Positions 1-64,000 of a stretch of DNA of 64,000 bases are shown piece after piece (the first letter of the stretch is position 1; each line of letters opens with the position of its first letter). Position numbers and translations under genes: made by a program. The DNA comes from Epithemia pelagica (taxonomy: Eukaryota; Protista; Bacillariophyta). The stretch spans positions 186,001 through 250,000 of the forward strand of contig OX337228.1 in assembly GCA_946965045.2 (NCBI GenBank), read 5' to 3'. The notes below the pieces were generated by a model, which saw nothing but the letters and a program-made list of their open reading frames with translations, made no database searches and was not told where the DNA came from.

Positions 1-673
1 GAAGAAGAAGAAGAAGAAGTAGCAGCAACGGATGCGGAATCCTAACGGTTCTCGTCTCCGACCAACTGACCACAACCTCAACAACAGGAACAAGGGGAGG
101 CCTCTCTAGCATTACAGTAAGGTATACATAGGAGAAGAGGGTTTGCTGACTGCAACACAAGGACAAGAATGGAATGTGCCAAACTAGTGAGACATTATAT
201 TCGTTGGTATATACCTACTATAGAGATTGTGAACTGTCGTTTGACTGGACGAGCATTGTGGCGAGATAGATCAATCGTAACAGCAAGCCTTGGTCTCTCT
301 GTTCGTCGCAAAGAGGGGTCGTTGCTAAGTCGCATTTATGCCAACGGGGGAGAGCATGAACGCACCCAAAACCAAAGGATGACTTTTGGGGGGCATTCCC
401 TCGGGGTTCGGTCATTCGTGTCTTTTTTTTGTGGGTGGTGGTTGTGGTGTGTTTGGTTGGATGGAATGATCATACGAGACAAAACCTTTTGGGCACGTCG
501 ATCCTACTGATTTCAAGGTTCTTTTACTCTCGTTTCAGAGGTTTCTCCCTTCTTTGTGTGGATCTTTGGTCGTTGCTGTTGGACTTGTGTGGTTTGTAGG
601 AATCCATTCTGTTTGGCCAAGAAGGGTTCTCTCGCACAACACACAACCACACACCCTGCATACTAGAATCATC

Positions 674-3600
674 ATGTGGGGAGGCTTGAGTGATTTGGCC
701 AAAAAGGCGGAAGAAGCAGCAGCCGCGGCGCAACAAGCGGCTGCCGATGCTGCCTCGTCGTCGGCGACCAGCTCCTCGTGGGTACGTCGTTTGTCGTGGT
801 TGTCTTTTTGTAGTGTTGTGGTGGTTGTGGAATGGAAAGAGCCTGTATTGTTTGTGACATGAGTTTCTCCTGTAATACAGTCTCTCTCATTTTTCTCTCT
901 CTCATGATTGTCGGTTTATTAATTTGTTTTGGGATTGGATTGGATTTAACTCGAAACAGACGACATCGGGCTTGTTCAATTTGGATGCCATGCAAGCCAC
1001 CACCACAACAACCACAACCGCAAGCAGTGCCACGGAGGCATCCCTTTTCACCGAATCCGCATCTACGATTACACCCAGCAATACCTCCACACCAGCGTCC
1101 TCTCCCTTGTTTTCGTTTTCGCCGCCCTCGTCTTCCACGACGACAACAAGGACCACCAACCATGACAACCCTAATACTTTGGCAGCCACAGTTGTTGTCT
1201 CTCAGGATAATAAGGAACCAGAAGCGACAAAAGCAGCAACCGAAGAAGAAGAAGACGGATGGGCGGATGACTTTGATAAAGGAGTCGTGGACGACGACGA
1301 CGAAGAAGAAGAACAACCACCCATGAAGGACCCAACAATGCATCATGCCTCGGACCCTTCAACTCACGCGTCGTTGCCAAATCCTTCGAACGACAATGGC
1401 AACGATAACAACGACACTACTACCAACGAACAATTGCCAACAGCAGCAGCAACAACAACAACAACAACAACAACGAGTCCTGGTGTGCAGAACGACGAGT
1501 CCTCCTCCCCACCTCCCCGGAACGAATCCCAACTACATCCATCACCAAAGCCATTCGTAGAGGACGCGACCGTCGAGACACCCGCACAACACGAGCCAGT
1601 TCCACAACCAACCATCAGCACCTCCACGATGGAACCATCAGCATCACCATCAGTCGTGGACCGAGAGGCCCAACCACCACAGCCACCAGCAGCTCTGATT
1701 CCGGACGACGAGGATACGCACAATGACACAAAAAAGAAGAATGAGGAGGAGAAGGAAGGTAATATGAACCAGTCCAGTGTCGTGGACTCATGTGATTTGG
1801 ACGAGAATCCCCAAGCAACCATCACCACCAGTCCAGCAGAACCCGGATCCAACGAACCAACAACCGCACAGGAGCAGAACCAGGACATCAACAACGACGA
1901 TGATAATATCGACAAAGCAAAGAATGTGGACGTGGACGTAGACGCCGAGGCAGCTTCCAGGACCGATTCTGTCCCCCCAACAACAAGCGATCCCTACAAT
2001 GGGGAACCGAGTACGAATGGTGACCAAGCAGCAAGAACCAACGAAACACCAGAAAACGACAATGAGGAGGAGGAGGAACCGCCCGCTTCGGATGATGGGG
2101 GCGTTCCAGAATCCGAATCGACCCCCCAACACTCTGTAGCAGAAACAACGCTGGCCAACAACAGCATCGACAACAACACAGTACATGCAACAGGAGGCGC
2201 CACACCTACTACGTCTACTGAGACTGCGACTGCTTCTCATCGTGAAATGATGGATATACAACAGCACGACGATGCACTCTTGTCGCAATTCTCGGATCAA
2301 TTGCGACGATTGGAGGAGAATCATGACGCTCAAATTCAAGAATTGGAACGGCGGCACCAGCAAGCCGTGGAGGAGGCCGTGAAGCAGGTTCGCACCCAAC
2401 AGACGCAACAAGTGGACCAATTGCAACAACAAGCTCAACGTGCGAAACAAGAGTCGCAGCAGTATGCCCAACAATTACAAGCCTTGCAAACAGAAAAACA
2501 AGAGTTGGAACACCAAGTCCAAACACGGTCCAAAGATGTTGGACGAGCGAGTGCCTTGCACAAGCGAGATTTGAAAATTTTGCAAGAACAATTGTTGGAA
2601 CGGGAAGAAAAGGCCACGCAAGCGACCGAATTGGCTCAACGGACCCAAGCAGAATTGCAACAGGTTCAAGAGCAACTGTCCCAATTGACTCAAACCCATG
2701 GAGAATTGTCGACCCGATCCAAAGTGGTGGCCACAGAACTCGTGGAACGACGCACCGAATGTCGCGATTTGAAACTCCAATTGCAGAACGTTACGGAACA
2801 AAAGGAATCCTTGACCGAAACGGTCGAACAATTGCAATTGCAACTCTCCAATCACAATTTGAACCGATCCGAAACTACCGAACAGGTCCAAACCCTTCAA
2901 GAACAGGTCACTACCTTGACCAGTCAAGTGTCGACGCAACAATCGGCTCACGAATCCGCCTTGCACAAGGCGGAAGGATCCCTTCGCGAGTACAAGAAAA
3001 AAGCCCAACACGAATTGGCCTTGTCCAATGCCCGATCAGCCGCGGCCGTCCAAGCTAAGGAAGAAGCGGAATTGGAAGCTCGGGCGGCCCGCACCACGGC
3101 CGATTCTGCCATGGAACGAGCCATTCAAGCGGAATTGGAAAGCAAACAAGCCATGGCCCAACACAAGGCCTTGTCGGATCAAGTCTTGGCCGAACAAGCC
3201 CAACGACAAGCCAACCTGGACAAGGCAGTCACTGAACGCAATGCCGCTCAAGCTCAAGTTACGAGCTTGTCGCAAGAATTGGATCAAACCTGGACAGCCA
3301 AGGAGGCCTTGGACCGGGCCTTGGCCGTGAAAAAAACGGAATTGGCCTCCGAGACGGCACGAGTACACACCTTGCAACAGGACCACGAACGATTGGAAGA
3401 AGAACGCGATGGATTACAAGAAACGGTGGTGACCTTGCGGCAATTGTTGGATCAACAAGCAGCAACGCTCGCTCGTGGCAATAGTACGTCCGATACTCCG
3501 TTGGATCAAGACAATCATCATGATCACCAATTAGGGTCCTTGGAACAGGCCCATACCACCATTGCTTCGTTAAAACGAGAATTACAAGAAGCCAATGAAG

Positions 3601-4361
3601 TTATTGATGATTTGAAAGACGCTCTCAAGAGTTCGGTCAATGATCAAGCCAATGCGGCGACAACCGCATCATCGTCACTAGATGCCAATCACGCATCATC
3701 TCCTGCCATGTCGTCATCATCTAATACCACTCATCATCCCAGTAATACCAATGGCTTGTTTTATGCCATGGAAAAACAAGCCGAATTGAAAACGGCTCAA
3801 ACCGAAATTAATCGTTTGGCCAATTTGTTGGCCGATATGCAAACGGAGCGAAGCGAAGCCGTCGAAGCCATGCAAGATATGAAACAACGCATGGAATCGG
3901 CCGAAGCTCGACTGGAACGCTACAAAAAGTTGGCCTCTGCTGCGAGTAATAGTGCCCCATCCGCAGCCACACGATCTGACGACGATCCTATGGCACATGA
4001 TGGAACGAGCAATGGAACTCGATCAAACACGACGACTCCCACAACCGACAACACCAGCGACGATGCCGCCACCAATATAGAATACTTGAAAAATATTCTC
4101 TTGTCCTATTTGCATGCGCAAACCGTGACAGAGAAAAAGGCCTTGGTCCCTGTCATTGCGGCCGTCTTGTGTTTGACGCCCCACGAACAAGCGGCCGCCC
4201 TTCAAGCCGTGGATCGATCCCACCAGAATCATCTCGCCACAGCGGCTGCCACCCAATCGAGTAGTTTGTGGAATTCGCTGGTGGCAGCCTCCTTGGGAAC
4301 GAGCAACAGCAACAGTAGCTCCATGACCAGTCCCTCAAGTAAGAGCGGGAGTCTCAAGTAA
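674..4361 (+). CDS. GRIP-domain golgin (long coiled coil), 2 exons: 674-781, 960-4361
   Basis: C-terminal NIEYLKNILLSYLHAQTVTEKKALVPVIAAVLCLTPHEQ resembles the GRIP motif and follows ~500 aa of heptad-rich Q/E/L sequence. Exon 1 (MWGGLSDLAKKAEE..., 36 codons) ends at a GTACGT donor at 782; the AG acceptor at 958-959 rejoins the 924 ORF in phase 0. Confidence 0.85.
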
Positions 4362-4828
4362 AAGCGAAAGCAACTAGTTCCTATTAGAAGCAGCGGCGAA
4401 CTAAACTGCGAGTTTCGAACAGTGTGCCCATGTGACTTTATCTGTACGACTCGAGTCCCTTTGTATGTCTGGAATAGACCGGGACAATCGCTTTCTGAGG
4501 CATCTTAAGACTTTCCGACAATGGACTTATTCCTCTATCATCGCGGGATAGATATAGAGTCTATCAAACTCCCATCTCGCAAGCGGACACGAGGGGAGAG
4601 CCTCCCACGTTTCGTGTTTCGTGACCTTTGTTCTGTTCTCATCTCCACACAATCACGTCTATCATACCTAGTCAACACTTAAGGGGTCGTCCGAAGACGA
4701 TTCACACAGCTAATCTTTATCTTTCCTTTTTTAAAGGTGAAAATCATTGCTATTCTCACTTAATGAACGCCGATGCGATCAATGTAATCGTACTATATCA
4801 GGCTTTGAAATAATACACTTTATAGAAG

Positions 4829-7800
4829 TTAGTCAATCACAATCACCTCTTGGTCATTTGGTCCCTTCGCACGTTTTGCGGGGGGCTCTTCTAGTGCCGA
4901 CGGCAGACGACGATGGTTCAACTTTTCGAGCTTGATGCGTACAATGGCAAGCTTGTTTGCATTGGATTCATATTGTGTGAAATGAGCCTGATGCAGTTCC
5001 TTGGTCTTTCTCACAATCACGGATGCATTCTTTCCCGTCGTGTGGCTTGCTCTAATATGCGCACTGTAGCCTCGGGAGTTACTTCCAGCACTTCGTGCAA
5101 GACTTCTCGCGTGGCCGATGCCCCCTCCCACGCAAATCTCACCAGCTTCTCGGTCACTCCAAAGAAAAACGTCGAGAGGACGGCTACCTGACTTTGCCTG
5201 TGGCATTCTCCAGGAAAAAACAGGAGGTCCACCACGAGTCAAGCGAAGCAGATCATTCTCTTGCTTTTTCAACTCTGCAACCTTCATGTCCCGAACAACT
5301 TTTTGAATATGAGCTACGCATTTGTTTTTGGCCTCTGCGTGCATGCATGTGCTATTGGTCGAGCTCAGACTTTGCAATGTCTTGGAAGCCGTAGACAGGA
5401 TGGATAAGGGGGCCAAAGATGCCCAGCTTTCCAAACGATGAAACATCTGGGGAGTCCCGTACAGAAAGAGTTCGTTGACTACGAGTCGAACCGCGGATGA
5501 CGCCCACACCTGCGGTAATCTGACAACACCAAGAAACGCGTTCAGAATAGATCCTCGAAGATTTGCAATGTCTGCGAGCGGGAACTTCGTAGAAAAGTTT
5601 TTGACTGCTGCAATCTGATTGGCCAAAACCGTAACGACCGATGCCGTCGTGCTCCATTGACGCATTTTGACAAAGCAAACATTGGCAGCAGGGGATAAAC
5701 TCTCCCATCCATACGCCGTGGAAAGAGTTCCAATACGCCGGAAAATCTCCTCTTCAGATTCATGGGGATGCCTTTGCGTTGTCGTGCTGAAAATACGGAT
5801 CGTCTTTTGTATCAGTGACTCAAGGCTTGACTTGTCCTCCACCACTTTCTTAATTGAAAGAAAGTGCTCCAATAAGGTCAAGAAACCCATACAATTGACT
5901 TTGTTTCCAATATCAGGAAGATTTTCTAGAAACAGATGCACCGGAACAATCTTCTCATCTTTCCATCCATATTCTCTTATCATTGAAGCAAGAATTGAAA
6001 TCACCTTCGACGACGGTGACTGGGATTGATTCTTAGAAAGTCCCTGGAGAATGGTATTGAATGATGACCAAAAAGAGCTTCGTCCTTTTATCAAAGTGTG
6101 GAGAATGACAAAATCACCCGAGGAAAGGGTGGGATTTGACTGTGCGATAAACTTCAAGGCACGATCCAGCAGATGGGGTTTGCTTTGAACCTTTTCGACT
6201 GCACTGGAGAAATGATAGCGACACTCTCTCTCAAAAACTCCGTCACTGGAAAAGGCAATCAAAATGCAAGTGCCGTACGTTGTTTCACGTGCAACTCCCT
6301 CGTTACCAGTGTATTGGGGCTCTGTCGAGTGTTCCAATCCCCACAATTCCTTCCTTACATAATCTACTTCGGCCAACAGATTGCCTCCCTCATCAAAGGC
6401 TTCTAACTGAATTTCTCGATTAAACCATCTTGAAAGTGCTTCTGCATCACTCCCATCTTGGTGGAACAGTTCTTTGAAGGAAACATACCCGGGTTCTGTA
6501 TCACAAACCTCAAAATCTGCGTAATCAATGTGCGGACACCCACCCCCACGTTCGTAATCGATCCTCTCTAACTTGGCAATCACTAGTTCCCATCCTTGTG
6601 CTCGACTGATCGTCTTGGCCAAGGCTCGGTCCGAGCCCTTGAGGGCACCTACTCCAAGTCGCGTCAAGGATGCCGTCGTGTACTGATGATCCATGGGCAC
6701 GGCAAACAGCGATTCACTCGGGTCCAATTGCTCGAGGACTGATACCAAGCCACCGTTGGCCAAAGTGGCAACCGACGGTTTCGAGACTTGATTGCCCGTA
6801 TAGCAAAGAGAATAAATGAGAGCCAGTCGATGCCCTGACTCAATGGGCATAATTTCATGTTCGCAATCGGCATAGTGTGCCACATAGCGGCAACTGTACG
6901 GAGAGGTCTTGGGTTCGTGCATGGCAAAGGTTTCGGTTTTGCCATTGTGCGTGACGACAAACGAGCCTCCCGTAAAGCGACTGGGAAGTTGAATGACGAG
7001 CGTAGCAAACATACCGTCCGCCTTTTCGGTATCGCGATGTTTTTTGAAAAAGCCTCCGGGTTCATAGAGCAAGAGCTTGTACAATTCGGTTCGAACCAGA
7101 TCGGGAGGGACACCGAGTGCGGTGCAGACCTTGCTCGTCAGTGCTTGCAAGGCCGCAGGCCAGGCTGGATTGGTCAAGGTTACCTTGTTGGCATCAATTT
7201 GAAGCGTGTTGCGGACCGACGTGTCCACAATGGTTTCCATGCCCCGTCCATGAGGGGCTTGCTGGGCCGCTGCTTTGAGCTTGTCGGCATTGTATGGATC
7301 TAAGGGTACCGAAATGTCCCCCACTCCTTCTACCAACAGTCCGGGAGCAGCCGGCAGTTCGGTCGCCACGCCTCCAGTGCAAGTCGATCCTTCCGAGTCG
7401 AGAGAATCCAGAGCATCATAGACATGTTCCAAAGTCAATGGCGTCTTTCCGTCTTCATCGCTTTCTGTTTCTTGTAGGCTTTCCTGTGGGCTTTCTTCTG
7501 GGCTTTCTTCTCTTGGTTTGGCTGTGTTTTCTTCTTTTGGTTTGACTGTGTTTTCTTCCTCGTGTTGTGCTTCACTTTCTTCCTTTTCTTTTGCTGGGAC
7601 TTGCTCGTTCTCTTGTAATGATTTGGCTTGCTCCTTTTGTTCTTGGTCTTCTTCTTTTGCACCTCTTGCCTTTGGCTCGTCTTGTTCTTGTTCTTGTTCT
7701 TGTGTTTCTGCTGGTTCTTCGTTGGTTGCCGGATCCACCTTGGCCGGAGAGGCTTCGTCGGTCGACACGACTGGCTTGAGTATCTGCTGCTTTGTTTCGG

Positions 7801-8269
7801 ATGCAAGGTTGGGTTCTTCCAAATCATGAATGGGTGATGGCTCTACATCCATACGATTCGCTACAGGGCTTTCTCTTTCTTCTGGGTGTTCGTCTGGACT
7901 TTTGTGTCTTGGTTCTACTTTTTCTTCTTCCTTTTGTTTCGTTCTTTGTTTTTCCTGTTGTTCTGCTTGAACTGTCTCCGCCTCTTTGGATGCTTGATAT
8001 CCCTCCTTTTCTTGCTCGCGGTTTGCTTTCGGCTCGTCTTGTGTTCCTGATGGTTGATCCAACTTTGCCGGAGAGGCTTCCTCCGTCGACACCACCGGTT
8101 GGAGGAGCTGCTGCATCGATTCTGGAATTGCGGATTCCAAATTGGGTGCCTCAACATCCATATCCATACGATTCGTTCCAGACTCGTCCTGATTGTGGTT
8201 GTTGTCCCCGGTGTCACCTCCACCTCCCCCTGCCGCCACGACCATGGATACCGGCCCATTCGACGACAT
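4829..8269 (-). CDS. 2OG-Fe(II) oxygenase-domain protein with acidic, internally duplicated N-terminus
   Basis: Single 1146-aa ORF. YKLLLYEPGGFFKKHRDTEK...ATLVIQLPSRFTGG...HEIMPIESGHRLALIYSL shows the HxD...H iron triad and the distal R of the 2OG-Fe(II) fold. Confidence 0.8.
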   Translation of the reverse strand: MSSNGPVSMVVAAGGGGGDTGDNNHNQDESGTNRMDMDVEAPNLESAIPESMQQLLQPVVSTEEASPAKLDQPSGTQDEPKANREQEKEGYQASKEAETVQAEQQEKQRTKQKEEEKVEPRHKSPDEHPEERESPVANRMDVEPSPIHDLEEPNLASETKQQILKPVVSTDEASPAKVDPATNEEPAETQEQEQEQDEPKARGAKEEDQEQKEQAKSLQENEQVPAKEKEESEAQHEEENTVKPKEENTAKPREESPEESPQESLQETESDEDGKTPLTLEHVYDALDSLDSEGSTCTGGVATELPAAPGLLVEGVGDISVPLDPYNADKLKAAAQQAPHGRGMETIVDTSVRNTLQIDANKVTLTNPAWPAALQALTSKVCTALGVPPDLVRTELYKLLLYEPGGFFKKHRDTEKADGMFATLVIQLPSRFTGGSFVVTHNGKTETFAMHEPKTSPYSCRYVAHYADCEHEIMPIESGHRLALIYSLCYTGNQVSKPSVATLANGGLVSVLEQLDPSESLFAVPMDHQYTTASLTRLGVGALKGSDRALAKTISRAQGWELVIAKLERIDYERGGGCPHIDYADFEVCDTEPGYVSFKELFHQDGSDAEALSRWFNREIQLEAFDEGGNLLAEVDYVRKELWGLEHSTEPQYTGNEGVARETTYGTCILIAFSSDGVFERECRYHFSSAVEKVQSKPHLLDRALKFIAQSNPTLSSGDFVILHTLIKGRSSFWSSFNTILQGLSKNQSQSPSSKVISILASMIREYGWKDEKIVPVHLFLENLPDIGNKVNCMGFLTLLEHFLSIKKVVEDKSSLESLIQKTIRIFSTTTQRHPHESEEEIFRRIGTLSTAYGWESLSPAANVCFVKMRQWSTTASVVTVLANQIAAVKNFSTKFPLADIANLRGSILNAFLGVVRLPQVWASSAVRLVVNELFLYGTPQMFHRLESWASLAPLSILSTASKTLQSLSSTNSTCMHAEAKNKCVAHIQKVVRDMKVAELKKQENDLLRLTRGGPPVFSWRMPQAKSGSRPLDVFLWSDREAGEICVGGGIGHARSLARSAGSNSRGYSAHIRASHTTGKNASVIVRKTKELHQAHFTQYESNANKLAIVRIKLEKLNHRRLPSALEEPPAKRAKGPNDQEVIVID

Positions 8270-9451
8270 GATTGAATGGTTTCCGTCTTGTCTCTATTGG
8301 TTGGACTAGTACGAAGAATATCCCACCTTCTTGTTCCATGGAACAAAGCGGTTGTGTGGTTTTGTTTTGTCTCTCCACAAAAAAAGTGTGGCGGCGCGGT
8401 GAGATCGCATGTCCGAGGCGGCACAACTGGAAAATGGCGCGAGCACGTGAGGCGATGTGAGGATTCGGTACACATTTATATATCCGCTCAAAATCTGGAG
8501 ACTCTCACGAATATTATCTGTGGGGAAGGACAAACGGATACGGATAGAGGAAGGAGAGGAGTAGCAAGAGTCCGAGAGATTTCGAATTTGCATGTGCAAG
8601 TACAAGTACCTTCTTCATCGACCCTACTCCAATCAGGTAGATCATCGGAAAGCAACCGCACCACACCTGACGAATGATTGAAGCAGATGGAACAATGTAC
8701 GAACGTAACCCTAACTATCATCTCTCCTCGTGGTATTATGTACGTACATACGAAAGCTGTGAACGCACTTAAAAAAAAGAAAAAGGGAAAGGTGGTCCTT
8801 CGTTTTTGTTTCAAACGGCCAGGAGATTTCTATCCCAAAAGCTGCCGACTTCCATGGTACTCCTACAACTTGAATTCGTGAGGAGTATTTGCATCGGAGC
8901 TTTTTTTTCAAATTTGTTCCACAATGGATGGGTCGTCACTCTTTTCTTGCTCTTTTGTGCATCGTGGACAAGCAACGACCACACACACGCACGTGGTGCA
9001 CACGAAAAGGACGAGAAGTGAGATCAGGAATCTCAGTCTCTCTTTCCCTCGCCTCTTTTCTTCATAAAGTAGTTTCTGTTACACTGTAATAGTCATGAAG
9101 TACTCGAAACGACGACCTATAGAGCTTTTCCATTGAATTTTTGAGTGCCAACGATGTGGAGAGAGAAAAAGGACGCCTCTCGATGGAGCTATACTCCTAT
9201 GAGACAGGATAGCTCCTATGAGACAGGATAGATACCATAGCATACATAGCATATATTTTGCTACCTCTTCTTCATACTCTCTAACGGCTTAAAATAGGTA
9301 TGTACAAAGTTATTCTATAGTCGTTGTCCACCGGCTGGAGGAGGAGTTGCAGCGCACGTTTCAATCTGTCGTCGTCGCTTATCACCATGAACTCATCGAC
9401 GGAGAGAGAGGTTGCTAATTAGTGTCGTGTCATGTTTTCTAGTGTTGTTGC

Positions 9452-10639
9452 GTGCCAGCTAGGATGAGCACGCCATTGGAGGCCAAGTCCGACACGAAAC
9501 CAAACATCCCAATCAAGAAGAAGAAGAACGACAACAAGACGGTGTTGGTGGTGAAACCATTCAAAAAGAAGAAGCAACGTTCCCAGTGGAAACCATCGCG
9601 CTTGATGACACGAACGTCTGTCACGCAACAAACCCAACGATTACTCCTCGAGCAACAACAACAACAAGAACAAGAATCCTCCAAAGTGGAAACCACAGAC
9701 TTGTTTGAGAATGACCACAACAACGACGAGACTGACACTGCCGAAAATGCACTGGCATGGTGCGATACCCTTCAAGTCCTTTATTCCTTGCAACAGCAAT
9801 CCTCCACCACCAACAACAACACCAGCCACAACAACGAATCTTGTTTGCCCATTCCCCTCAAAACCAGTGGACAATATATCTACGCCGTCTTGGACTGTCA
9901 ATTGTATGCCTCGGGCTTGCAAGATTCCATTGTCGCACGAGAACTCTCGGAATTGCAAGCGCAAACCGTTGTGATTCCACTGGGACCGCCTCGTACCAAC
10001 CACGGAAGCAGCAGCAACAATTCGGGACCCACCGTGTGGCTCACGAAACAAGACTATGACCGGGCCGTGCGCGATGCCGTCCAAACTCACTTGGCGGTTC
10101 CTAATGTCACAACCACAACACCCCATCCATTGGACGTTTCGTGGATCCACAGTTGTGTGGAATGGTTTTTAGACACGGTCTTGATAAAACACTGTACTGG
10201 AAATATCATTGCGCACGACGACGAATTGAAACAGGCCTGGAAGACACGAACCACAACAACATCATCATCGTCATCACAAGAAGGGCCCAATCACGCAGAC
10301 AAGAAGGAGCCATCCGTAGACGACGTGATTCAGTTCTTGGTACATTTGAATCTTCTCTTACCCTGTAGTTGGAGTCACGAATCCTATCAAGTCTGGTACC
10401 CCACCTGGCCCTTGGTCTTGCAAACCTGGACGCAAACCTCGCAACGACTGGTCACTCTGCTCAAACAATCCTATTACAAGGAAAAGTCGTTGGTGTCGAT
10501 TCAAAAATCTCTGGGTCAACGCAGCCCCATTCCCATCTTACTCTTGCTGCAATACCTGGAAACTCGAGGCATGGTCAAGACAGTCCACAAACCGTCGGGC
10601 CCCTTTATCCAATTGACGGCCACCGGAGCAGGACGGTAA
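9452..10639 (+). CDS. STK19: STK19-like winged-helix protein
   Basis: C-terminal YQVWYPTWPLVLQTW...LVTLLKQSYYKEKSL...LLQYLETRGMVKTVHKPSGPFIQLT parallels the STK19 family C-terminus as I recall it (W-x-x-x-P...KyrEl...G.v....t.sG..lrL). Not database-verified. Confidence 0.65.
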   Translation: MPARMSTPLEAKSDTKPNIPIKKKKNDNKTVLVVKPFKKKKQRSQWKPSRLMTRTSVTQQTQRLLLEQQQQQEQESSKVETTDLFENDHNNDETDTAENALAWCDTLQVLYSLQQQSSTTNNNTSHNNESCLPIPLKTSGQYIYAVLDCQLYASGLQDSIVARELSELQAQTVVIPLGPPRTNHGSSSNNSGPTVWLTKQDYDRAVRDAVQTHLAVPNVTTTTPHPLDVSWIHSCVEWFLDTVLIKHCTGNIIAHDDELKQAWKTRTTTTSSSSSQEGPNHADKKEPSVDDVIQFLVHLNLLLPCSWSHESYQVWYPTWPLVLQTWTQTSQRLVTLLKQSYYKEKSLVSIQKSLGQRSPIPILLLLQYLETRGMVKTVHKPSGPFIQLTATGAGR

Positions 10640-11308
10640 CAACAGATTCTATTTTCCATGCACACTCACGCACGCAGGCACACAAGGATGAGACCGAGAA
10701 GAAACCACTCGTGATGAATTGAGACGACCACCATGTCTGCGAGGAGAATGAAACGAAGACGGTTCCTGCTTGTACTCCTCACACCCACAGTCGTTGCTCT
10801 CTGCGAGTATACGGAGGCGTTGTAGTTTCATGGCCTGGGTGACGGATCCTTGACATATATATGATTGGATGGTCCAGAGATGATGAAACAGACGAGTAGC
10901 AACCATGAGAGTTTCCAGCCTAAGAATCAAAGAGTTGGAATCGTACAGCAGTTTTGAGGGAACGTTGCGCGTTCTGCGAGAAGGTGTCGCTCCGTGTAAG
11001 ATGTTGGGCGTTCATGACAAGAACCATTACATTAATTGTTCCCCTGGCTCTCTGTATCCATGGGAGGAACATCAATGGGTTCCGTCCGATTGTCTCTCCA
11101 TTGGACATTTGGGAGTTTATGAAGTTGTTCGTTCCAGTGGAGGGAACAATCGTAGACCAGGTCCCAGAACGGATATCAGTCGCAGTTATGTGGGTATGGA
11201 TGCCTTAGAATTTGGGGGTTCTTGATGACCGTACGAGAGCTGGAGAGAAAATTTATTTATCCCAAAGAGAGGTCCCAAGTTATATGTGTGTATTGATGCC
11301 TGGATTGC

Positions 11309-12092
11309 TTCAATCGCGTTACCAGAGATTCAGTCTCGTATCACTGTGCTTCCTACGTTCGATAACGTACTCGATGTCCATCGAACGCATCCTTATTATG
11401 GAGCATAAGAATTTCAGTCGAGCAGCGTTTCTTGGGATGCCACAGCTGACATCCGGATATGATTTGAAATTTTGATGGTAACGATGGGAGTTCAGTCGCG
11501 CTCGACGGCATCGTTCTCTGTATTCGGTAATGTAGTCGATGGCCCATCGAATCCGTTCGTATGGATATCGAGAAGTTTGGCCACTCGGATCCCACAACCG
11601 ACAACCGATTTACATGTTTGGTTTCTGCATGGATCGTGGGTGCTTGGAAGTGTGGGCGGACGAATGAATTAGTCCAGTCGCGTTTCCAATTTTGGGGTTC
11701 AGTCTTCAGTCGCGCTCAAATTTTGGGATACATCTATCGATGAATTCAATCGCATTCAATCGCATGGTGTTCTTTTGGTCCCTGTCTACAGTTCACTCCT
11801 TTTGATAAAGAGGGAGCCTCGACAACAACCGACCAAAAGCTTTGTTTCCTTTGAAATTTTGATGAGTTCAATCGCGTTCAAAGTTTGGGGTAGTATATAG
11901 ATTGATGGATTCAATCGCATTCGATGAAATGGTGTCCTTTTGTTTCCTCAAGCATGCCGCTCTATTCCATAATGACATCAATGGCACGAGAATCCGTTCA
12001 TCAGTCGAGTACGAATTGTAAGGTTACTGCCTATTGATGGGTTCAATCGCGTTGAAATTTTTGGGGGGTATGGATTTCAGAGTTGAATCGCG
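11309..12092. repeat. Degenerate repeat cluster, motif TTCARTCGC[GA], about 9 copies
   Basis: Copies at ~11309, 11491, 11673, 11705, 11745, 11755, 11867, 11910, 12042 and 12083 (two are variants). Larger units at 11704-11775 and 11866-11942 resemble each other. Confidence 0.65.
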
Positions 12093-12308
12093 TTGAAATT
12101 ATGGGTGCGGGTGAGGAGGGTTCATTCCCGTTCGATTATTGCGCACATACACCACCCGCGGAAAGATCTTGCGTGATCCGTTGCGACAAAAGGAACAAAA
12201 ACCACAAGAAGCACATAAATAAAAAAGCAAACAAATTTGCTGCGTTCCATAAAACAAAACGAAACGAAAGAGCTACTGGTTGTCGCCAAACACAACCAAA
12301 CCACAACC

Positions 12309-13133
12309 ATGACAAGCGCTCGCGATTGGCTGATTGTATTGTCGGCAGTGACCTCCGTCGTCAAGTCGTTTGTGTCGGTAAACACTTACGAGTACTGGAA
12401 TGTCGTCTTTGCCGTGGGCGAAATGGCCTTGACTGCGGTCGCCTTTGTGATTGTCTTGCTGGATGATGAATTCACCATAGACAATTACGGTCGACAAGAC
12501 TACATGATTTTTCTTGTCATGTTCCTGCAAGGCCTCATGGCAGAATGGATTGATGTGATTGCGACCTTCAACACGGTCCGTCTCTTTAAGGAGCTCCAGG
12601 CCATGCCCGGGAAGGATACCGAGCTGATGAAGAAAGATGCGGGTTGTCAGTATGTAAAAGGTTTGATCTTTGGCCTGCTATTTACCGGATTGCTCCCTCC
12701 CCTTCTGACCTTTTCCAAGGCCGATTGGGATGTGGACTTGTTCGAGCCGGGACCCTTTAGTGATGGTAACAGCGACCGTCTGATAGTGGCCAGTTGGATT
12801 GGCTTTGCGCAATCCTCTTTTGTGGTCATTTTCTACACCTTGTTCCCCACGCTGCTCGGCAAAACAGTAGTGGGAATGTTGCTCAATGCGGCCCTCTATC
12901 CGGCCATGGTCGTCGTGGCGGTTCTCATGTTGATTTCCATTGCTCGTATCAAGAGCACCGCCGAGGCTGGTCATTTCACCTTTTTGTTGTGTATCAACGC
13001 CGTTCAAATGGCGGAAATGTCCGCGGAATATACGCGGCTCAGTGCCCTCCGCGAAGAAGCGGATCGGATGAAACAAATGATGGCGGCGGGAGTGGGTGAT
13101 GAGGGCGATGCACCCAGTTCAGACGAGAAGTAG
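12309..13133 (+). CDS. Multi-pass membrane protein of unknown function (~274 aa)
   Basis: ATG at 12309 in a CAACCATG context; about 6-7 hydrophobic stretches; uninterrupted frame with gene-like codon usage. Confidence 0.7.
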   Translation: MTSARDWLIVLSAVTSVVKSFVSVNTYEYWNVVFAVGEMALTAVAFVIVLLDDEFTIDNYGRQDYMIFLVMFLQGLMAEWIDVIATFNTVRLFKELQAMPGKDTELMKKDAGCQYVKGLIFGLLFTGLLPPLLTFSKADWDVDLFEPGPFSDGNSDRLIVASWIGFAQSSFVVIFYTLFPTLLGKTVVGMLLNAALYPAMVVVAVLMLISIARIKSTAEAGHFTFLLCINAVQMAEMSAEYTRLSALREEADRMKQMMAAGVGDEGDAPSSDEK

Positions 13134-13275
13134 TTCGTTTCTTCGATCATTGGTGAGGCGAGCTGCTCTTGCTACCTAATACCAAGCTAAACGTTATCTC
13201 CTATTCTCATGCCTAATTCCTCATTTACAGCTCCCCAAAACACAATTTTTGTCGTTCTTGCCATTGTATCGGAAT

Positions 13276-14320
13276 CAACCATCCATAAACAAGAAGCAAC
13301 GCTCTTTGCAGTAGAAACCATCGCGCTTGACGACACGAACGGCTGTAACGCAACAAACCCAACGATTGCTTCGCGAGCAGCAGCAACAAGAACAAGAAAC
13401 CTCAAAAGTGGATACCACGGACCTGTTTGAGATTGACCACAACAACGAGACTGCGGAAGATGCCGCGCTAGCATGGTGCGATACCCTCCAGGTCCTGTAT
13501 TCCTTGCAACAGCAATCCTCCACCACCACCAACAGCAGCAGCAATATCAACAACAACGCCCCATTCCCCTCAAAACCAGTGGTCAGTATATCTACGCCGT
13601 CTTGGACTGTCAATTGTATGCCTCGGGCTTGCAAGCGCAAACCATTGTGATTCCACTGGGACCGCCTCGGACCAGCCACGGCAGCAGCAACAACAATTCC
13701 GGCCCCACCGTGTGGCTCACGAAACAAAAGACTATGACCGTGCCGTGCGCGATGCCGTCCAAACTCACGTGGCGGATGCTGTCAAAACCAAATCAACAAC
13801 ACCCCACCAATTGGACGATTCGTGGATCAACGTCGTGGTGGAATGGTTTCTCGACACAGTGTTGATAAAGCACTTTTCTGGAACCAACATTGCGCTCGAC
13901 GACGAATTGAAACAGGCCTGGAAGACACGAACAACAACAACGACATCATCGTCATCACAAGAAGGACCCAATCACGTAGACAAGAGTGTGCCATCTGTGG
14001 ACGATGCGATTCAGTTCTTGGTACATTTGAATCTTCTCTTGCCCTGCAGTTGGAGTCACGAATCCTATCAAGTCTGGTACCCCACCTGGTCGTTGGTGTT
14101 GCAAACGTGGACGCAAACCTCGCAACGACTGGTCACTCTGCTCAAACAATCCTTCTACAAGGAAAAGTCGTTGGTATCGATTCAAAAATCTCTGGGCCAA
14201 CGCAGTCCCATTCCCATCTCGCTCTTGCTGCAATACCTGGAAAAACGAGGCATGGTCAAGACAATCCACAAGCCGTCGGGCCCCTTTGTCCAATTGACGG
14301 CCACCGGAGCAGGACGGTAA
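13276..14320 (+). pseudogene. 5'-truncated, frameshifted duplicate of the STK19-like gene
   Basis: Colinear with 9550-10639 but split over three frames: frameshift near 13555, a 36-nt deletion between TTGCAA repeats near 13630, and a +2 insertion (gaaacaaaagact vs gaaacaagact) near 13726. The first ~35 codons are missing. Confidence 0.8.
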
Positions 14321-15099
14321 CAACAGATACTATTATACACGCACACGCACGCACACACAAGGATGAGACCCAGACCTAGAAACAAGAAAGCGAATGGAAA
14401 CTGTCGCACCCACAGTGGCTGCTCTCGGTGGGTATATATGGATGCGTCGTTGGCGTATTGTTGTTGTTTGTTTGTCATGGCCTTGATGACTCATAATTTC
14501 CATAATGTTTATTTGCCCTGAGATGATGAAACAGACGTGGAGCAACCGTCCTGCGTACGAATAAAAGAATTGGGATTGTAAAGCAGGTTTGTTGATGCGT
14601 TGCGCCCAAGTTCGTTTTGGTGGTATCCCTGTGGGTTCTTCCAGAGTGTCGCTCCGTGTAAGACGTTGGGCGATAGTGGTGAGAACCATTACAGCCATTG
14701 TCCCACGGACGGTCTATATCCATGGAGGGAGCACACATCTATATCTTGGCCAGCCAGGTCCCAAAACCGTCACCTGTCTCAGTTCTGTGGGAAGTATGAA
14801 TGCTTGACAGTTTGATGATGTCAATGGGTTCCGTCAGATTGTCTCTCCATTGGACATTTGGGAGTTAGTGAAGTTCTTCGTTCCAATGGAGGGAACAATG
14901 GTTCCAGAACGGATATAGACGCTTTCGAATTTGGGGGTCTTTCGACGGGTTCAGTACCGTTTTGGGTGACCGTGACGAGAACCCGTACCAGATATCTGGA
15001 AGGAGCCCCAACGAGGTCCCAGTGCCAGTGCGGTGTGTATTGATGCTTGGATTGCGTCAATCGCGTTACTTGTAGAGACTCAGTCGTCTATCACTGTGA
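13276..15099 (+). repeat. Direct segmental duplication of ~9550-11348
   Basis: Similarity continues past the stop codon, e.g. gtgtcgctccgtgtaaga at ~10984 and ~14647, and gtgtattgatgc..ggattgc.tcaatcgcgttac at ~11289 and ~15036. Confidence 0.85.
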
Positions 15100-15339
15100 T
15101 TTTTGGGTGAGGATGAGTCAATCGCGTTCCATGGCATGATTTTTTGTACCCTTTGGTGGTACAGTGGCAAAAGCGCATCCGTTCGCATGGACCATTCGCA
15201 CGTCTGTTGGCCAAGAGCACATACAACCGACACAAATGTGCCTTCTTACAGTATTGATGCTTTGGAATTTCAAAGCCTCAGATTTGAGCCTCTCACAAAA
15301 TTACAATTGATCTCACAAAAAACAAAACGATTGAAAATC

Positions 15340-16014
15340 ATGGCCAAGGTCGACTCTAATACTACTGATACGGAAATGGCTTCCATCACTACCACGGTGA
15401 CCAAAGGGAGAATGGGTGCTGGCGGACGCAAGTCCTTTTGGACCATCAAAATAATCTTGATTGCTTCCATGGCAAGTCTCGTTTCTCTCGGTGTAGCCAG
15501 TGCCTTTTTCTTTTGGGGTCGTCAGGTCGACACGTGTGGTACAGATGATATTGAAATGGACCCACCCGAATCATCTGAATTGAATGCTGATGAGAAGGAA
15601 CATTTGGACTACTGGGTTGAGGAGTTTGTGATGAACAGCACCAACCATGATCATCGCAAGGGTGACCGCATGTTGTTTCGCGACAGCACCCGAAAGAGCT
15701 GTTGGAATTATGGAAATGGCCGATACCTTTGCAAGGACTGGCCCTACACAAGCCGTCAGCGATTCACTACGAAGAGCTGTACGAACCGTTATCATGCCAT
15801 GAACTATGCGCGCTATACATGGGCTCCTCAAAAGGCCCAGGCTCATGAAAACTATGGCGAATCGATTTGGTCCAGGTCCGGATATAAGGGCACGAACTGC
15901 TGGACCAGGACGATCTACACGGGACTGCAAAATGTGCAAGGTCCAAGTTACTACTGTGTCAAGGAGTTCACTGCCACAACCACGACTGAGTTGACCTGTT
16001 GGATCACCTCGTAA
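15340..16014 (+). CDS. Orphan type II membrane protein with Cys/aromatic-rich ectodomain (224 aa)
   Basis: ATG at 15340 (MAKVDSNTTDTEM...), one hydrophobic helix (IILIASMASLVSLGVASAFFFW), then a Cys/Tyr/Trp-rich C-terminus. Two degraded paralogs in the window support a real gene. Confidence 0.7.
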   Translation: MAKVDSNTTDTEMASITTTVTKGRMGAGGRKSFWTIKIILIASMASLVSLGVASAFFFWGRQVDTCGTDDIEMDPPESSELNADEKEHLDYWVEEFVMNSTNHDHRKGDRMLFRDSTRKSCWNYGNGRYLCKDWPYTSRQRFTTKSCTNRYHAMNYARYTWAPQKAQAHENYGESIWSRSGYKGTNCWTRTIYTGLQNVQGPSYYCVKEFTATTTTELTCWITS

Positions 16015-16637
16015 GAATGTTTGGAGGAGGTCCCTTCACGTATTGCAAGCGCGGAGAATGCGTACCAGCAATCTTCTTTTTCCGAGATGCTACGATACGA
16101 ATGGTGGACAAACTCATTGAAAAGGAAACTTGTGTGTTGTGTTGCGTGAAACTTAGGAACGATCGCTACTAACTACCAAAGAAAACCACACTCTCTTCTG
16201 TACAATCTTTATAAAATCTGGAACTTTGGACGAAAATTGCTGGGTTCTACGGAATCGAGGTAAACACGGTTCCATCCGTATTCTGATCACTCTGTTTTGT
16301 GCTGAGGAAAGTTTGGTGTCTCCTATTTACTGTTGTTAATGTTGTTGTTACGAGAGAGTAATCGCACTATTCTGAACAGTGTGAAATACGGAGGACCATA
16401 CACATACCTTCGAGTATGCTAATAATAGGATGATGCTGTGATTGGGAGAGTTGGTCTTGCGCGCGCATCCTTTCGAGAGTCTCGAGGAGTGCGACTTGTC
16501 AGGATGATTCGAATCCAAGGGTTCGAGTCATTCTTGTTGTTGTGGTGGTGGCGGTGGTTGTTGGAACCAAGGGCCCAAGTTTGGGACCGACCCTAATATG
16601 AATTGTCCTGACAATGCTGTTTGGGTACTACCTACCA

Positions 16638-17738
16638 CTACAACAACAACAATAAGCGCGACATGTCAAGGACGACTCCCAGAGTCCAACCCATGGTGGA
16701 TCTCAACAAGGGTGGAAGGGGCCATCGTTGCACTTGCCATCTTCGGTCGTACAAGAGCAAAATTGAAAAGACAATGGTCATTCCCAAGGTACCATGTATC
16801 CGTAAACTACTACGAGTGGTGGTTTTGTGATTGTCGTCGTGGTGTTTGGGAACCAAAAACTGCTGCGGCCCGTCGACCACAATCCATTCCGGACCACCCG
16901 TAGAGGGATACCATGTCAACAAACTGGCCACATAAAAGGCCGCCGCGAGCGTTTGGGGGAGATTCGTGGTGGGGGATGCTCCACAGAGAATCATGGCAAC
17001 AAACAAAAGGTGAGAGTCCAGGGAAGAAGGATTTGGAGCATGGAACGGAGAGTGGTTCTTGTTGTCGAACCACCACCACCAATCCTGCGGATGACTTCGT
17101 CCATCCTGCTGCCGGCGACCATGGGACATACCACAAAGAGGAGCAAGCGTGGAGTGCCAAGAGGAATGTCGATAATTTCCGTGGGATCCAATTGACGAGT
17201 GTGCTAGTAGTAGTAGTAGTAGTAGTAGTAGGAAGAAAAGAATCAGTGTCGTCGTATCATCCGCACAAGTGTGTAGTGTGTAGGAGAAATCCAAAAGAGA
17301 GTAGAGTCGAGAAAATCGTCGTGCGAAAATCATGGTAGTCGTATCCGCAGGAGTGCGCGAAAGTGTGTATGGAAAATCATCACCAACGAGTCGAGATTCG
17401 TCGTGAAAGAATTCCAGTGGAACGAAAGAAAGGAAGAGAGAGAGATAGTCAGATAGCGAAATGAGAACCCGCTCCACAACAACCAGAACAACAACACACG
17501 CAAATCTCCCGAGGATTCTTCTTGTTGTGGTTGTACCTACCATTTCCAAAGCATCTTGGTTCAAGGGATGCAAGACCAGGAGATACAGGCACATCCATAC
17601 GGCAACCAACCCGAGAATACCTCGTCCCATGCGCATTCGGACCGTCGTCGTCGTCACGGGTACTGGTGGGTGACTCTGTGGATTCCGATTTATTGTATGG
17701 ATCGTATTCGTCGTCGTTGTCGGGGTTGTCGTCACCAT
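16638..17738 (-). pseudogene. PIGF: PIG-F/GPI11-like copy 1, with a frameshift in exon 2
   Basis: Exon 1 17738-17541 (...DALEM|GTAGGT); exon 2 from 17203 (HTRQLDPTEIIDIP). A frameshift in a T-run near 17010 switches to the frame encoding AMILCGASP...LLLYDRRWQVQRWPLP. It could be a homopolymer sequencing error. Confidence 0.7.
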
Positions 17739-17866
17739 TGTTGTGTGTGTGTATAGGGGGCGTGGGGTTCTTTTGCCAAACGTTACTTGCGCGTGCGTGC
17801 GTGCGTTGTTTCCTCTCCTTTGGTTCGATTGTTCATTGTCTTGTTTTCCTCTACAGACACTCTCAT

Positions 17867-18602
17867 TCATTTTGGACTTGTTGTGGATTCAGGGGTCCGT
17901 CCTGTTCCAAATGGTATTTTGTTGATTCGAGCCATTATCATCATCATGTTGAGCAAGGCTCCCAGCGTCCAACCGAGGGTGGATCCCAACAAGGTGGGGA
18001 GCGGCCATCGTTGGACTTGCCATCCTCGATCGTACAAGAGCAAAATTTGAAACAAAATCGTCATGCCCAAGGTGGTATGCATCCGAATCCAACTGCTGCG
18101 AGTTCTGAGTTTGGTGAGTTTGTCGGTTGGAGGGGATCGTTGTGGATCATCCACCAGGAGGAAGGGATGCCAATCGGCGGATGATGCACAGGGATCCCAT
18201 GCCAAGAGACTGGCCAGGTAGAGAGCGGCCAAGACGGTTTGACCCAGATTGTGGGTCGGTGAGGCCCCACACAGAATCATGGCAACTGACAAGGTGAGGG
18301 TCACGTAGACCAAGCGTCGTAAGGACTGTATCATGTCTTGGTAGTAGTGATAGTAGTAGCCATTCCTACTATCGTCCAACCGAACCACCAAACCAATATA
18401 CCCAAACAGGACAAGTGCCATGGGAAACACCACCAAGAGGAGCAACCGTGAAGTGGGAAGAGGAATGTCAATAATTTCCGTGGGATCCAATTGACGAGCG
18501 TGCTAGGAGTAGTAGCAGTAGTAGGTGTTGTGGTCGTGGAAGGGTTGAGAGAAGAGAGAGAACGACAAGAAACAAAACAAAACAATTAGCAAGAGAGTCG
18601 TT

Positions 18603-18637
<35 letters not shown>

Positions 18638-18818
18638 GGATGGTACCTACCATTTCCAACGCTTCTTCGTGTAAGGGTTGCAAGACAACGAAATACATCC
18701 AACCCCATACTCCCACCAAGGCAAGGATTCCTGGTCCCATCCAATCCAGTGCAACGGTCGCAGGGTTCCGATGGCCGCTGTTATTGCTGGTGGTCGGTAT
18801 GGTTGTGCTGGTCCCCAT
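17867..18818 (-). CDS. PIGF: PIG-F/GPI11-like GPI-anchor biosynthesis protein, copy 2; exons 18818-18651, 18502-17867
   Basis: ILCGASP and LLLYDRGWQVQRWPLPTLLGSTLGW match the PIG-F pattern (lfGAP; PLDWdrpWQ.WP...G...G). GT/AG sites are at the same positions in all three copies. Confidence 0.75.
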
Positions 18819-19873
18819 ACTTTGCAAAAAAAAGGAAGCAATCACAGCGCGTACGCACAACGTTTGCCCCGTCGGTAGAGAGCGAGGCTAGAATAGACAA
18901 GAAGACACTCCTTCTTTCTGTTGTTGTTTGTTTCGGATTGTGGAACACAGAGAAAACTGGCAGTCCCCGTGTGATGCCGTTGCTCGGCTACCTATTAGGT
19001 TTTTGCTCTTCGTCATTGTACACTTCCTAAGAGCGACCCAGTGGCGTTAAAATCTAGGCGGTCGTGGATAAGTCGCTGTTATCGAAGGAAGGGGTGCCGT
19101 CGTGTATTCCGTGACATTGAAGTAACTCACCCCTCTAGTGCCTCCTCTAGCCGTGTGCCCATTACAGGCCAAAATGGCCCTATGGGAACGTGTTTTCAAC
19201 TAGATAGAACATGGCCAATATTAGACCTACGGCAGCATGTGGATGCCCAAACTTTTTCTTCAAGACATCCTCCATCAACATTGGATACCACATGACACCC
19301 ATATGTGACATATCTAGGTCATATGAGCGCCTCCATTTGGGGGTTGTCGGCATGTGGGCACATGTGGGCACATGGTGGGAACTTAGTGGGGACATTGATT
19401 CGACAGGTCCTATGACAGTCCTATGACCATGATTGGACGTCGTGATGTTAAAGACATTCAATAAATTTGTTTGGCGCCAAAATTTGGGCCATGGTCGACT
19501 TTCGCATCATGTCTCAGGCCAGGTGTCCGTGCCGGCGTTGATTCGGAACCGGAACTCGGAACCCCACGGGGGACAGACAAAATTTTGAAAAAATGGTCAG
19601 TGCCTCAACCTCAACAATCCAACGTCGACACAACAATGGCAATGTATGTTCTTGCTTGGTTTGAACAGTCCCCATCGGGAATGTTGCTTCAGGAGCACAT
19701 GCTGAAGCGCGCTCTTCTGAAAGTTCTTTGTGCTCATGGAATCGAACCTTTTCGTAATGTGGAGCATTACTCAAAGAGTCAATTTCTTGAGCACAAGAAC
19801 AGGTGTGACGACGACGACAACAACGAACTCAACAGCAGCGACGACGAAAAAAGAAGCCAACTTCTAACTACAG

Positions 19874-23794
<3,921 letters not shown>

Positions 23795-23957
23795 AGGATG
23801 CATCGTACGAGCAAGCAATCTGTGGAAATGAGAATACATGATTAGTTAACCAAAATACGTAGTTCTATTATTAGTATCTATGCATCTACGATGTCAATAC
23901 CGTAGCAGTGGACGGGCAGCAGCACCCAATGCAGCGTGGCCGAGTCCTTGTGACCTA

Positions 23958-24121
23958 CAAGTTGCAACTTAGTTGGTACGACAAGTTGCAACTTAGTTGG
24001 TGATTTGCAACTACAAGTTGCAACTTAGTTGGTGCGACAAGTTGCAACTTAGTTGGTGATTCGTAACTTCAGGTTGCAACTTAGTTGGTGATTCGTAACT
24101 ACAGGTTGCAACTTAGTTGGT
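23958..24121. repeat. Minisatellite: 6 copies of CA[AG]GTTGCAACTTAGTTGGT with 4- or 12-nt linkers
   Basis: Copies start at 23958, 23982, 24014, 24038, 24070 and 24102 (periods 24/32/24/32/32). The core AAGTTGCAACTT is a perfect 12-bp palindrome. Confidence 0.95.
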
Positions 24122-24197
24122 GATTCGTACTACATTGCATCTAAAGTTGGATCAATTGATCAAAAAGAAAAATTTACTAAGGTATTATACTCCCGTT

Positions 24198-24896
24198 CTA
24201 TAAGTTTAGTTTCTTCACTGCGATCATGTTGGAATCAAGAAGGTTGTCCTTGTTTTCCATGTGGCCACAAAGTTTCCCGTTGACCAGTTTCAACAGTGTT
24301 GTGGCTCCGACAACACTCATCTTCACAGTGACAACCATAGGTTCCATTGTTATCACTGTGTTAAGTGAGTGGGTTGTCGGGATGGCAATCCTGCTCTTAA
24401 TGACTTTACCACTGTTTGAGCGAAGAATCACACCCTCCAGCTGATTGTTGATGTACTCGAGTGGGATCACCATCTCCGGAACCGAATCGTCCATTTTAGA
24501 ACGATCAAAGAGGCGAATTGAAAATGCGTTTGGGCTCAATTGAGACAAAAAGGTTCGCTGAAGAAGAAGAACACCACGGTCAACAATCAACCGACCATCG
24601 CCTTCATCCTTTTCTCCACCAGCCGACCTGAGATATGCATTCACCCCCGACTCACCAAAGACCGTCACCGTCTCACCCTTGGTGTCGAGCTTCTGCCCAC
24701 CATCACATATAATTGTGAACCCATTTGCAAGTTGCATGGTCTCAAATTTCTTGCTGGTTGTAAGCTGTGCCATTGTTCGGGATGACGGATTTGTTTGAGC
24801 TTTGCAGAAGTGTGAGTGAGGAAGATCTCTGCAACACAGTTGGATTGCCACTTCATTCTTACTTACAATTCTTGCCTGCAATGGGAGAACAAACAA
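24198..24896 (-). CDS. Hypothetical protein inside the transposon (cargo ORF A)
   Basis: 232-aa ORF of normal complexity (possible start MAQLTTSKK), converging on the transposase 3' end; no family recognised. Confidence 0.5.
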   Translation of the reverse strand: MFVLPLQARIVSKNEVAIQLCCRDLPHSHFCKAQTNPSSRTMAQLTTSKKFETMQLANGFTIICDGGQKLDTKGETVTVFGESGVNAYLRSAGGEKDEGDGRLIVDRGVLLLQRTFLSQLSPNAFSIRLFDRSKMDDSVPEMVIPLEYINNQLEGVILRSNSGKVIKSRIAIPTTHSLNTVITMEPMVVTVKMSVVGATTLLKLVNGKLCGHMENKDNLLDSNMIAVKKLNL

Positions 24897-25078
24897 TGTA
24901 TCTATCGAGAAGCACAGTATTGCTGACTATCTATCTGTCGGGACGAGGCACAGTATTGCTGGATCCTATTCTTGTTCTTTGATGGCGGTCGTCTTGAGGT
25001 CGAATTATAGATTTGTGAGCGCACGGACTACTTTTTCGTGCCAAGCGTTCTTGTGGCGCGCCCTATTTACTATTTAAT

Positions 25079-25795
25079 TTGGAGGGCTGGCGTGAATTCG
25101 GAACCTATTGCAACAGACACGACCCGTCAGCCTCATCTTTTTCATGTTTGCAAAGGGAGAAACCAACAACAGCGTCAACAACAACAACGACAAACGACAA
25201 AAGTAACATGTCGACAATCATCAACGGCCGTCGTGTCAGTCTTCGGAACCAACAACGCATCAAAGTGGCCTTGGATGCGGATTCAGCATTGCCACCAAGC
25301 CTTCCCCTCAATCAAGTTCCCAGCTCTGTTTCCAAAGAAAAGTCGTCGCGAAAGATGAGGACAGCAAGCAAGAAAGCATCTACAGCAAAGAATCCCAAGA
25401 TCAAGATGGAAAGGGATGCGGTTGAAGTGAAAGTTGAGGAAGAGCAGAAGGTTCCCATTGTCAAGGAAGAAGCCCATGCCAAGGTTGTGGACAAGAAGAC
25501 GCATGTGTTTGTTCTCTCAGAAAAGAAGGTTGCATCTCCACCTCCTTTTGATACCATGATTGTGCAATTCATGGAGAGTAAGGAACAATACAACAATAAA
25601 AAGTGTTCTCCCGGTACAAATATCCTGGAACTCGAATGCAACAGTTCTGACAAAGACGACACTTTGACCACCAACAGCAACAATCCAATGGGCAAATTTG
25701 GGAACAAGCGCAATTCGTCCATAGGCGTGGACAGCAACCTATCCTTCGAGTTTGCTGAGACCCAGGAACCGTGCATTCACTACAAGTTTGATTAA
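25079..25795 (+). CDS. Lys/Glu-rich hypothetical protein inside the transposon (cargo ORF B)
   Basis: 238-aa ORF (likely ATG at MSTIINGRR) with basic NLS-like runs; it stops just before the right inverted end. Confidence 0.45.
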   Translation: MEGWREFGTYCNRHDPSASSFSCLQREKPTTASTTTTTNDKSNMSTIINGRRVSLRNQQRIKVALDADSALPPSLPLNQVPSSVSKEKSSRKMRTASKKASTAKNPKIKMERDAVEVKVEEEQKVPIVKEEAHAKVVDKKTHVFVLSEKKVASPPPFDTMIVQFMESKEQYNNKKCSPGTNILELECNSSDKDDTLTTNSNNPMGKFGNKRNSSIGVDSNLSFEFAETQEPCIHYKFD

Positions 25796-26224
25796 TCGGA
25801 GATAACTAGTCTAAAAGGAGAGTTTTATATATTGTGCCCACATGTGCCCACTATGTCCCCACAAGTGCCCACCAACTCAACAAGCCTCCGATTGAGGCAC
25901 TCCTATGACTATCATATGTCATAGGTAGTGCAAATGGGGCATCAAATGGTGACAGAGGATGACTTAGAGATTGGGAAGACGCATCAGATCATGGTTGTAG
26001 GGCTAATATTGATCGAGTTCTATCTATTTGAAATATTGTTCCCAACGGTACGTTTTCGTCCGTCATGGGCACACCCGGAGTGGAGGCACTAGTAGCGGGG
26101 GTGTTTTTGAGGTTGTAATTTCGTTGAAACACCCCCATCTCTCTGGTGGAAAAATAACTACCCCCAAGCAGGGGTGAATAGTCGGGTCGCAGATGTGTCG
26201 TGAATTCGAGGTGCAAGTCTTATT

Positions 26225-27167
26225 CACCCCCACGGCGCGAGGGTCCAAAATTGGCGATTTCTCGACTTTGCCACAAACCACAAAAACACACCACACATTC
26301 ACCACGGAGCCAATCTTGAGAGTGTCATAACATCACCCATGAACGTTCAATCCTTCACCCAAGATGACCAACATGTCTCCCTTACCCCACCGGACCATCG
26401 TGAACCTGCGGTTGCCTCCGAAACCCGCCGCAACGAGTCTCTCCATGGTCTGCATACCACCACCAAGAACAACCATACCAACGAGACAGATGACCATCCT
26501 TTCCATCCATCCATGCAAGCTCTCCTTTTGATCCAACCATCCGCAAGTCTCCCTTGCACCTCCACAGACCAAATGAAAGCTTTGCATTCGCTCGAAACCA
26601 TAATCAACCAGACTCGTGCTTGGGGATTGTCTATTTGTTTGCTTATCACCATCTATGTCATAAACTATGGTTGATTGTTGTGTTGTTGTCTTCGTCTTTG
26701 GGGAAGCTAGATGCAACAAACGAGAGGTGATTGCTGTGTGATCTTGGTGCTTCGTATCTTTGAGCTTAATTTGTGTCTTATCATTGTTGTGTGTGGAGAG
26801 CGAAGACCCCAATGTTGTTGTTGCCATGGGATAAAGATAGGCCGATGAAATCAATGAAGGAAGGAGAGAAAGGAAGAGGGGAAACATCGTCGATACCTGA
26901 AAGAAAGGAATAATGGGTGAGAAGAAGGTTGTTTTGGGCGATGCTTCTGTTGCTGCCTACCATGGACCTTGGTAAGCCAATGTCAACCTTTCCGCACCAC
27001 CATCGAGTCATACAGTCCACATGCGCCTTGTTTTGGATGATGGTGGCCTTTGGGCAGTGAAGATGGGCCATGGACGATCGCATCACCTCCAGTGCCGTGG
27101 TGAATGCGCGGAGTGGTTGCGAGGTTTGTGTCAAAGTCGAGAGCGGAAGGGACGCGCCGTGGGGGTG
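26225..27167. mobile_element. Non-autonomous element (943 bp) with inverted ends CACCCCCACGGCGCG...CTCGACTTTG.CACAAACC
   Basis: 26225-26280 and 27121-27167 are inverted homologs: a perfect terminal 15-mer plus an 18/19 internal match. No convincing ORF inside. Confidence 0.75.
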
Positions 27168-27212
27168 AGAAAGAGTTTGCACACCAGAATCGAATCACTA
27201 AACCTCATGACT

Positions 27213-27833
27213 CACCCCCGCTGGGGGGTAGAAAAATAACCTGTAGGCATATCTCATTCCATCCATCGCGATAACAACACGGACCTCGGTGTTGCACCTG
27301 TTGTTGTGCACCTATTTTGACACTTGGTACCTGTCGGGCGAGTCATGGGCCTCTAACCAATAGCGTAGGATACATCTGCATGGCCAAAATATGAAGGTTG
27401 AGTCTATTGTGGAGCTGGTTTACAGGCACCATGCCTCGTGGCACGGTCATACGGAAGCAAGGCCTCACCATTTCGAACGAAGCATCTCAGAGGGATGTAT
27501 GGCTCTTATCATTCATTGTTTCGACACCTAATGGTACACAATATACATAACAGTAGTATCGGAGTGTATCGACAGCAGGACCTCTATTCCCATGTGTTTT
27601 TGGGGCCATCATGGTCTCGTGTCGTGTCATAATGCTGGGCCACTATTTTCATCCTTGCCTAGAGTGACCCTCATGCACTGTGCCGCTCACAATGCACTAC
27701 CATGGTACTAATATGAATTACACGATGGTCGGATGATGATGGGGTGGCCATAGGAGGTCACCAGCAACAACAAAGTTTGATTGTCGTGTTGGAGGAAATG
27801 AAATATGCCGACCCTCTAGAAGAGAAGGGGGTG
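27213..27833. mobile_element. CACCCC...GGGGTG-bounded module (621 bp), related to the 47-bp module at 26130-26176
   Basis: Left end CACCCCCGCTGGGGGGTAG resembles the reverse complement of 26158-26176. The right end read inward (CACCCCCTTCTCT) resembles 26130 CACCCCCATCTCT. Confidence 0.55.
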
Positions 27834-28062
27834 GCTACACGAAATTAAACCGTCTTAGCCACCACCGCTGGGGGCTGGGAGAGCCCCCCACGCACACACA
27901 CACACACCCAATCGCTAGGCATATTCGGCATTTTGGGAGCAAGGAGCCAGAGGCCACACACACAACGCACACTGTGCGTGGTTGTAGTAGATAGACACCA
28001 ACCTTCAGCAAACGTTGGAGGTTGAGCCTTGCGATCCGACTGGCACAAGAACAACTGCCATT

Positions 28063-28431
28063 ATGAGCGAAGCAAGTAGGGCAAAACGCAAGCGAGAAGA
28101 AGATAACCCAGGCGACGGCGAGGTGGAGGAGATGGCAAAGAAACAGAAACTCTATCAAGAGCTTTGGAGCGAGGCACAGACACGGGGGTTGCTCACTAGT
28201 GAGATTCGTGGTGTCCTTGACGACATAAAAGATCTACATTGCAAAATATATACATTGCGCGAGAAAATAGAAACGGATCGAATAAAAGCCGCATATGCAG
28301 TAAAAGATGAGGAACTGAAAGGTTTCTCTCACACATACAACATACAACCGACACACATGTATCTTCTACCTGTATTGATGCTTTGGAATTTCAAAGCCTC
28401 CGTGAGGAGCCACTCACAAAATTACAATTGA
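28063..28431 (+). CDS. Small basic/coiled-coil hypothetical protein
   Basis: MSEASRAKRKREEDNPGDGEVEEMAKKQKLYQELW... has NLS-like clusters; the 3' end is uncertain because it runs into the paralog's upstream region. Confidence 0.35.
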   Translation: MSEASRAKRKREEDNPGDGEVEEMAKKQKLYQELWSEAQTRGLLTSEIRGVLDDIKDLHCKIYTLREKIETDRIKAAYAVKDEELKGFSHTYNIQPTHMYLLPVLMLWNFKASVRSHSQNYN

Positions 28432-28459
28432 TCTCATAACAACAAAAAGATTGAAAATC

Positions 28460-29159
28460 ATGACCAAGGTTGACACTACTGATACGGAAATGGCCCCAAT
28501 CACCACGATGGAGAAAGAGCGCACGGGTGCTGGTGGACGTCAATCCTTTTGGACTGTCAAAACAATCTTGATTGCTTCCGTGGCAAGTCTCTTGTCTCTC
28601 GGTGCAGCCAGTGCCTTTTTCTTTTTGGGTCGTGAGGTCGACACGTGCGGTACCGACAGTATTGAAATGGATCCACCCGAATCAGGCAGATGAAGGCAAG
28701 GAGCATTTGGACAACTGGATTGAGGAGATTCTCGCAAACAGCAACCACCATGATCATGACAAGGGTGACCGCATCTTGTTTACCAGCACTGGCAATCAGG
28801 GCTGTTCGACCTTTGAGAATGGCGCATAATTTTGCCTGGACAATCCGTACGTAAGCCGCCGGCGAGTGTCGGCGGGGAGGAACCGCTGTTTGCCCCGTAG
28901 TCGATTCGATTCCTATGCCCGCGATACGTTTGCTCCTGCCACGAAAGACGCTCATGAGAATTGGGGCGTTTCGGGTTGGGCCAGTCACGGATATCAGGCC
29001 ATTTGTTGGGCCAAGACGATTCGCACGAATCTGGAAAATGTGCAAGGTTCTTCGTCCTCCTGTGTCCGAGAGGCCACTGCCACAGTCACGACTGAGTTGA
29101 GCTGTTATGCCGCCCCTACGAGTGCAGCTCGTGGTTGGGACTCCTACATTCCTCCGTAA
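28460..29159 (+). pseudogene. Disrupted paralog of the 15340 membrane-protein gene
   Basis: MTKVDTTDTEMAP...DTCGTDSIEMDPPES aligns to 15340. There is a frameshifting deletion at ~28686 and an in-frame TAA at 28827-29. Flanks also match (28371-28460 vs 15249-15340; ~29225-29375 vs ~16030-16165). Confidence 0.8.
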
Positions 29160-30118
29160 GGTGGTTGTCCTTTTTGCGCGGCACAATCTATTTGTGAAAT
29201 GACTGCGCAAGTCGGCGTACGACATCCCTGCACGTATTGCAAGCGCGGAGAATGTGACTAGCTACTCCCACACAGAACGTACCATCAACCTTCTCCTGAG
29301 ATGATGTACGAATGGACAAACTCCATGAATCAAAAACTTGTGTGTGTTGTGTTGCGTGAAACTTAGGAACGATCATAGTATAATTGACCATATAAAACAA
29401 GAAACTATATATTAGTGGGGTTTTTTATAACGGCAAAGGTCGCTCTCTAGAGTACAGAAACAGAGAAAGAGAGCAGGCGAGATCCCTCGAATGTTCAACG
29501 TTTTCTACCTGTTGCACGGGCGATGTCAAGGCAGTGTCGTCCCTCTGGTGCTCGTAGTGGCATACCAAAGGGAGACGCACTGGGAATTTTCCTTCTGCTC
29601 GTTGGCATTCCCGAGGGAGGCGCACTTGGTTCGTTTCGCTTTGCGCTGTTTGTCCCAACCAGCATCTTTTCCACTCGGTTCGGTATGGGCAATACTACAG
29701 TGTTGGTTGAGCCGAGTCATAACCTTCCCCAAGAGAAATCCCCCGAGAAACGCCCCAAAAGGCACTCTCTACTACGGGGACGGAGACTGACTGTACCGCA
29801 GTGTGTATGTCACGTTTTTTTGGTTTTTTTGTCGAGAGAGAGCTTTTCCACACCAAGAACCAAGGAAGAGAGACTGTGGTTGTGCTCGATCCATTGATCG
29901 ACTGCAACAAGGAGAAAGCGAGAGAAAGAGTTGCAACGACTCGGAAATTTTTATTGGGGACTGCAGTATATTCGGAGAGAGAGTTTGGTTTCACATTCTT
30001 GTCGTCACAAAAACACCACCAGAACCACCACCAACACAACAACAACAACAACAGCGAGAGTTGAGTTTCCATTCATTCATTGATTTGATTCGAATCATCG
30101 CAACAATCACCGGCAATC

Positions 30119-31690
30119 ATGGCCTCCCATTTTCCGGCGCATACAACAAGTCGACAACCCAATCATCGACCCACCATGAATGGATTGGGTCCCACTCGCA
30201 CACCGTCCTCCAATTCCTTGCTGACCAGCCATAATTCACAACAGCAACAACCAGTAAAGTCCAAGATGGAAAAAATTGCCGAATTGGAAGCCACGCTCAA
30301 AGTGTCCAAGGAAGAAAATCGACGATTGAAAAAACAAGTGCATTCGCTGAAACGCGGAAGCAATAACACCAACAATAACAACCATGTCCCGGAGAATCAA
30401 AATACTCCGTTTCCCCACTGGCCCTCGTCGCAACCATCCACCAATGGGACCAGTCGTCGACCATCGGGATCGTCTCAAGTCACCATGGCCACAACGGCCT
30501 CGTCCATGACCTCGGCCACGACCGACACGACTACGACAATGACGACCGATGTGGCCAAAATGAAGGATGCCCTCAAAGCCTTGAAACGTGTCACCATTCA
30601 ACAAGAATTGAGTTTGCAATCGCTGCGAACCAAGGCCTCGCAACGACGCAGTGAATTGGAAGCACGAGATTTGACCATTGCCAAATTGCAAAAACAAATT
30701 GCCGTCCTCCGGAGGGCCAATGGGAGCAACAACAACCCAAACAGCAACAACAGCAACAATAGCAACAGTGCCGACGTGATTCGTCGATTGCAAGATGGAT
30801 TGATGGATGAAGAAAGCAAAAATGTCGAATTGACCGAACGCTTGCAACAAACCGAAGCCAAGGTCAAGAGTTTGGAACAACAAGTGGACTTCATGTCGGG
30901 GGGTGGAAATGCCAGTGCATCGTCCTTACCGGTACCACCCTCCCCCATGCGCATGACACCCGTCTTTAAACGAGAATCCTCCTTGTCCAGTCTCAAATCC
31001 ACCTTGCAACAACAACAACAACAACAAGCCGCACCCCTGGCGGGTGGAGGGGGAGTGACTACGAATAGTGACACGCAAAGTGTCACGTCGGGCAGTGCCA
31101 CGACCCTGTCCTCCGAATTTGATGTCTCCAAACTCAAAAAGGAATTGGCCCGCAAATCCAATCGTATTGTCCAATTGGAATACGAATTGGAAGAAACCAA
31201 GGATGAATTGCATCAAGTCAAACAACAATTGATGCGACAACGACACAAACAATCCCAACCGCCATCGTCACGGCCAGGCAAACCTACCAAGTCTGCCCAG
31301 AACGAAGCCACGGCGGCCTTTCACAATAGCAGTAGCAGCATGAATCAACAGTTTCTGCACAACAGCCATACCAGCAACAACCATCCCAACAACAACTTTT
31401 CCAGCAGCAACAGCAACCACAATCACAACTCGGCCAACAGCAACAATAGCAACAACAGCAACAATAACAATAGTCTCAACTTTTTTGAGGCGGACTTTTC
31501 CAACATGACGGCCAGTGGACATGGCAGCACGCCCTTTCTTGCCGGTGTCGATCCCTTTCACGGCAAATCGCTTTGGGCCATTCGATCCTTTGACGATGAT
31601 GACGACGATGATGACCATTATCCTTCTCTTCACGACGACGACGAGTCGTCAGACTATCCAGACGATCAGGAAGACGAAGCGGACTGGTGA
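30119..31690 (+). CDS. Coiled-coil protein with low-complexity N/Q/S tracts and an acidic tail
   Basis: 523-aa ORF with three heptad-rich segments (e.g. MEKIAELEATLKVSKEENRRLKKQV); no specific family recognised. Confidence 0.75.
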   Translation: MASHFPAHTTSRQPNHRPTMNGLGPTRTPSSNSLLTSHNSQQQQPVKSKMEKIAELEATLKVSKEENRRLKKQVHSLKRGSNNTNNNNHVPENQNTPFPHWPSSQPSTNGTSRRPSGSSQVTMATTASSMTSATTDTTTTMTTDVAKMKDALKALKRVTIQQELSLQSLRTKASQRRSELEARDLTIAKLQKQIAVLRRANGSNNNPNSNNSNNSNSADVIRRLQDGLMDEESKNVELTERLQQTEAKVKSLEQQVDFMSGGGNASASSLPVPPSPMRMTPVFKRESSLSSLKSTLQQQQQQQAAPLAGGGGVTTNSDTQSVTSGSATTLSSEFDVSKLKKELARKSNRIVQLEYELEETKDELHQVKQQLMRQRHKQSQPPSSRPGKPTKSAQNEATAAFHNSSSSMNQQFLHNSHTSNNHPNNNFSSSNSNHNHNSANSNNSNNSNNNNSLNFFEADFSNMTASGHGSTPFLAGVDPFHGKSLWAIRSFDDDDDDDDHYPSLHDDDESSDYPDDQEDEADW

Positions 31691-32305
31691 AAGAATGGGA
31701 CGCGACCATGACAACAAAAGGACACTACCCCGCACACCCATGCTCTCATTGGATTGGAGCCCTTTGGCGATTTGGTGTTACTCGGATTCGGTCCTTCTGG
31801 CGATTGCTGTTGCTTCGGCAACGGTTCCTCTCTCGATGAAACACGACAATTTTTTCTCCGGACTATTTCTGTCGGAGAGCAATCATTCCTGCCACAGAAA
31901 AACGGGTGGGATCGCTTGGTGTGTTGGGAACACACACGAGAGAAGAGTGTGAATGGAACCAAACACACAGTTAGTCAACATCAAGAATGAGTCTTGTTGT
32001 GGAAACAGCTCATTTTTTGGAATCCCGAGAAGAAGAGAGTTGGAACAAAACGAGATACGTTTCGCATGGGTGAGATAAACTTCTAGAACGCCATCATTTT
32101 AAAACAGATAAAGGAATGGTTGGCTCAACTACATACAAAACATGGATAGAAGACACCGTGATTCCAACTAAGGATCCTAAAACTAAACTGTCGTAGGTAT
32201 GCGTTTGTACGAATGGTGTGTGTGTGTTTGCTTCCTCTACTATACTACCACCACCAGGGGTGTTGTCGGTATCACGAGGACAACGACGACAAGACGTATC
32301 AGTCC

Positions 32306-34715
32306 TTACTTCTTGTCGCCATCGTCCTTCTTCTTGTCGTCGTCTTCCTTCTTTTCTTCAAAGTCGGCATCGACCGTGCTATCATCCTTCTTTTTGTCTT
32401 CTCCTCCTTCGGGAGGTGCGTCACCGTCTTGTTGTTGATTTTGTTGTTCCTGTTGTTGTTGTCCATAAATGGCTTGTCCAATCTTTTGTGCCGCTTCATC
32501 CAAGGCTTGTTTCTTGGCTTGCAATTCGTCCAAGGTGGCTTCGGTATTGTCCTTGACGGTTCGGGCTTCGGTCACGGCCGTTTCAATCGCCGTCTTGATC
32601 TCGTCATCCAACTTGTCGGCATTGTCCTTGACGGATTTTTCCGTACTGTAAATAAGATTGTCAATGTCATTGCGGGCTTCAATAATTTGACGACGTTGGG
32701 CATCGGCTTCGGCATTGGCTTCGGCATCGCGGACCATTTGTTCAATGTCATCTTCGGACAAACCGCCACTGGACTTGATGACAATGTTTTGTTCCTTACC
32801 GGTACCCTTGTCTTTGGCACTAACATTGAGAATGCCATCGGCATCAATGTCAAAGGAGACTTCAATTTGCGGGGTTCCCCGCGGTGCAGGCGGAATACCC
32901 ACCAAATCAAATTGTCCAAGCAACTTGTTGTCGGCCGCCATGTCACGTTCGCCTTGCATAACCTTGATTTGGACTTGGGGTTGATTGTCGGCCGCCGTCG
33001 AAAAGGTTTGTTGTTTCTTGGTGGGAATGGTGGTATTGCGGGGAATGAGTTTGGTCATGACACCACCCAAGGTTTCAATGCCCAAGGAAAGGGGCGTGAC
33101 ATCGAGCAACAAGATATCCTTGACATCGCCCTTGAGGACACCGCCTTGAATGGCGGCTCCCATGGCCACCACTTCATCGGGATTGACCCCACGCGAGGGT
33201 TTCTTGCCAAAAAACTTTTCCACCGTTTGTTGCACCAAGGGCATGCGGGTCATTCCACCCACCAAAATCACCTCGTGCAAATCACTCTTGCTCACATCGG
33301 CATCCTTCATGCAATTCTGTTCAAAGAGAATTCCAAAAGTACACACACACACACAAGAGTTTTTGTTGGGTTGAGATTCCGCCAGCAGTCACAAGTTTTC
33401 TTCTCCCCTGGTTCGCTCCGACGACGATTCACCGATTCACACACACATCATACAAACGCACAAACGTACCTTGCAGGGATCAATGGTTCGATCAATGAGT
33501 TTTTGCACCATTTGTTCAAATTGGGCCCGCGAGACTTTGGCATTCATGTGTTTGGGACCACTGGCATCGGCCGTAATAAAGGGCAAACTGACATCGGTTT
33601 GGGCCAAACCGTCCAATTCGCGCTTGGCCTTTTCAGCCGCTTCCCGCAACCGTTGCATGGCCAACTTGTCCCCACTCAAATCGAGACCGGATTCTTTTTT
33701 GAAATCGCCCAGCAAGTATTCCAACAATTCCTCGTCAAAATCTTCGCCGCCCAACATGGTATCGCCATTGGTGGCCTTGACTTCAAAGACGCCGCCTTGA
33801 ATTTCCAACACCGAGACATCAAAGGTGCCACCGCCCAAATCAAAGACGACAATGGTCTTGCCATCGGCCTTGTCCAATCCGTACGCGAGCGACGCCGCCG
33901 TGGGTTCATTGATAATGCGCAAAACATCCAAACCGGCAATTTTGCCCGCATCCTTGGTCGCTTGACGTTGCGAATCGTTAAAATAGGCCGGCACCGTCAC
34001 GACCGCCTTGCCGACGGTTCGTCCCAAGAAGGTTTCGGCCGTTTCCTTCATTTTGGTCAAGACCATGCTCCCAATTTGACTGGGACTGTACTTTTCGCCC
34101 CGCACTTGGACCCAGGCATCGTCGTTATTGTCCGACTTGCAAATTTCGTACGGTACCAAATTGGCAATATTCTTGACTTCGGGATCGGCAAAGCGACGGC
34201 CAATCAAACGCTTGACGGCATAGAGGGTATTTTCTGGATTGGTCACGGCCTGACGACGGGCCGCCATGCCCACCAGTCGTTCGCCGCCTTCGACAAAGCC
34301 CACCACGGACGGTGTCGTACGAGCACCTTCCGAGTTTTCAATCACGCGCGGATTGCGGCCTTCCTATGAGTATGTATTAGTAGTAGAAGGGGACAAGGAC
34401 AACAACACGATGAACAGCACACACAAAAAAGACACTTGCGTGTGAGACCACCACCCACTCGATCCAATCCAATCAAATCCAATCACAACCAACCACACTA
34501 CAATCCAACACAATACAAAGCAAGCAACGTACCATGATGGCGACACACGAGTTGGTCGTTCCCAAATCAATGCCAATCACATCTTCGGTCGGTGCCGACG
34601 ACGATTGAAATCTCAGGGCGCCCAACGGGGCCGGAGTTTGTGAAACGGACAGTCGAGAGGACGACGCCAAGAAGCGTCGTCCCAATGTTTTGGAAGCAGT
34701 AGTCAGGGGCAACAT
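32306..34715 (-). CDS. HSP70: Mitochondrial HSP70 (DnaK-type); exons 34715-34533, 34363-33470, 33316-32306 (695 aa)
   Basis: [43 protein letters not shown] and [16 protein letters not shown] signatures; Arg/Ser-rich presequence ending LRFQSS. Both introns are GTACGT..AG, phase 0. Confidence 0.97.
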
Positions 34716-35495
34716 GATGATAGAGTTCTTGTTGTTTTGAGAGACTTGAGAGTCGTAGTAGCTTGCTCAACGCCAAAAAGAATCCAGAAAATACGATTCG
34801 ACAGAGTGGCGATAGAGATCCACGAAAAAGAGTCGATTGTCAATCCGAGAAGGATGAATCAATAGAAAGGATGGTGTGGACTCGTCGAAAACCCACGAAG
34901 GAAATGGAATCCGACACTATAGACAGACAGAGATGGCGAAAGGGAGATCTCTTAGAATGGAATGGACTTTTGGTTTCGGGTGAACGTCTGGAAAAGAAAG
35001 GATGGCAATGGATCTTCTCTTTCGACTGGATTTTTTTTTGTGGTCTGGTGCTTCCAAAGGCGAGGGAGGAAGCATGACGGACGACGGACCATCTGCGGAA
35101 CCGAACCAGATGACGTGTAGTACAACCTAACGTTTCATGACCTCTTTTTTACAGTTTCCTTCATATTCAATGGTCTTTCGTACATGTCGATAGTACACGT
35201 CTGACGTCACGGAAAATACACGGGGGACCTCCCGTGTAAACGCGACTTGGAAATGACCCATTAGATTCGAACGCCAATGGGTCGCGTTAGAGAAGAGTGG
35301 ACAATGTCGCATAGCAAAATCCGAGGAGCGTTCTCCCAACAAACACACTCTTACTCCGAAACGAGAAAAAACACACACACACAGAAACAAACGAGGAGAG
35401 TCCCGTTCTCCTCTCGAACCTCTCTACGGACGCGCCAAACGTTGTGCGTGCGCGGTGATTGCTGCATTCTTCCATGGACCATAGTATAGTACGGT

Positions 35496-36435
35496 ATGGT
35501 GACAGCCACAACACCAACCAGCAGCCGCCATCGGAAGCCTACGACGTTCGCAATGCGGAGGATGGGGCGAGGAATCCTCGCCATGGTGGCAGTGTGGAAT
35601 TGGATGTATTTGATTGTCTTGCAACCCTTGAAGGAAGAAGCATTGGAAATGGTATGTCATTTCCAAAAGAACACCACCAAAGATTCGCTCGCTCCGTGCT
35701 GGGCCTCATTTCTTGGTGTTGGTTTCTCTCTCTCTCTCTCTCTTTTTTTTTCTCTCTCTCGAAACACGCTTTGACACAACCACCATTCACTTCTTGACAA
35801 CAACAACAACAACAACCACAAACTACTGCTCCAACTACTACTACTACAACACCTAGCACACTCGTCAATTGGATCCCACCGAAATTATTGACATTCCTCT
35901 TTCGACTCCACGGTTGCTCCTCTTGGTCGTTCCCATACTCCTTCCCTTGCTGGTGGAGGCTGTTGTTGTTGGCAATGGCGGCAATCACGGGATCACCACT
36001 CTGTCACGCTTGGTCCAGTTGACCCTCACTCTGTTTGCTGCCATGATTCTGTGTGGGGCCTCACCGACCCACACTCTGGGTCCAACGGCTTTGGCCGCTC
36101 TTTACCTGGCCTGTTTGCTGGGATGGGATCCTCGTGTGGGATCGGGGGACTGGCATCCTCTCCTCCTCCTGGTGGATGATCCACGACGACGACGGGAGGT
36201 GCCCCACCACCACCACCACCAGGATGACCACAACCACAAGGCCACACACACGACAAGCAGCAGCAGTCTGGTGCGGATGCAGGCCACCTTGGGCATGACC
36301 ATTGTGTTTCAAATTTTGCTCTTGTACGATCGAGGATGGCAAGTCCAACGATGGCCGCTTCCAACCTTGTTGGGATCGACCATTGGTTGGACTCTGGGAG
36401 TCGTCCTCGATATGATCTTGTCATTCCTCGAGTAG
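35496..36435 (+). CDS. PIGF: PIG-F/GPI11-like copy 3 (intact); exons 35496-35651, 35857-36435
   Basis: Exon 1 ...LQPLKEEALEM|GTATGT; acceptor CTAG|CAC ACT CGT CAA TTG GAT; same PIG-F motifs as the other copies. Confidence 0.8.
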
Positions 36436-37009
36436 TAGTAGTAGTAACACTACCCAAACAGGACAATCCACAGTCCCCAAGTTGACCGTGGTTCCAACAA
36501 CCTCAACAACCAGAATGACACGACAAACCCATGGATTCGAATCCTCCAGACAGTCGCACTCGAGACGCTCGCATCATTAGGTATATATGCATGGTCCTCC
36601 GTCTTTTGACACGGTTCCGAATCGTCCACGTCCGGTACTTTCACAACAACAACAACAACAACAAGACACCAAACTCTTCTCAGCACCAAACAACGTGACC
36701 GGAATACGGATGGAACCGGGTTTTGCTAGATTCCGTAGAAAGATGCAATGTTCGTCCCAGGTTCCAGAATCTATAAACTATTGTAAACAAGAGAGAGAGT
36801 GTGACCTTCTTTGGTGGTAGTTGCAGGACAACATTGTTGGGTGAGCTACTACCGACTTGCGCGCGTCCTATTATGAGCCTGGCCTTGTGTGGTTTGGTGG
36901 GAACGAGAATTCCCAGTTCGTCTCTCCCTTTTGTGGTAGGCCATTATATTTCATCGCCAAACTACTAAACCACAATGCGACAACCATTCGCGGCAGTCGT
37001 CGGGGCGTC

Positions 37010-37570
37010 CGCACCGGTTCACTCCGTCGTGACAACGGCACAGTGGCCTCAGGAGGATGATAGAAGCTTGGTAGTTGTTCAGTCTTTTGTGTGTGGAACC
37101 ACACCATTGGTCACACACATCCGCCCCGGATCCAACTGGAGAAACGCCATGGTCTTTTTATTTTTTCGGTGTCATGATTTTTTCGTGACAGGAGGAGGAG
37201 CCACTGGAATGCGCCCCTATATGAGAATCGAATCCACTAGGTATTACGGGGCCAACAGCCGTTTTTGTCACATGCCATTGCCCATGGCGTTTGTACCGAT
37301 GGTCCCTGCAACAGGATCCATTCTTTTCTTGACCATGGGTTCTTTGTTCTTTAGGAATCACCCATACTCTAGTGAACCATGGATATACACTGGTGCGAAA
37401 CAAACTGTCACCCTGGTCATGATCCTGCTGGTTCCTGTTTGCGACAACAGCTCCTCCACCCACCTCTAATTGTGCAACTGTTCCTTGCCATTATCCTCTG
37501 ATTTGGGTTTGTGAGAATTGGAATTTGGTGAGTGGCTCCTGTCCAAGGCTTGTGTAAATTCCAACGCATT
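37010..37570 (-). pseudogene. Heavily degraded third paralog of the 15340 membrane-protein gene
   Basis: The reverse strand retains DNGKEQLHN* (vs DEGKEHLDNW), NQQDHDQGDSLFRT (vs NHDHRKGDRMLFRD), tcctgtcacgaaa and gaggccactg..gtcacgac matches. The TM-encoding part is missing. Confidence 0.6.
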
Positions 37571-38243
37571 CACATACAGGTAGAGTGTATTGGTTCTTTG
37601 TGAGTGTCGGGGGAGGAGAACGAGTTCTGGGCCCACTGGCAAATGGTCCCCGCGAACCAATGAAGTGCTGCTCCTGCTTCCTCGCAAAAAGGGAACACGA
37701 CGTTTGTTTCATGGGCCAATTCTCTTTTGGTCGTCTCGGAGCGTTTTGTACCAGAACGAATATTCCTCTCCGTAGTTCCCATTCATGCTTCGCTTGTGGT
37801 CGAGAGGCGATCCGCATCATCTTCCCGAGAACGGCCATAAAACAGCAGCACGGATCTGCCAATCTCTGGCCTGTCGTCGTTTCCAATTCTTCTTGGTATT
37901 GTCCAACAGAACAGGACAAGGTCGTACCGAGTCAGGCCGTTGCATTGCTTGGAACCAACGACAGTATATAGTTTGGGAAACGAACCCCATCATTCGATTC
38001 TTTTTTCAAACGCACGTTGGGCCGTTGTACTTTCCAGGCTACTGAGCCTATTGAAATTCGCAGAGAACACAACCCCGCTTTCGTATCAAAAAAATATTTT
38101 AAATATTGAAAAAGAGACGAAATATTATATAAAACCGATGAGGTGTAGAGAAGTTTCTGACATTCCCTATGTTCGGCCTTCCACGCAAAAGAATGGTGGA
38201 CGATCCAAATGCGAATTCTTAGCTTTTTTCTAGAGGCGTTCCG

Positions 38244-38851
38244 CAGCAACTTCCGGTAATGGACTCAAAACGTACGAAATCTTTCTACTTCTCAGAGTAT
38301 CGTCGCGATAAAACACCCGTTTTCATATTGCGTTATCACACACCAAAAGCTCTGATATGATCATATTGGATACAGATTCTTTCGATATGAGGCAAGCATC
38401 CCGAGTCACGGATGTCGGGGGACATTGTAGATGTCGTTTATGTCTTTTGATGTCGTTTGATGTCGTTTGATGTTTTTATCGCCAAAAGAATCTCTACTCT
38501 CCAGCAGTTCGTATTATTCAACAGAAAAAACACGACTGACTGACGTTAGGCCCATGGCGAAAGACATTTCAAAAGGCCCATATGAGCACCGCTTGATTTT
38601 GACTCAAACCATGTTTCCGCGCGAACCCGAAACGACATCAAACGACATCAAGCGACATCCCTCACGACATCAAACGACATCCCTCACAACATTCCCGTTT
38701 GTTCCATACTAGAGATTGGAAAACCATCCTCTATGGTTTCATAATACGTATTTTGTATTAATATCGATCCGTTGTCGAAGAAGTTCTTGGTCTTATCCAC
38801 TGGGTATTGCTAGCGGATACGGGACTCAAGGGTACTTACCGGAAGTTGCAG
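38244..38851. mobile_element. Putative foldback/non-autonomous DNA element with GATGTCGTTT inverted arrays
   Basis: Perfect 14-bp inverted repeat GCAACTTCCGGTAA (38246-59 / 38836-49). Tandem GATGTCGTTT units at ~38430-38465 face AAACGACATC units at ~38630-38690. Confidence 0.55.
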
Positions 38852-39358
38852 TTGCTTCGGTCCGAGTTTTGGGGCACCACACAGCGTCTCTCGCGAAAGA
38901 CCATACAATAGCAGCGAGAGAGAGAGAGCGCCCATGCAAAAAGACTCCCCGATTGCCACATACACCCTCCTGCCCCACATACTACTAATACAACAGGAAT
39001 AACACTCAAGTAGCCAAAGTGACGGTGCTTCGCAAAGAAGCAGAGACACCCAACAACAACGCTCTCGAAAGCAGCACCAGGGGCAGCATCTCCAACAGTG
39101 TGTTTGTTGCAACAACAACAACACTTTTGGCGTTTTGGATTGTGAAGGGACCGCGGCGTGTTGTCGGATCCAAACCAATCTACTATACACTTGTTGTTGA
39201 TTGATACATATTGGAAGGTCACCCTCCACTCCAACTCGTTCTTTTGTGCAAACAAAGCTTGGATACTCGTCCTCTTCTTCTTCTTGTATCAGGCCTTGGA
39301 TTCCAATTCCATCCAATCTATTTGTTGAAGCCTTATATAATATTAATTTCTGGCAATC

Positions 39359-40845
39359 ATGGCGGACGATGCCGGTGGTCAAGTCATGAGTGACCCCGTC
39401 GATGTCATTATTGACAAATTGCTGAGGTACGTCATGTTCCGTCCCATACAAAGACGAAATCGAGGCATTCCGAATGCATGTTGAGTGTTTTGTTGTTACT
39501 CCGATGGGCGCAGTTCGGTTCGGTCCGTATAGGTGAGAGAGTCATTGTGGCACGTTGGGCCGATCCAATTCCATACGACGCGGGGTGCGGACCAGCCAGG
39601 GGATACTCGATTCGCGGAAACCAACCGGTGTGTGGTGTGGGAAGGAAAGGATTTGTGTCTGTGTGGATTGTCGTGGTTGGTACGAGCCGAGAAAGTGTTG
39701 GATTTTGTGGTGGTGATGGTGGTGGTCGTGGTCGAATGCCAGGGCCAATTTCTCTCTGGAACGGTGTTTGTGTGTGTGCGAGTTTGTGATTCTACCAATA
39801 AACTGCGGATCATTGTCCATGCACTACATACTTGATACCATCGTGTGTGCTCTCCTCCTCCTCCTTGTGTTCTTTGCCGTCCAGTGTGTCTGACCATTTG
39901 TGTTCTGTACTCTATTATTTAATTTTTAGTGTGCGCGGTGCCAGACCGGGCAAGCAAGTGGATTTGTCGGAAGCGGAGATTAAAATGTTGTGCTTGCGAA
40001 GTCGTGATTTGTTGATTGGCCAGCCTATGTTGTTGGAATTGGAAGCCCCCATCAAGATTTGCGGCGACGTGCACGGTCAATACTACGATTTGCTCCGGCT
40101 GTTTGAATACGGCGGTTTCCCGCCCGAATCGAATTACATTTTCTTGGGTGACTATGTGGACCGCGGCAAGCAATCGTTGGAAACGATTTGTCTGTTGCTG
40201 GCCTACAAAATCAAGTACCCCGAGAATTTCTTTGTCTTGCGCGGCAATCACGAGTGTGCCTCGATCAATCGTATATACGGCTTTTATGACGAATGCAAGC
40301 GACGTTTTGGTATCAAGTTATGGAAGACCTTTACGGACTGCTTCAATTGTCTGCCCTGCGCGGCCGTGATTGACGAAAAGATTTTTTGCATGCACGGTGG
40401 GTTGAGTCCGGAATTGACCAGTTTGGATCAAGTCAAGCGGATTGTCCGTCCCACCGATGTCCCCGATACCGGTCTCTTGTGTGATTTGCTGTGGAGCGAT
40501 CCAGACAAGGAAATTGATGGGTGGGGGGAAAACGATCGAGGTGTCTCCTTTACCTTTGGCGAAGACATTGTCGCGCAGTTTTTGCACAAGCACGATTTGG
40601 ATTTGATTTGCCGGGCCCATCAAGTGGTGGAAGATGGCTACGAATTCTTTGCCCGACGACAATTGGTGACCTTGTTTTCGGCCCCGAATTATTGTGGGGA
40701 ATTTGACAATGCCGGTGCCATGATGAGTGTCGACGAAACCCTCATGTGTTCCTTTCAGATTCTCAAACCGGCCGAAAAGAGGCAGCGATTCTCCTATCAA
40801 GGTGGAGCCGGACAAGGACGGGCCGGCACGCCCGGTGGCAAGTAA
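39359..40845 (+). CDS. PP1: Protein phosphatase 1 catalytic subunit; exons 39359-39426, 39930-40845 (327 aa)
   Basis: [32 protein letters not shown] and SAPNYCGEF motifs. Exon 1 ([23 protein letters not shown]) is joined by a 503-nt GTACGT..TAG intron in phase 2. Confidence 0.97.
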
Positions 40846-41559
40846 CCATACAGTTTGTAGGATTGGGGCGCACACCATGACACACACACACACGGTTGGA
40901 TGGGTGCGGCTGGTAGAAGGATGAGAACGAGAGGATAGCGTAATATATTGCAGTGAAGAAGAATATCATTATTTTTTACATGGATGGAATTGACACACTC
41001 CACTCTGGAACGGTCTCTCTCGAACGATTTTAGCTACTAGAGAAGCCATGGACGCGACGATTATCATTATCTCCCTCCCTTCCTCCCTACCTACCTATTA
41101 CATACTCCATTCTATCAAGATCCTGGTACCGCGACCTACCAGCGAAGGTTTCGCGGGTTCTTCCAGTCGTGTTCTTCGGAAGTACGCAAGAAGCAGCGAC
41201 ATGACGTGGATGCCCAATGAGGATTCTACGAGTGCACGTTTCGAACACTGCGACAGAATCCCGACACGTCGAATTCGGCAGGATGGCCCGAAGGTCTGCG
41301 GCGCACGAGAGCACGAGACACTATTTTTTTCGATTCCTCGTGGTGCTCTCTACAACAACAGAAAACACAGAAGAGAGAGACGCGCCGCGCCGCCCCCGTT
41401 TGCTGGTTTGACCCAACCAAAACAAGCGCAACAGATTGTTTGTATGTTGTGAGTTTTGGTCCATCTTCTCTCGATTGGCAAGAAGCAAAGAAAGACGGTT
41501 TTTGTCGACAGAAGAACAACAACTGCAGGAGAGACAGCGCACTCTTTCGCATCTTGAGA

Positions 41560-41858
41560 TTGATCGAAAAGATCTTTGGGGAAGATTGAAAGAAACCAGT
41601 TTCGATTCTTTCGTGCTCCAGAGGTTTTGGGAAAGAACGCAAACAAGAATTGGCTCCTATACTATTCAAATCTCTCTCTGTTGGCCAAAAGGCTCTGTTG
41701 AATTATTTCAAGTGTGCACTCGTTCGCATCTGGATTGTTGGTTTTGAAAAGATCATCTTTGGGGGAAGATTGAAAGAATACACAACAACAACGCTCCAGT
41801 TTCTTCGTTTTGTGCTCCAGAGGTTTTGGGAAAGAACAAACAAGAACAAGTGGCTCTT
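41560..41858. repeat. Degenerate ~100-bp direct repeat pair upstream of the HSF gene
   Basis: tctttgggg.aagattgaaagaa and gtgctccagaggttttgggaaagaac each occur twice (41560-41660; 41732-41858). Confidence 0.7.
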
Positions 41859-42324
41859 GTTTGGTGTGTCATTCACCTCCGAATCGAGAAGAAGAAACAG
41901 TACCAAACATCTTTCCTCTGGATTGGCTCGGAATCATTCCAGTGTGTGTGCTTGCTTTTTCTAGTCACAACCGAACCAAACACACACACACGAACAACAC
42001 TCGGTGCTGTCGAGGCAGAACCAACGCGCCAGAAAAAGGTTGTGCGGGTAACAGTGACATCCTCCTTGGCAATTCATTGATAGAGAGAGACTTGTGTTTC
42101 AGCGCATTGGTGGTGAATCACCACAGAAGGAATCCATCCAGGAGGAAGGCTTGTTTGGAGAGAAACATTTTTTTGTATCACCATCAAGTCCGATTGACTC
42201 TCTCCTAGGTAGTATTGTTGGTCTGCGCAAAGTCATTGATTGATTGATTGATTGATTTTTTAGAACAGAGTTGGGCAGTGCCAAACCACCACAACCACAA
42301 CCAACGTGTCCAAGAGGCCGGACC

Positions 42325-45027
42325 ATGGATCACAACAGCACCCTTGGCACTTCGTCTTCTTCCAATCCTAACACGGCCACCATGAATCATCATAAGGGGG
42401 ACGTTGACGATGTGGAAATGCCCGACTTGGCGCATACCGTCACACCCATATCCTCGACGGCACCGGCTCCCACACCCGCCCTGGTTCCTCCGCCCCTTGC
42501 CGCCGACTCCACAACAACCACAACGACGACCGATCTGACGGCAACCGCAGCGGCGGCCGCCAGTTTTTTGGCTCCCACCACCACCATGGCTGCCACGGCG
42601 CACCAAGTGACCTCCTCGTCCTCGTCGGCCCCTCCTGCCAACACTAACAACAATAATAATATGGTCCTGGCCATGCCGGCTGCCGATTCCATGGACTTTT
42701 CGGCTCTCAAGGAATCCATGGATGCCGCCTTGGCCGCCATTGGAACGACCCCAACGACAGCAACAGCAGCCACGCCAACAAACACTGCACCGCCCCCCAC
42801 GACTGCTCCAACGACCACTACAACAACACGCGCCGAAGACGAAAAGCAAGCGCAACTCCGTGCCATGTATTTGGCCGGCTTCAAGGCCGCTCAAGAACGG
42901 GCCGCTCAACAATTGCAACAGCAATTGCAACAACAACAACAACAATTGGCGGGTGGTACAGCCGTCGTGACCAATCCCCTGCAACAGTCGTTGCAACAAA
43001 ATTTTGAATCGGCTCAAAAACAACAACAAACATTGTCGCAACGATCCGTCTCGTCCTCCTCCTTGGCAGCCCAAACCGGAACCACCAGCAATGGTGCCAC
43101 CCTTTCCTCGCCCTTGATTTTGCCCACCTTGGCCAGTTCAGCACCGGCTTCCACCACTACCAATATGTCTGCGGCACCCGCTCCCGCCAGTTTGCTGCAT
43201 CGTCATCATTCAGCGGCTGGAAGCAATGTGTCGTTGGTCCCCTTGGGGGGAGGAGCTGGTGTGGCAGCTAGAGTCATCAAGGTGGTGCCTCCCTTGGCCC
43301 TGTCCGCAGCCACAACGACGACAGCAACAAGTACTGGTTCCACGCCAGCCCCAGCATCTTCGCCCTTGCTGGTACCCGCAACATCGTCCGCGTCACCGTT
43401 GAGTACGCATACCATGACGACTCGTCGCATTACGCGCACCAGTTCGTCCGGGACGACGAGTAGTCCCTACAATTCTCCCGCATTGACCAGTGTCAATGCG
43501 GCAACCACAACAACGACGGGGTCTCCCGTCACGACACCCAATTCTTCGTCTGGCGGAAGCACTTCCAGTGGTGGATCCAATCCCTTTCCCCGCAAATTAA
43601 TGGACATGTTGCAAAAAGAAGACACGTCCATTGTCGCTTGGTTACCCGCTGGCGATGCCTTTTTTGTCCGCGATGTGGATCGCTTTGTCGCTGACATATT
43701 GCCCCGGTATTTTCGACATACCAAATTGACCTCCTTTCAACGACAATTAAACTTGTATGGCTTTCGACGCATTACCAAAGGGCCCGATTCCGGTGCCTAT
43801 CGACACGAATTGTTTCATCGCGATCATCCCGATTGTTGTTTGCAAATGAAACGGACCAAACAAAAAAATGCCGGCGCCTCGCCCATTCTCAAAGCCAGTC
43901 CCCGGTCCACACCACTGTTGGGAGGAGCGGCCACGACGCCGGGCAGTGTCGCCAGTGTTCCATTGGAATCCCCCACGGCCTATACCCTGGAACAAAGTGC
44001 CTTGCCAGCAGCGGCGCTGGCCACTGGCAACACTGCCACCCAATCCTTGAGTAGCAGTATGGCAACACGGTATGTCTATCATTGAAGGAATGGAGAATGA
44101 GCTTTTGTTGGCTAGATTATTTTTCTCACCGATTGCCTCTTGTATTTTCTTTGTTTCCTCTATGAATGATTTGATGGACTGGTATTATCAATAAGATCTG
44201 CCACACTGATACCTCCTCCTGAGCGACATGCCAATCTCCGCAACAATACTACTGGTGCAGGAGATGCCATGATGTTGGATGCCACACAAGCCACGGTGGC
44301 CCTGAATGGTGGCGTCTTTGCTGCTTCCACTCCAACTGCACCTACGGGATTGTCCATGCTGCAACAACAAGCCCAAGCAACTCCCTCGCAACAACAGCCT
44401 CCTGCTTCGTTTGCGTCCTTGTCGGGAATGACAACGACCAACAACACTACCAACGCCAAACCATCGGCTGCCTATCAAGAAGAACGAGAACGACAAGCAC
44501 GGGCCTTGGCCGCGGCAGGAATGATTGCCGAAACGGTAGGCACACCCCAAGGTGCCGTGACTGCGGCTGCAACCTTTGCCGCGGCAGCCTTGCAACCACC
44601 CCCCGCCTTGTTGGGACCGCCCGCCACCCTAGCGGGTAGCACGACGACGACAGCAACAACAGCTGTTCCTACGAGCACGACGACGACGACACCTCAAGTA
44701 CCGGCAACTGCTGGCACATCCACACCAATGGAAGGCTTCTTTTTGGATGCCAGTGTGACGGGAACTCCTGTGGACGGTAGCAGTACAACGACTGCGGCGT
44801 TGGCAGCCGCCGCAGCAGCTGCGGCTGTTGTGGATACCACCAGTGTCGATGATTTGGACATTGATTTTGCCACCCTCTTTGATCCAGCCTTTGAAGAATC
44901 GCACGTGACGACGACGGAAGCCAAATCCTTGGCCAGTCCACCTCCCCTCAACAACAGCAGCAACAACAACAACAACAACAGCACGGTGCCCTCCTCCGAA
45001 CCACCAATACAGGGAACCGCCGTGTAA
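42325..45027 (+). CDS. HSF: Heat-shock-factor (HSF) DNA-binding-domain transcription factor; exons 42325-44069, 44196-45027
   Basis: [10 protein letters not shown]...[13 protein letters not shown]...[21 protein letters not shown] is the HSF DBD. The GTATGT donor at 44070 and the AG at 44194-95 join the 44269 ORF in frame. Acidic-aromatic tail [15 protein letters not shown]. Confidence 0.92.
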
Positions 45028-45487
45028 GAAGAGGGGGTATCGTATCATGTGGGTGTTGTGGGTATGAGGGAAGTGTGTGTTTCTGTAAGGGGATTGTGTG
45101 TGGGTATTTGTGTCACTGTGCGGCTGCTGCTGTGGTCCTATATACTATACGACGACGAGGGGTAATGATTTGCATAGAACTGAAGAAGAAGAAGAATCCT
45201 ACAGGGAACTGTGTGTGTACATAATTTCAAAACTGTTACTTTCACTTCAACAAAAACTGGAGTGTGTGTAGGGTTCCATCCATAGGCCCTTTCTCTCAGT
45301 TCGATCCTTTCTAGTAGTGTTTCCTCCAGCGTGAGAACGACCAACTATACTTATACCCGTACATCGTCCTATTCTAGAATCATCATGGATGCGCGGTTTG
45401 GAACAGAACCACGGCATCGATGGTTTTGGCGTCGCTTTGTTCCTCTAGAGAGAGTAGGAGTAGATAGAGGATCTACTCTATATAGGT

Positions 45488-45680
45488 AGTAAGACTACTT
45501 CACGGTGTTTCAGTCCTTTAGAGGAGGGTCGCCCGGCGCGGAGGGTAGAATGACGAGGAGGGCATATGTTCGAGGAGGGCGCATGCCCGACAAGACATAT
45601 GCCCGTCAAGTCATTCTCCCGACAAGCCGGGCGCCCGACGAGGAAGGAATGAGAAAACACAGGGGAGTAATCTGCTTACT
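45488..45680. other. ~190-bp foldback with four periodic non-complementary internal loops
   Basis: Left arm GAGGA-GGG-Y-N8 with period 17 (45521, 38, 55, 72); right arm CCC-GACAA with period 16 (45586, 602, 618, 634). The N8 spacers are reverse complements across the axis. Confidence 0.85.
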
Positions 45681-46087
45681 TTATATCTAGATGTGTAGGT
45701 AGTGACTACCGCCCGGTTTTATTAGGAGTTGGGATGTCGCAACGACATAATTTTCCTTACACGGTTCACCCATGATGTCGCGCGATTCGCACGATTACTA
45801 CTTCCCGGCTCTACAATAAATTCCAACTGTAGTATAAAAAAGTGAGACGAACTACCTGCATAGCTAGGTATAGAGTTAGCAAATAGGATAGCTAGCAAAA
45901 AGTTTGTCTTTCGGATTTTGGATCCACAAAAAAGTGGAAAATACGCACCGGTTTTGGATTTTGGCAGTTTGTCAGATGCCAATGTCGACCATGGGAACCA
46001 CTGATACAATGACTCCTCTGCTGGATCTCTAGTAGAATGAAGGATTGACTGTCCGTGGGTGTATCTGTGTGTGACCAACATCCGAGA

Positions 46088-47548
46088 ATGATGACCGCAC
46101 CAACCAGCAGCACAACCACAAACGTGTCACACTCCCCCCAACCAAAAGGACCACCACGACGAAACAACAACAACAAAAGGAATCTCCGCAGGAATCCTCC
46201 CTTCTGGCACGACGGTCTTCTTGTTGTGATTGGCATGGCATGCCTGTGCTGCTGGTGCAATCCTCTGCTCCACGGATCCCATGCGTTCTTGTTCTCGTCG
46301 TCGTCGTCGTTTTCTTCTTTTTCTTCTTCTCATGGTTCGTTGGCATGTCGTCGTCGTCTCAACCATGGGATCGTCCACGGAGAAGCAGGCTCCCAAACAA
46401 CAACAACAAGACAACGAAGAAGAAGAATACGAAACGAGGACTGTTCTCCCTTGTGGTTTCATACGGCAACGACAGTTCCAATTCCTACGACAACGTGTGA
46501 CCTCTTTCGTGACGACCAGCATGACGACAAGTCCAACAAGAAGCATCCATTCATCTCTTCCTCCAATTATAATGATGAGGGAGCAGCAAACCGTCCCGCC
46601 CAGGATCAACGCCTCGTGTTGCTGGAACAACCCGTTGTATCCTTGTCATCGGAAGAAATAACCTCCATGGCGACCTTTGTGGTGCAAGAATTGGGATGGT
46701 TGTGGCTCCGCAAGCGACAACAACAACAACAATTGCAACCACTCAATGATACCGGTTGGAGGGATCTACGGCCATGGTCCAATCAGACCCTCTTGAATCC
46801 AGAACAGGAGGAGACTGTGCGGCAACCACCACCAAGAAGAATGACAAGAAGGAATGGAACAACTCCTTCTCCCATGGCATCCACCCATGACCGAGACACT
46901 CCTACGACGATTCCTGCATGGGATTCGTCGGAGTGGATGACGGCACCTCCTCCCAGTGCTGCCATGCTGCAGGCCCCCGAAGTGACCGAGGCTCACTGGA
47001 CGGCCGACTGGTTGCACTGTACCATTTTCTTGGCACCCGCCACCAAAAAGGGAGCCCGGTTGGGCAAACAATGGACGTCGAAGAAAAAACAAAGTATTCC
47101 CATGGTCTATGTGCCAACGCAAGAAGAACGGCGCTTTCATCGAGCCATGCGACGTCACATCTTTCCGACCCCACCAAAGAACAACCACAACGACAACCCG
47201 CAATCGATTTCTCCTCCTCCTCCTCCTCCCACACCCTTGTTCGCTCCCCATCAACCCTTGCACGTGAGTCTCACCTTTCGGTATCGTCGTCCCAATGGCC
47301 ATTATGTGCAGTCCAATCGGAGTTTGCCCCTGAAACCACAGTATTACCAGTCGTCGGGAAAACAGGATCCCAGTATGGGAGGCGATGTCGACAATTTGGC
47401 CAAAATGGTCTTGGATGCCATGAAACAATTGGCCTATGTCGATGATCGACAAGTCGTATCCCTCACCTCCACCAAAACATGGGCCGACCAGGCTGAGAGT
47501 GTGGGAAGTACCACCGTCGTCATTTGGGCCTTGTCCTCGTTGTCGTAA
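46088..47548 (+). CDS. RusA-like Holliday-junction resolvase domain protein with possible bipartite (plastid) leader
   Basis: C-terminal GDVDNLAKMVLDAMKQLAYVDDRQVVSLTSTK matches the RusA DxDNxxK...D...DD motif. The N-terminus has a hydrophobic stretch ending SHA-F followed by a Ser-rich tract. Confidence 0.75.
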   Translation: MMTAPTSSTTTNVSHSPQPKGPPRRNNNNKRNLRRNPPFWHDGLLVVIGMACLCCWCNPLLHGSHAFLFSSSSSFSSFSSSHGSLACRRRLNHGIVHGEAGSQTTTTRQRRRRIRNEDCSPLWFHTATTVPIPTTTCDLFRDDQHDDKSNKKHPFISSSNYNDEGAANRPAQDQRLVLLEQPVVSLSSEEITSMATFVVQELGWLWLRKRQQQQQLQPLNDTGWRDLRPWSNQTLLNPEQEETVRQPPPRRMTRRNGTTPSPMASTHDRDTPTTIPAWDSSEWMTAPPPSAAMLQAPEVTEAHWTADWLHCTIFLAPATKKGARLGKQWTSKKKQSIPMVYVPTQEERRFHRAMRRHIFPTPPKNNHNDNPQSISPPPPPPTPLFAPHQPLHVSLTFRYRRPNGHYVQSNRSLPLKPQYYQSSGKQDPSMGGDVDNLAKMVLDAMKQLAYVDDRQVVSLTSTKTWADQAESVGSTTVVIWALSSLS

Positions 47549-48109
47549 CCGTGGATCGAGAATCGAGAGAGAAGCATTACAATCGAGCAATACCGTTCAG
47601 GTCGACGAACTCCATACATGACATTTCTACAAACGCAACAAGTCTCACGGATTTACTCAACGACATGCGTTTGTGGTATTCCAAAACCTCACATTCTCAC
47701 AAACGACAAGGAACGAAACGGTAAAGGACCGACCGTAGACAACTCGTTGGCGTTGCATCCAGCAACACAGCGTTGCCGTTGAATCATTATGGACCGGAAT
47801 GCAAACCCATGCTGGAGAATTGGAATCCAGTGAAACGACGACGACGACGATAACGGGATGGGTGGGACAAAGTACCACAAAATCACCGTATCCTCTCAAC
47901 ATGAACAATTTCGGTACAATACCTTTCTAACTCCCTATACAGCATGTCCAACAGCGAGTTTTCCCTCCCAAGCCTATTCGCTTCTGCGTCTCAAGTGGAC
48001 AATCTAGCTAGCGAACGTTATTACAATAGGTCCTATGATGTTGTTGTGGTTTCCACAGAGTTGGGTTTTGGTGGTTTGACGGTTGTTGTTGCTGTTTTGT
48101 CTAGAGTTA

Positions 48110-50350
48110 TCATCGCTTTTTGCTTCGTTTGGCCGTCTTTTTCTTGTTCTTCTTCTTTTTGATACTCAACACTTGTTTGCTGTTTTTCGATGGTGGCGTC
48201 TTGTCGCTCGACTCGGTGTTGTCCTGGTAAAATTGAATGGGTCGTTCGCCTCGATTCGCCTGGTCCATGGCTTCATCTTGTTCCTTGTACAACAACAACT
48301 CGTCGGTTGGTTTGTCGTTGTTGTTGTGGACCGCAGCGCTACTCGTAGTACTTGGAACAGGTTGGGTGGATTGTGGTTCACTCGTAGGTGGTGTGGTAAT
48401 GGAAGGATCCTTCGTTGTGTCACTGGGTGGTCGCTGATGGGGTGGCAACAAGTGGACAAATTGGGGTGCTTGTTCTTGTTGTTGCCACAAGGGTGCCGAA
48501 ACACCATGGATAAAGGGCAATTTCGCAAAGGGCAATTGCTCCATGGACAATTGTTGTGCTTCATTGTGACTAGTACTGTCGCCTTGTGATGACAGCAAGG
48601 GATTGGCATTCGTGGCAGCGGGTGTTTCAGTCGTTGTCGTCATTGTGAGGGGACTGGTGGGTTCCAACAAGGGTGTCGATGTGGTTGTGGTGGCTGGTAT
48701 TGGTCCCGTGGGAATGTCGTGGGGGTCCAGACTCCCCTGTATGGTCGATGGTCGATACTCACCGGCAAAGGATCCTTGATAGGACGGATACAAGACACCC
48801 ACTCCCAAGAGAGGCTCGTTCTTCTCGCGCCGTACACGAATGGCTTCTTGTTCCAATTGTTTGAGTCGAATAAATCGCAAGGCAAATTTGGGAGGAGCCG
48901 CAGTGGCTGCATCGGCAGTATTGGTAGCAGTTGTTGTGGTTCCAGTCGATTCATCCGTGGTCGTGGTAGGCGGCAATGACGATGACAAGAGGGGTGGCAA
49001 GCCGACCATACTGCGGACCGATGCCGTTTTTAACAATTGACTTTGAATCAGGGTAATGGTAAAGGTGGTCGTCAAATAAATTTGCATGCCGGCCGCCATT
49101 TGACTGGTACAACAGGGCAAAAAGACGGCGACACATTGAAAAATGTCCTTGATTAATAAAATGGAATTGGCCTTGTGTGCCGAAGGATGTTCCAAGACAT
49201 GATTGCGTCGCGATCCCATGGCCACTTCCATGTGCACATACAACAAGGCACCACAGAGAATGGGCAAGCCAAACCAGGGATCCGGTTCCGTCAAATCGGG
49301 AATCCACGACAAGAGGACGGGTGCATGTTTGGAATGATCGACCAATTCTTGCGCCAAGGCGGGATCCAATCCATTGACGAGTTTGCGCAAATCGACCGAC
49401 AAATACCAAAAGATGGGAATTTGCAACAGGGGCGACAAGAAAATACTGAGTGGATCCACCTTGTAATGCTTGTACAATTGAGACAAGGACAAGCCATTGA
49501 TGCGCAAGACTTGCCATCGTTCGTATACGGAAGCCTTGCGACGCGCCAAGTCTCGCAAATCATTGGCACAAAGTGTCAAGAGAAATTGAATTTCCGGCAA
49601 GACCTTGCCAAACTTGTGACTGGCATGAGCGCCATAAATCACGACCGGAAACAAGGCAAGACGCACCAACACATTGACCAAGGCAAAACAGGCCCAATAG
49701 GGAATCAAGCCATCGGCATGCAACAAGGAAATCAAGGTTCCGGAATGACCCCATACCGTCACTTCACTCAGTGGCCATATCCACGACGACGATGACATGG
49801 ATCGATGTGGAGTCGAGTGCCAGGGAGAAGGATACTGCAAGGGTCGGTTCCAACGACCTGGATGGCCATGTGTAGTCGTAGTAGTAGCATTCGTCAATGA
49901 GGAAGGAGACAGTGGCCCTCGAACCATTGGATTCTGAATGTTGTGTTTCTGGTAGGCTTGTGTAGAAAAATGGTGTGAAAAGTTCCTTGCAGAGAAAGGA
50001 TTTTGTGTGTGCATGATTGTACCATGTTGTCGTTCTCGTCGAATCATTGGATTGCAACCATTCCATGTTGTTGTTGTTGTTGTTGTTGGGGAATGGAATT
50101 GTGGCAGTCGATTCGTAGTATTATTTGTGGAACAACGCCGATTGGTCGAGGAGGACGACGGATCCAAGAGACGTGACCCCTCGCTAGCTGCAAGTAGTCG
50201 TCGTCCTTCTGACAACGGAGAATGAATGGCACAAGGAGGAGGAGAACCAACCTCCTCGAGGAGCCAGACAAGTGGTTGGGTTTGATGGTGTCGTCGCTTG
50301 TGGACCATTGCCCTTCGTGACGACGGCTGTCGCAGCAAGAATCGCTGCAT
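48110..50350 (-). CDS. OXA1: YidC/Oxa1/COX18-family membrane insertase, probably mitochondrial
   Basis: GLIPYWACFALVNVLVRLALFP, SPLLQIPIFWYLSVDLR and WIPDLTEPDPWFGLPIL are Oxa1/YidC hallmarks; Arg-rich N-terminus and Lys-rich C-terminal tail. Confidence 0.85.
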   Translation of the reverse strand: MQRFLLRQPSSRRAMVHKRRHHQTQPLVWLLEEVGSPPPCAIHSPLSEGRRLLAASEGSRLLDPSSSSTNRRCSTNNTTNRLPQFHSPTTTTTTTWNGCNPMIRRERQHGTIMHTQNPFSARNFSHHFSTQAYQKHNIQNPMVRGPLSPSSLTNATTTTTHGHPGRWNRPLQYPSPWHSTPHRSMSSSSWIWPLSEVTVWGHSGTLISLLHADGLIPYWACFALVNVLVRLALFPVVIYGAHASHKFGKVLPEIQFLLTLCANDLRDLARRKASVYERWQVLRINGLSLSQLYKHYKVDPLSIFLSPLLQIPIFWYLSVDLRKLVNGLDPALAQELVDHSKHAPVLLSWIPDLTEPDPWFGLPILCGALLYVHMEVAMGSRRNHVLEHPSAHKANSILLIKDIFQCVAVFLPCCTSQMAAGMQIYLTTTFTITLIQSQLLKTASVRSMVGLPPLLSSSLPPTTTTDESTGTTTTATNTADAATAAPPKFALRFIRLKQLEQEAIRVRREKNEPLLGVGVLYPSYQGSFAGEYRPSTIQGSLDPHDIPTGPIPATTTTSTPLLEPTSPLTMTTTTETPAATNANPLLSSQGDSTSHNEAQQLSMEQLPFAKLPFIHGVSAPLWQQQEQAPQFVHLLPPHQRPPSDTTKDPSITTPPTSEPQSTQPVPSTTSSAAVHNNNDKPTDELLLYKEQDEAMDQANRGERPIQFYQDNTESSDKTPPSKNSKQVLSIKKKKNKKKTAKRSKKR

Positions 50351-50820
50351 AATAGTAATAGATTGTACACTCTCGCCTGGTCTTTCTTCCAGAATGATAC
50401 TTGAACAACAATCACGGAATCTTTCTTCTTGTTTGTATGCGATAGTATATTATATAGAACAGAGCCTCCGATGATGAGAGGACGACAGAATGATTCATCG
50501 GCTCTCGCATTCGACGATCTTTGCGGATGATTGGTCGCAGATAAACATCGTGCCTTTGCCTGTGGTAAAGGCGGCGCTAAGCTAACCTTACCCGGTACTC
50601 CTAGCTATACTCCTAGTACCCTAGTAGGACCATCAAGTGCACCATGTTTATATGGTTTGATCAACTTCCTCACTTCTCCTGTCTACTAGGAAAGCGGCTG
50701 TTGACAGGTCATTTTGTGCACTTTCCAGTGCACGGTCTGGTGGTCACGACAACAATACACTGCTGTATGGCAGCGACTGCATTTCTTGGATGCCCTGTTC
50801 CCACAGAGACCACAACACGA

Positions 50821-52182
50821 CTACGACCCTTGGCGAATCTGCTGGTGAGAAGAATCGGCCGATTGCAGCAATTTCGCTTGCACGCCAACAAGTTTGTTCA
50901 TGGCACACTTTGTGTAAGGCTCGGAGGATCCACCGCGACTAATCTGCAGGGCTCGGACCGCCTTTTGGAACGCATTCTTGGCCCGTTCCCAGTCACGCGT
51001 CTGTACGAGCAAGTCTCCCAGGCGCTCGTATCCGAACCCAGTGTGCTCATCCAGGTAGTCCTCGCCATGGAGGCGAAACCGGCAATTGATCCACTTGCGT
51101 TGGACCATAATGGCACGCTCCAGTGCGTTGGTTTGCTCAAACACTTCGCATTGAGCTCGGTAGATCTGAAGCGCCAGTGCGTGAGACTCGTGAGGTGGCT
51201 TGAGATTCTTGAGCGCCACCGTAATATCTACCCGAAGCCCGTTGTCCGCCACATAATCCACGTAGTCGATCTTACGCCTCGTATCATCTTCTTGTTCTAG
51301 CATTGTCTCCTCGAAGGATGCGGGTGCCGACTCTCCGCATACATGACACGGAAGGAGAACAGCAAGATCCTCTTGGTCGTCTTGTTTCACGTAGTGGTGA
51401 CCGCTGCATCTCTTGTCATGGCACCGGAAGCGTCGTGAGTCATCCCCTCGAGGAGAAGTACAGCGCTTGCAGATGCAGACAAAGTTCTTGAATGTCTGGA
51501 GTTGGTTTCGCCGGACGTATACCGGTTTTTCGAGGACATGGGGGTCTAGATAGCTAATGGTCAACACATCACCAGCTTTGACTGGTTCCAGAAGCCTGAC
51601 AATCTTGGAACAGCCATCTTGGGAACTGAACCAGGTACAGTTCGGCCGGCATGAGTGAGTCAACCGACAAGCTACGAGGAAGAGACCGTGTCCATACTGC
51701 CCAAGACTTGCACCGCTTCCGTCAGCTGCTGCTGGATGGATGGTTACTGAATTGAATTTGACAACCATGGTCAAGTTGACAAACTCTCTGACAGCTTCCG
51801 TGGACTCTAGAAACGGTTTCACGAATTCGTGAACGATCTTTGCCTCCTTTCCATCCATTTCTGCGTAGAATGACAAAACCTTGTCTTGTATGTCCTTTGG
51901 TTGGTCCAGAAAGTGCAGATAGTCCGTCCAGCTACGCGGATCCAAAACACGCGATGGTCCCCATGGAGGCACGATGCTCAGGTTCCGCGGAGGGAATGCA
52001 ATCAGCGCTACACCTCGAAACCGAGACAGCCCGGTTCCAGATCGCTTTTGGCAACAACTGCCTTTCCAAACTCCTGCGTCTCTTGAATACGGACGAATAC
52101 CATTTTTCTTGAACCCTCGAAGCCCCTTTGTGCATCCAACTCCCCTCACTTCACACGAAAGTCTGAAATCAATTCCCGCCAA
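50821..52182 (-). CDS. SMYD-like SET-domain lysine methyltransferase with C-terminal TPR-like helices
   Basis: ACRLTHSCRPNC (NHSC motif variant), GDVLTISYL, post-SET FVCICKRC, and a TPR-like GDLLVQTRDWERAKNAFQKAV. Confidence 0.82.
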   Translation of the reverse strand: MAGIDFRLSCEVRGVGCTKGLRGFKKNGIRPYSRDAGVWKGSCCQKRSGTGLSRFRGVALIAFPPRNLSIVPPWGPSRVLDPRSWTDYLHFLDQPKDIQDKVLSFYAEMDGKEAKIVHEFVKPFLESTEAVREFVNLTMVVKFNSVTIHPAAADGSGASLGQYGHGLFLVACRLTHSCRPNCTWFSSQDGCSKIVRLLEPVKAGDVLTISYLDPHVLEKPVYVRRNQLQTFKNFVCICKRCTSPRGDDSRRFRCHDKRCSGHHYVKQDDQEDLAVLLPCHVCGESAPASFEETMLEQEDDTRRKIDYVDYVADNGLRVDITVALKNLKPPHESHALALQIYRAQCEVFEQTNALERAIMVQRKWINCRFRLHGEDYLDEHTGFGYERLGDLLVQTRDWERAKNAFQKAVRALQISRGGSSEPYTKCAMNKLVGVQAKLLQSADSSHQQIRQGS

Positions 52183-52685
52183 AAATTGGTGCTGTAGAGC
52201 TACCTTAGGTAGTTCAAGGATTCTTCCCGGTTGTACAATAAATTCCTACTGTAGTACAAAATGTAAGACGAGCTAGCCACATAGTCTATTATGGAGCCCT
52301 AGTCTAGTAGTATGGATGTTGTGATTCATCAAACGGCCGTTGTGGCAATCCGACGCGCCATGGCAAAGCGGTAGCGAGGCCAGAGACAATGCCAGGCGGC
52401 AAACAAGACGAGGGCATAGACAATGGCCCCCACCAAGACGAGCACCAAGGTCCATTCGGGGCGATTCCACCACACAGGATGGTCTGGAGAAGAACTGCCA
52501 TTCGAGTCGACGGCCGATTCTTCCTTGTGGCAATTACCACCAAAAAAATCAAAACGATCCATCCCTCCACGTCATCTTCATCGTCTTCGTCATTGTTGTT
52601 ATTGTTGAAGCGACCGGCATTGGTCGTTCCCACAAAGGCCCCGGTAGAACTGCCACAACAGTTACTACGTTGCGAGGCTTTTCGA

Positions 52686-53603
52686 TTAGAAATTTTGATG
52701 AACCTCATTCATATTTTTAAAGATTGCTGACGCTTTGATCTTGTATTCACCGCAAATCCACGCCCAAAGACCAGTGATACCCAAATCTTGAAGAGTAATG
52801 GTCATGTAAATCTCCGGTCCATCTGGCTTGTAGTACCTGTGCTGAGCGTTTAAATTGTTGGGATCACACGCATTAGCGATAGTGGTACCATGTGGTAGTC
52901 GATAAATATCTAGACCTGCCATGTCTTGTATTTTGTCTCCCCCTGGCAACTTTCTCTTTTTGGAGAATTGTACTTTGATGAGATATCCCAGAGATGGACG
53001 GGCGTGGGATACGTCGCCACGGTTTTTTTCTAATGATAGGTTCATCATATCATCAATGGCGTTCTCTTTGTACGCTTGTGTATTTTTCCAGCAAAACTGA
53101 ATGATGACATCTGGAACAGATCCTTTGACGGCAAGAGATAAATTCTTCTCCTCGTCTCGAATACATCGAGGGAACCCCCAAAAACTCAAATCAGGATCAC
53201 GTGACCGTCCATTCGAGAGGTGGATTTTGTGCGTTGGACTAGACAACCCCCACCGATCTTTTGCCCAATTGAGAGTGAAATCATTAGCATAGTATGTTGT
53301 GAATTCATTGTGTTGAACCGAGGGCATGATCAATCGTGGCTTTCCGCCCACGAGAACAACAGGAAGATCTCCGACCCCAGCCTTGTCAAGCGCATCCTCA
53401 AGTTCTTTCTCCGTTTGAAAACGACGGTCTTTTCCAATTTCTTCAGCAACTTCAGAGGGGAGATCCCCTAACTCTTCGTCCGCCTCCTCAGACTCAATGC
53501 TGTCGTTGTCTTCCTCGTCGATGTTGACGCTTGTGCAATCCTTTTCTGCAGCGTCACCGGGCTCCGCGCCCTCCTTCTTTTCTTCTTCGTTTTCAATTTC
53601 CAT
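52686..53603 (-). CDS. Uma2-like restriction-endonuclease-fold protein
   Basis: VLVGGKPRLIMPSVQHNEF...RSRDPDLSFW...PDVIIQFCWKN follows the Uma2 layout (G....mP...H; PD; PDlvvEv), with Q at the usual E position. Confidence 0.5.
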   Translation of the reverse strand: MEIENEEEKKEGAEPGDAAEKDCTSVNIDEEDNDSIESEEADEELGDLPSEVAEEIGKDRRFQTEKELEDALDKAGVGDLPVVLVGGKPRLIMPSVQHNEFTTYYANDFTLNWAKDRWGLSSPTHKIHLSNGRSRDPDLSFWGFPRCIRDEEKNLSLAVKGSVPDVIIQFCWKNTQAYKENAIDDMMNLSLEKNRGDVSHARPSLGYLIKVQFSKKRKLPGGDKIQDMAGLDIYRLPHGTTIANACDPNNLNAQHRYYKPDGPEIYMTITLQDLGITGLWAWICGEYKIKASAIFKNMNEVHQNF

Positions 53604-54674
53604 TGCCGTCTGCTTATGGTGAGTCGGTCAATTGAAATAAACCAAACCCAGGTTACCCAGAGCGAACCGTATGAACTTTGCTCGTTAGGGAATATCGAAT
53701 ACGACGGTATCCACCTTTTCGAGTTGCGAGTTGCGAGCCACGGGCGACAGATTTCGGGTGAATGGATGTTGGATGTATCAGTCCCGGGCGTTGTGACGTG
53801 TCTTGCCCCCAAGCGGAGTGGGAGTCGTGAGGCTTCGTGAATGCTAGAAGATTTATGTTCTATACCTAGTTGTGATTGCTGGGAATTTTTCCTTCCATGA
53901 GGATTTTGAGTTCCGCTATCCGCGACTGAAAAATGAGCGAGATCTCTCGAAAAGATCCCCAAGATCTTTCTGACCATATCGCATCCCTTCCACTCTCTCT
54001 CCTTCGCTCTGATGTGATGGATGAAGGCTTTACACAACTCGGCAACACTAAGGGAAGCATGACATGTACTAACCAAACATTCGTTGCCCGTTGCAACGTG
54101 TGAATTCCCATAGCAGTACAATTGTGTCAAAAAATAGGCATAAGATCACCACAACCCCACCGTATTTAGCAATTTGAAGCTTGATTGTCATGGGGAAAGA
54201 ACCACTCTCTGTTTGTTCCTGATTTCTCTGTTATGATGAAACCTATCCGGTTACAACATGTTCCTCCACCGAGTCACCTTCTCCCGCCGAACCATTGGGG
54301 TCCCACTCCGGTGTATAGACATTATTCTCTGTCCATACAGAGGTAATATGTACATTTTCTTCCCTGTTGGAATAATAGCAATTGGATGTTGCTGCCACAG
54401 GTGCAGTGCAGGGCAATGCAATCGCAGCGATTCACGAACTACAGTGTCTTGAAAAGGGGACGGGTTATAGGGACAAGCCCGACCACTCGCTGCGACCACT
54501 CGCTGGGCTATTTCGAACTAATGCCTTCCTTATACCTGAGAACCTAGATAATCATTAAAAAACAATTGAAATAATAGCATCTGTACAGCTGGTTGGACTT
54601 TGGGTGCCTTGGTCCTTCCCCGATCCCAATAATATATTAGAACGTTTGCCCTCTCCTTTTACAGAACGACGCTA

Positions 54675-56580
54675 TTACACCATTGCAAAGTAATCTAGCG
54701 AAGCATCCCCCCGTTCCTCCCCCGTCATGACAACATCTTCGGAATGTGTGTTTGGTTCATGTTGTTGTGGTTGTATTGGTTCCATAGTTGCTGCTGGTAT
54801 GGATGGTGCTCCCTCCTGGTCTAGTACTACGAGCTCGGTTCGGGAACGTTTGGCAGCCGGTGATGGTTCCTGAATTATTTGGTGGTACGAGACTGGTTCC
54901 TCCTTCATATGTTCTGCTTGGACGGGTGACGGATGTCGTCGTTGCCAACACAGTTTTGGATCCATGGATCCTTGTCCAAATTCCGTCATGGCATAGGCTG
55001 CCAACATGAGAGGATTGCTGGTTCCATCTTGCTCACCACCATTGGTGTCATTCTGGTCTGCCGTTGTCGTCGTTGTAGTGGTAGGATCCCCTTCTTCCAT
55101 GGGTGATGTACTGTCCACAGCACTGGACAGGGGATCCAATGTCATGCGACGACGGTGCAATGCCGCCGCGGATGCTTTTTGGGCCGATTGCATCACGTGT
55201 GCCGGATGCAAATGATGAAACAAGGTTTCTCCCTGGCTTCCCAAAACAATGCCCATGTGTGTTGTTGTTGTGGTGGTTGTGGATGGTGCGGCCACGAACG
55301 GTGCCAATGGTGTTGTTGCGGTGGTTGCTGCCGTGGTAAAAAAGGCGTCCATGGTGGCGGAGGTGCTGGTCGCTGCCGGTGTGGTAGGATTGCCACCACC
55401 ACTCCCGTCGGCGTCTCCCGCGTCCACGACGACAGGATCTCGGTTTTTGCACCCGACACAACGACATTGGGACGTGCACTTGACGCCTCCGGCATAACAT
55501 TCACAATACTACGGATTCGGAATGTTGTATGATGAAGCAGAACAAGGGTATAAAACACAGAAACAAACCATACAAGACACTGTGGGTGAGCAATCACAGA
55601 TACGGCAAGGTGCCTTGAACAGGAACACGAACCTTTTTCATACAGCCCGATTTGCGACATTTGCAACCCAGTTTATGCGACAAGAGTTTGGGTGCCGTGG
55701 CCGTCACAGTCACGGCACTTCCGAGGTAGGTACTATTCGTGTTGGAACCCATGGTACTGGAATCGGCGGTTGTCGTTGTCGTTGCTGTTGTCGCCAGGAA
55801 TTTGGTATCAAAGGCCATGGGATTGCGAGCCAAAATGAGACGCATGGCATCTTGACGAGCGTCTTCTTGGTCTCGTGTATTGTGACAATTGACGCATCGA
55901 CAATTGGGTCCACAATAGAGTTTGGCGGCAAAACATTGACAATACAATTTGAGACATCGAGTGCGCTTGCAGGTACATCCCACGGGATGAACCTCGTCCT
56001 CGCCGTCGGCAGCAGTAGCAGCACCAGCAGTAGTACTGGCAGGGCCGTCCGTGGAAGATGACGCGACCGTAATGGACGGATGGGTGTCGGTGGGAGCTCC
56101 TACGGCGGGCCAGAAACTGGGGTGATCGTTACTGCCAGGGCCGTTATTCTCCGTGGGAGTATCGCCTCCAGGATTGGGCGTGGTAGGAAAGGATCCTAGA
56201 GTTTCAGATGGTTGTTGGGAGGGCGGCGTGTGTTGTTGTTGTTGTGCGGTGGGAGATGCTGTTGTTGTTGTTGTTTCGGTGGATAGAGGTTTCAACAGAG
56301 GCTGGTGCTGCTGCTCATCTGCTGGTTGTTGCTCTTCTTCTTTCATTTGTGGTTCTTGTTGTTGTGGTTCTTGTTGTTGTTGCTGCTGTTCCTCCTCAAA
56401 GTGCTGCTGTTGCTGCTGCTCTTGGGGAAGGAGTGCTGGGGCTTCCAAGGGGGATTCTTCCAATGGCTGCGGAGCTGTAGTCGCAGCATCCGCAGCATTC
56501 GGAAGGGACAGTGTCGACAGAGCCTCCGAGTCCAACGAAGCATCTCCCAATGGCTCTGTTTGATGGTTCAAATCGGCCAT
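54675..56580 (-). CDS. Tesmin/TSO1/LIN54-like CXC (CRC) domain protein; exons 56580-55633, 55508-54675
   Basis: GCTCKRTRCLKLYCQCFAA...CRCVNCHN plus a second CXC (GCKCRKSGCMKK|YCECYAGGVKCTSQCRCVGCKN) completed across a 124-nt GT..AG intron. Confidence 0.92.
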
Positions 56581-56780
56581 GGCAGAAATCTTCTGGACTC
56601 CTATCTAAAAAACAATGATACTATCATGATTCGTTTGTTTTGGTGGAAACAGCACAGAACTCTATGATGTGAGAGACCATTGTCATTGCTGCCACAATAA
56701 TCGCTGTACAAAACATATGGCTATGCTAGAGTCGTCCTATCTACTACGCCTTCCGTGGTGCAAACGGTGACACTGCCAGC

Positions 56781-56782
<2 letters not shown>

Positions 56783-56830
<48 letters not shown>
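56783..56830 (+). repeat. (CT)24 microsatellite
   Basis: Uninterrupted CT run upstream of the CXC gene. Confidence 0.95.
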
Positions 56831-56834
<4 letters not shown>

Positions 56835-57599
56835 ACACAGCGCTTCTTGTCGACTTTCTCGCACACTGGACGCCATTGGCAGTCTAGAATCTCACAACCA
56901 CAAAGACTCACTGAAAAATCTCCCCTTGTCGTGTTTGGAGATTCAAAATCTCAAGTCTTCAATTTGTTATTCAAACTTTTGGACGGCCGTGGCACATGGT
57001 GGCCGATGATTCAAAAAATACAAAATTTTGGATTTCAATCGACACGCGGACGAATACGACCCAGCCGTTATCGGGGTATTTGTAACGCACGTAGAGCGAT
57101 ATCTAACGGTTTCGCAATTGCCCCCAAGGTCAAGTCCTGTGTGCTTGGGAGTGACCCATGGTTTGGTGTCACCGAATGGTGTCAGCAGTTCCCCCTCCAC
57201 TGGGGGAAGCGGGAACACCTTCCGGAAGTGACCTACAAACAAGTGTTATATAGGTACATTCGAATCGATAGTCAAAGTGATATTCGGCATGTCTTAAATC
57301 AAATGCGATCAGTGTGACTTGGACTGTATCACGAACAGCTTCCAACCACGCATGCGGCATCAGTCCTCAGTCCTCAAGCGCCGCTTCCGTTGGAGGCACC
57401 AACCTATTATGCGCCGCAACCGCCGACTGTCGAGATTTTTGTGCTTTCAAAAGACCAGAGAACGACGATTTTAGCCACGCACCCACCGCAGTCACTCTGG
57501 TGTAGACAAACCAAAAAATAACTCTCGTGACAAGTCTTGCTCCCGAATTGAAGAATTAATCAGAGAGAGAGACAGAGAGACAAACACATCAACAACAAA

Positions 57600-59224
57600 A
57601 TGGTGAGTGTCGCTGTGTGTGTGCAATGTGGAATGTTGGTTGTGAAGCGATCGTCCCAATAGCATAACTTCAACCAACCACGTGCGGAGACTCCACCACC
57701 TTCTGGTCCATACCACTCGCTCGCAGTGACCGCTGCTTCGGGTTTGAGTCATGGTGCGAATACCACGCCTTCACATTTTAGAATTCTTTTCAGTCTTCCT
57801 CTCGGATACGACGCTGACTGTGATCCGACCATGGCGAGGAGGGTGTACTTGTTGCGGCTCCTCTGGCACGATTACCGCTCTGTTGTCCGGAACAGAAGAA
57901 CGGTGTCACCACCAGCCGGAAAACTAGCTGTTCTGGCACCACTCGCGTTTGGAAACCCTGTGCCACACATATCGACTGGATGTCTATCAGATCTCTGATC
58001 CTCCCTTGTCTTATGTTTCCTAGAATGACGAGTACAGCCATGAGTTGGACGAAGAGCCCCTCGTAGACGCAGAGACGACGACCGCAAGTCCTGGAAGGGG
58101 CGGCAAAAGTTCCAAGAAACGGCGTGACACGCTACGGAAAGCGCCACAAGCACCCAAACGGTTCAAATCCAGCTATATTTGCTTTTTCATGGCCAAACAA
58201 CCGGAAATCAAGGAATCCCTTGGTGATAAGGCTACCGTCACGGAAATCTCCAAGCGCTCGGCCGAAATGTGGTAAGTCACTGGCCGCGTTCTTCCAAAAC
58301 ATGGTGCTTGATCGAAGAGTGTCACCCATTATGGTTCCGGCCATGTCCTCATCTTTGTGTGTGTCCCTGCATGACGTTTTAGGAAAGGCTTGTCGGCTGA
58401 AGACCGTGCGTACTGGGATGATGTTGCCGCCAAAGACAAGGAACGATACATGGTAGAAAAGGCATCCTACACGGGTCCCTGGCAGGTACCTTGGAAACGC
58501 GCCAAGAAAGATCCCAGTGCTCCCAAACGGCCCATGTCGGCCTTTTTGTACTTTTCGCAAGGAAAACGAACCCTGCTCAAGAAGCAACATCCGGAAATGA
58601 AGAATACCGAAGTGTCCCGGTTGCTGGGAGAAATGTGGCGGAATGCACCCGACTCGGAAAAACGCCCGCACATTGAAAAAGAAAAGGAAGAACGCGAAAA
58701 GTACAAGGTGGCCATTGCCAAATGGCGCAAGGACGCGGACGCTCGACAAGAAGCGCAAAAGCAGGCCGCCGCGGAATGGACGGAACCACAGCCATCGGCA
58801 CCCGTGGACGGAGGAATCCCAGCACCGGCACACCATTATTCGCGCGATCACAGTTACCCCCATCCACCTCCGGGACAGTACATGTACCAGCCGCCGCCCT
58901 TTCCCTATCGTAAGTTTCGAAACGCATTAGACCGCGCCTGACTGTTTCAGCAACCATGTCTATCTCTCACACACACTTTGCTTCACCACCTTCATTATAG
59001 CGTATTCGACTGGACCGTACAACTTTCCTCCTCCCCCCGGTCCCGGTGGGAAACAGCAACATGTGATTTTGGGCCCCAATGGTGTGCCGCATCACTATCC
59101 TCCTCCCGTGGGTCAAGGATCGTATCCTCCCGATCCGTCGCACGGATATCCTGCTGATGATGGCCTGGGTCCCGACTCGCACATGCCCTTTGAGTATCAT
59201 GACACGGTAGAAACAACCGAGTAG
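57600..59224 (+). CDS. Double HMG-box protein; exons 57600-57602, 58024-58271, 58383-58909, 59001-59224
   Basis: APKRFKSSYICFF...EISKRSAEMW|KGLSAEDRAYW and APKRPMSAFLYFSQ...LGEMW are two HMG boxes. GTAAGT donors at 58272 and 58910 splice in frame to a Pro/Tyr-rich last exon. The ATG-only first exon is inferred. Confidence 0.88.
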
Positions 59225-59489
59225 ATGGGTTGCCAACATGTGTGTGTGTGTTTGGATGTGCCAGGCTTTTCTGGGTGTGTGCACAAAGTGTACATGTGTG
59301 TGTATGGTGCAGCCGCACAAGTTTTGAGTGTGAATAGCAAGAGTGTGCGACGCACGCTGCAAGGAAACGAGTGGATGGCTACTGGGTCCACGATGACGAC
59401 AACGACGACGTGTGTGTGTAAGATGTGTATCAAGTGTGTGTATTGAATCAAGTATTGCTGTTCTATTTCTATAATAATCACTGCGTGGA

Positions 59490-59767
59490 AGAGAGAGAGA
59501 GATGGATTTGTGGAATGACATTTTTCTCTCTCAATTGCGTTGCTATACAAACTATTACTCTAATAAGAACAAGAATAATCGTACGACTCTGTATGTCTGT
59601 TTCATAGAAAGGGTTTGTGCGTCATGACATGTAGCCTATCCTCCTCGAGTTTTATGCCTCAAGCTATCTCTATCGAGAGAGAGAGAGATGGATTTGTGGA
59701 AGGACATTTCTCTCGGTTGTGTTGCTCTACAAACTACTAGGAGTAAGAACAAGAAGAATCGTACGAC
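59490..59767. repeat. ~95-bp direct repeat pair
   Basis: agagagagagatggatttgtggaa.gacattt...tacaaacta.ta...taagaacaagaa.aatcgtacgac at 59490-59587 and 59675-59767. Confidence 0.85.
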
Positions 59768-60474
59768 GCTTGTCGGTGTGAGTTTCACAGAAAGTCCTTC
59801 TTGGTAGCGCATCAACTTCTGGCTCTCTCTACTCTAGAGTTTGGCGTCGAGGCATGGTACCAAAGCGTCCTGTATAGTAGAGACATGCCGAGTTTGATGC
59901 CTCCAGCCTCCAGCTCTCCCTATCCTGTAGTACGACTAGTCTAGGTGTATGTGCCATCGACACAACATAGAAGACCAGGATGCGCAATTGGAGGCCAGGT
60001 TGGATCAAAGTTCCAAGGCGATGAAGTGGTTCGTTCCGATTTCCGATGACGTAGTGGAGGCATAGATGGAAGGAGTACTGCCCTGGGAGCAAGGGGCTGT
60101 AGTCAAAGGAAGATCGGAACGGACAGCGCCGAGGCCAGCCCAAATGGTTACACGATCGATTCCGTTAAGTGCAAGGTTCTTCTTAGTACTGATAGGGACA
60201 CACTACGCCAGCCACGCCTCGTTCCCATAATTCCTCTCGAGAGTCAACCGACGCCGGGCGGTCGCCAAAAAGACTGCACCAAACGCTTCAAGCTTCTTCA
60301 AGAGAGGGTGAACCAAAACATAACACCCCTTCCCACTTTTTGAGAAAGGGCGATACAGTGGCACGACAACACAACGAGAAAGACTTGTTGTTGCGCAACC
60401 AAAAGGATCCATAGATCTCTCATTGGAACACGACGACCATCTCACAAAATCTTTCTGGATCATCCTCCCGAATC

Positions 60475-62247
60475 ATGAAGCTTTCGGAACCACCAGCCAA
60501 CGACCACAAACTCTTCGAATCGCCGTCCCAGCAGCAACCGTCAATGTTGTCTCGAGTATGGCAGGGTTGGTTTCCAGGCACAAACGATGAATCCTCTCTC
60601 CATGAAATTGAAAATATCAATCGCATGTTGGCGGCCGCAGAGATTTCCAGTCGAATTCACGTGTCACCAGCAGCCGAACAAGCAGCACCACCAGCACTTG
60701 GCCAACGACAACGACACAAGTACAAGTTTCAGATTGGACCCGACAATCCCCAATTCTTTTATGAAACGAATGACGAGGACGACGACGACGACGATGCTCA
60801 AAGTGTCGTGTCGGAATTGACGGCCCCGACCGTTCTGGCCTCGTCGTTGTCGTTGTCGCCTTCACGGTCCACTACAACCACCACTACCAAACCAACCACA
60901 ATGCCACGACGATCCAGTCGCATGATGGGTTTGTTGTTGGAGGAATTGAACGATGACGACGAAGAGTATCCCGAAGTGATGCAAACCTCGTCGGCCTCGT
61001 CGCAAGTCGAAGATGCCTGGTCCGACACGTCGTCGCAACAAGCCCGACAACCGGCCATGGTGGATCATGTCGATTCCCTCCACCAATTTCTCCAAGCCGT
61101 GACCGAGTTGGATCCTGTCGTACGAGCGACCATGGATCAAGCGCGGGCCTACAGTCACCAACAAGAGGATTTCTCACACAAGGGATCTGCCACCACATCA
61201 CAACTACCCACTGGCCATGCCTGGAGCAAGGCCTTTCAACTGCAATTTCTGCGGGCCGAATACTATGTCGTCGATCGGGCCGCCCATCGCTATGCTCGGT
61301 ATTGGCATGCCCGTCATTACTTGTGGGGAAAATCATCCAATGACAACAAGGAGTGCGCCTATGCACCCTGCTTGACGCAAGCACGGTGCTTTCGCCCGGG
61401 AAGCCTGGATGCCACCGTGTTGTCGAATCATGCCTATGTCCGGGCGGTACCCAACCACGAACGTGTCTTTTACCTGGATCCCTCTTGTGTCCATCCCGAC
61501 ACGTGTCCCATCGAATCCGTCCTCAAAGCAGCGTGGTATGTGTTGGAAACGTGTTTGGACCAGAGCGTGGAACACCTTCAATGCGAAGGTGCCATTTTCG
61601 TGTTGGACATGGGTCGTTTGACGCCGGGATCGTGGCGCACCAATCCACAAGCGGTGTATTATCATCAAACGTTGTTGTCCCAATTCCTGACGCTCTTGAT
61701 TCACGAGAGTTTGCCCATTCGGTGTGCCTCCTTTTGTATCCTCAATGGCGGCGCCTGGAACTGGGTTCTGCCCTGGTGGATTCCGCCCGAATTGCGATCC
61801 ACCGTCCATACCCTGGATTGTCGGGTGGAGTCGCAAGCACCAGCACCAGCCGTCGTGGTAGACGACTCGTTGGAAACGGCCGCCGCCGCCTATCATCATC
61901 ACGACATGGTACGGGACTGGACGGGAGGTGTCGTGGACCTACAACAGAATCCTCCCTTCGTGCAGCCCACCCTGCACGATCATCAAGCCTGGTTAAGGAC
62001 GCAACGGCACCAAGAAGAAGAAGCAGCAGCGTTCAATACCCAGACGACGACTTTCAAACCTCCGTCAAAACCCATCAAACGAGTTACAGTGACAGACGGC
62101 CCACCCACGATTCTCAACCTGCACGAATGGTCGCCACCCCGACGACGATGGTCTTCCCGCAAACAACATCCACCACCACCACAATCCTCCACCAAACGTG
62201 GTGGTGGTGTCCACAAATCCAAGCTTGCCCGACGGACTTCCTATTAG
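60475..62247 (+). CDS. CRAL-TRIO/Sec14-like domain protein with low-complexity N-terminus
   Basis: FQLQFLRAEYYVVDRAAHRYARYW (CRAL-N-like), then GAIFVLDM...LPIRCASFCILN (Sec14-like core). Confidence 0.6.
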   Translation: MKLSEPPANDHKLFESPSQQQPSMLSRVWQGWFPGTNDESSLHEIENINRMLAAAEISSRIHVSPAAEQAAPPALGQRQRHKYKFQIGPDNPQFFYETNDEDDDDDDAQSVVSELTAPTVLASSLSLSPSRSTTTTTTKPTTMPRRSSRMMGLLLEELNDDDEEYPEVMQTSSASSQVEDAWSDTSSQQARQPAMVDHVDSLHQFLQAVTELDPVVRATMDQARAYSHQQEDFSHKGSATTSQLPTGHAWSKAFQLQFLRAEYYVVDRAAHRYARYWHARHYLWGKSSNDNKECAYAPCLTQARCFRPGSLDATVLSNHAYVRAVPNHERVFYLDPSCVHPDTCPIESVLKAAWYVLETCLDQSVEHLQCEGAIFVLDMGRLTPGSWRTNPQAVYYHQTLLSQFLTLLIHESLPIRCASFCILNGGAWNWVLPWWIPPELRSTVHTLDCRVESQAPAPAVVVDDSLETAAAAYHHHDMVRDWTGGVVDLQQNPPFVQPTLHDHQAWLRTQRHQEEEAAAFNTQTTTFKPPSKPIKRVTVTDGPPTILNLHEWSPPRRRWSSRKQHPPPPQSSTKRGGGVHKSKLARRTSY

Positions 62248-63572
62248 TCATGGACACAACAAGACGAGCCATTCCCCATCCACACACAAACTGCTGCGAA
62301 ACGAAGAAACACCATAGCTACCTCAAGAAAAGGTCGATTCATACGATATCTGCTGTAGACTGAGAGTGATCCTAGACTGAGAATTTTTCTTGTTCCCGGT
62401 GGTCCTCCTCCAACCTTGAAGATCGACCAGCTACTATTATAGCGTAATCCTATTGCCCCTACGTAATATATCTACGATCTAGCTAGAATGGGAGACAACG
62501 ATGGGGCCGCGTCCGTTTCGTCCTATGGAGACATATCGGTATTCGGTATTGCTTGTGGTTGATTGTGCAGAGGTGGTTATTTTATTTTTTGAGATCTCTC
62601 CAGTCTCCAGAAAAGTGAGCGAGGCTTGCTTTTGGTTTGGATCCTCTGGCGAAATGTGACATGTCCTTGGGCCCGATGTCCCTGTTCGTGTTTATCCCTT
62701 GATAGGCCCTTCGGGTTTAATTAGGGCGAAGATTTTTTGGTCAGATTTTTCTATGGGTCAAATGTCAACTGGTGTGGGTCCCAAATCCCAAATAGCAGAC
62801 TTTTTGGTTGGAGCTGTACATGGATCATTAGACGATGCTGGATGCCTGTGCTTCTGATTGCCAACCAGATCTGACCGCTCGTGTCCTCCGATGGAAAGCC
62901 CTTATCGTAGCGGTTTTTCCATCTTGCACATTTGGACTCTTCACTAAAATGGCATAAAGGATCTTTCCCCCTAAAGTCGAAGCACAAAATGACAAATCAA
63001 AACGATGGAAATCTTCGTGTTTACACGAGCGTCACGCAGGTTTGAACGGTTGAGAGCATCTTTCATCCTACAAACGCAAAAACGTCGAACGCCGAATTCA
63101 TTCGTTGGAGTAATCGAAACGACCTCCTTGTGGATATATCTTGTTCGGCTCCCAAAAGACACTTGGAGGAATCGACTCGGACGGGAATGCCAACGTCCAT
63201 TGGATGGAACATAGAGCATCATTTCTCCTGCGCTGTGGAGTATATAGAGACTCTATAGTATAGTTGTGTGTTGTTATTCCACTTGGATGAGGGTCACAAA
63301 GCTATATAGTAGGAACCCATCCCGAAAAAATGAATCCATTTCCTGTCGTTCCTGGCAAATTCGGGTCATAGGACAAGGCGTGGATTCCATCGTCCAAACC
63401 TGGCACAAATGGATCCTTGGTACCCGGAATAATACTCCCATGGTCTTTTGTTGCGGTCCTTTTCAGACAGGCGACAAACCTATCCCTGAGTACCACAAGT
63501 GACCCCAACAACAACAACCAGAGAACGACAATGGTGCCAGTGGCTCTCCCGACAAGGAACCCTTCCACTCAC

Positions 63573-64000
63573 TCAGGAAGTGGGTGACGAGGGAGTTGGT
63601 TCGGCTGCCGTGTCACGGTCGGTATCCTGCGGATTGGGGTCTCTGCTGGGGTGTGCCGCACAGGCGGCAATCGCCGCCGCTTGCGCCGCCGCCAATTGCT
63701 CTTCCAATTCTTGGACGCGTTCGGCATAGGTTTCATTTTCGTGCGTCAATCGCGCCATGGACTTTTCATTCTTGTACACGGTTTCATTAAAGGTGCTTCG
63801 TACCTTGACCAACTCCGATTTGAGCGATTGAATTTCCTCTTGTTGTTGTTCCGTCAAACGTTCCAACTCGGCCATTTTTTTGAGATAGTGTTCGTCCGGT
63901 ACCACTGGTTCGTCCGAGGCTGGGTCCGCGTTGCTGGTTGTGGCGGCTGTCGCCGCCGCGGCGGCTGCCCCACCTCCGACAAAACTGGACAACCATCCTC
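63573..64000 (-). CDS. 3' end of a coiled-coil protein gene extending beyond the window
   Basis: Open frame from the window edge to a stop at 63573; heptad region MAELERLTEQQQEEIQSLKSELVKV. Confidence 0.65.
   Translation of the reverse strand, partial: GWLSSFVGGGAAAAAATAATTSNADPASDEPVVPDEHYLKKMAELERLTEQQQEEIQSLKSELVKVRSTFNETVYKNEKSMARLTHENETYAERVQELEEQLAAAQAAAIAACAAHPSRDPNPQDTDRDTAAEPTPSSPTS

Follow-up and report, generated by a model that had tools for sequence, protein, structure and literature searches.

In our analysis, an array of CACCCC- and GGGGTG-bounded segments in Epithemia pelagica is best read, with a probability of about 90%, as three nested cut-and-paste transposons (element A, element B and a piggyBac-like transposon; Table 1), the hairpins between the segments belonging to Academ-type ends. 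The locus itself, which lies in a window of 64,000 nucleotides of contig OX337228.1 analyzed here as a whole, is ordinary in that transposons are nested in transposons. The AcademH type of element is already known, and what is apparently undescribed is the hairpin in its ends: in the literature searched, which did not include the AcademH-defining paper, no three-box hairpin with a covarying stem had been described for Academ ends.

Table 1. Positions of the nested elements and their parts in the window; L008 is the locus that carries the autonomous partner of element B
Feature	Position	Strand	Basis or remark
Element A, high-copy MITE, ~714 bp without inserts	19128-27877		
A left outer tip, severed by the piggyBac-like transposon	19128-19138	+	Aligns to the intact A terminus, L008 at 17870
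A left inverted repeat, remainder, with hairpin J1 (26098-26135)	26093-26158	+	82% identical to L008 17877-17942
A body and right end, non-coding, high copy	27241-27877	+	27243-27402 81% identical to the L008 copy
A right end: hairpin J4 (27828-27865), degenerate terminus (27860-27877)	27828-27877	-	
Element B, 1072 bp, non-autonomous, internally deleted, AcademH-type	26159-27230	+	Termini TACCCCC...GGGGGGTA
B left 10-bp target-site duplication, GAAAAATAAC	26149-26158	+	Directly before 26159
B right 10-bp target-site duplication, GAAAAATAAC	27231-27240	+	Directly after 27230
B left end: terminal near-palindrome (26159-26176) overlapping hairpin J2 (26171-26230)	26159-26230	+	
B right end: hairpin J3 (27162-27218), terminal near-palindrome (27213-27230)	27162-27230	-	
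RecQ-like helicase gene, 5' remnant, with short ORF 26339-26674	26216-26641	+	tblastn of P0048
piggyBac-like transposon	19139-26088	+	Termini TGCCTC...GAGGCA; homologous loci
CTAG duplication of the piggyBac-like transposon	19135-19138 and 26089-26092		Homologous loci

Nesting of the three elements

The arrangement GGGGTG-N20..50-CACCCC occurs four times in the window, where 0.12 occurrences would be expected (0 of 100 shuffles), and the matches are J1, J2, J3 and a site at 19091-19133 (J0), while the core of J4 is a variant, CACCAC. The geometry given in the preliminary description was reproduced throughout, namely the coordinates, the three modules M1, M2 and M3 of 47, 943 and 621 bp, the spacers of 26, 48, 45 and 26 bp, and the inner complementarity of J1 (TTT/AAA), J2 (AATA/TATT), J3 (AG/CT) and J4 (GCTA/TAGC), and self-comparison of the window recovered the inverted homology of J1 with J4 and of J2 with J3. 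J1 to J4 form a stem on both strands, with z scores of -1.5 to -4.6 against shuffles, and a search for tRNAs and Rfam RNAs returned nothing relevant. The weaker junction proposed at J0 carries the motif, but it has no stem extension, folds no better than shuffled sequence (z 0.17) and is missed by both end models; undetected by nhmmer and the covariance model, it was rejected as a member of the hairpin family.

When the piggyBac-like transposon is excised in silico, the remaining region is mirror-symmetric, because one element with two inverted ends sits inside another. J1 and J4 are the subterminal hairpins of the two ends of A, and J2 and J3 are those of B. The three segments are not modules in their own right: M1 consists of the left end of A plus a tip of B, M2 is the interior of B, and M3 is a tip of B followed by the body of A.

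Relatives of the piggyBac-like transposon were sought with one exon-level piece (ORF 22313-23794) of its spliced transposase, for which close relatives exist, some of them carrying PF13843. Five homologous loci from one ENA assembly (L001 to L005) align to the window from about 19133 to 26093, and wherever an end could be read, TGCCTC is preceded by CTAG and the DNA beyond is unrelated (no right end was located for L002), which places the transposon at 19139-26088 with CTAG duplicated. Since it inserted at a CTAG within the left tip of A, CACCCC and GGGGTG are not piggyBac ends, and the copies of these motifs at 19128 and 26098 are DNA flanking the transposon. The 7-kb transposon had been described as bounded by CACCCC and GGGGTG; its homologues instead end at CTAG|TGCCTC, inside the motif. 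Clustering of junctions at piggyBac-like ends was likewise not seen, as none of the five homologous loci has a junction-like hairpin at its ends. The piggyBac-like transposon is a later insertion, unrelated to the hairpins. Downstream of its transposase lie two additional ORFs, one on the minus strand (24198-24896) and one on the plus strand (25079-25795), with counterparts in the homologous loci, and the transposon also contains a 24-nt tandem array at about 23955-24130.

Element B is delimited by its other copies: in public contigs over 25700-28300, their match to the window breaks off exactly at 26159 and at 27230. Compared with the ends of the element at L008 9967-17739, B is 88% identical over its first 453 nt and 93% over its last 168 nt, the right ends of the two being 98.6% identical over 148 nt, and a tblastn search aligned residues 9-159 of the helicase P0048 with its helicase remnant at 70% identity (E 2e-55). 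These matching ends, the helicase remnant, the 10-bp duplication and a partner with a helicase and a DDE transposase identify B as a non-autonomous AcademH-type element. Whereas the preliminary description had held that the repeats at this locus are not an ordinary target-site duplication, an exact 10-bp repeat, GAAAAATAAC, flanks B. In public contigs, a joint from 26158 to 27245 corresponds to a B-free form of A, which had a depth of 1319 in one run and was seen in a biofilm metagenome as well, and since these empty sites come from contigs they most likely represent other genomic copies and do not demonstrate that this locus is polymorphic. About 450 nt in the middle of B (26612-27063) have no match to L008, yet occur in several copies in public contigs, and might be captured DNA or derive from a sister family.

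Cut-and-paste mobilisation acts in trans on non-autonomous copies, and internal deletion gives rise to short derivatives. Public contigs contain at least eight different, very short forms of B in which 26201-26216 is joined to 27174-27194 and little beyond the hairpin ends is retained; such scattered joints of J2 to J3 fit an origin by internal deletion. Two other assignments were rejected at this locus. A hAT element with an 8-bp duplication, AAAAATAA, and CTACCCCC ends disagrees with the copies, which diverge exactly at 26159 and 27230, and with the partners, which give 10 bp, and a Crypton or other tyrosine-recombinase element is ruled out by the 10-bp duplication and the DDE partner.

Element A is older than its inserts and received B in its left end and the piggyBac-like transposon in its left tip. 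The part of its left end adjoining B is an inverted homologue of 27821-27869, and its summed contig depth, which runs from thousands up to tens of thousands where single-copy sequence has about 300, falls after 27874. A second copy of A, at 17870 of L008, has an intact tip, TACCCCCTAGCGGGGGTG, whose CTAG is the landing point of the piggyBac-like transposon in the window, and a terminal 18-mer and the inner box are common to both copies. No target duplication of A was found at the window locus, where both tips are altered, the L008 copy being interrupted, and there was no autonomous partner of A among five elements compared. The grammar of its ends, shared with the other elements, suggests that A too may be of the AcademH type.

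Several further details of A were recorded. Its left tip (19128-19138 plus 26093-26096) exceeds the intact L008 tip by 4 nt, and the extra nucleotides are perhaps the footprint of an earlier visit at the same CTAG. Beside the right duplication of B (27241-27243), about 11 nt of A are absent relative to the L008 copy and public contigs. In L008 (17739-17870), the copy of A begins 130 nt past the end of B's autonomous partner, while in the window B lies within A, and these two co-occurrences may reflect clustering or local hopping. A perfect 7-bp GC-rich hairpin at 27871-27889, followed by a CA run, overlaps the degenerate right tip of A.

Elsewhere in the window, gene-sized blocks are duplicated at 70-90% identity in direct and inverted orientation (16208-18780 with 35420-36777, 15219-15573 with 28340-28684, and 9946-10407 with 13622-14088). 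At 32306-34345, a plus-strand ORF (32213-34369) matches the antisense family NAD-GH; the real gene there is probably glutamate dehydrogenase on the minus strand.

A covarying hairpin in Academ-type ends

All 16 Academ-type ends share one layout, consisting of a tip box (TACCCCC), a 4-nt loop, an inverted box (GGGGGTG), a spacer of 26-52 nt and an inner box (CACCCCC), in which the middle box can pair alternatively with the tip box or with the inner box. The junctions described earlier correspond to the pair of middle and inner boxes. These hairpins lie inside the terminal inverted repeats, 12-18 nt from the tip, and they also occur in elements that stand alone as single insertions, each flanked by its own 10-bp target duplication.

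Over nine stem pairs in the 16 ends, 90.5% of the positions were paired and 12 double changes were observed, compared with 29-54% paired in slid controls; none of 500 shuffles reached these values, and the shuffle counts overstate significance because the ends are interrelated and come mostly from one assembly. Conservation of the hairpin and covariation of its stem above shuffled controls, as anticipated in the preliminary description, thus hold. Relative to the consensus, there were 12 Watson-Crick doubles, 2 other doubles and 11 singles, where 4.7 doubles would be expected under independent arms. About 10 of the 12 remain when changes shared within family A are counted once (p about 5e-4, a figure made optimistic by the same relatedness). 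The 3-5 bases beside the boxes covary within each end, and own arms form 3.19 of 4 pairs compared with 2.10 for foreign arms. A cleaner control, exchanging the left and right arms within an element, gave 7 (own) versus 2 (swapped) for A, 8 versus 4 for L012 and 6 versus 4 for B, with no difference between own and swapped arms in three of the six elements. In a distant element from the JGI metagenomes, whose helicase is 37% identical, the core itself is altered and an 11-bp stem is kept. The stability of the hairpins is moderate (-6 to -14 kcal/mol), and their loops are barely above shuffles in structure (mean z of -1.4). Since covariation differs between two ends that are served by one transposase, we infer that the two arms of the hairpin quite probably pair physically as single-stranded DNA at some stage.

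We would give roughly even odds to a reading with the same nesting in which the hairpin is functionless: the boxes would be double-stranded DNA sites for a protein, and the covariation would be a side effect of template switches involving neighboring inverted repeats. Template switching can produce multibase compensatory changes in a single event (PMC8794818), and the double changes in our ends are often adjacent; moreover, the spacer lengths lean to 26, 36-39 and 45-49 nt, which is at most suggestive of helical-turn phasing (p 0.06-0.11), the core has a C-A mismatch on the top strand in 4 of 16 ends, and the G run is interrupted in two families. These points are countered by the persistence of the stem across 37% to 60% helicase identity, including a core change in L013 (GGGGGTC/GACCCCC), by the single changes, most of which lie at the stem's open end, the pattern that selected pairing would give, and by the fact that the C-A mismatch reads as a G-T wobble on the opposite strand. 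A hairpin needed for transposition and its upkeep by template switching can both hold.

Most Academ ends in L006 to L012 also contain GTGAGT, a 5' splice-site consensus, and owing to the inverted boxes they do so on both strands, which may affect host transcripts.

The autonomous partner and a possible role for folded ends

A search of JGI metagenomes with the end pattern of B gave one match, with a DEAD/Helicase_C gene about 140 nt downstream of it, and homologues of this gene led to loci L007 to L014. One of them, L008, contains a 7773-bp element (9967-17739) whose ends carry J2 and J3, and terminal inverted repeats are present in both B and this partner. Exact 10-bp duplications flank B and the elements of L007, L008, L009, L010 and L012, that is, all elements with both ends. 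The RecQ-like helicase P0048 matches Pfam Helicase_C, with DEAD below the cut-off. A second ORF, broken in L008 and present as a single ORF of about 1500 aa in L007 and L010, matches DUF6589, and its Atlas neighbors are DUF6589 clusters from molluscs and basidiomycetes. No relatives were found in viral and prokaryotic collections.

The structure of this second protein was modeled for its L007 counterpart, which shares 61% identity with the L008 piece, using 76 relatives and reaching a pLDDT of 93.6, compared with 45 for a model from 8 sequences only. In structural comparison the best match was P-element transposase (Z 9.1, rmsd 5.2, 279 aligned), a score that does not establish a common cleavage pattern, and further matches were integrases, Hermes, Tn5 and RAG1; Foldseek with the model and a PDB sequence search gave no match. 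On the strength of the model, the partner ORF is a predicted transposase of the DDE/RNase H fold. AcademH elements are described as encoding a helicase and creating 9-10-bp duplications (PMC10045372; PMC10799480).

The long imperfect inverted ends and the 10-bp duplication would also suit a reading of A and B as foldback elements of the Mutator-like (MULE) group, in place of Academ. MULE foldback elements have 9-11-bp duplications. We consider this assignment very unlikely, as the partner of B codes for a RecQ-like helicase together with a DUF6589 protein, no MULE Pfam domain was found in the ORFs of L007, L008 and L010, and the ends start with TA and not with G; the identity of B is settled, and A has no direct protein link.

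Within the nested Academ-type reading, we speculate that the boxes could be recognition sites for the DDE transposase, which would mobilise A and B in trans, the least certain step of the scheme. By analogy with the P element, the RecQ-like helicase might load on a 3' overhang and unwind the element end, whereupon the arms could pair on the unwound ends and template switching could copy changes from arm to arm. That the hairpin is required for transposition is possible and, in our judgment, somewhat doubtful. Still more tentatively, the ends of AcademH may be structure-encoded, such that, once the end is cleaved or the helicase has loaded, the helicase-unwound strand switches between the tip hairpin and the covarying subterminal hairpin, the latter being read by the transposase or the helicase. 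If true, AcademH would be a cut-and-paste transposon of eukaryotes whose ends are recognised as folded single strands, and this would explain the helicase of AcademH, for which we know of no established role. The covarying hairpin with its natural compensatory variants, the intact autonomous partners and the 1-kb mini-elements make the role of the helicase testable with simple mutants.

Relation to known systems

The preliminary description had likened the junctions to integron attC sites, as sites of recombination or landing at which modules of the piggyBac family would stack or invert, and although the stems do covary and public contigs join part of J2 to part of J3 without M2, we regard such an array as extremely improbable, because the hairpins lie within AcademH-type terminal inverted repeats in a nested geometry, CACCCC and GGGGTG are not piggyBac ends and five homologous piggyBacs lack such junctions, lone elements flanked by 10-bp duplications carry the same hairpins at their two ends, the joints without M2 fall at eight or more different breakpoints within the spacers, like deletion derivatives and with no single crossover point, and the mobilising protein has a predicted DDE fold and not a tyrosine-recombinase fold. 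The hairpins resemble attC in having a variable loop and a stem maintained by covariation; they differ from it in that a target duplication is present, with no tyrosine integrase, cassette array or fixed crossover, and no conserved extrahelical bases were seen in them. Nested elements with palindromic ends can thus pass for integron arrays. The locus also resembles nested MITEs and other transposon-in-transposon insertions, where the insertion of one inverted-repeat element inside another gives a mirror stack of ends, the difference being that A and B carry one common end motif and so mimic a regular cassette array.

The 7-kb element is piggyBac-like and has a 4-bp palindromic duplication as in that superfamily, but uses CTAG, not TTAA. 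The combination of a superfamily-2 helicase and a transposase with inverted ends and a 9-10-bp target duplication agrees with AcademH, and B is an ordinary non-autonomous derivative; the host here is a diatom, whereas the title of Kojima 2020 (Mob DNA 11:15) on AcademH reportedly lists animals and fungi. The Drosophila P element provides the best structural match to the modeled transposase core and likewise has a long target duplication (8 bp), but it has no helicase. Its transposase leaves a 17-nt 3' overhang (PMC7776569), a length that invites comparison, purely as an analogy, with the 18-nt terminal near-palindrome of the elements described here.

Follow-up and report, generated by a model that had tools for sequence, protein, structure and literature searches.

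What does a long, imperfect fold-back with four evenly spaced internal loops do between two genes of a diatom? The stretch of Epithemia pelagica DNA that we analysed (64 kb, hereafter the window) corresponds by exact look-up to ~178-242 kb of contig ctg1325l in ENA assembly ERZ21939226. A sequence-only reading of the window had described the fold-back, with an ORF for an HSF-type DNA-binding protein upstream and one with a RusA domain downstream, and our letter-for-letter reading agrees with it on both the structure and the neighbours. In RNA and DNA folds alike, the structure is a rod hairpin at 45486..45692 with its purine loops on the + strand. Its core (45521..45641, +), delimited by direct reading, motif scans and a list of the loops, contains four 5x5 loops in which GNGGA faces GWCRA, spaced 16-17 nt apart, and three 12-bp stems (GGGY+N8). 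The left loops are GAGGA (45521-25), GCGGA (45538-42), GAGGA (45555-59) and GAGGA (45572-76), and the right loops, also on the + strand, are GACAA (45589-93), GTCAA (45605-09), GACAA (45621-25) and GACGA (45637-41). At the tip of the core, a GGGC/GCCC stem closes the loop GCAT at 45581-84. The GGGY+N8 units of the left arm are complementary to the N8+CCC units of the right arm, and, as had been noticed before, the spacers differ from one another yet pair across the axis: the three N8 stems have mutually different sequences and match at 8/8, 8/8 and 7/8 positions. The rod also holds three single-T bulges, and the outer stem AGTAAG/CTTACT is real. Both periodic motifs, left and right, are unique to the hairpin within the 64-kb window, and their observed counts were reached by no shuffle in the motif scans.

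In the predicted fold, each 5x5 loop resolves into two 2x2 purine-purine loops (GA/GA or GA/AA) flanking one G-C pair, and purines make up 25 of the 26 loop bases on the + strand. The counterparts of the loops on the - strand are pyrimidine-pyrimidine mismatches. Folding of both strands, which the earlier reading had proposed as a check, gave a very stable rod with the + strand ahead: with RNA parameters, the window rod reaches -108.9 kcal/mol (z -10.4) on the + strand compared to -90.5 (z -7.9) on the - strand. A folding scan finds it to be the lowest-energy 220-nt stretch of the 64 kb (-109 compared to a mean of -58, sd 12). Under DNA parameters, the two strands differ little (-49.0 on the + strand vs -44.1 on the - strand), which counts against the strand-specific part of the reading given below.

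The hairpin belongs to a larger unit that one haplotype lacks. The second haplotig, ctg1332l (its fetched part is called L123 here), comes from the same assembly and carries allelic versions of the window genes, without exactly a 394-bp stretch: window position 45476 joins 45877, with one base between (window 45366-45476 aligns to L123 17929-17818, and window 45877-45968 to 17816-17716). Base by base, the empty allele reads ...GGATCTAC ATAG CTACTAGGATAGC..., and the filled allele reads ...GGATCTAC TCTAT ATAG, then the element, then CAAATAGGATAGC...; the empty site in L123, ...TCTAC ATAG|CTAC TAGGATAGC, has one TAG only. A contig that skips from 45420 to 45877 is also present in three sequencing runs, one per run, at roughly single-copy depth. 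Over window 45366-47761, the alleles of the window and L123 are strongly divergent, by ~7-10% across the RusA-like gene and its neighbours and by ~18-21% in the intergenic sequence that surrounds the insertion.

Copies elsewhere in the genome, for which the sequence-only reading had proposed a comparison, were found twice. A short chance ORF through the + strand of the hairpin gave one protein match, which led to a copy at L002:9904-10306 that is 90% identical to window 45486-45879; a third copy, at L128:3917-4192, has the same two ends. Both lie on one contig other than that of the window, in unrelated flanks. On the left, the flanking DNA of the three copies ends in TAG, GAG and GCA, and the right end is always ...GTTAG. 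The unit is therefore 45486-45879, and the TAG that adjoins its left end (45483..45485, +), identical to the last three letters of the element, is target sequence. The entire mobile unit (45486..45879, +), as delimited by the empty allele, the other copies and depth, is 394 bp long and non-coding, and runs from GTAGTAAG... to ...GAGTTAG. In protein searches for further copies, the - strand ORF of the hairpin and an ORF across the right terminus gave no match. The target sites of the three copies are ATAG|C, TGAG|A and AGCA|C. No consistent target duplication was found across the flanks of the three copies or relative to the empty allele: a direct repeat, TAG/TAG (3 nt), occurs at the window copy only, and the other copies have GAG/TAG and GCA/TAG. 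The two ends of the element are not complementary to each other, and the sequence with which the right end forms an inverted repeat is located 190 nt into the element.

We also aligned contigs from three runs of the source organism to 43600-48000. Their summed depth, which is not a copy number and which we read only as many contigs carrying the sequence, was 20,000-34,000 over 45511-45657, 7,000-31,000 over 45805-45951, lower between these and ~100-150 in the flanks, with the element at ~100-300x the flanks. The hairpin and the last 83 nt have ~4x the depth of the interior (about 90 nt), which fewer copies carry, as would be expected if those two parts are needed in cis. The right terminus (83 nt, 45797..45879, +) was recognised by this rise in depth and by the points at which contigs of other copies diverge, upstream of 45797 and downstream of 45879; it is common to more copies than the interior and includes an AATAAA at 45815-45820. 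Given the filled and empty haplotigs, the three copies with unrelated flanks and the high summed depth, the stretch is a discrete mobile unit, and its insertion between the HSF and RusA-like genes is recent.

In being small, non-coding, multi-copy, polymorphic between haplotypes and able to fold back, this unit is like a classical MITE. The fold-back of a MITE, however, arises from two terminal inverted repeats accompanied by a fixed target site duplication (TSD), whereas the hairpin here lies wholly in one end. With no terminal inverted repeat (TIR) at its ends and no common duplication in the flanks of the three copies, we rejected a MITE of a DDE transposon. The sequence-only reading had named an ordinary high-copy MITE with TSDs and no transcription as evidence against itself; this applies in part, to the high-copy miniature element, but TIRs and a consistent TSD are lacking.

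Two shorter observations concern the target and the right terminus. The octamer ATAGCTAG in the right end of the element (45860-45867) occurs again in the flank, 9 nt past the end (45888-45895), and CATAGCTA spans the insertion point of the empty allele in L123. This may reflect a target preference for sequence like the element's own end; it was not seen at the other two copies. A solo right terminus of ~80 nt, at ~80% identity, is present at window 52228-52305 and at L123 11320-11381, in the interval that separates a SET-domain gene from the next gene; the near-palindrome CTACCTTAGGTAG (52210-52222) lies just ahead of it. Because both haplotigs carry it, it is older than the insertion at 45486. 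It may be the remnant of an element that lost its hairpin.

The two ends of the element fit together. Directly after the hairpin, and overlapping its outer stem, is the inner arm of an inverted repeat (45675..45703, +), recognised from the repeat itself and from the joined-ends fold; its complementary outer arm is the last 29 nt of the element (45851-45879, +). In full, the inverted repeat spans 34 nt at 79% complementarity, between the post-hairpin arm (from 45675) and 45851-45884. Pairing between the last 29 nt and the 29 nt that follow the hairpin lets the rod grow by ~27 bp when the ends are joined. When the right end is placed before the left end, the predicted helix runs across the joint with paired bases on both sides, and the joined rod has arms of ~125 nt with the joint within the helix. 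For each copy, we compared the gain in folding energy to that from 300 random 35-mers of the same source. With RNA parameters, joining gained -31.0 kcal/mol in the window copy (random -8.7 +/- 3.2) and -27.4 kcal/mol in L002 (random -6.8 +/- 3.3), and none of the 300 controls was as good in either case. With DNA parameters, the gains were -10.7 kcal/mol in the window copy (random -3.1 +/- 2.0; 1/300 as good) and -15.9 kcal/mol in L002 (random -2.8 +/- 1.9; 0/300).

Variation among the copies bears on whether the arms actually meet. In the L002 copy (L002:9960-9980), the third left loop has changed from GAGGA to TTGAC. This sequence matches the facing GTCGA of that copy's right arm through four Watson-Crick pairs plus a T.G wobble, and the GTCAA of the window copy is its exact reverse complement. 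It looks as if the other arm of the hairpin served as the template for a four-base change that closed the loop. The L128 copy has lost 96 nt symmetrically from the interior of its hairpin and another 20 nt internally; the 96-nt deletion corresponds to a joint of 45540 to 45637 that is found in contigs of the sequencing runs, which also contain a joint of 45576 to 45843. The pair 45508-45657 is U-A in the window and A-U in the two other copies. Together with this swap, the TTGAC closure suggests that the arms pair in vivo, and together with the symmetric deletion in L128 it suggests that they meet in vivo. Both the closure and the L128 deletion are damage to old copies, not conservation. Damaged hairpins in old copies comprise the closed loop, a 9-bp duplication and the 96-nt central deletion, and their persistence shows only that the host has no need of them. 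In most copies among the run contigs, position 45608 is G (giving GTCGA), and the base at 45565 is missing in most copies in two of the three runs, a change that would remove the bulge of the third stem. Covariation across the three copies yielded one compensatory pair, a count reached in 177/500 shuffles and not significant; the comparison is uninformative because the copies are too alike (83-91%).

A second purine-looped rod came from a folding scan of L002, at 7796-8007 (212 nt), 1.9 kb upstream of the mini element there. It reaches -145.1 on the + strand (z -15.8) and -118.9 on the - strand. Under RNA parameters the + strand leads by 18-26 kcal/mol in the two rods, and under DNA parameters by only 5 in the window rod. 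The stems of the second rod measure 10-13 bp, and its loops are GA/GA, GA/AA, AA/GA and GAGGA/GAGGA. In a BLAST comparison, the two rods share only a 16-nt match (81%) at their left ends, where the first 16 nt of the second rod resemble the left end of the mini element (GTTGTAAATCTACTT vs GTAGTAAGACTACTT). The second rod is flanked by ORFs at 7232-7792 and 8639-9550, seemingly parts of one large transposase, a setting in which a further small insert is the probable explanation. We did not find the right end of its element, and a purine-rich stretch at L002:8440-8600 folds no better than shuffles. The loop design thus appears to have been kept while the stems changed, in two lineages rather than many. 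That parallel mismatched loops imply selection, as the sequence-only reading had it, is a reasonable inference: the second rod, alike in its loops and unrelated in its stems, speaks for it, and covariation within the family gives it no support.

Scans for the loop pattern gave no match in viral contigs. One match in metagenome contigs was rejected as a chance hit inside a malic-enzyme gene, as were more than 120 matches in prokaryotic genomes, all chance occurrences in GC-rich coding repeats with no facing arm and no similarity to the element. Other kinds of inverted structure also occur in this DNA: the window has inverted decamer arrays, GATGTCGTTT / AAACGACATC, at 38437-38473 and 38630-38690 with a 161-bp spacer, and L131:12270-12560 contains long near-perfect palindromes without purine loops.

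How, then, should the fold-back be read? We consider it probable, at roughly 60%, that it acts in cis as the left-terminal structure of a non-autonomous DNA transposon of 394 bp, mobilised by a putative Crypton-like tyrosine recombinase. We favour a non-autonomous transposon because the unit is small, non-coding, recently mobile and without TIR or TSD, and because the two parts that it retains, and that are most abundant, are a structured left end and a short right end by which this structure is completed. Its parts are not equally firm. A role of the hairpin in cis during transposition is likely, a tyrosine recombinase is the somewhat favoured candidate for the mobilising enzyme, and a single-strand or cruciform DNA substrate is a tentative suggestion. 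One proposal of the sequence-only reading, a new MITE end architecture or a site of single-stranded or cruciform DNA, gains support from the evidence, with the hairpin ending a small, multi-copy and recently mobile element.

In the mechanism that we propose, the rod would be the feature recognised by the transposition enzyme, and what is recognised on it would be the purine-purine loops at their even spacing, in which tandem G.A/A.G and G.A/A.A flank a G-C pair. The loops, predicted to be stable on the + strand only, would point to recognition of one folded DNA strand or of an extruded cruciform. The enzyme would most likely be provided in trans by Crypton-like tyrosine-recombinase elements. 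The element would leave as, or pass via, a form with joined ends, for example an excised circle; the resulting rod, with its arms of ~125 nt, would be the recombination site; and the loops, 16-17 nt apart, would act as repeated contact points and also as a strand mark. More speculatively still, and by analogy, eukaryotic tyrosine-recombinase transposons and their mini passengers might recombine via one folded DNA strand in the manner of attC and CTX sites, with the 250-nt two-end rod as the site and the G.A loops as a multivalent strand-selecting pad. We regard this wider idea as doubtful.

CryptonS elements, which use a tyrosine recombinase, occur in oomycetes and in the diatom Phaeodactylum. 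Like Cryptons, the element has no terminal TIR and no true target duplication and resides in a stramenopile host; a circular joined-ends intermediate is the proposed route; and the target of the window insertion shares the 3-nt TAG with the right end of the element. Published Cryptons are described with short terminal direct repeats and no TIR, TSD or structured ends (PMC3212892, PMC3627910, PMC12130899), the repeats being 4-6 bp long (PMC3212892, PMC12130899), whereas in the mini element a purine-looped hairpin of 200 nt takes up about half the length and extends across the joint. Against a Crypton, a short direct repeat of the expected kind is present at the window copy alone. Cryptons are hard to annotate because structural hallmarks are reportedly lacking, and they are the least understood class of eukaryotic DNA transposon, with no transposition intermediate or recombination site defined (PMC3212892, PMC12130899). 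Our literature search found no report of such purine-looped hairpins.

If the enzyme is a tyrosine recombinase, the best mechanistic analogy is with integron attC sites and the folded attP(+) of CTX phage. Tyrosine recombinases recombine these sites as single-stranded hairpins. The sites are imperfect palindromes in which structure and not sequence is conserved; one strand is the substrate, and unpaired bases set the choice of strand. In our predicted folds, the + strand is favoured with RNA parameters and only slightly with DNA parameters, the stems of the second rod are unrelated and the joint is flanked by paired bases. The bacterial sites differ in being 60-150 nt long and in having extrahelical bases and a central bubble, whereas the rod has periodic G.A loops. 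Folded single-strand recombination is, to our knowledge, so far confined to bacteria, and we know of no eukaryotic case of a folded single-strand substrate for a tyrosine recombinase. If our reading is true, the rod would provide a recognisable signature for annotation and a defined biochemical substrate, and it would hint at the use of folded single strands by eukaryotic recombinases. The window copy would be useful here because its filled and empty alleles are both available base for base.

No autonomous copy and no tyrosine recombinase was found in the ~230 kb of Epithemia pelagica DNA that we examined. Contig ctg1287l, examined over 91-168 kb, yielded the third mini copy but no autonomous element and no tyrosine recombinase, and the loci around other copies of the piggyBac-like gene of the window contain no rods. 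An ORF for a Ulp1/C48 peptidase (L133:2857-3201, Pfam E 4e-16) lies in a transposon-rich region 30 kb away from the L002 copies, with no rod or recombinase beside it; some published Cryptons carry a gene for this peptidase.

A different enzyme could produce a similar element. HUH/Rep-type elements have strand-specific terminal hairpins, no TSD and asymmetric inverted repeats, and the fold-back might be the end of a non-autonomous single-strand transposon of this kind, Helitron2-like or IS200/IS605-like for example. The strand-biased hairpin, the lack of a TSD and of a terminal TIR, and an inverted repeat with one arm terminal and the other internal would all fit. Helitron2 (Helentron) elements are described with a 5'-end hairpin, asymmetric terminal inverted repeats and compensatory changes; their terminal and subterminal arms compete with the hairpin, and a TSD is absent in most families (PMC3627910). 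Their hairpins are short (10-30 nt), however, and the geometry of their arms is the reverse of that seen here: in Helitron2 the terminal arm is 5' and a 3' hairpin comes after the 3' arm, whereas in our element the terminal arm is 3' and the internal arm follows a 5' hairpin of 200 nt. Helitron2 also needs the 3' hairpin and T-rich targets and has a Rep-helicase partner. The sole 3' stem of our element is 5 bp long and is broken in L002, and its targets are not T-rich dinucleotides: there is no T-T or A-T target and no conserved left-flank tetranucleotide (ATAG, TGAG, AGCA). On the grounds of hairpin length, arm order and targets, we rejected membership of Helitron2/Helentron. The ends of IS200/IS605 and REP/REPIN sequences (Y1 HUH) are also miniature non-coding hairpin DNA recognised on one strand, with no TSD (PMC3116915 for REPINs), but they are bacterial, have hairpins of ~20-40 nt and use a fixed flanking target tetranucleotide. 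Replitrons, for their part, are undetected in diatoms (PMC10288648). Taken together, we consider an HUH/Rep-type origin unlikely. Far less probable, to the point of being negligible, is a host site working with the RusA-like resolvase or the HSF gene, as a cruciform substrate or a regulatory element. The link to the RusA-like gene had been raised before, and adjacency is what favours it. The other haplotype has the RusA-like gene and no hairpin, and the other copies adjoin unrelated DNA, so the link is incidental.

Tandem G.A pairs are common protein-binding motifs in RNA; sheared tandem pairs occur in RNA internal loops and in the NC stem of kink-turns, and are also stable in DNA. Every loop of the rod has 5'-GA/3'-AG pairs on the + strand, and the rod could act as RNA, either as a noncoding RNA with four protein-binding G.A modules or as a small-RNA hairpin precursor that silences the transposon family. 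The great stability of the + strand fold (-108.9, z -10.4) would suit such a role, as would the AATAAA near the right end on the same strand. The multivalent structured ncRNA of the sequence-only reading is nevertheless unsupported: Rfam returned nothing relevant at E up to 10, and among the listed runs that hold the stretch, in all cases as contigs, none is an RNA run. A kink-turn needs an asymmetric 3-nt bulge, and the loops here are not kink-turns because they are symmetric (2x2, G-C, 2x2); with the Rfam result, this led us to reject a kink-turn or any other described RNA family. The locus is also dispensable, being absent from the other haplotype, and the pairing spans joined DNA ends, which is impossible for a linear transcript of one copy. 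An RNA role is thus quite improbable. It is also conceivable that the rod is a palindromic part of the transposon with no role in movement. Long perfect palindromes are unstable, and regular mismatches might keep this one imperfect and let it survive replication and repair; the existence of copies with central deletions (the 96 nt of L128 and the joints 45540 to 45637 and 45576 to 45843) is in keeping with this. Yet any mismatches would serve, and 25/26 loop bases are purines on one strand; another rod, whose stems are unrelated, has the same GA/GA and GA/AA loops; and the mini element keeps its hairpin, which is the part with the highest copy number. We therefore give this explanation, too, a low probability compared to that of a cis-acting transposon end.

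Sequence from the element is also present outside the source organism's own runs. A marine metagenome run, X4, contains low-depth contigs with the hairpin and interior (window 45485-45821), in pieces that each have one differing letter, plus 4 gaps in the second piece. From this near-identity, Epithemia pelagica or a close relative occurs in that marine sample.
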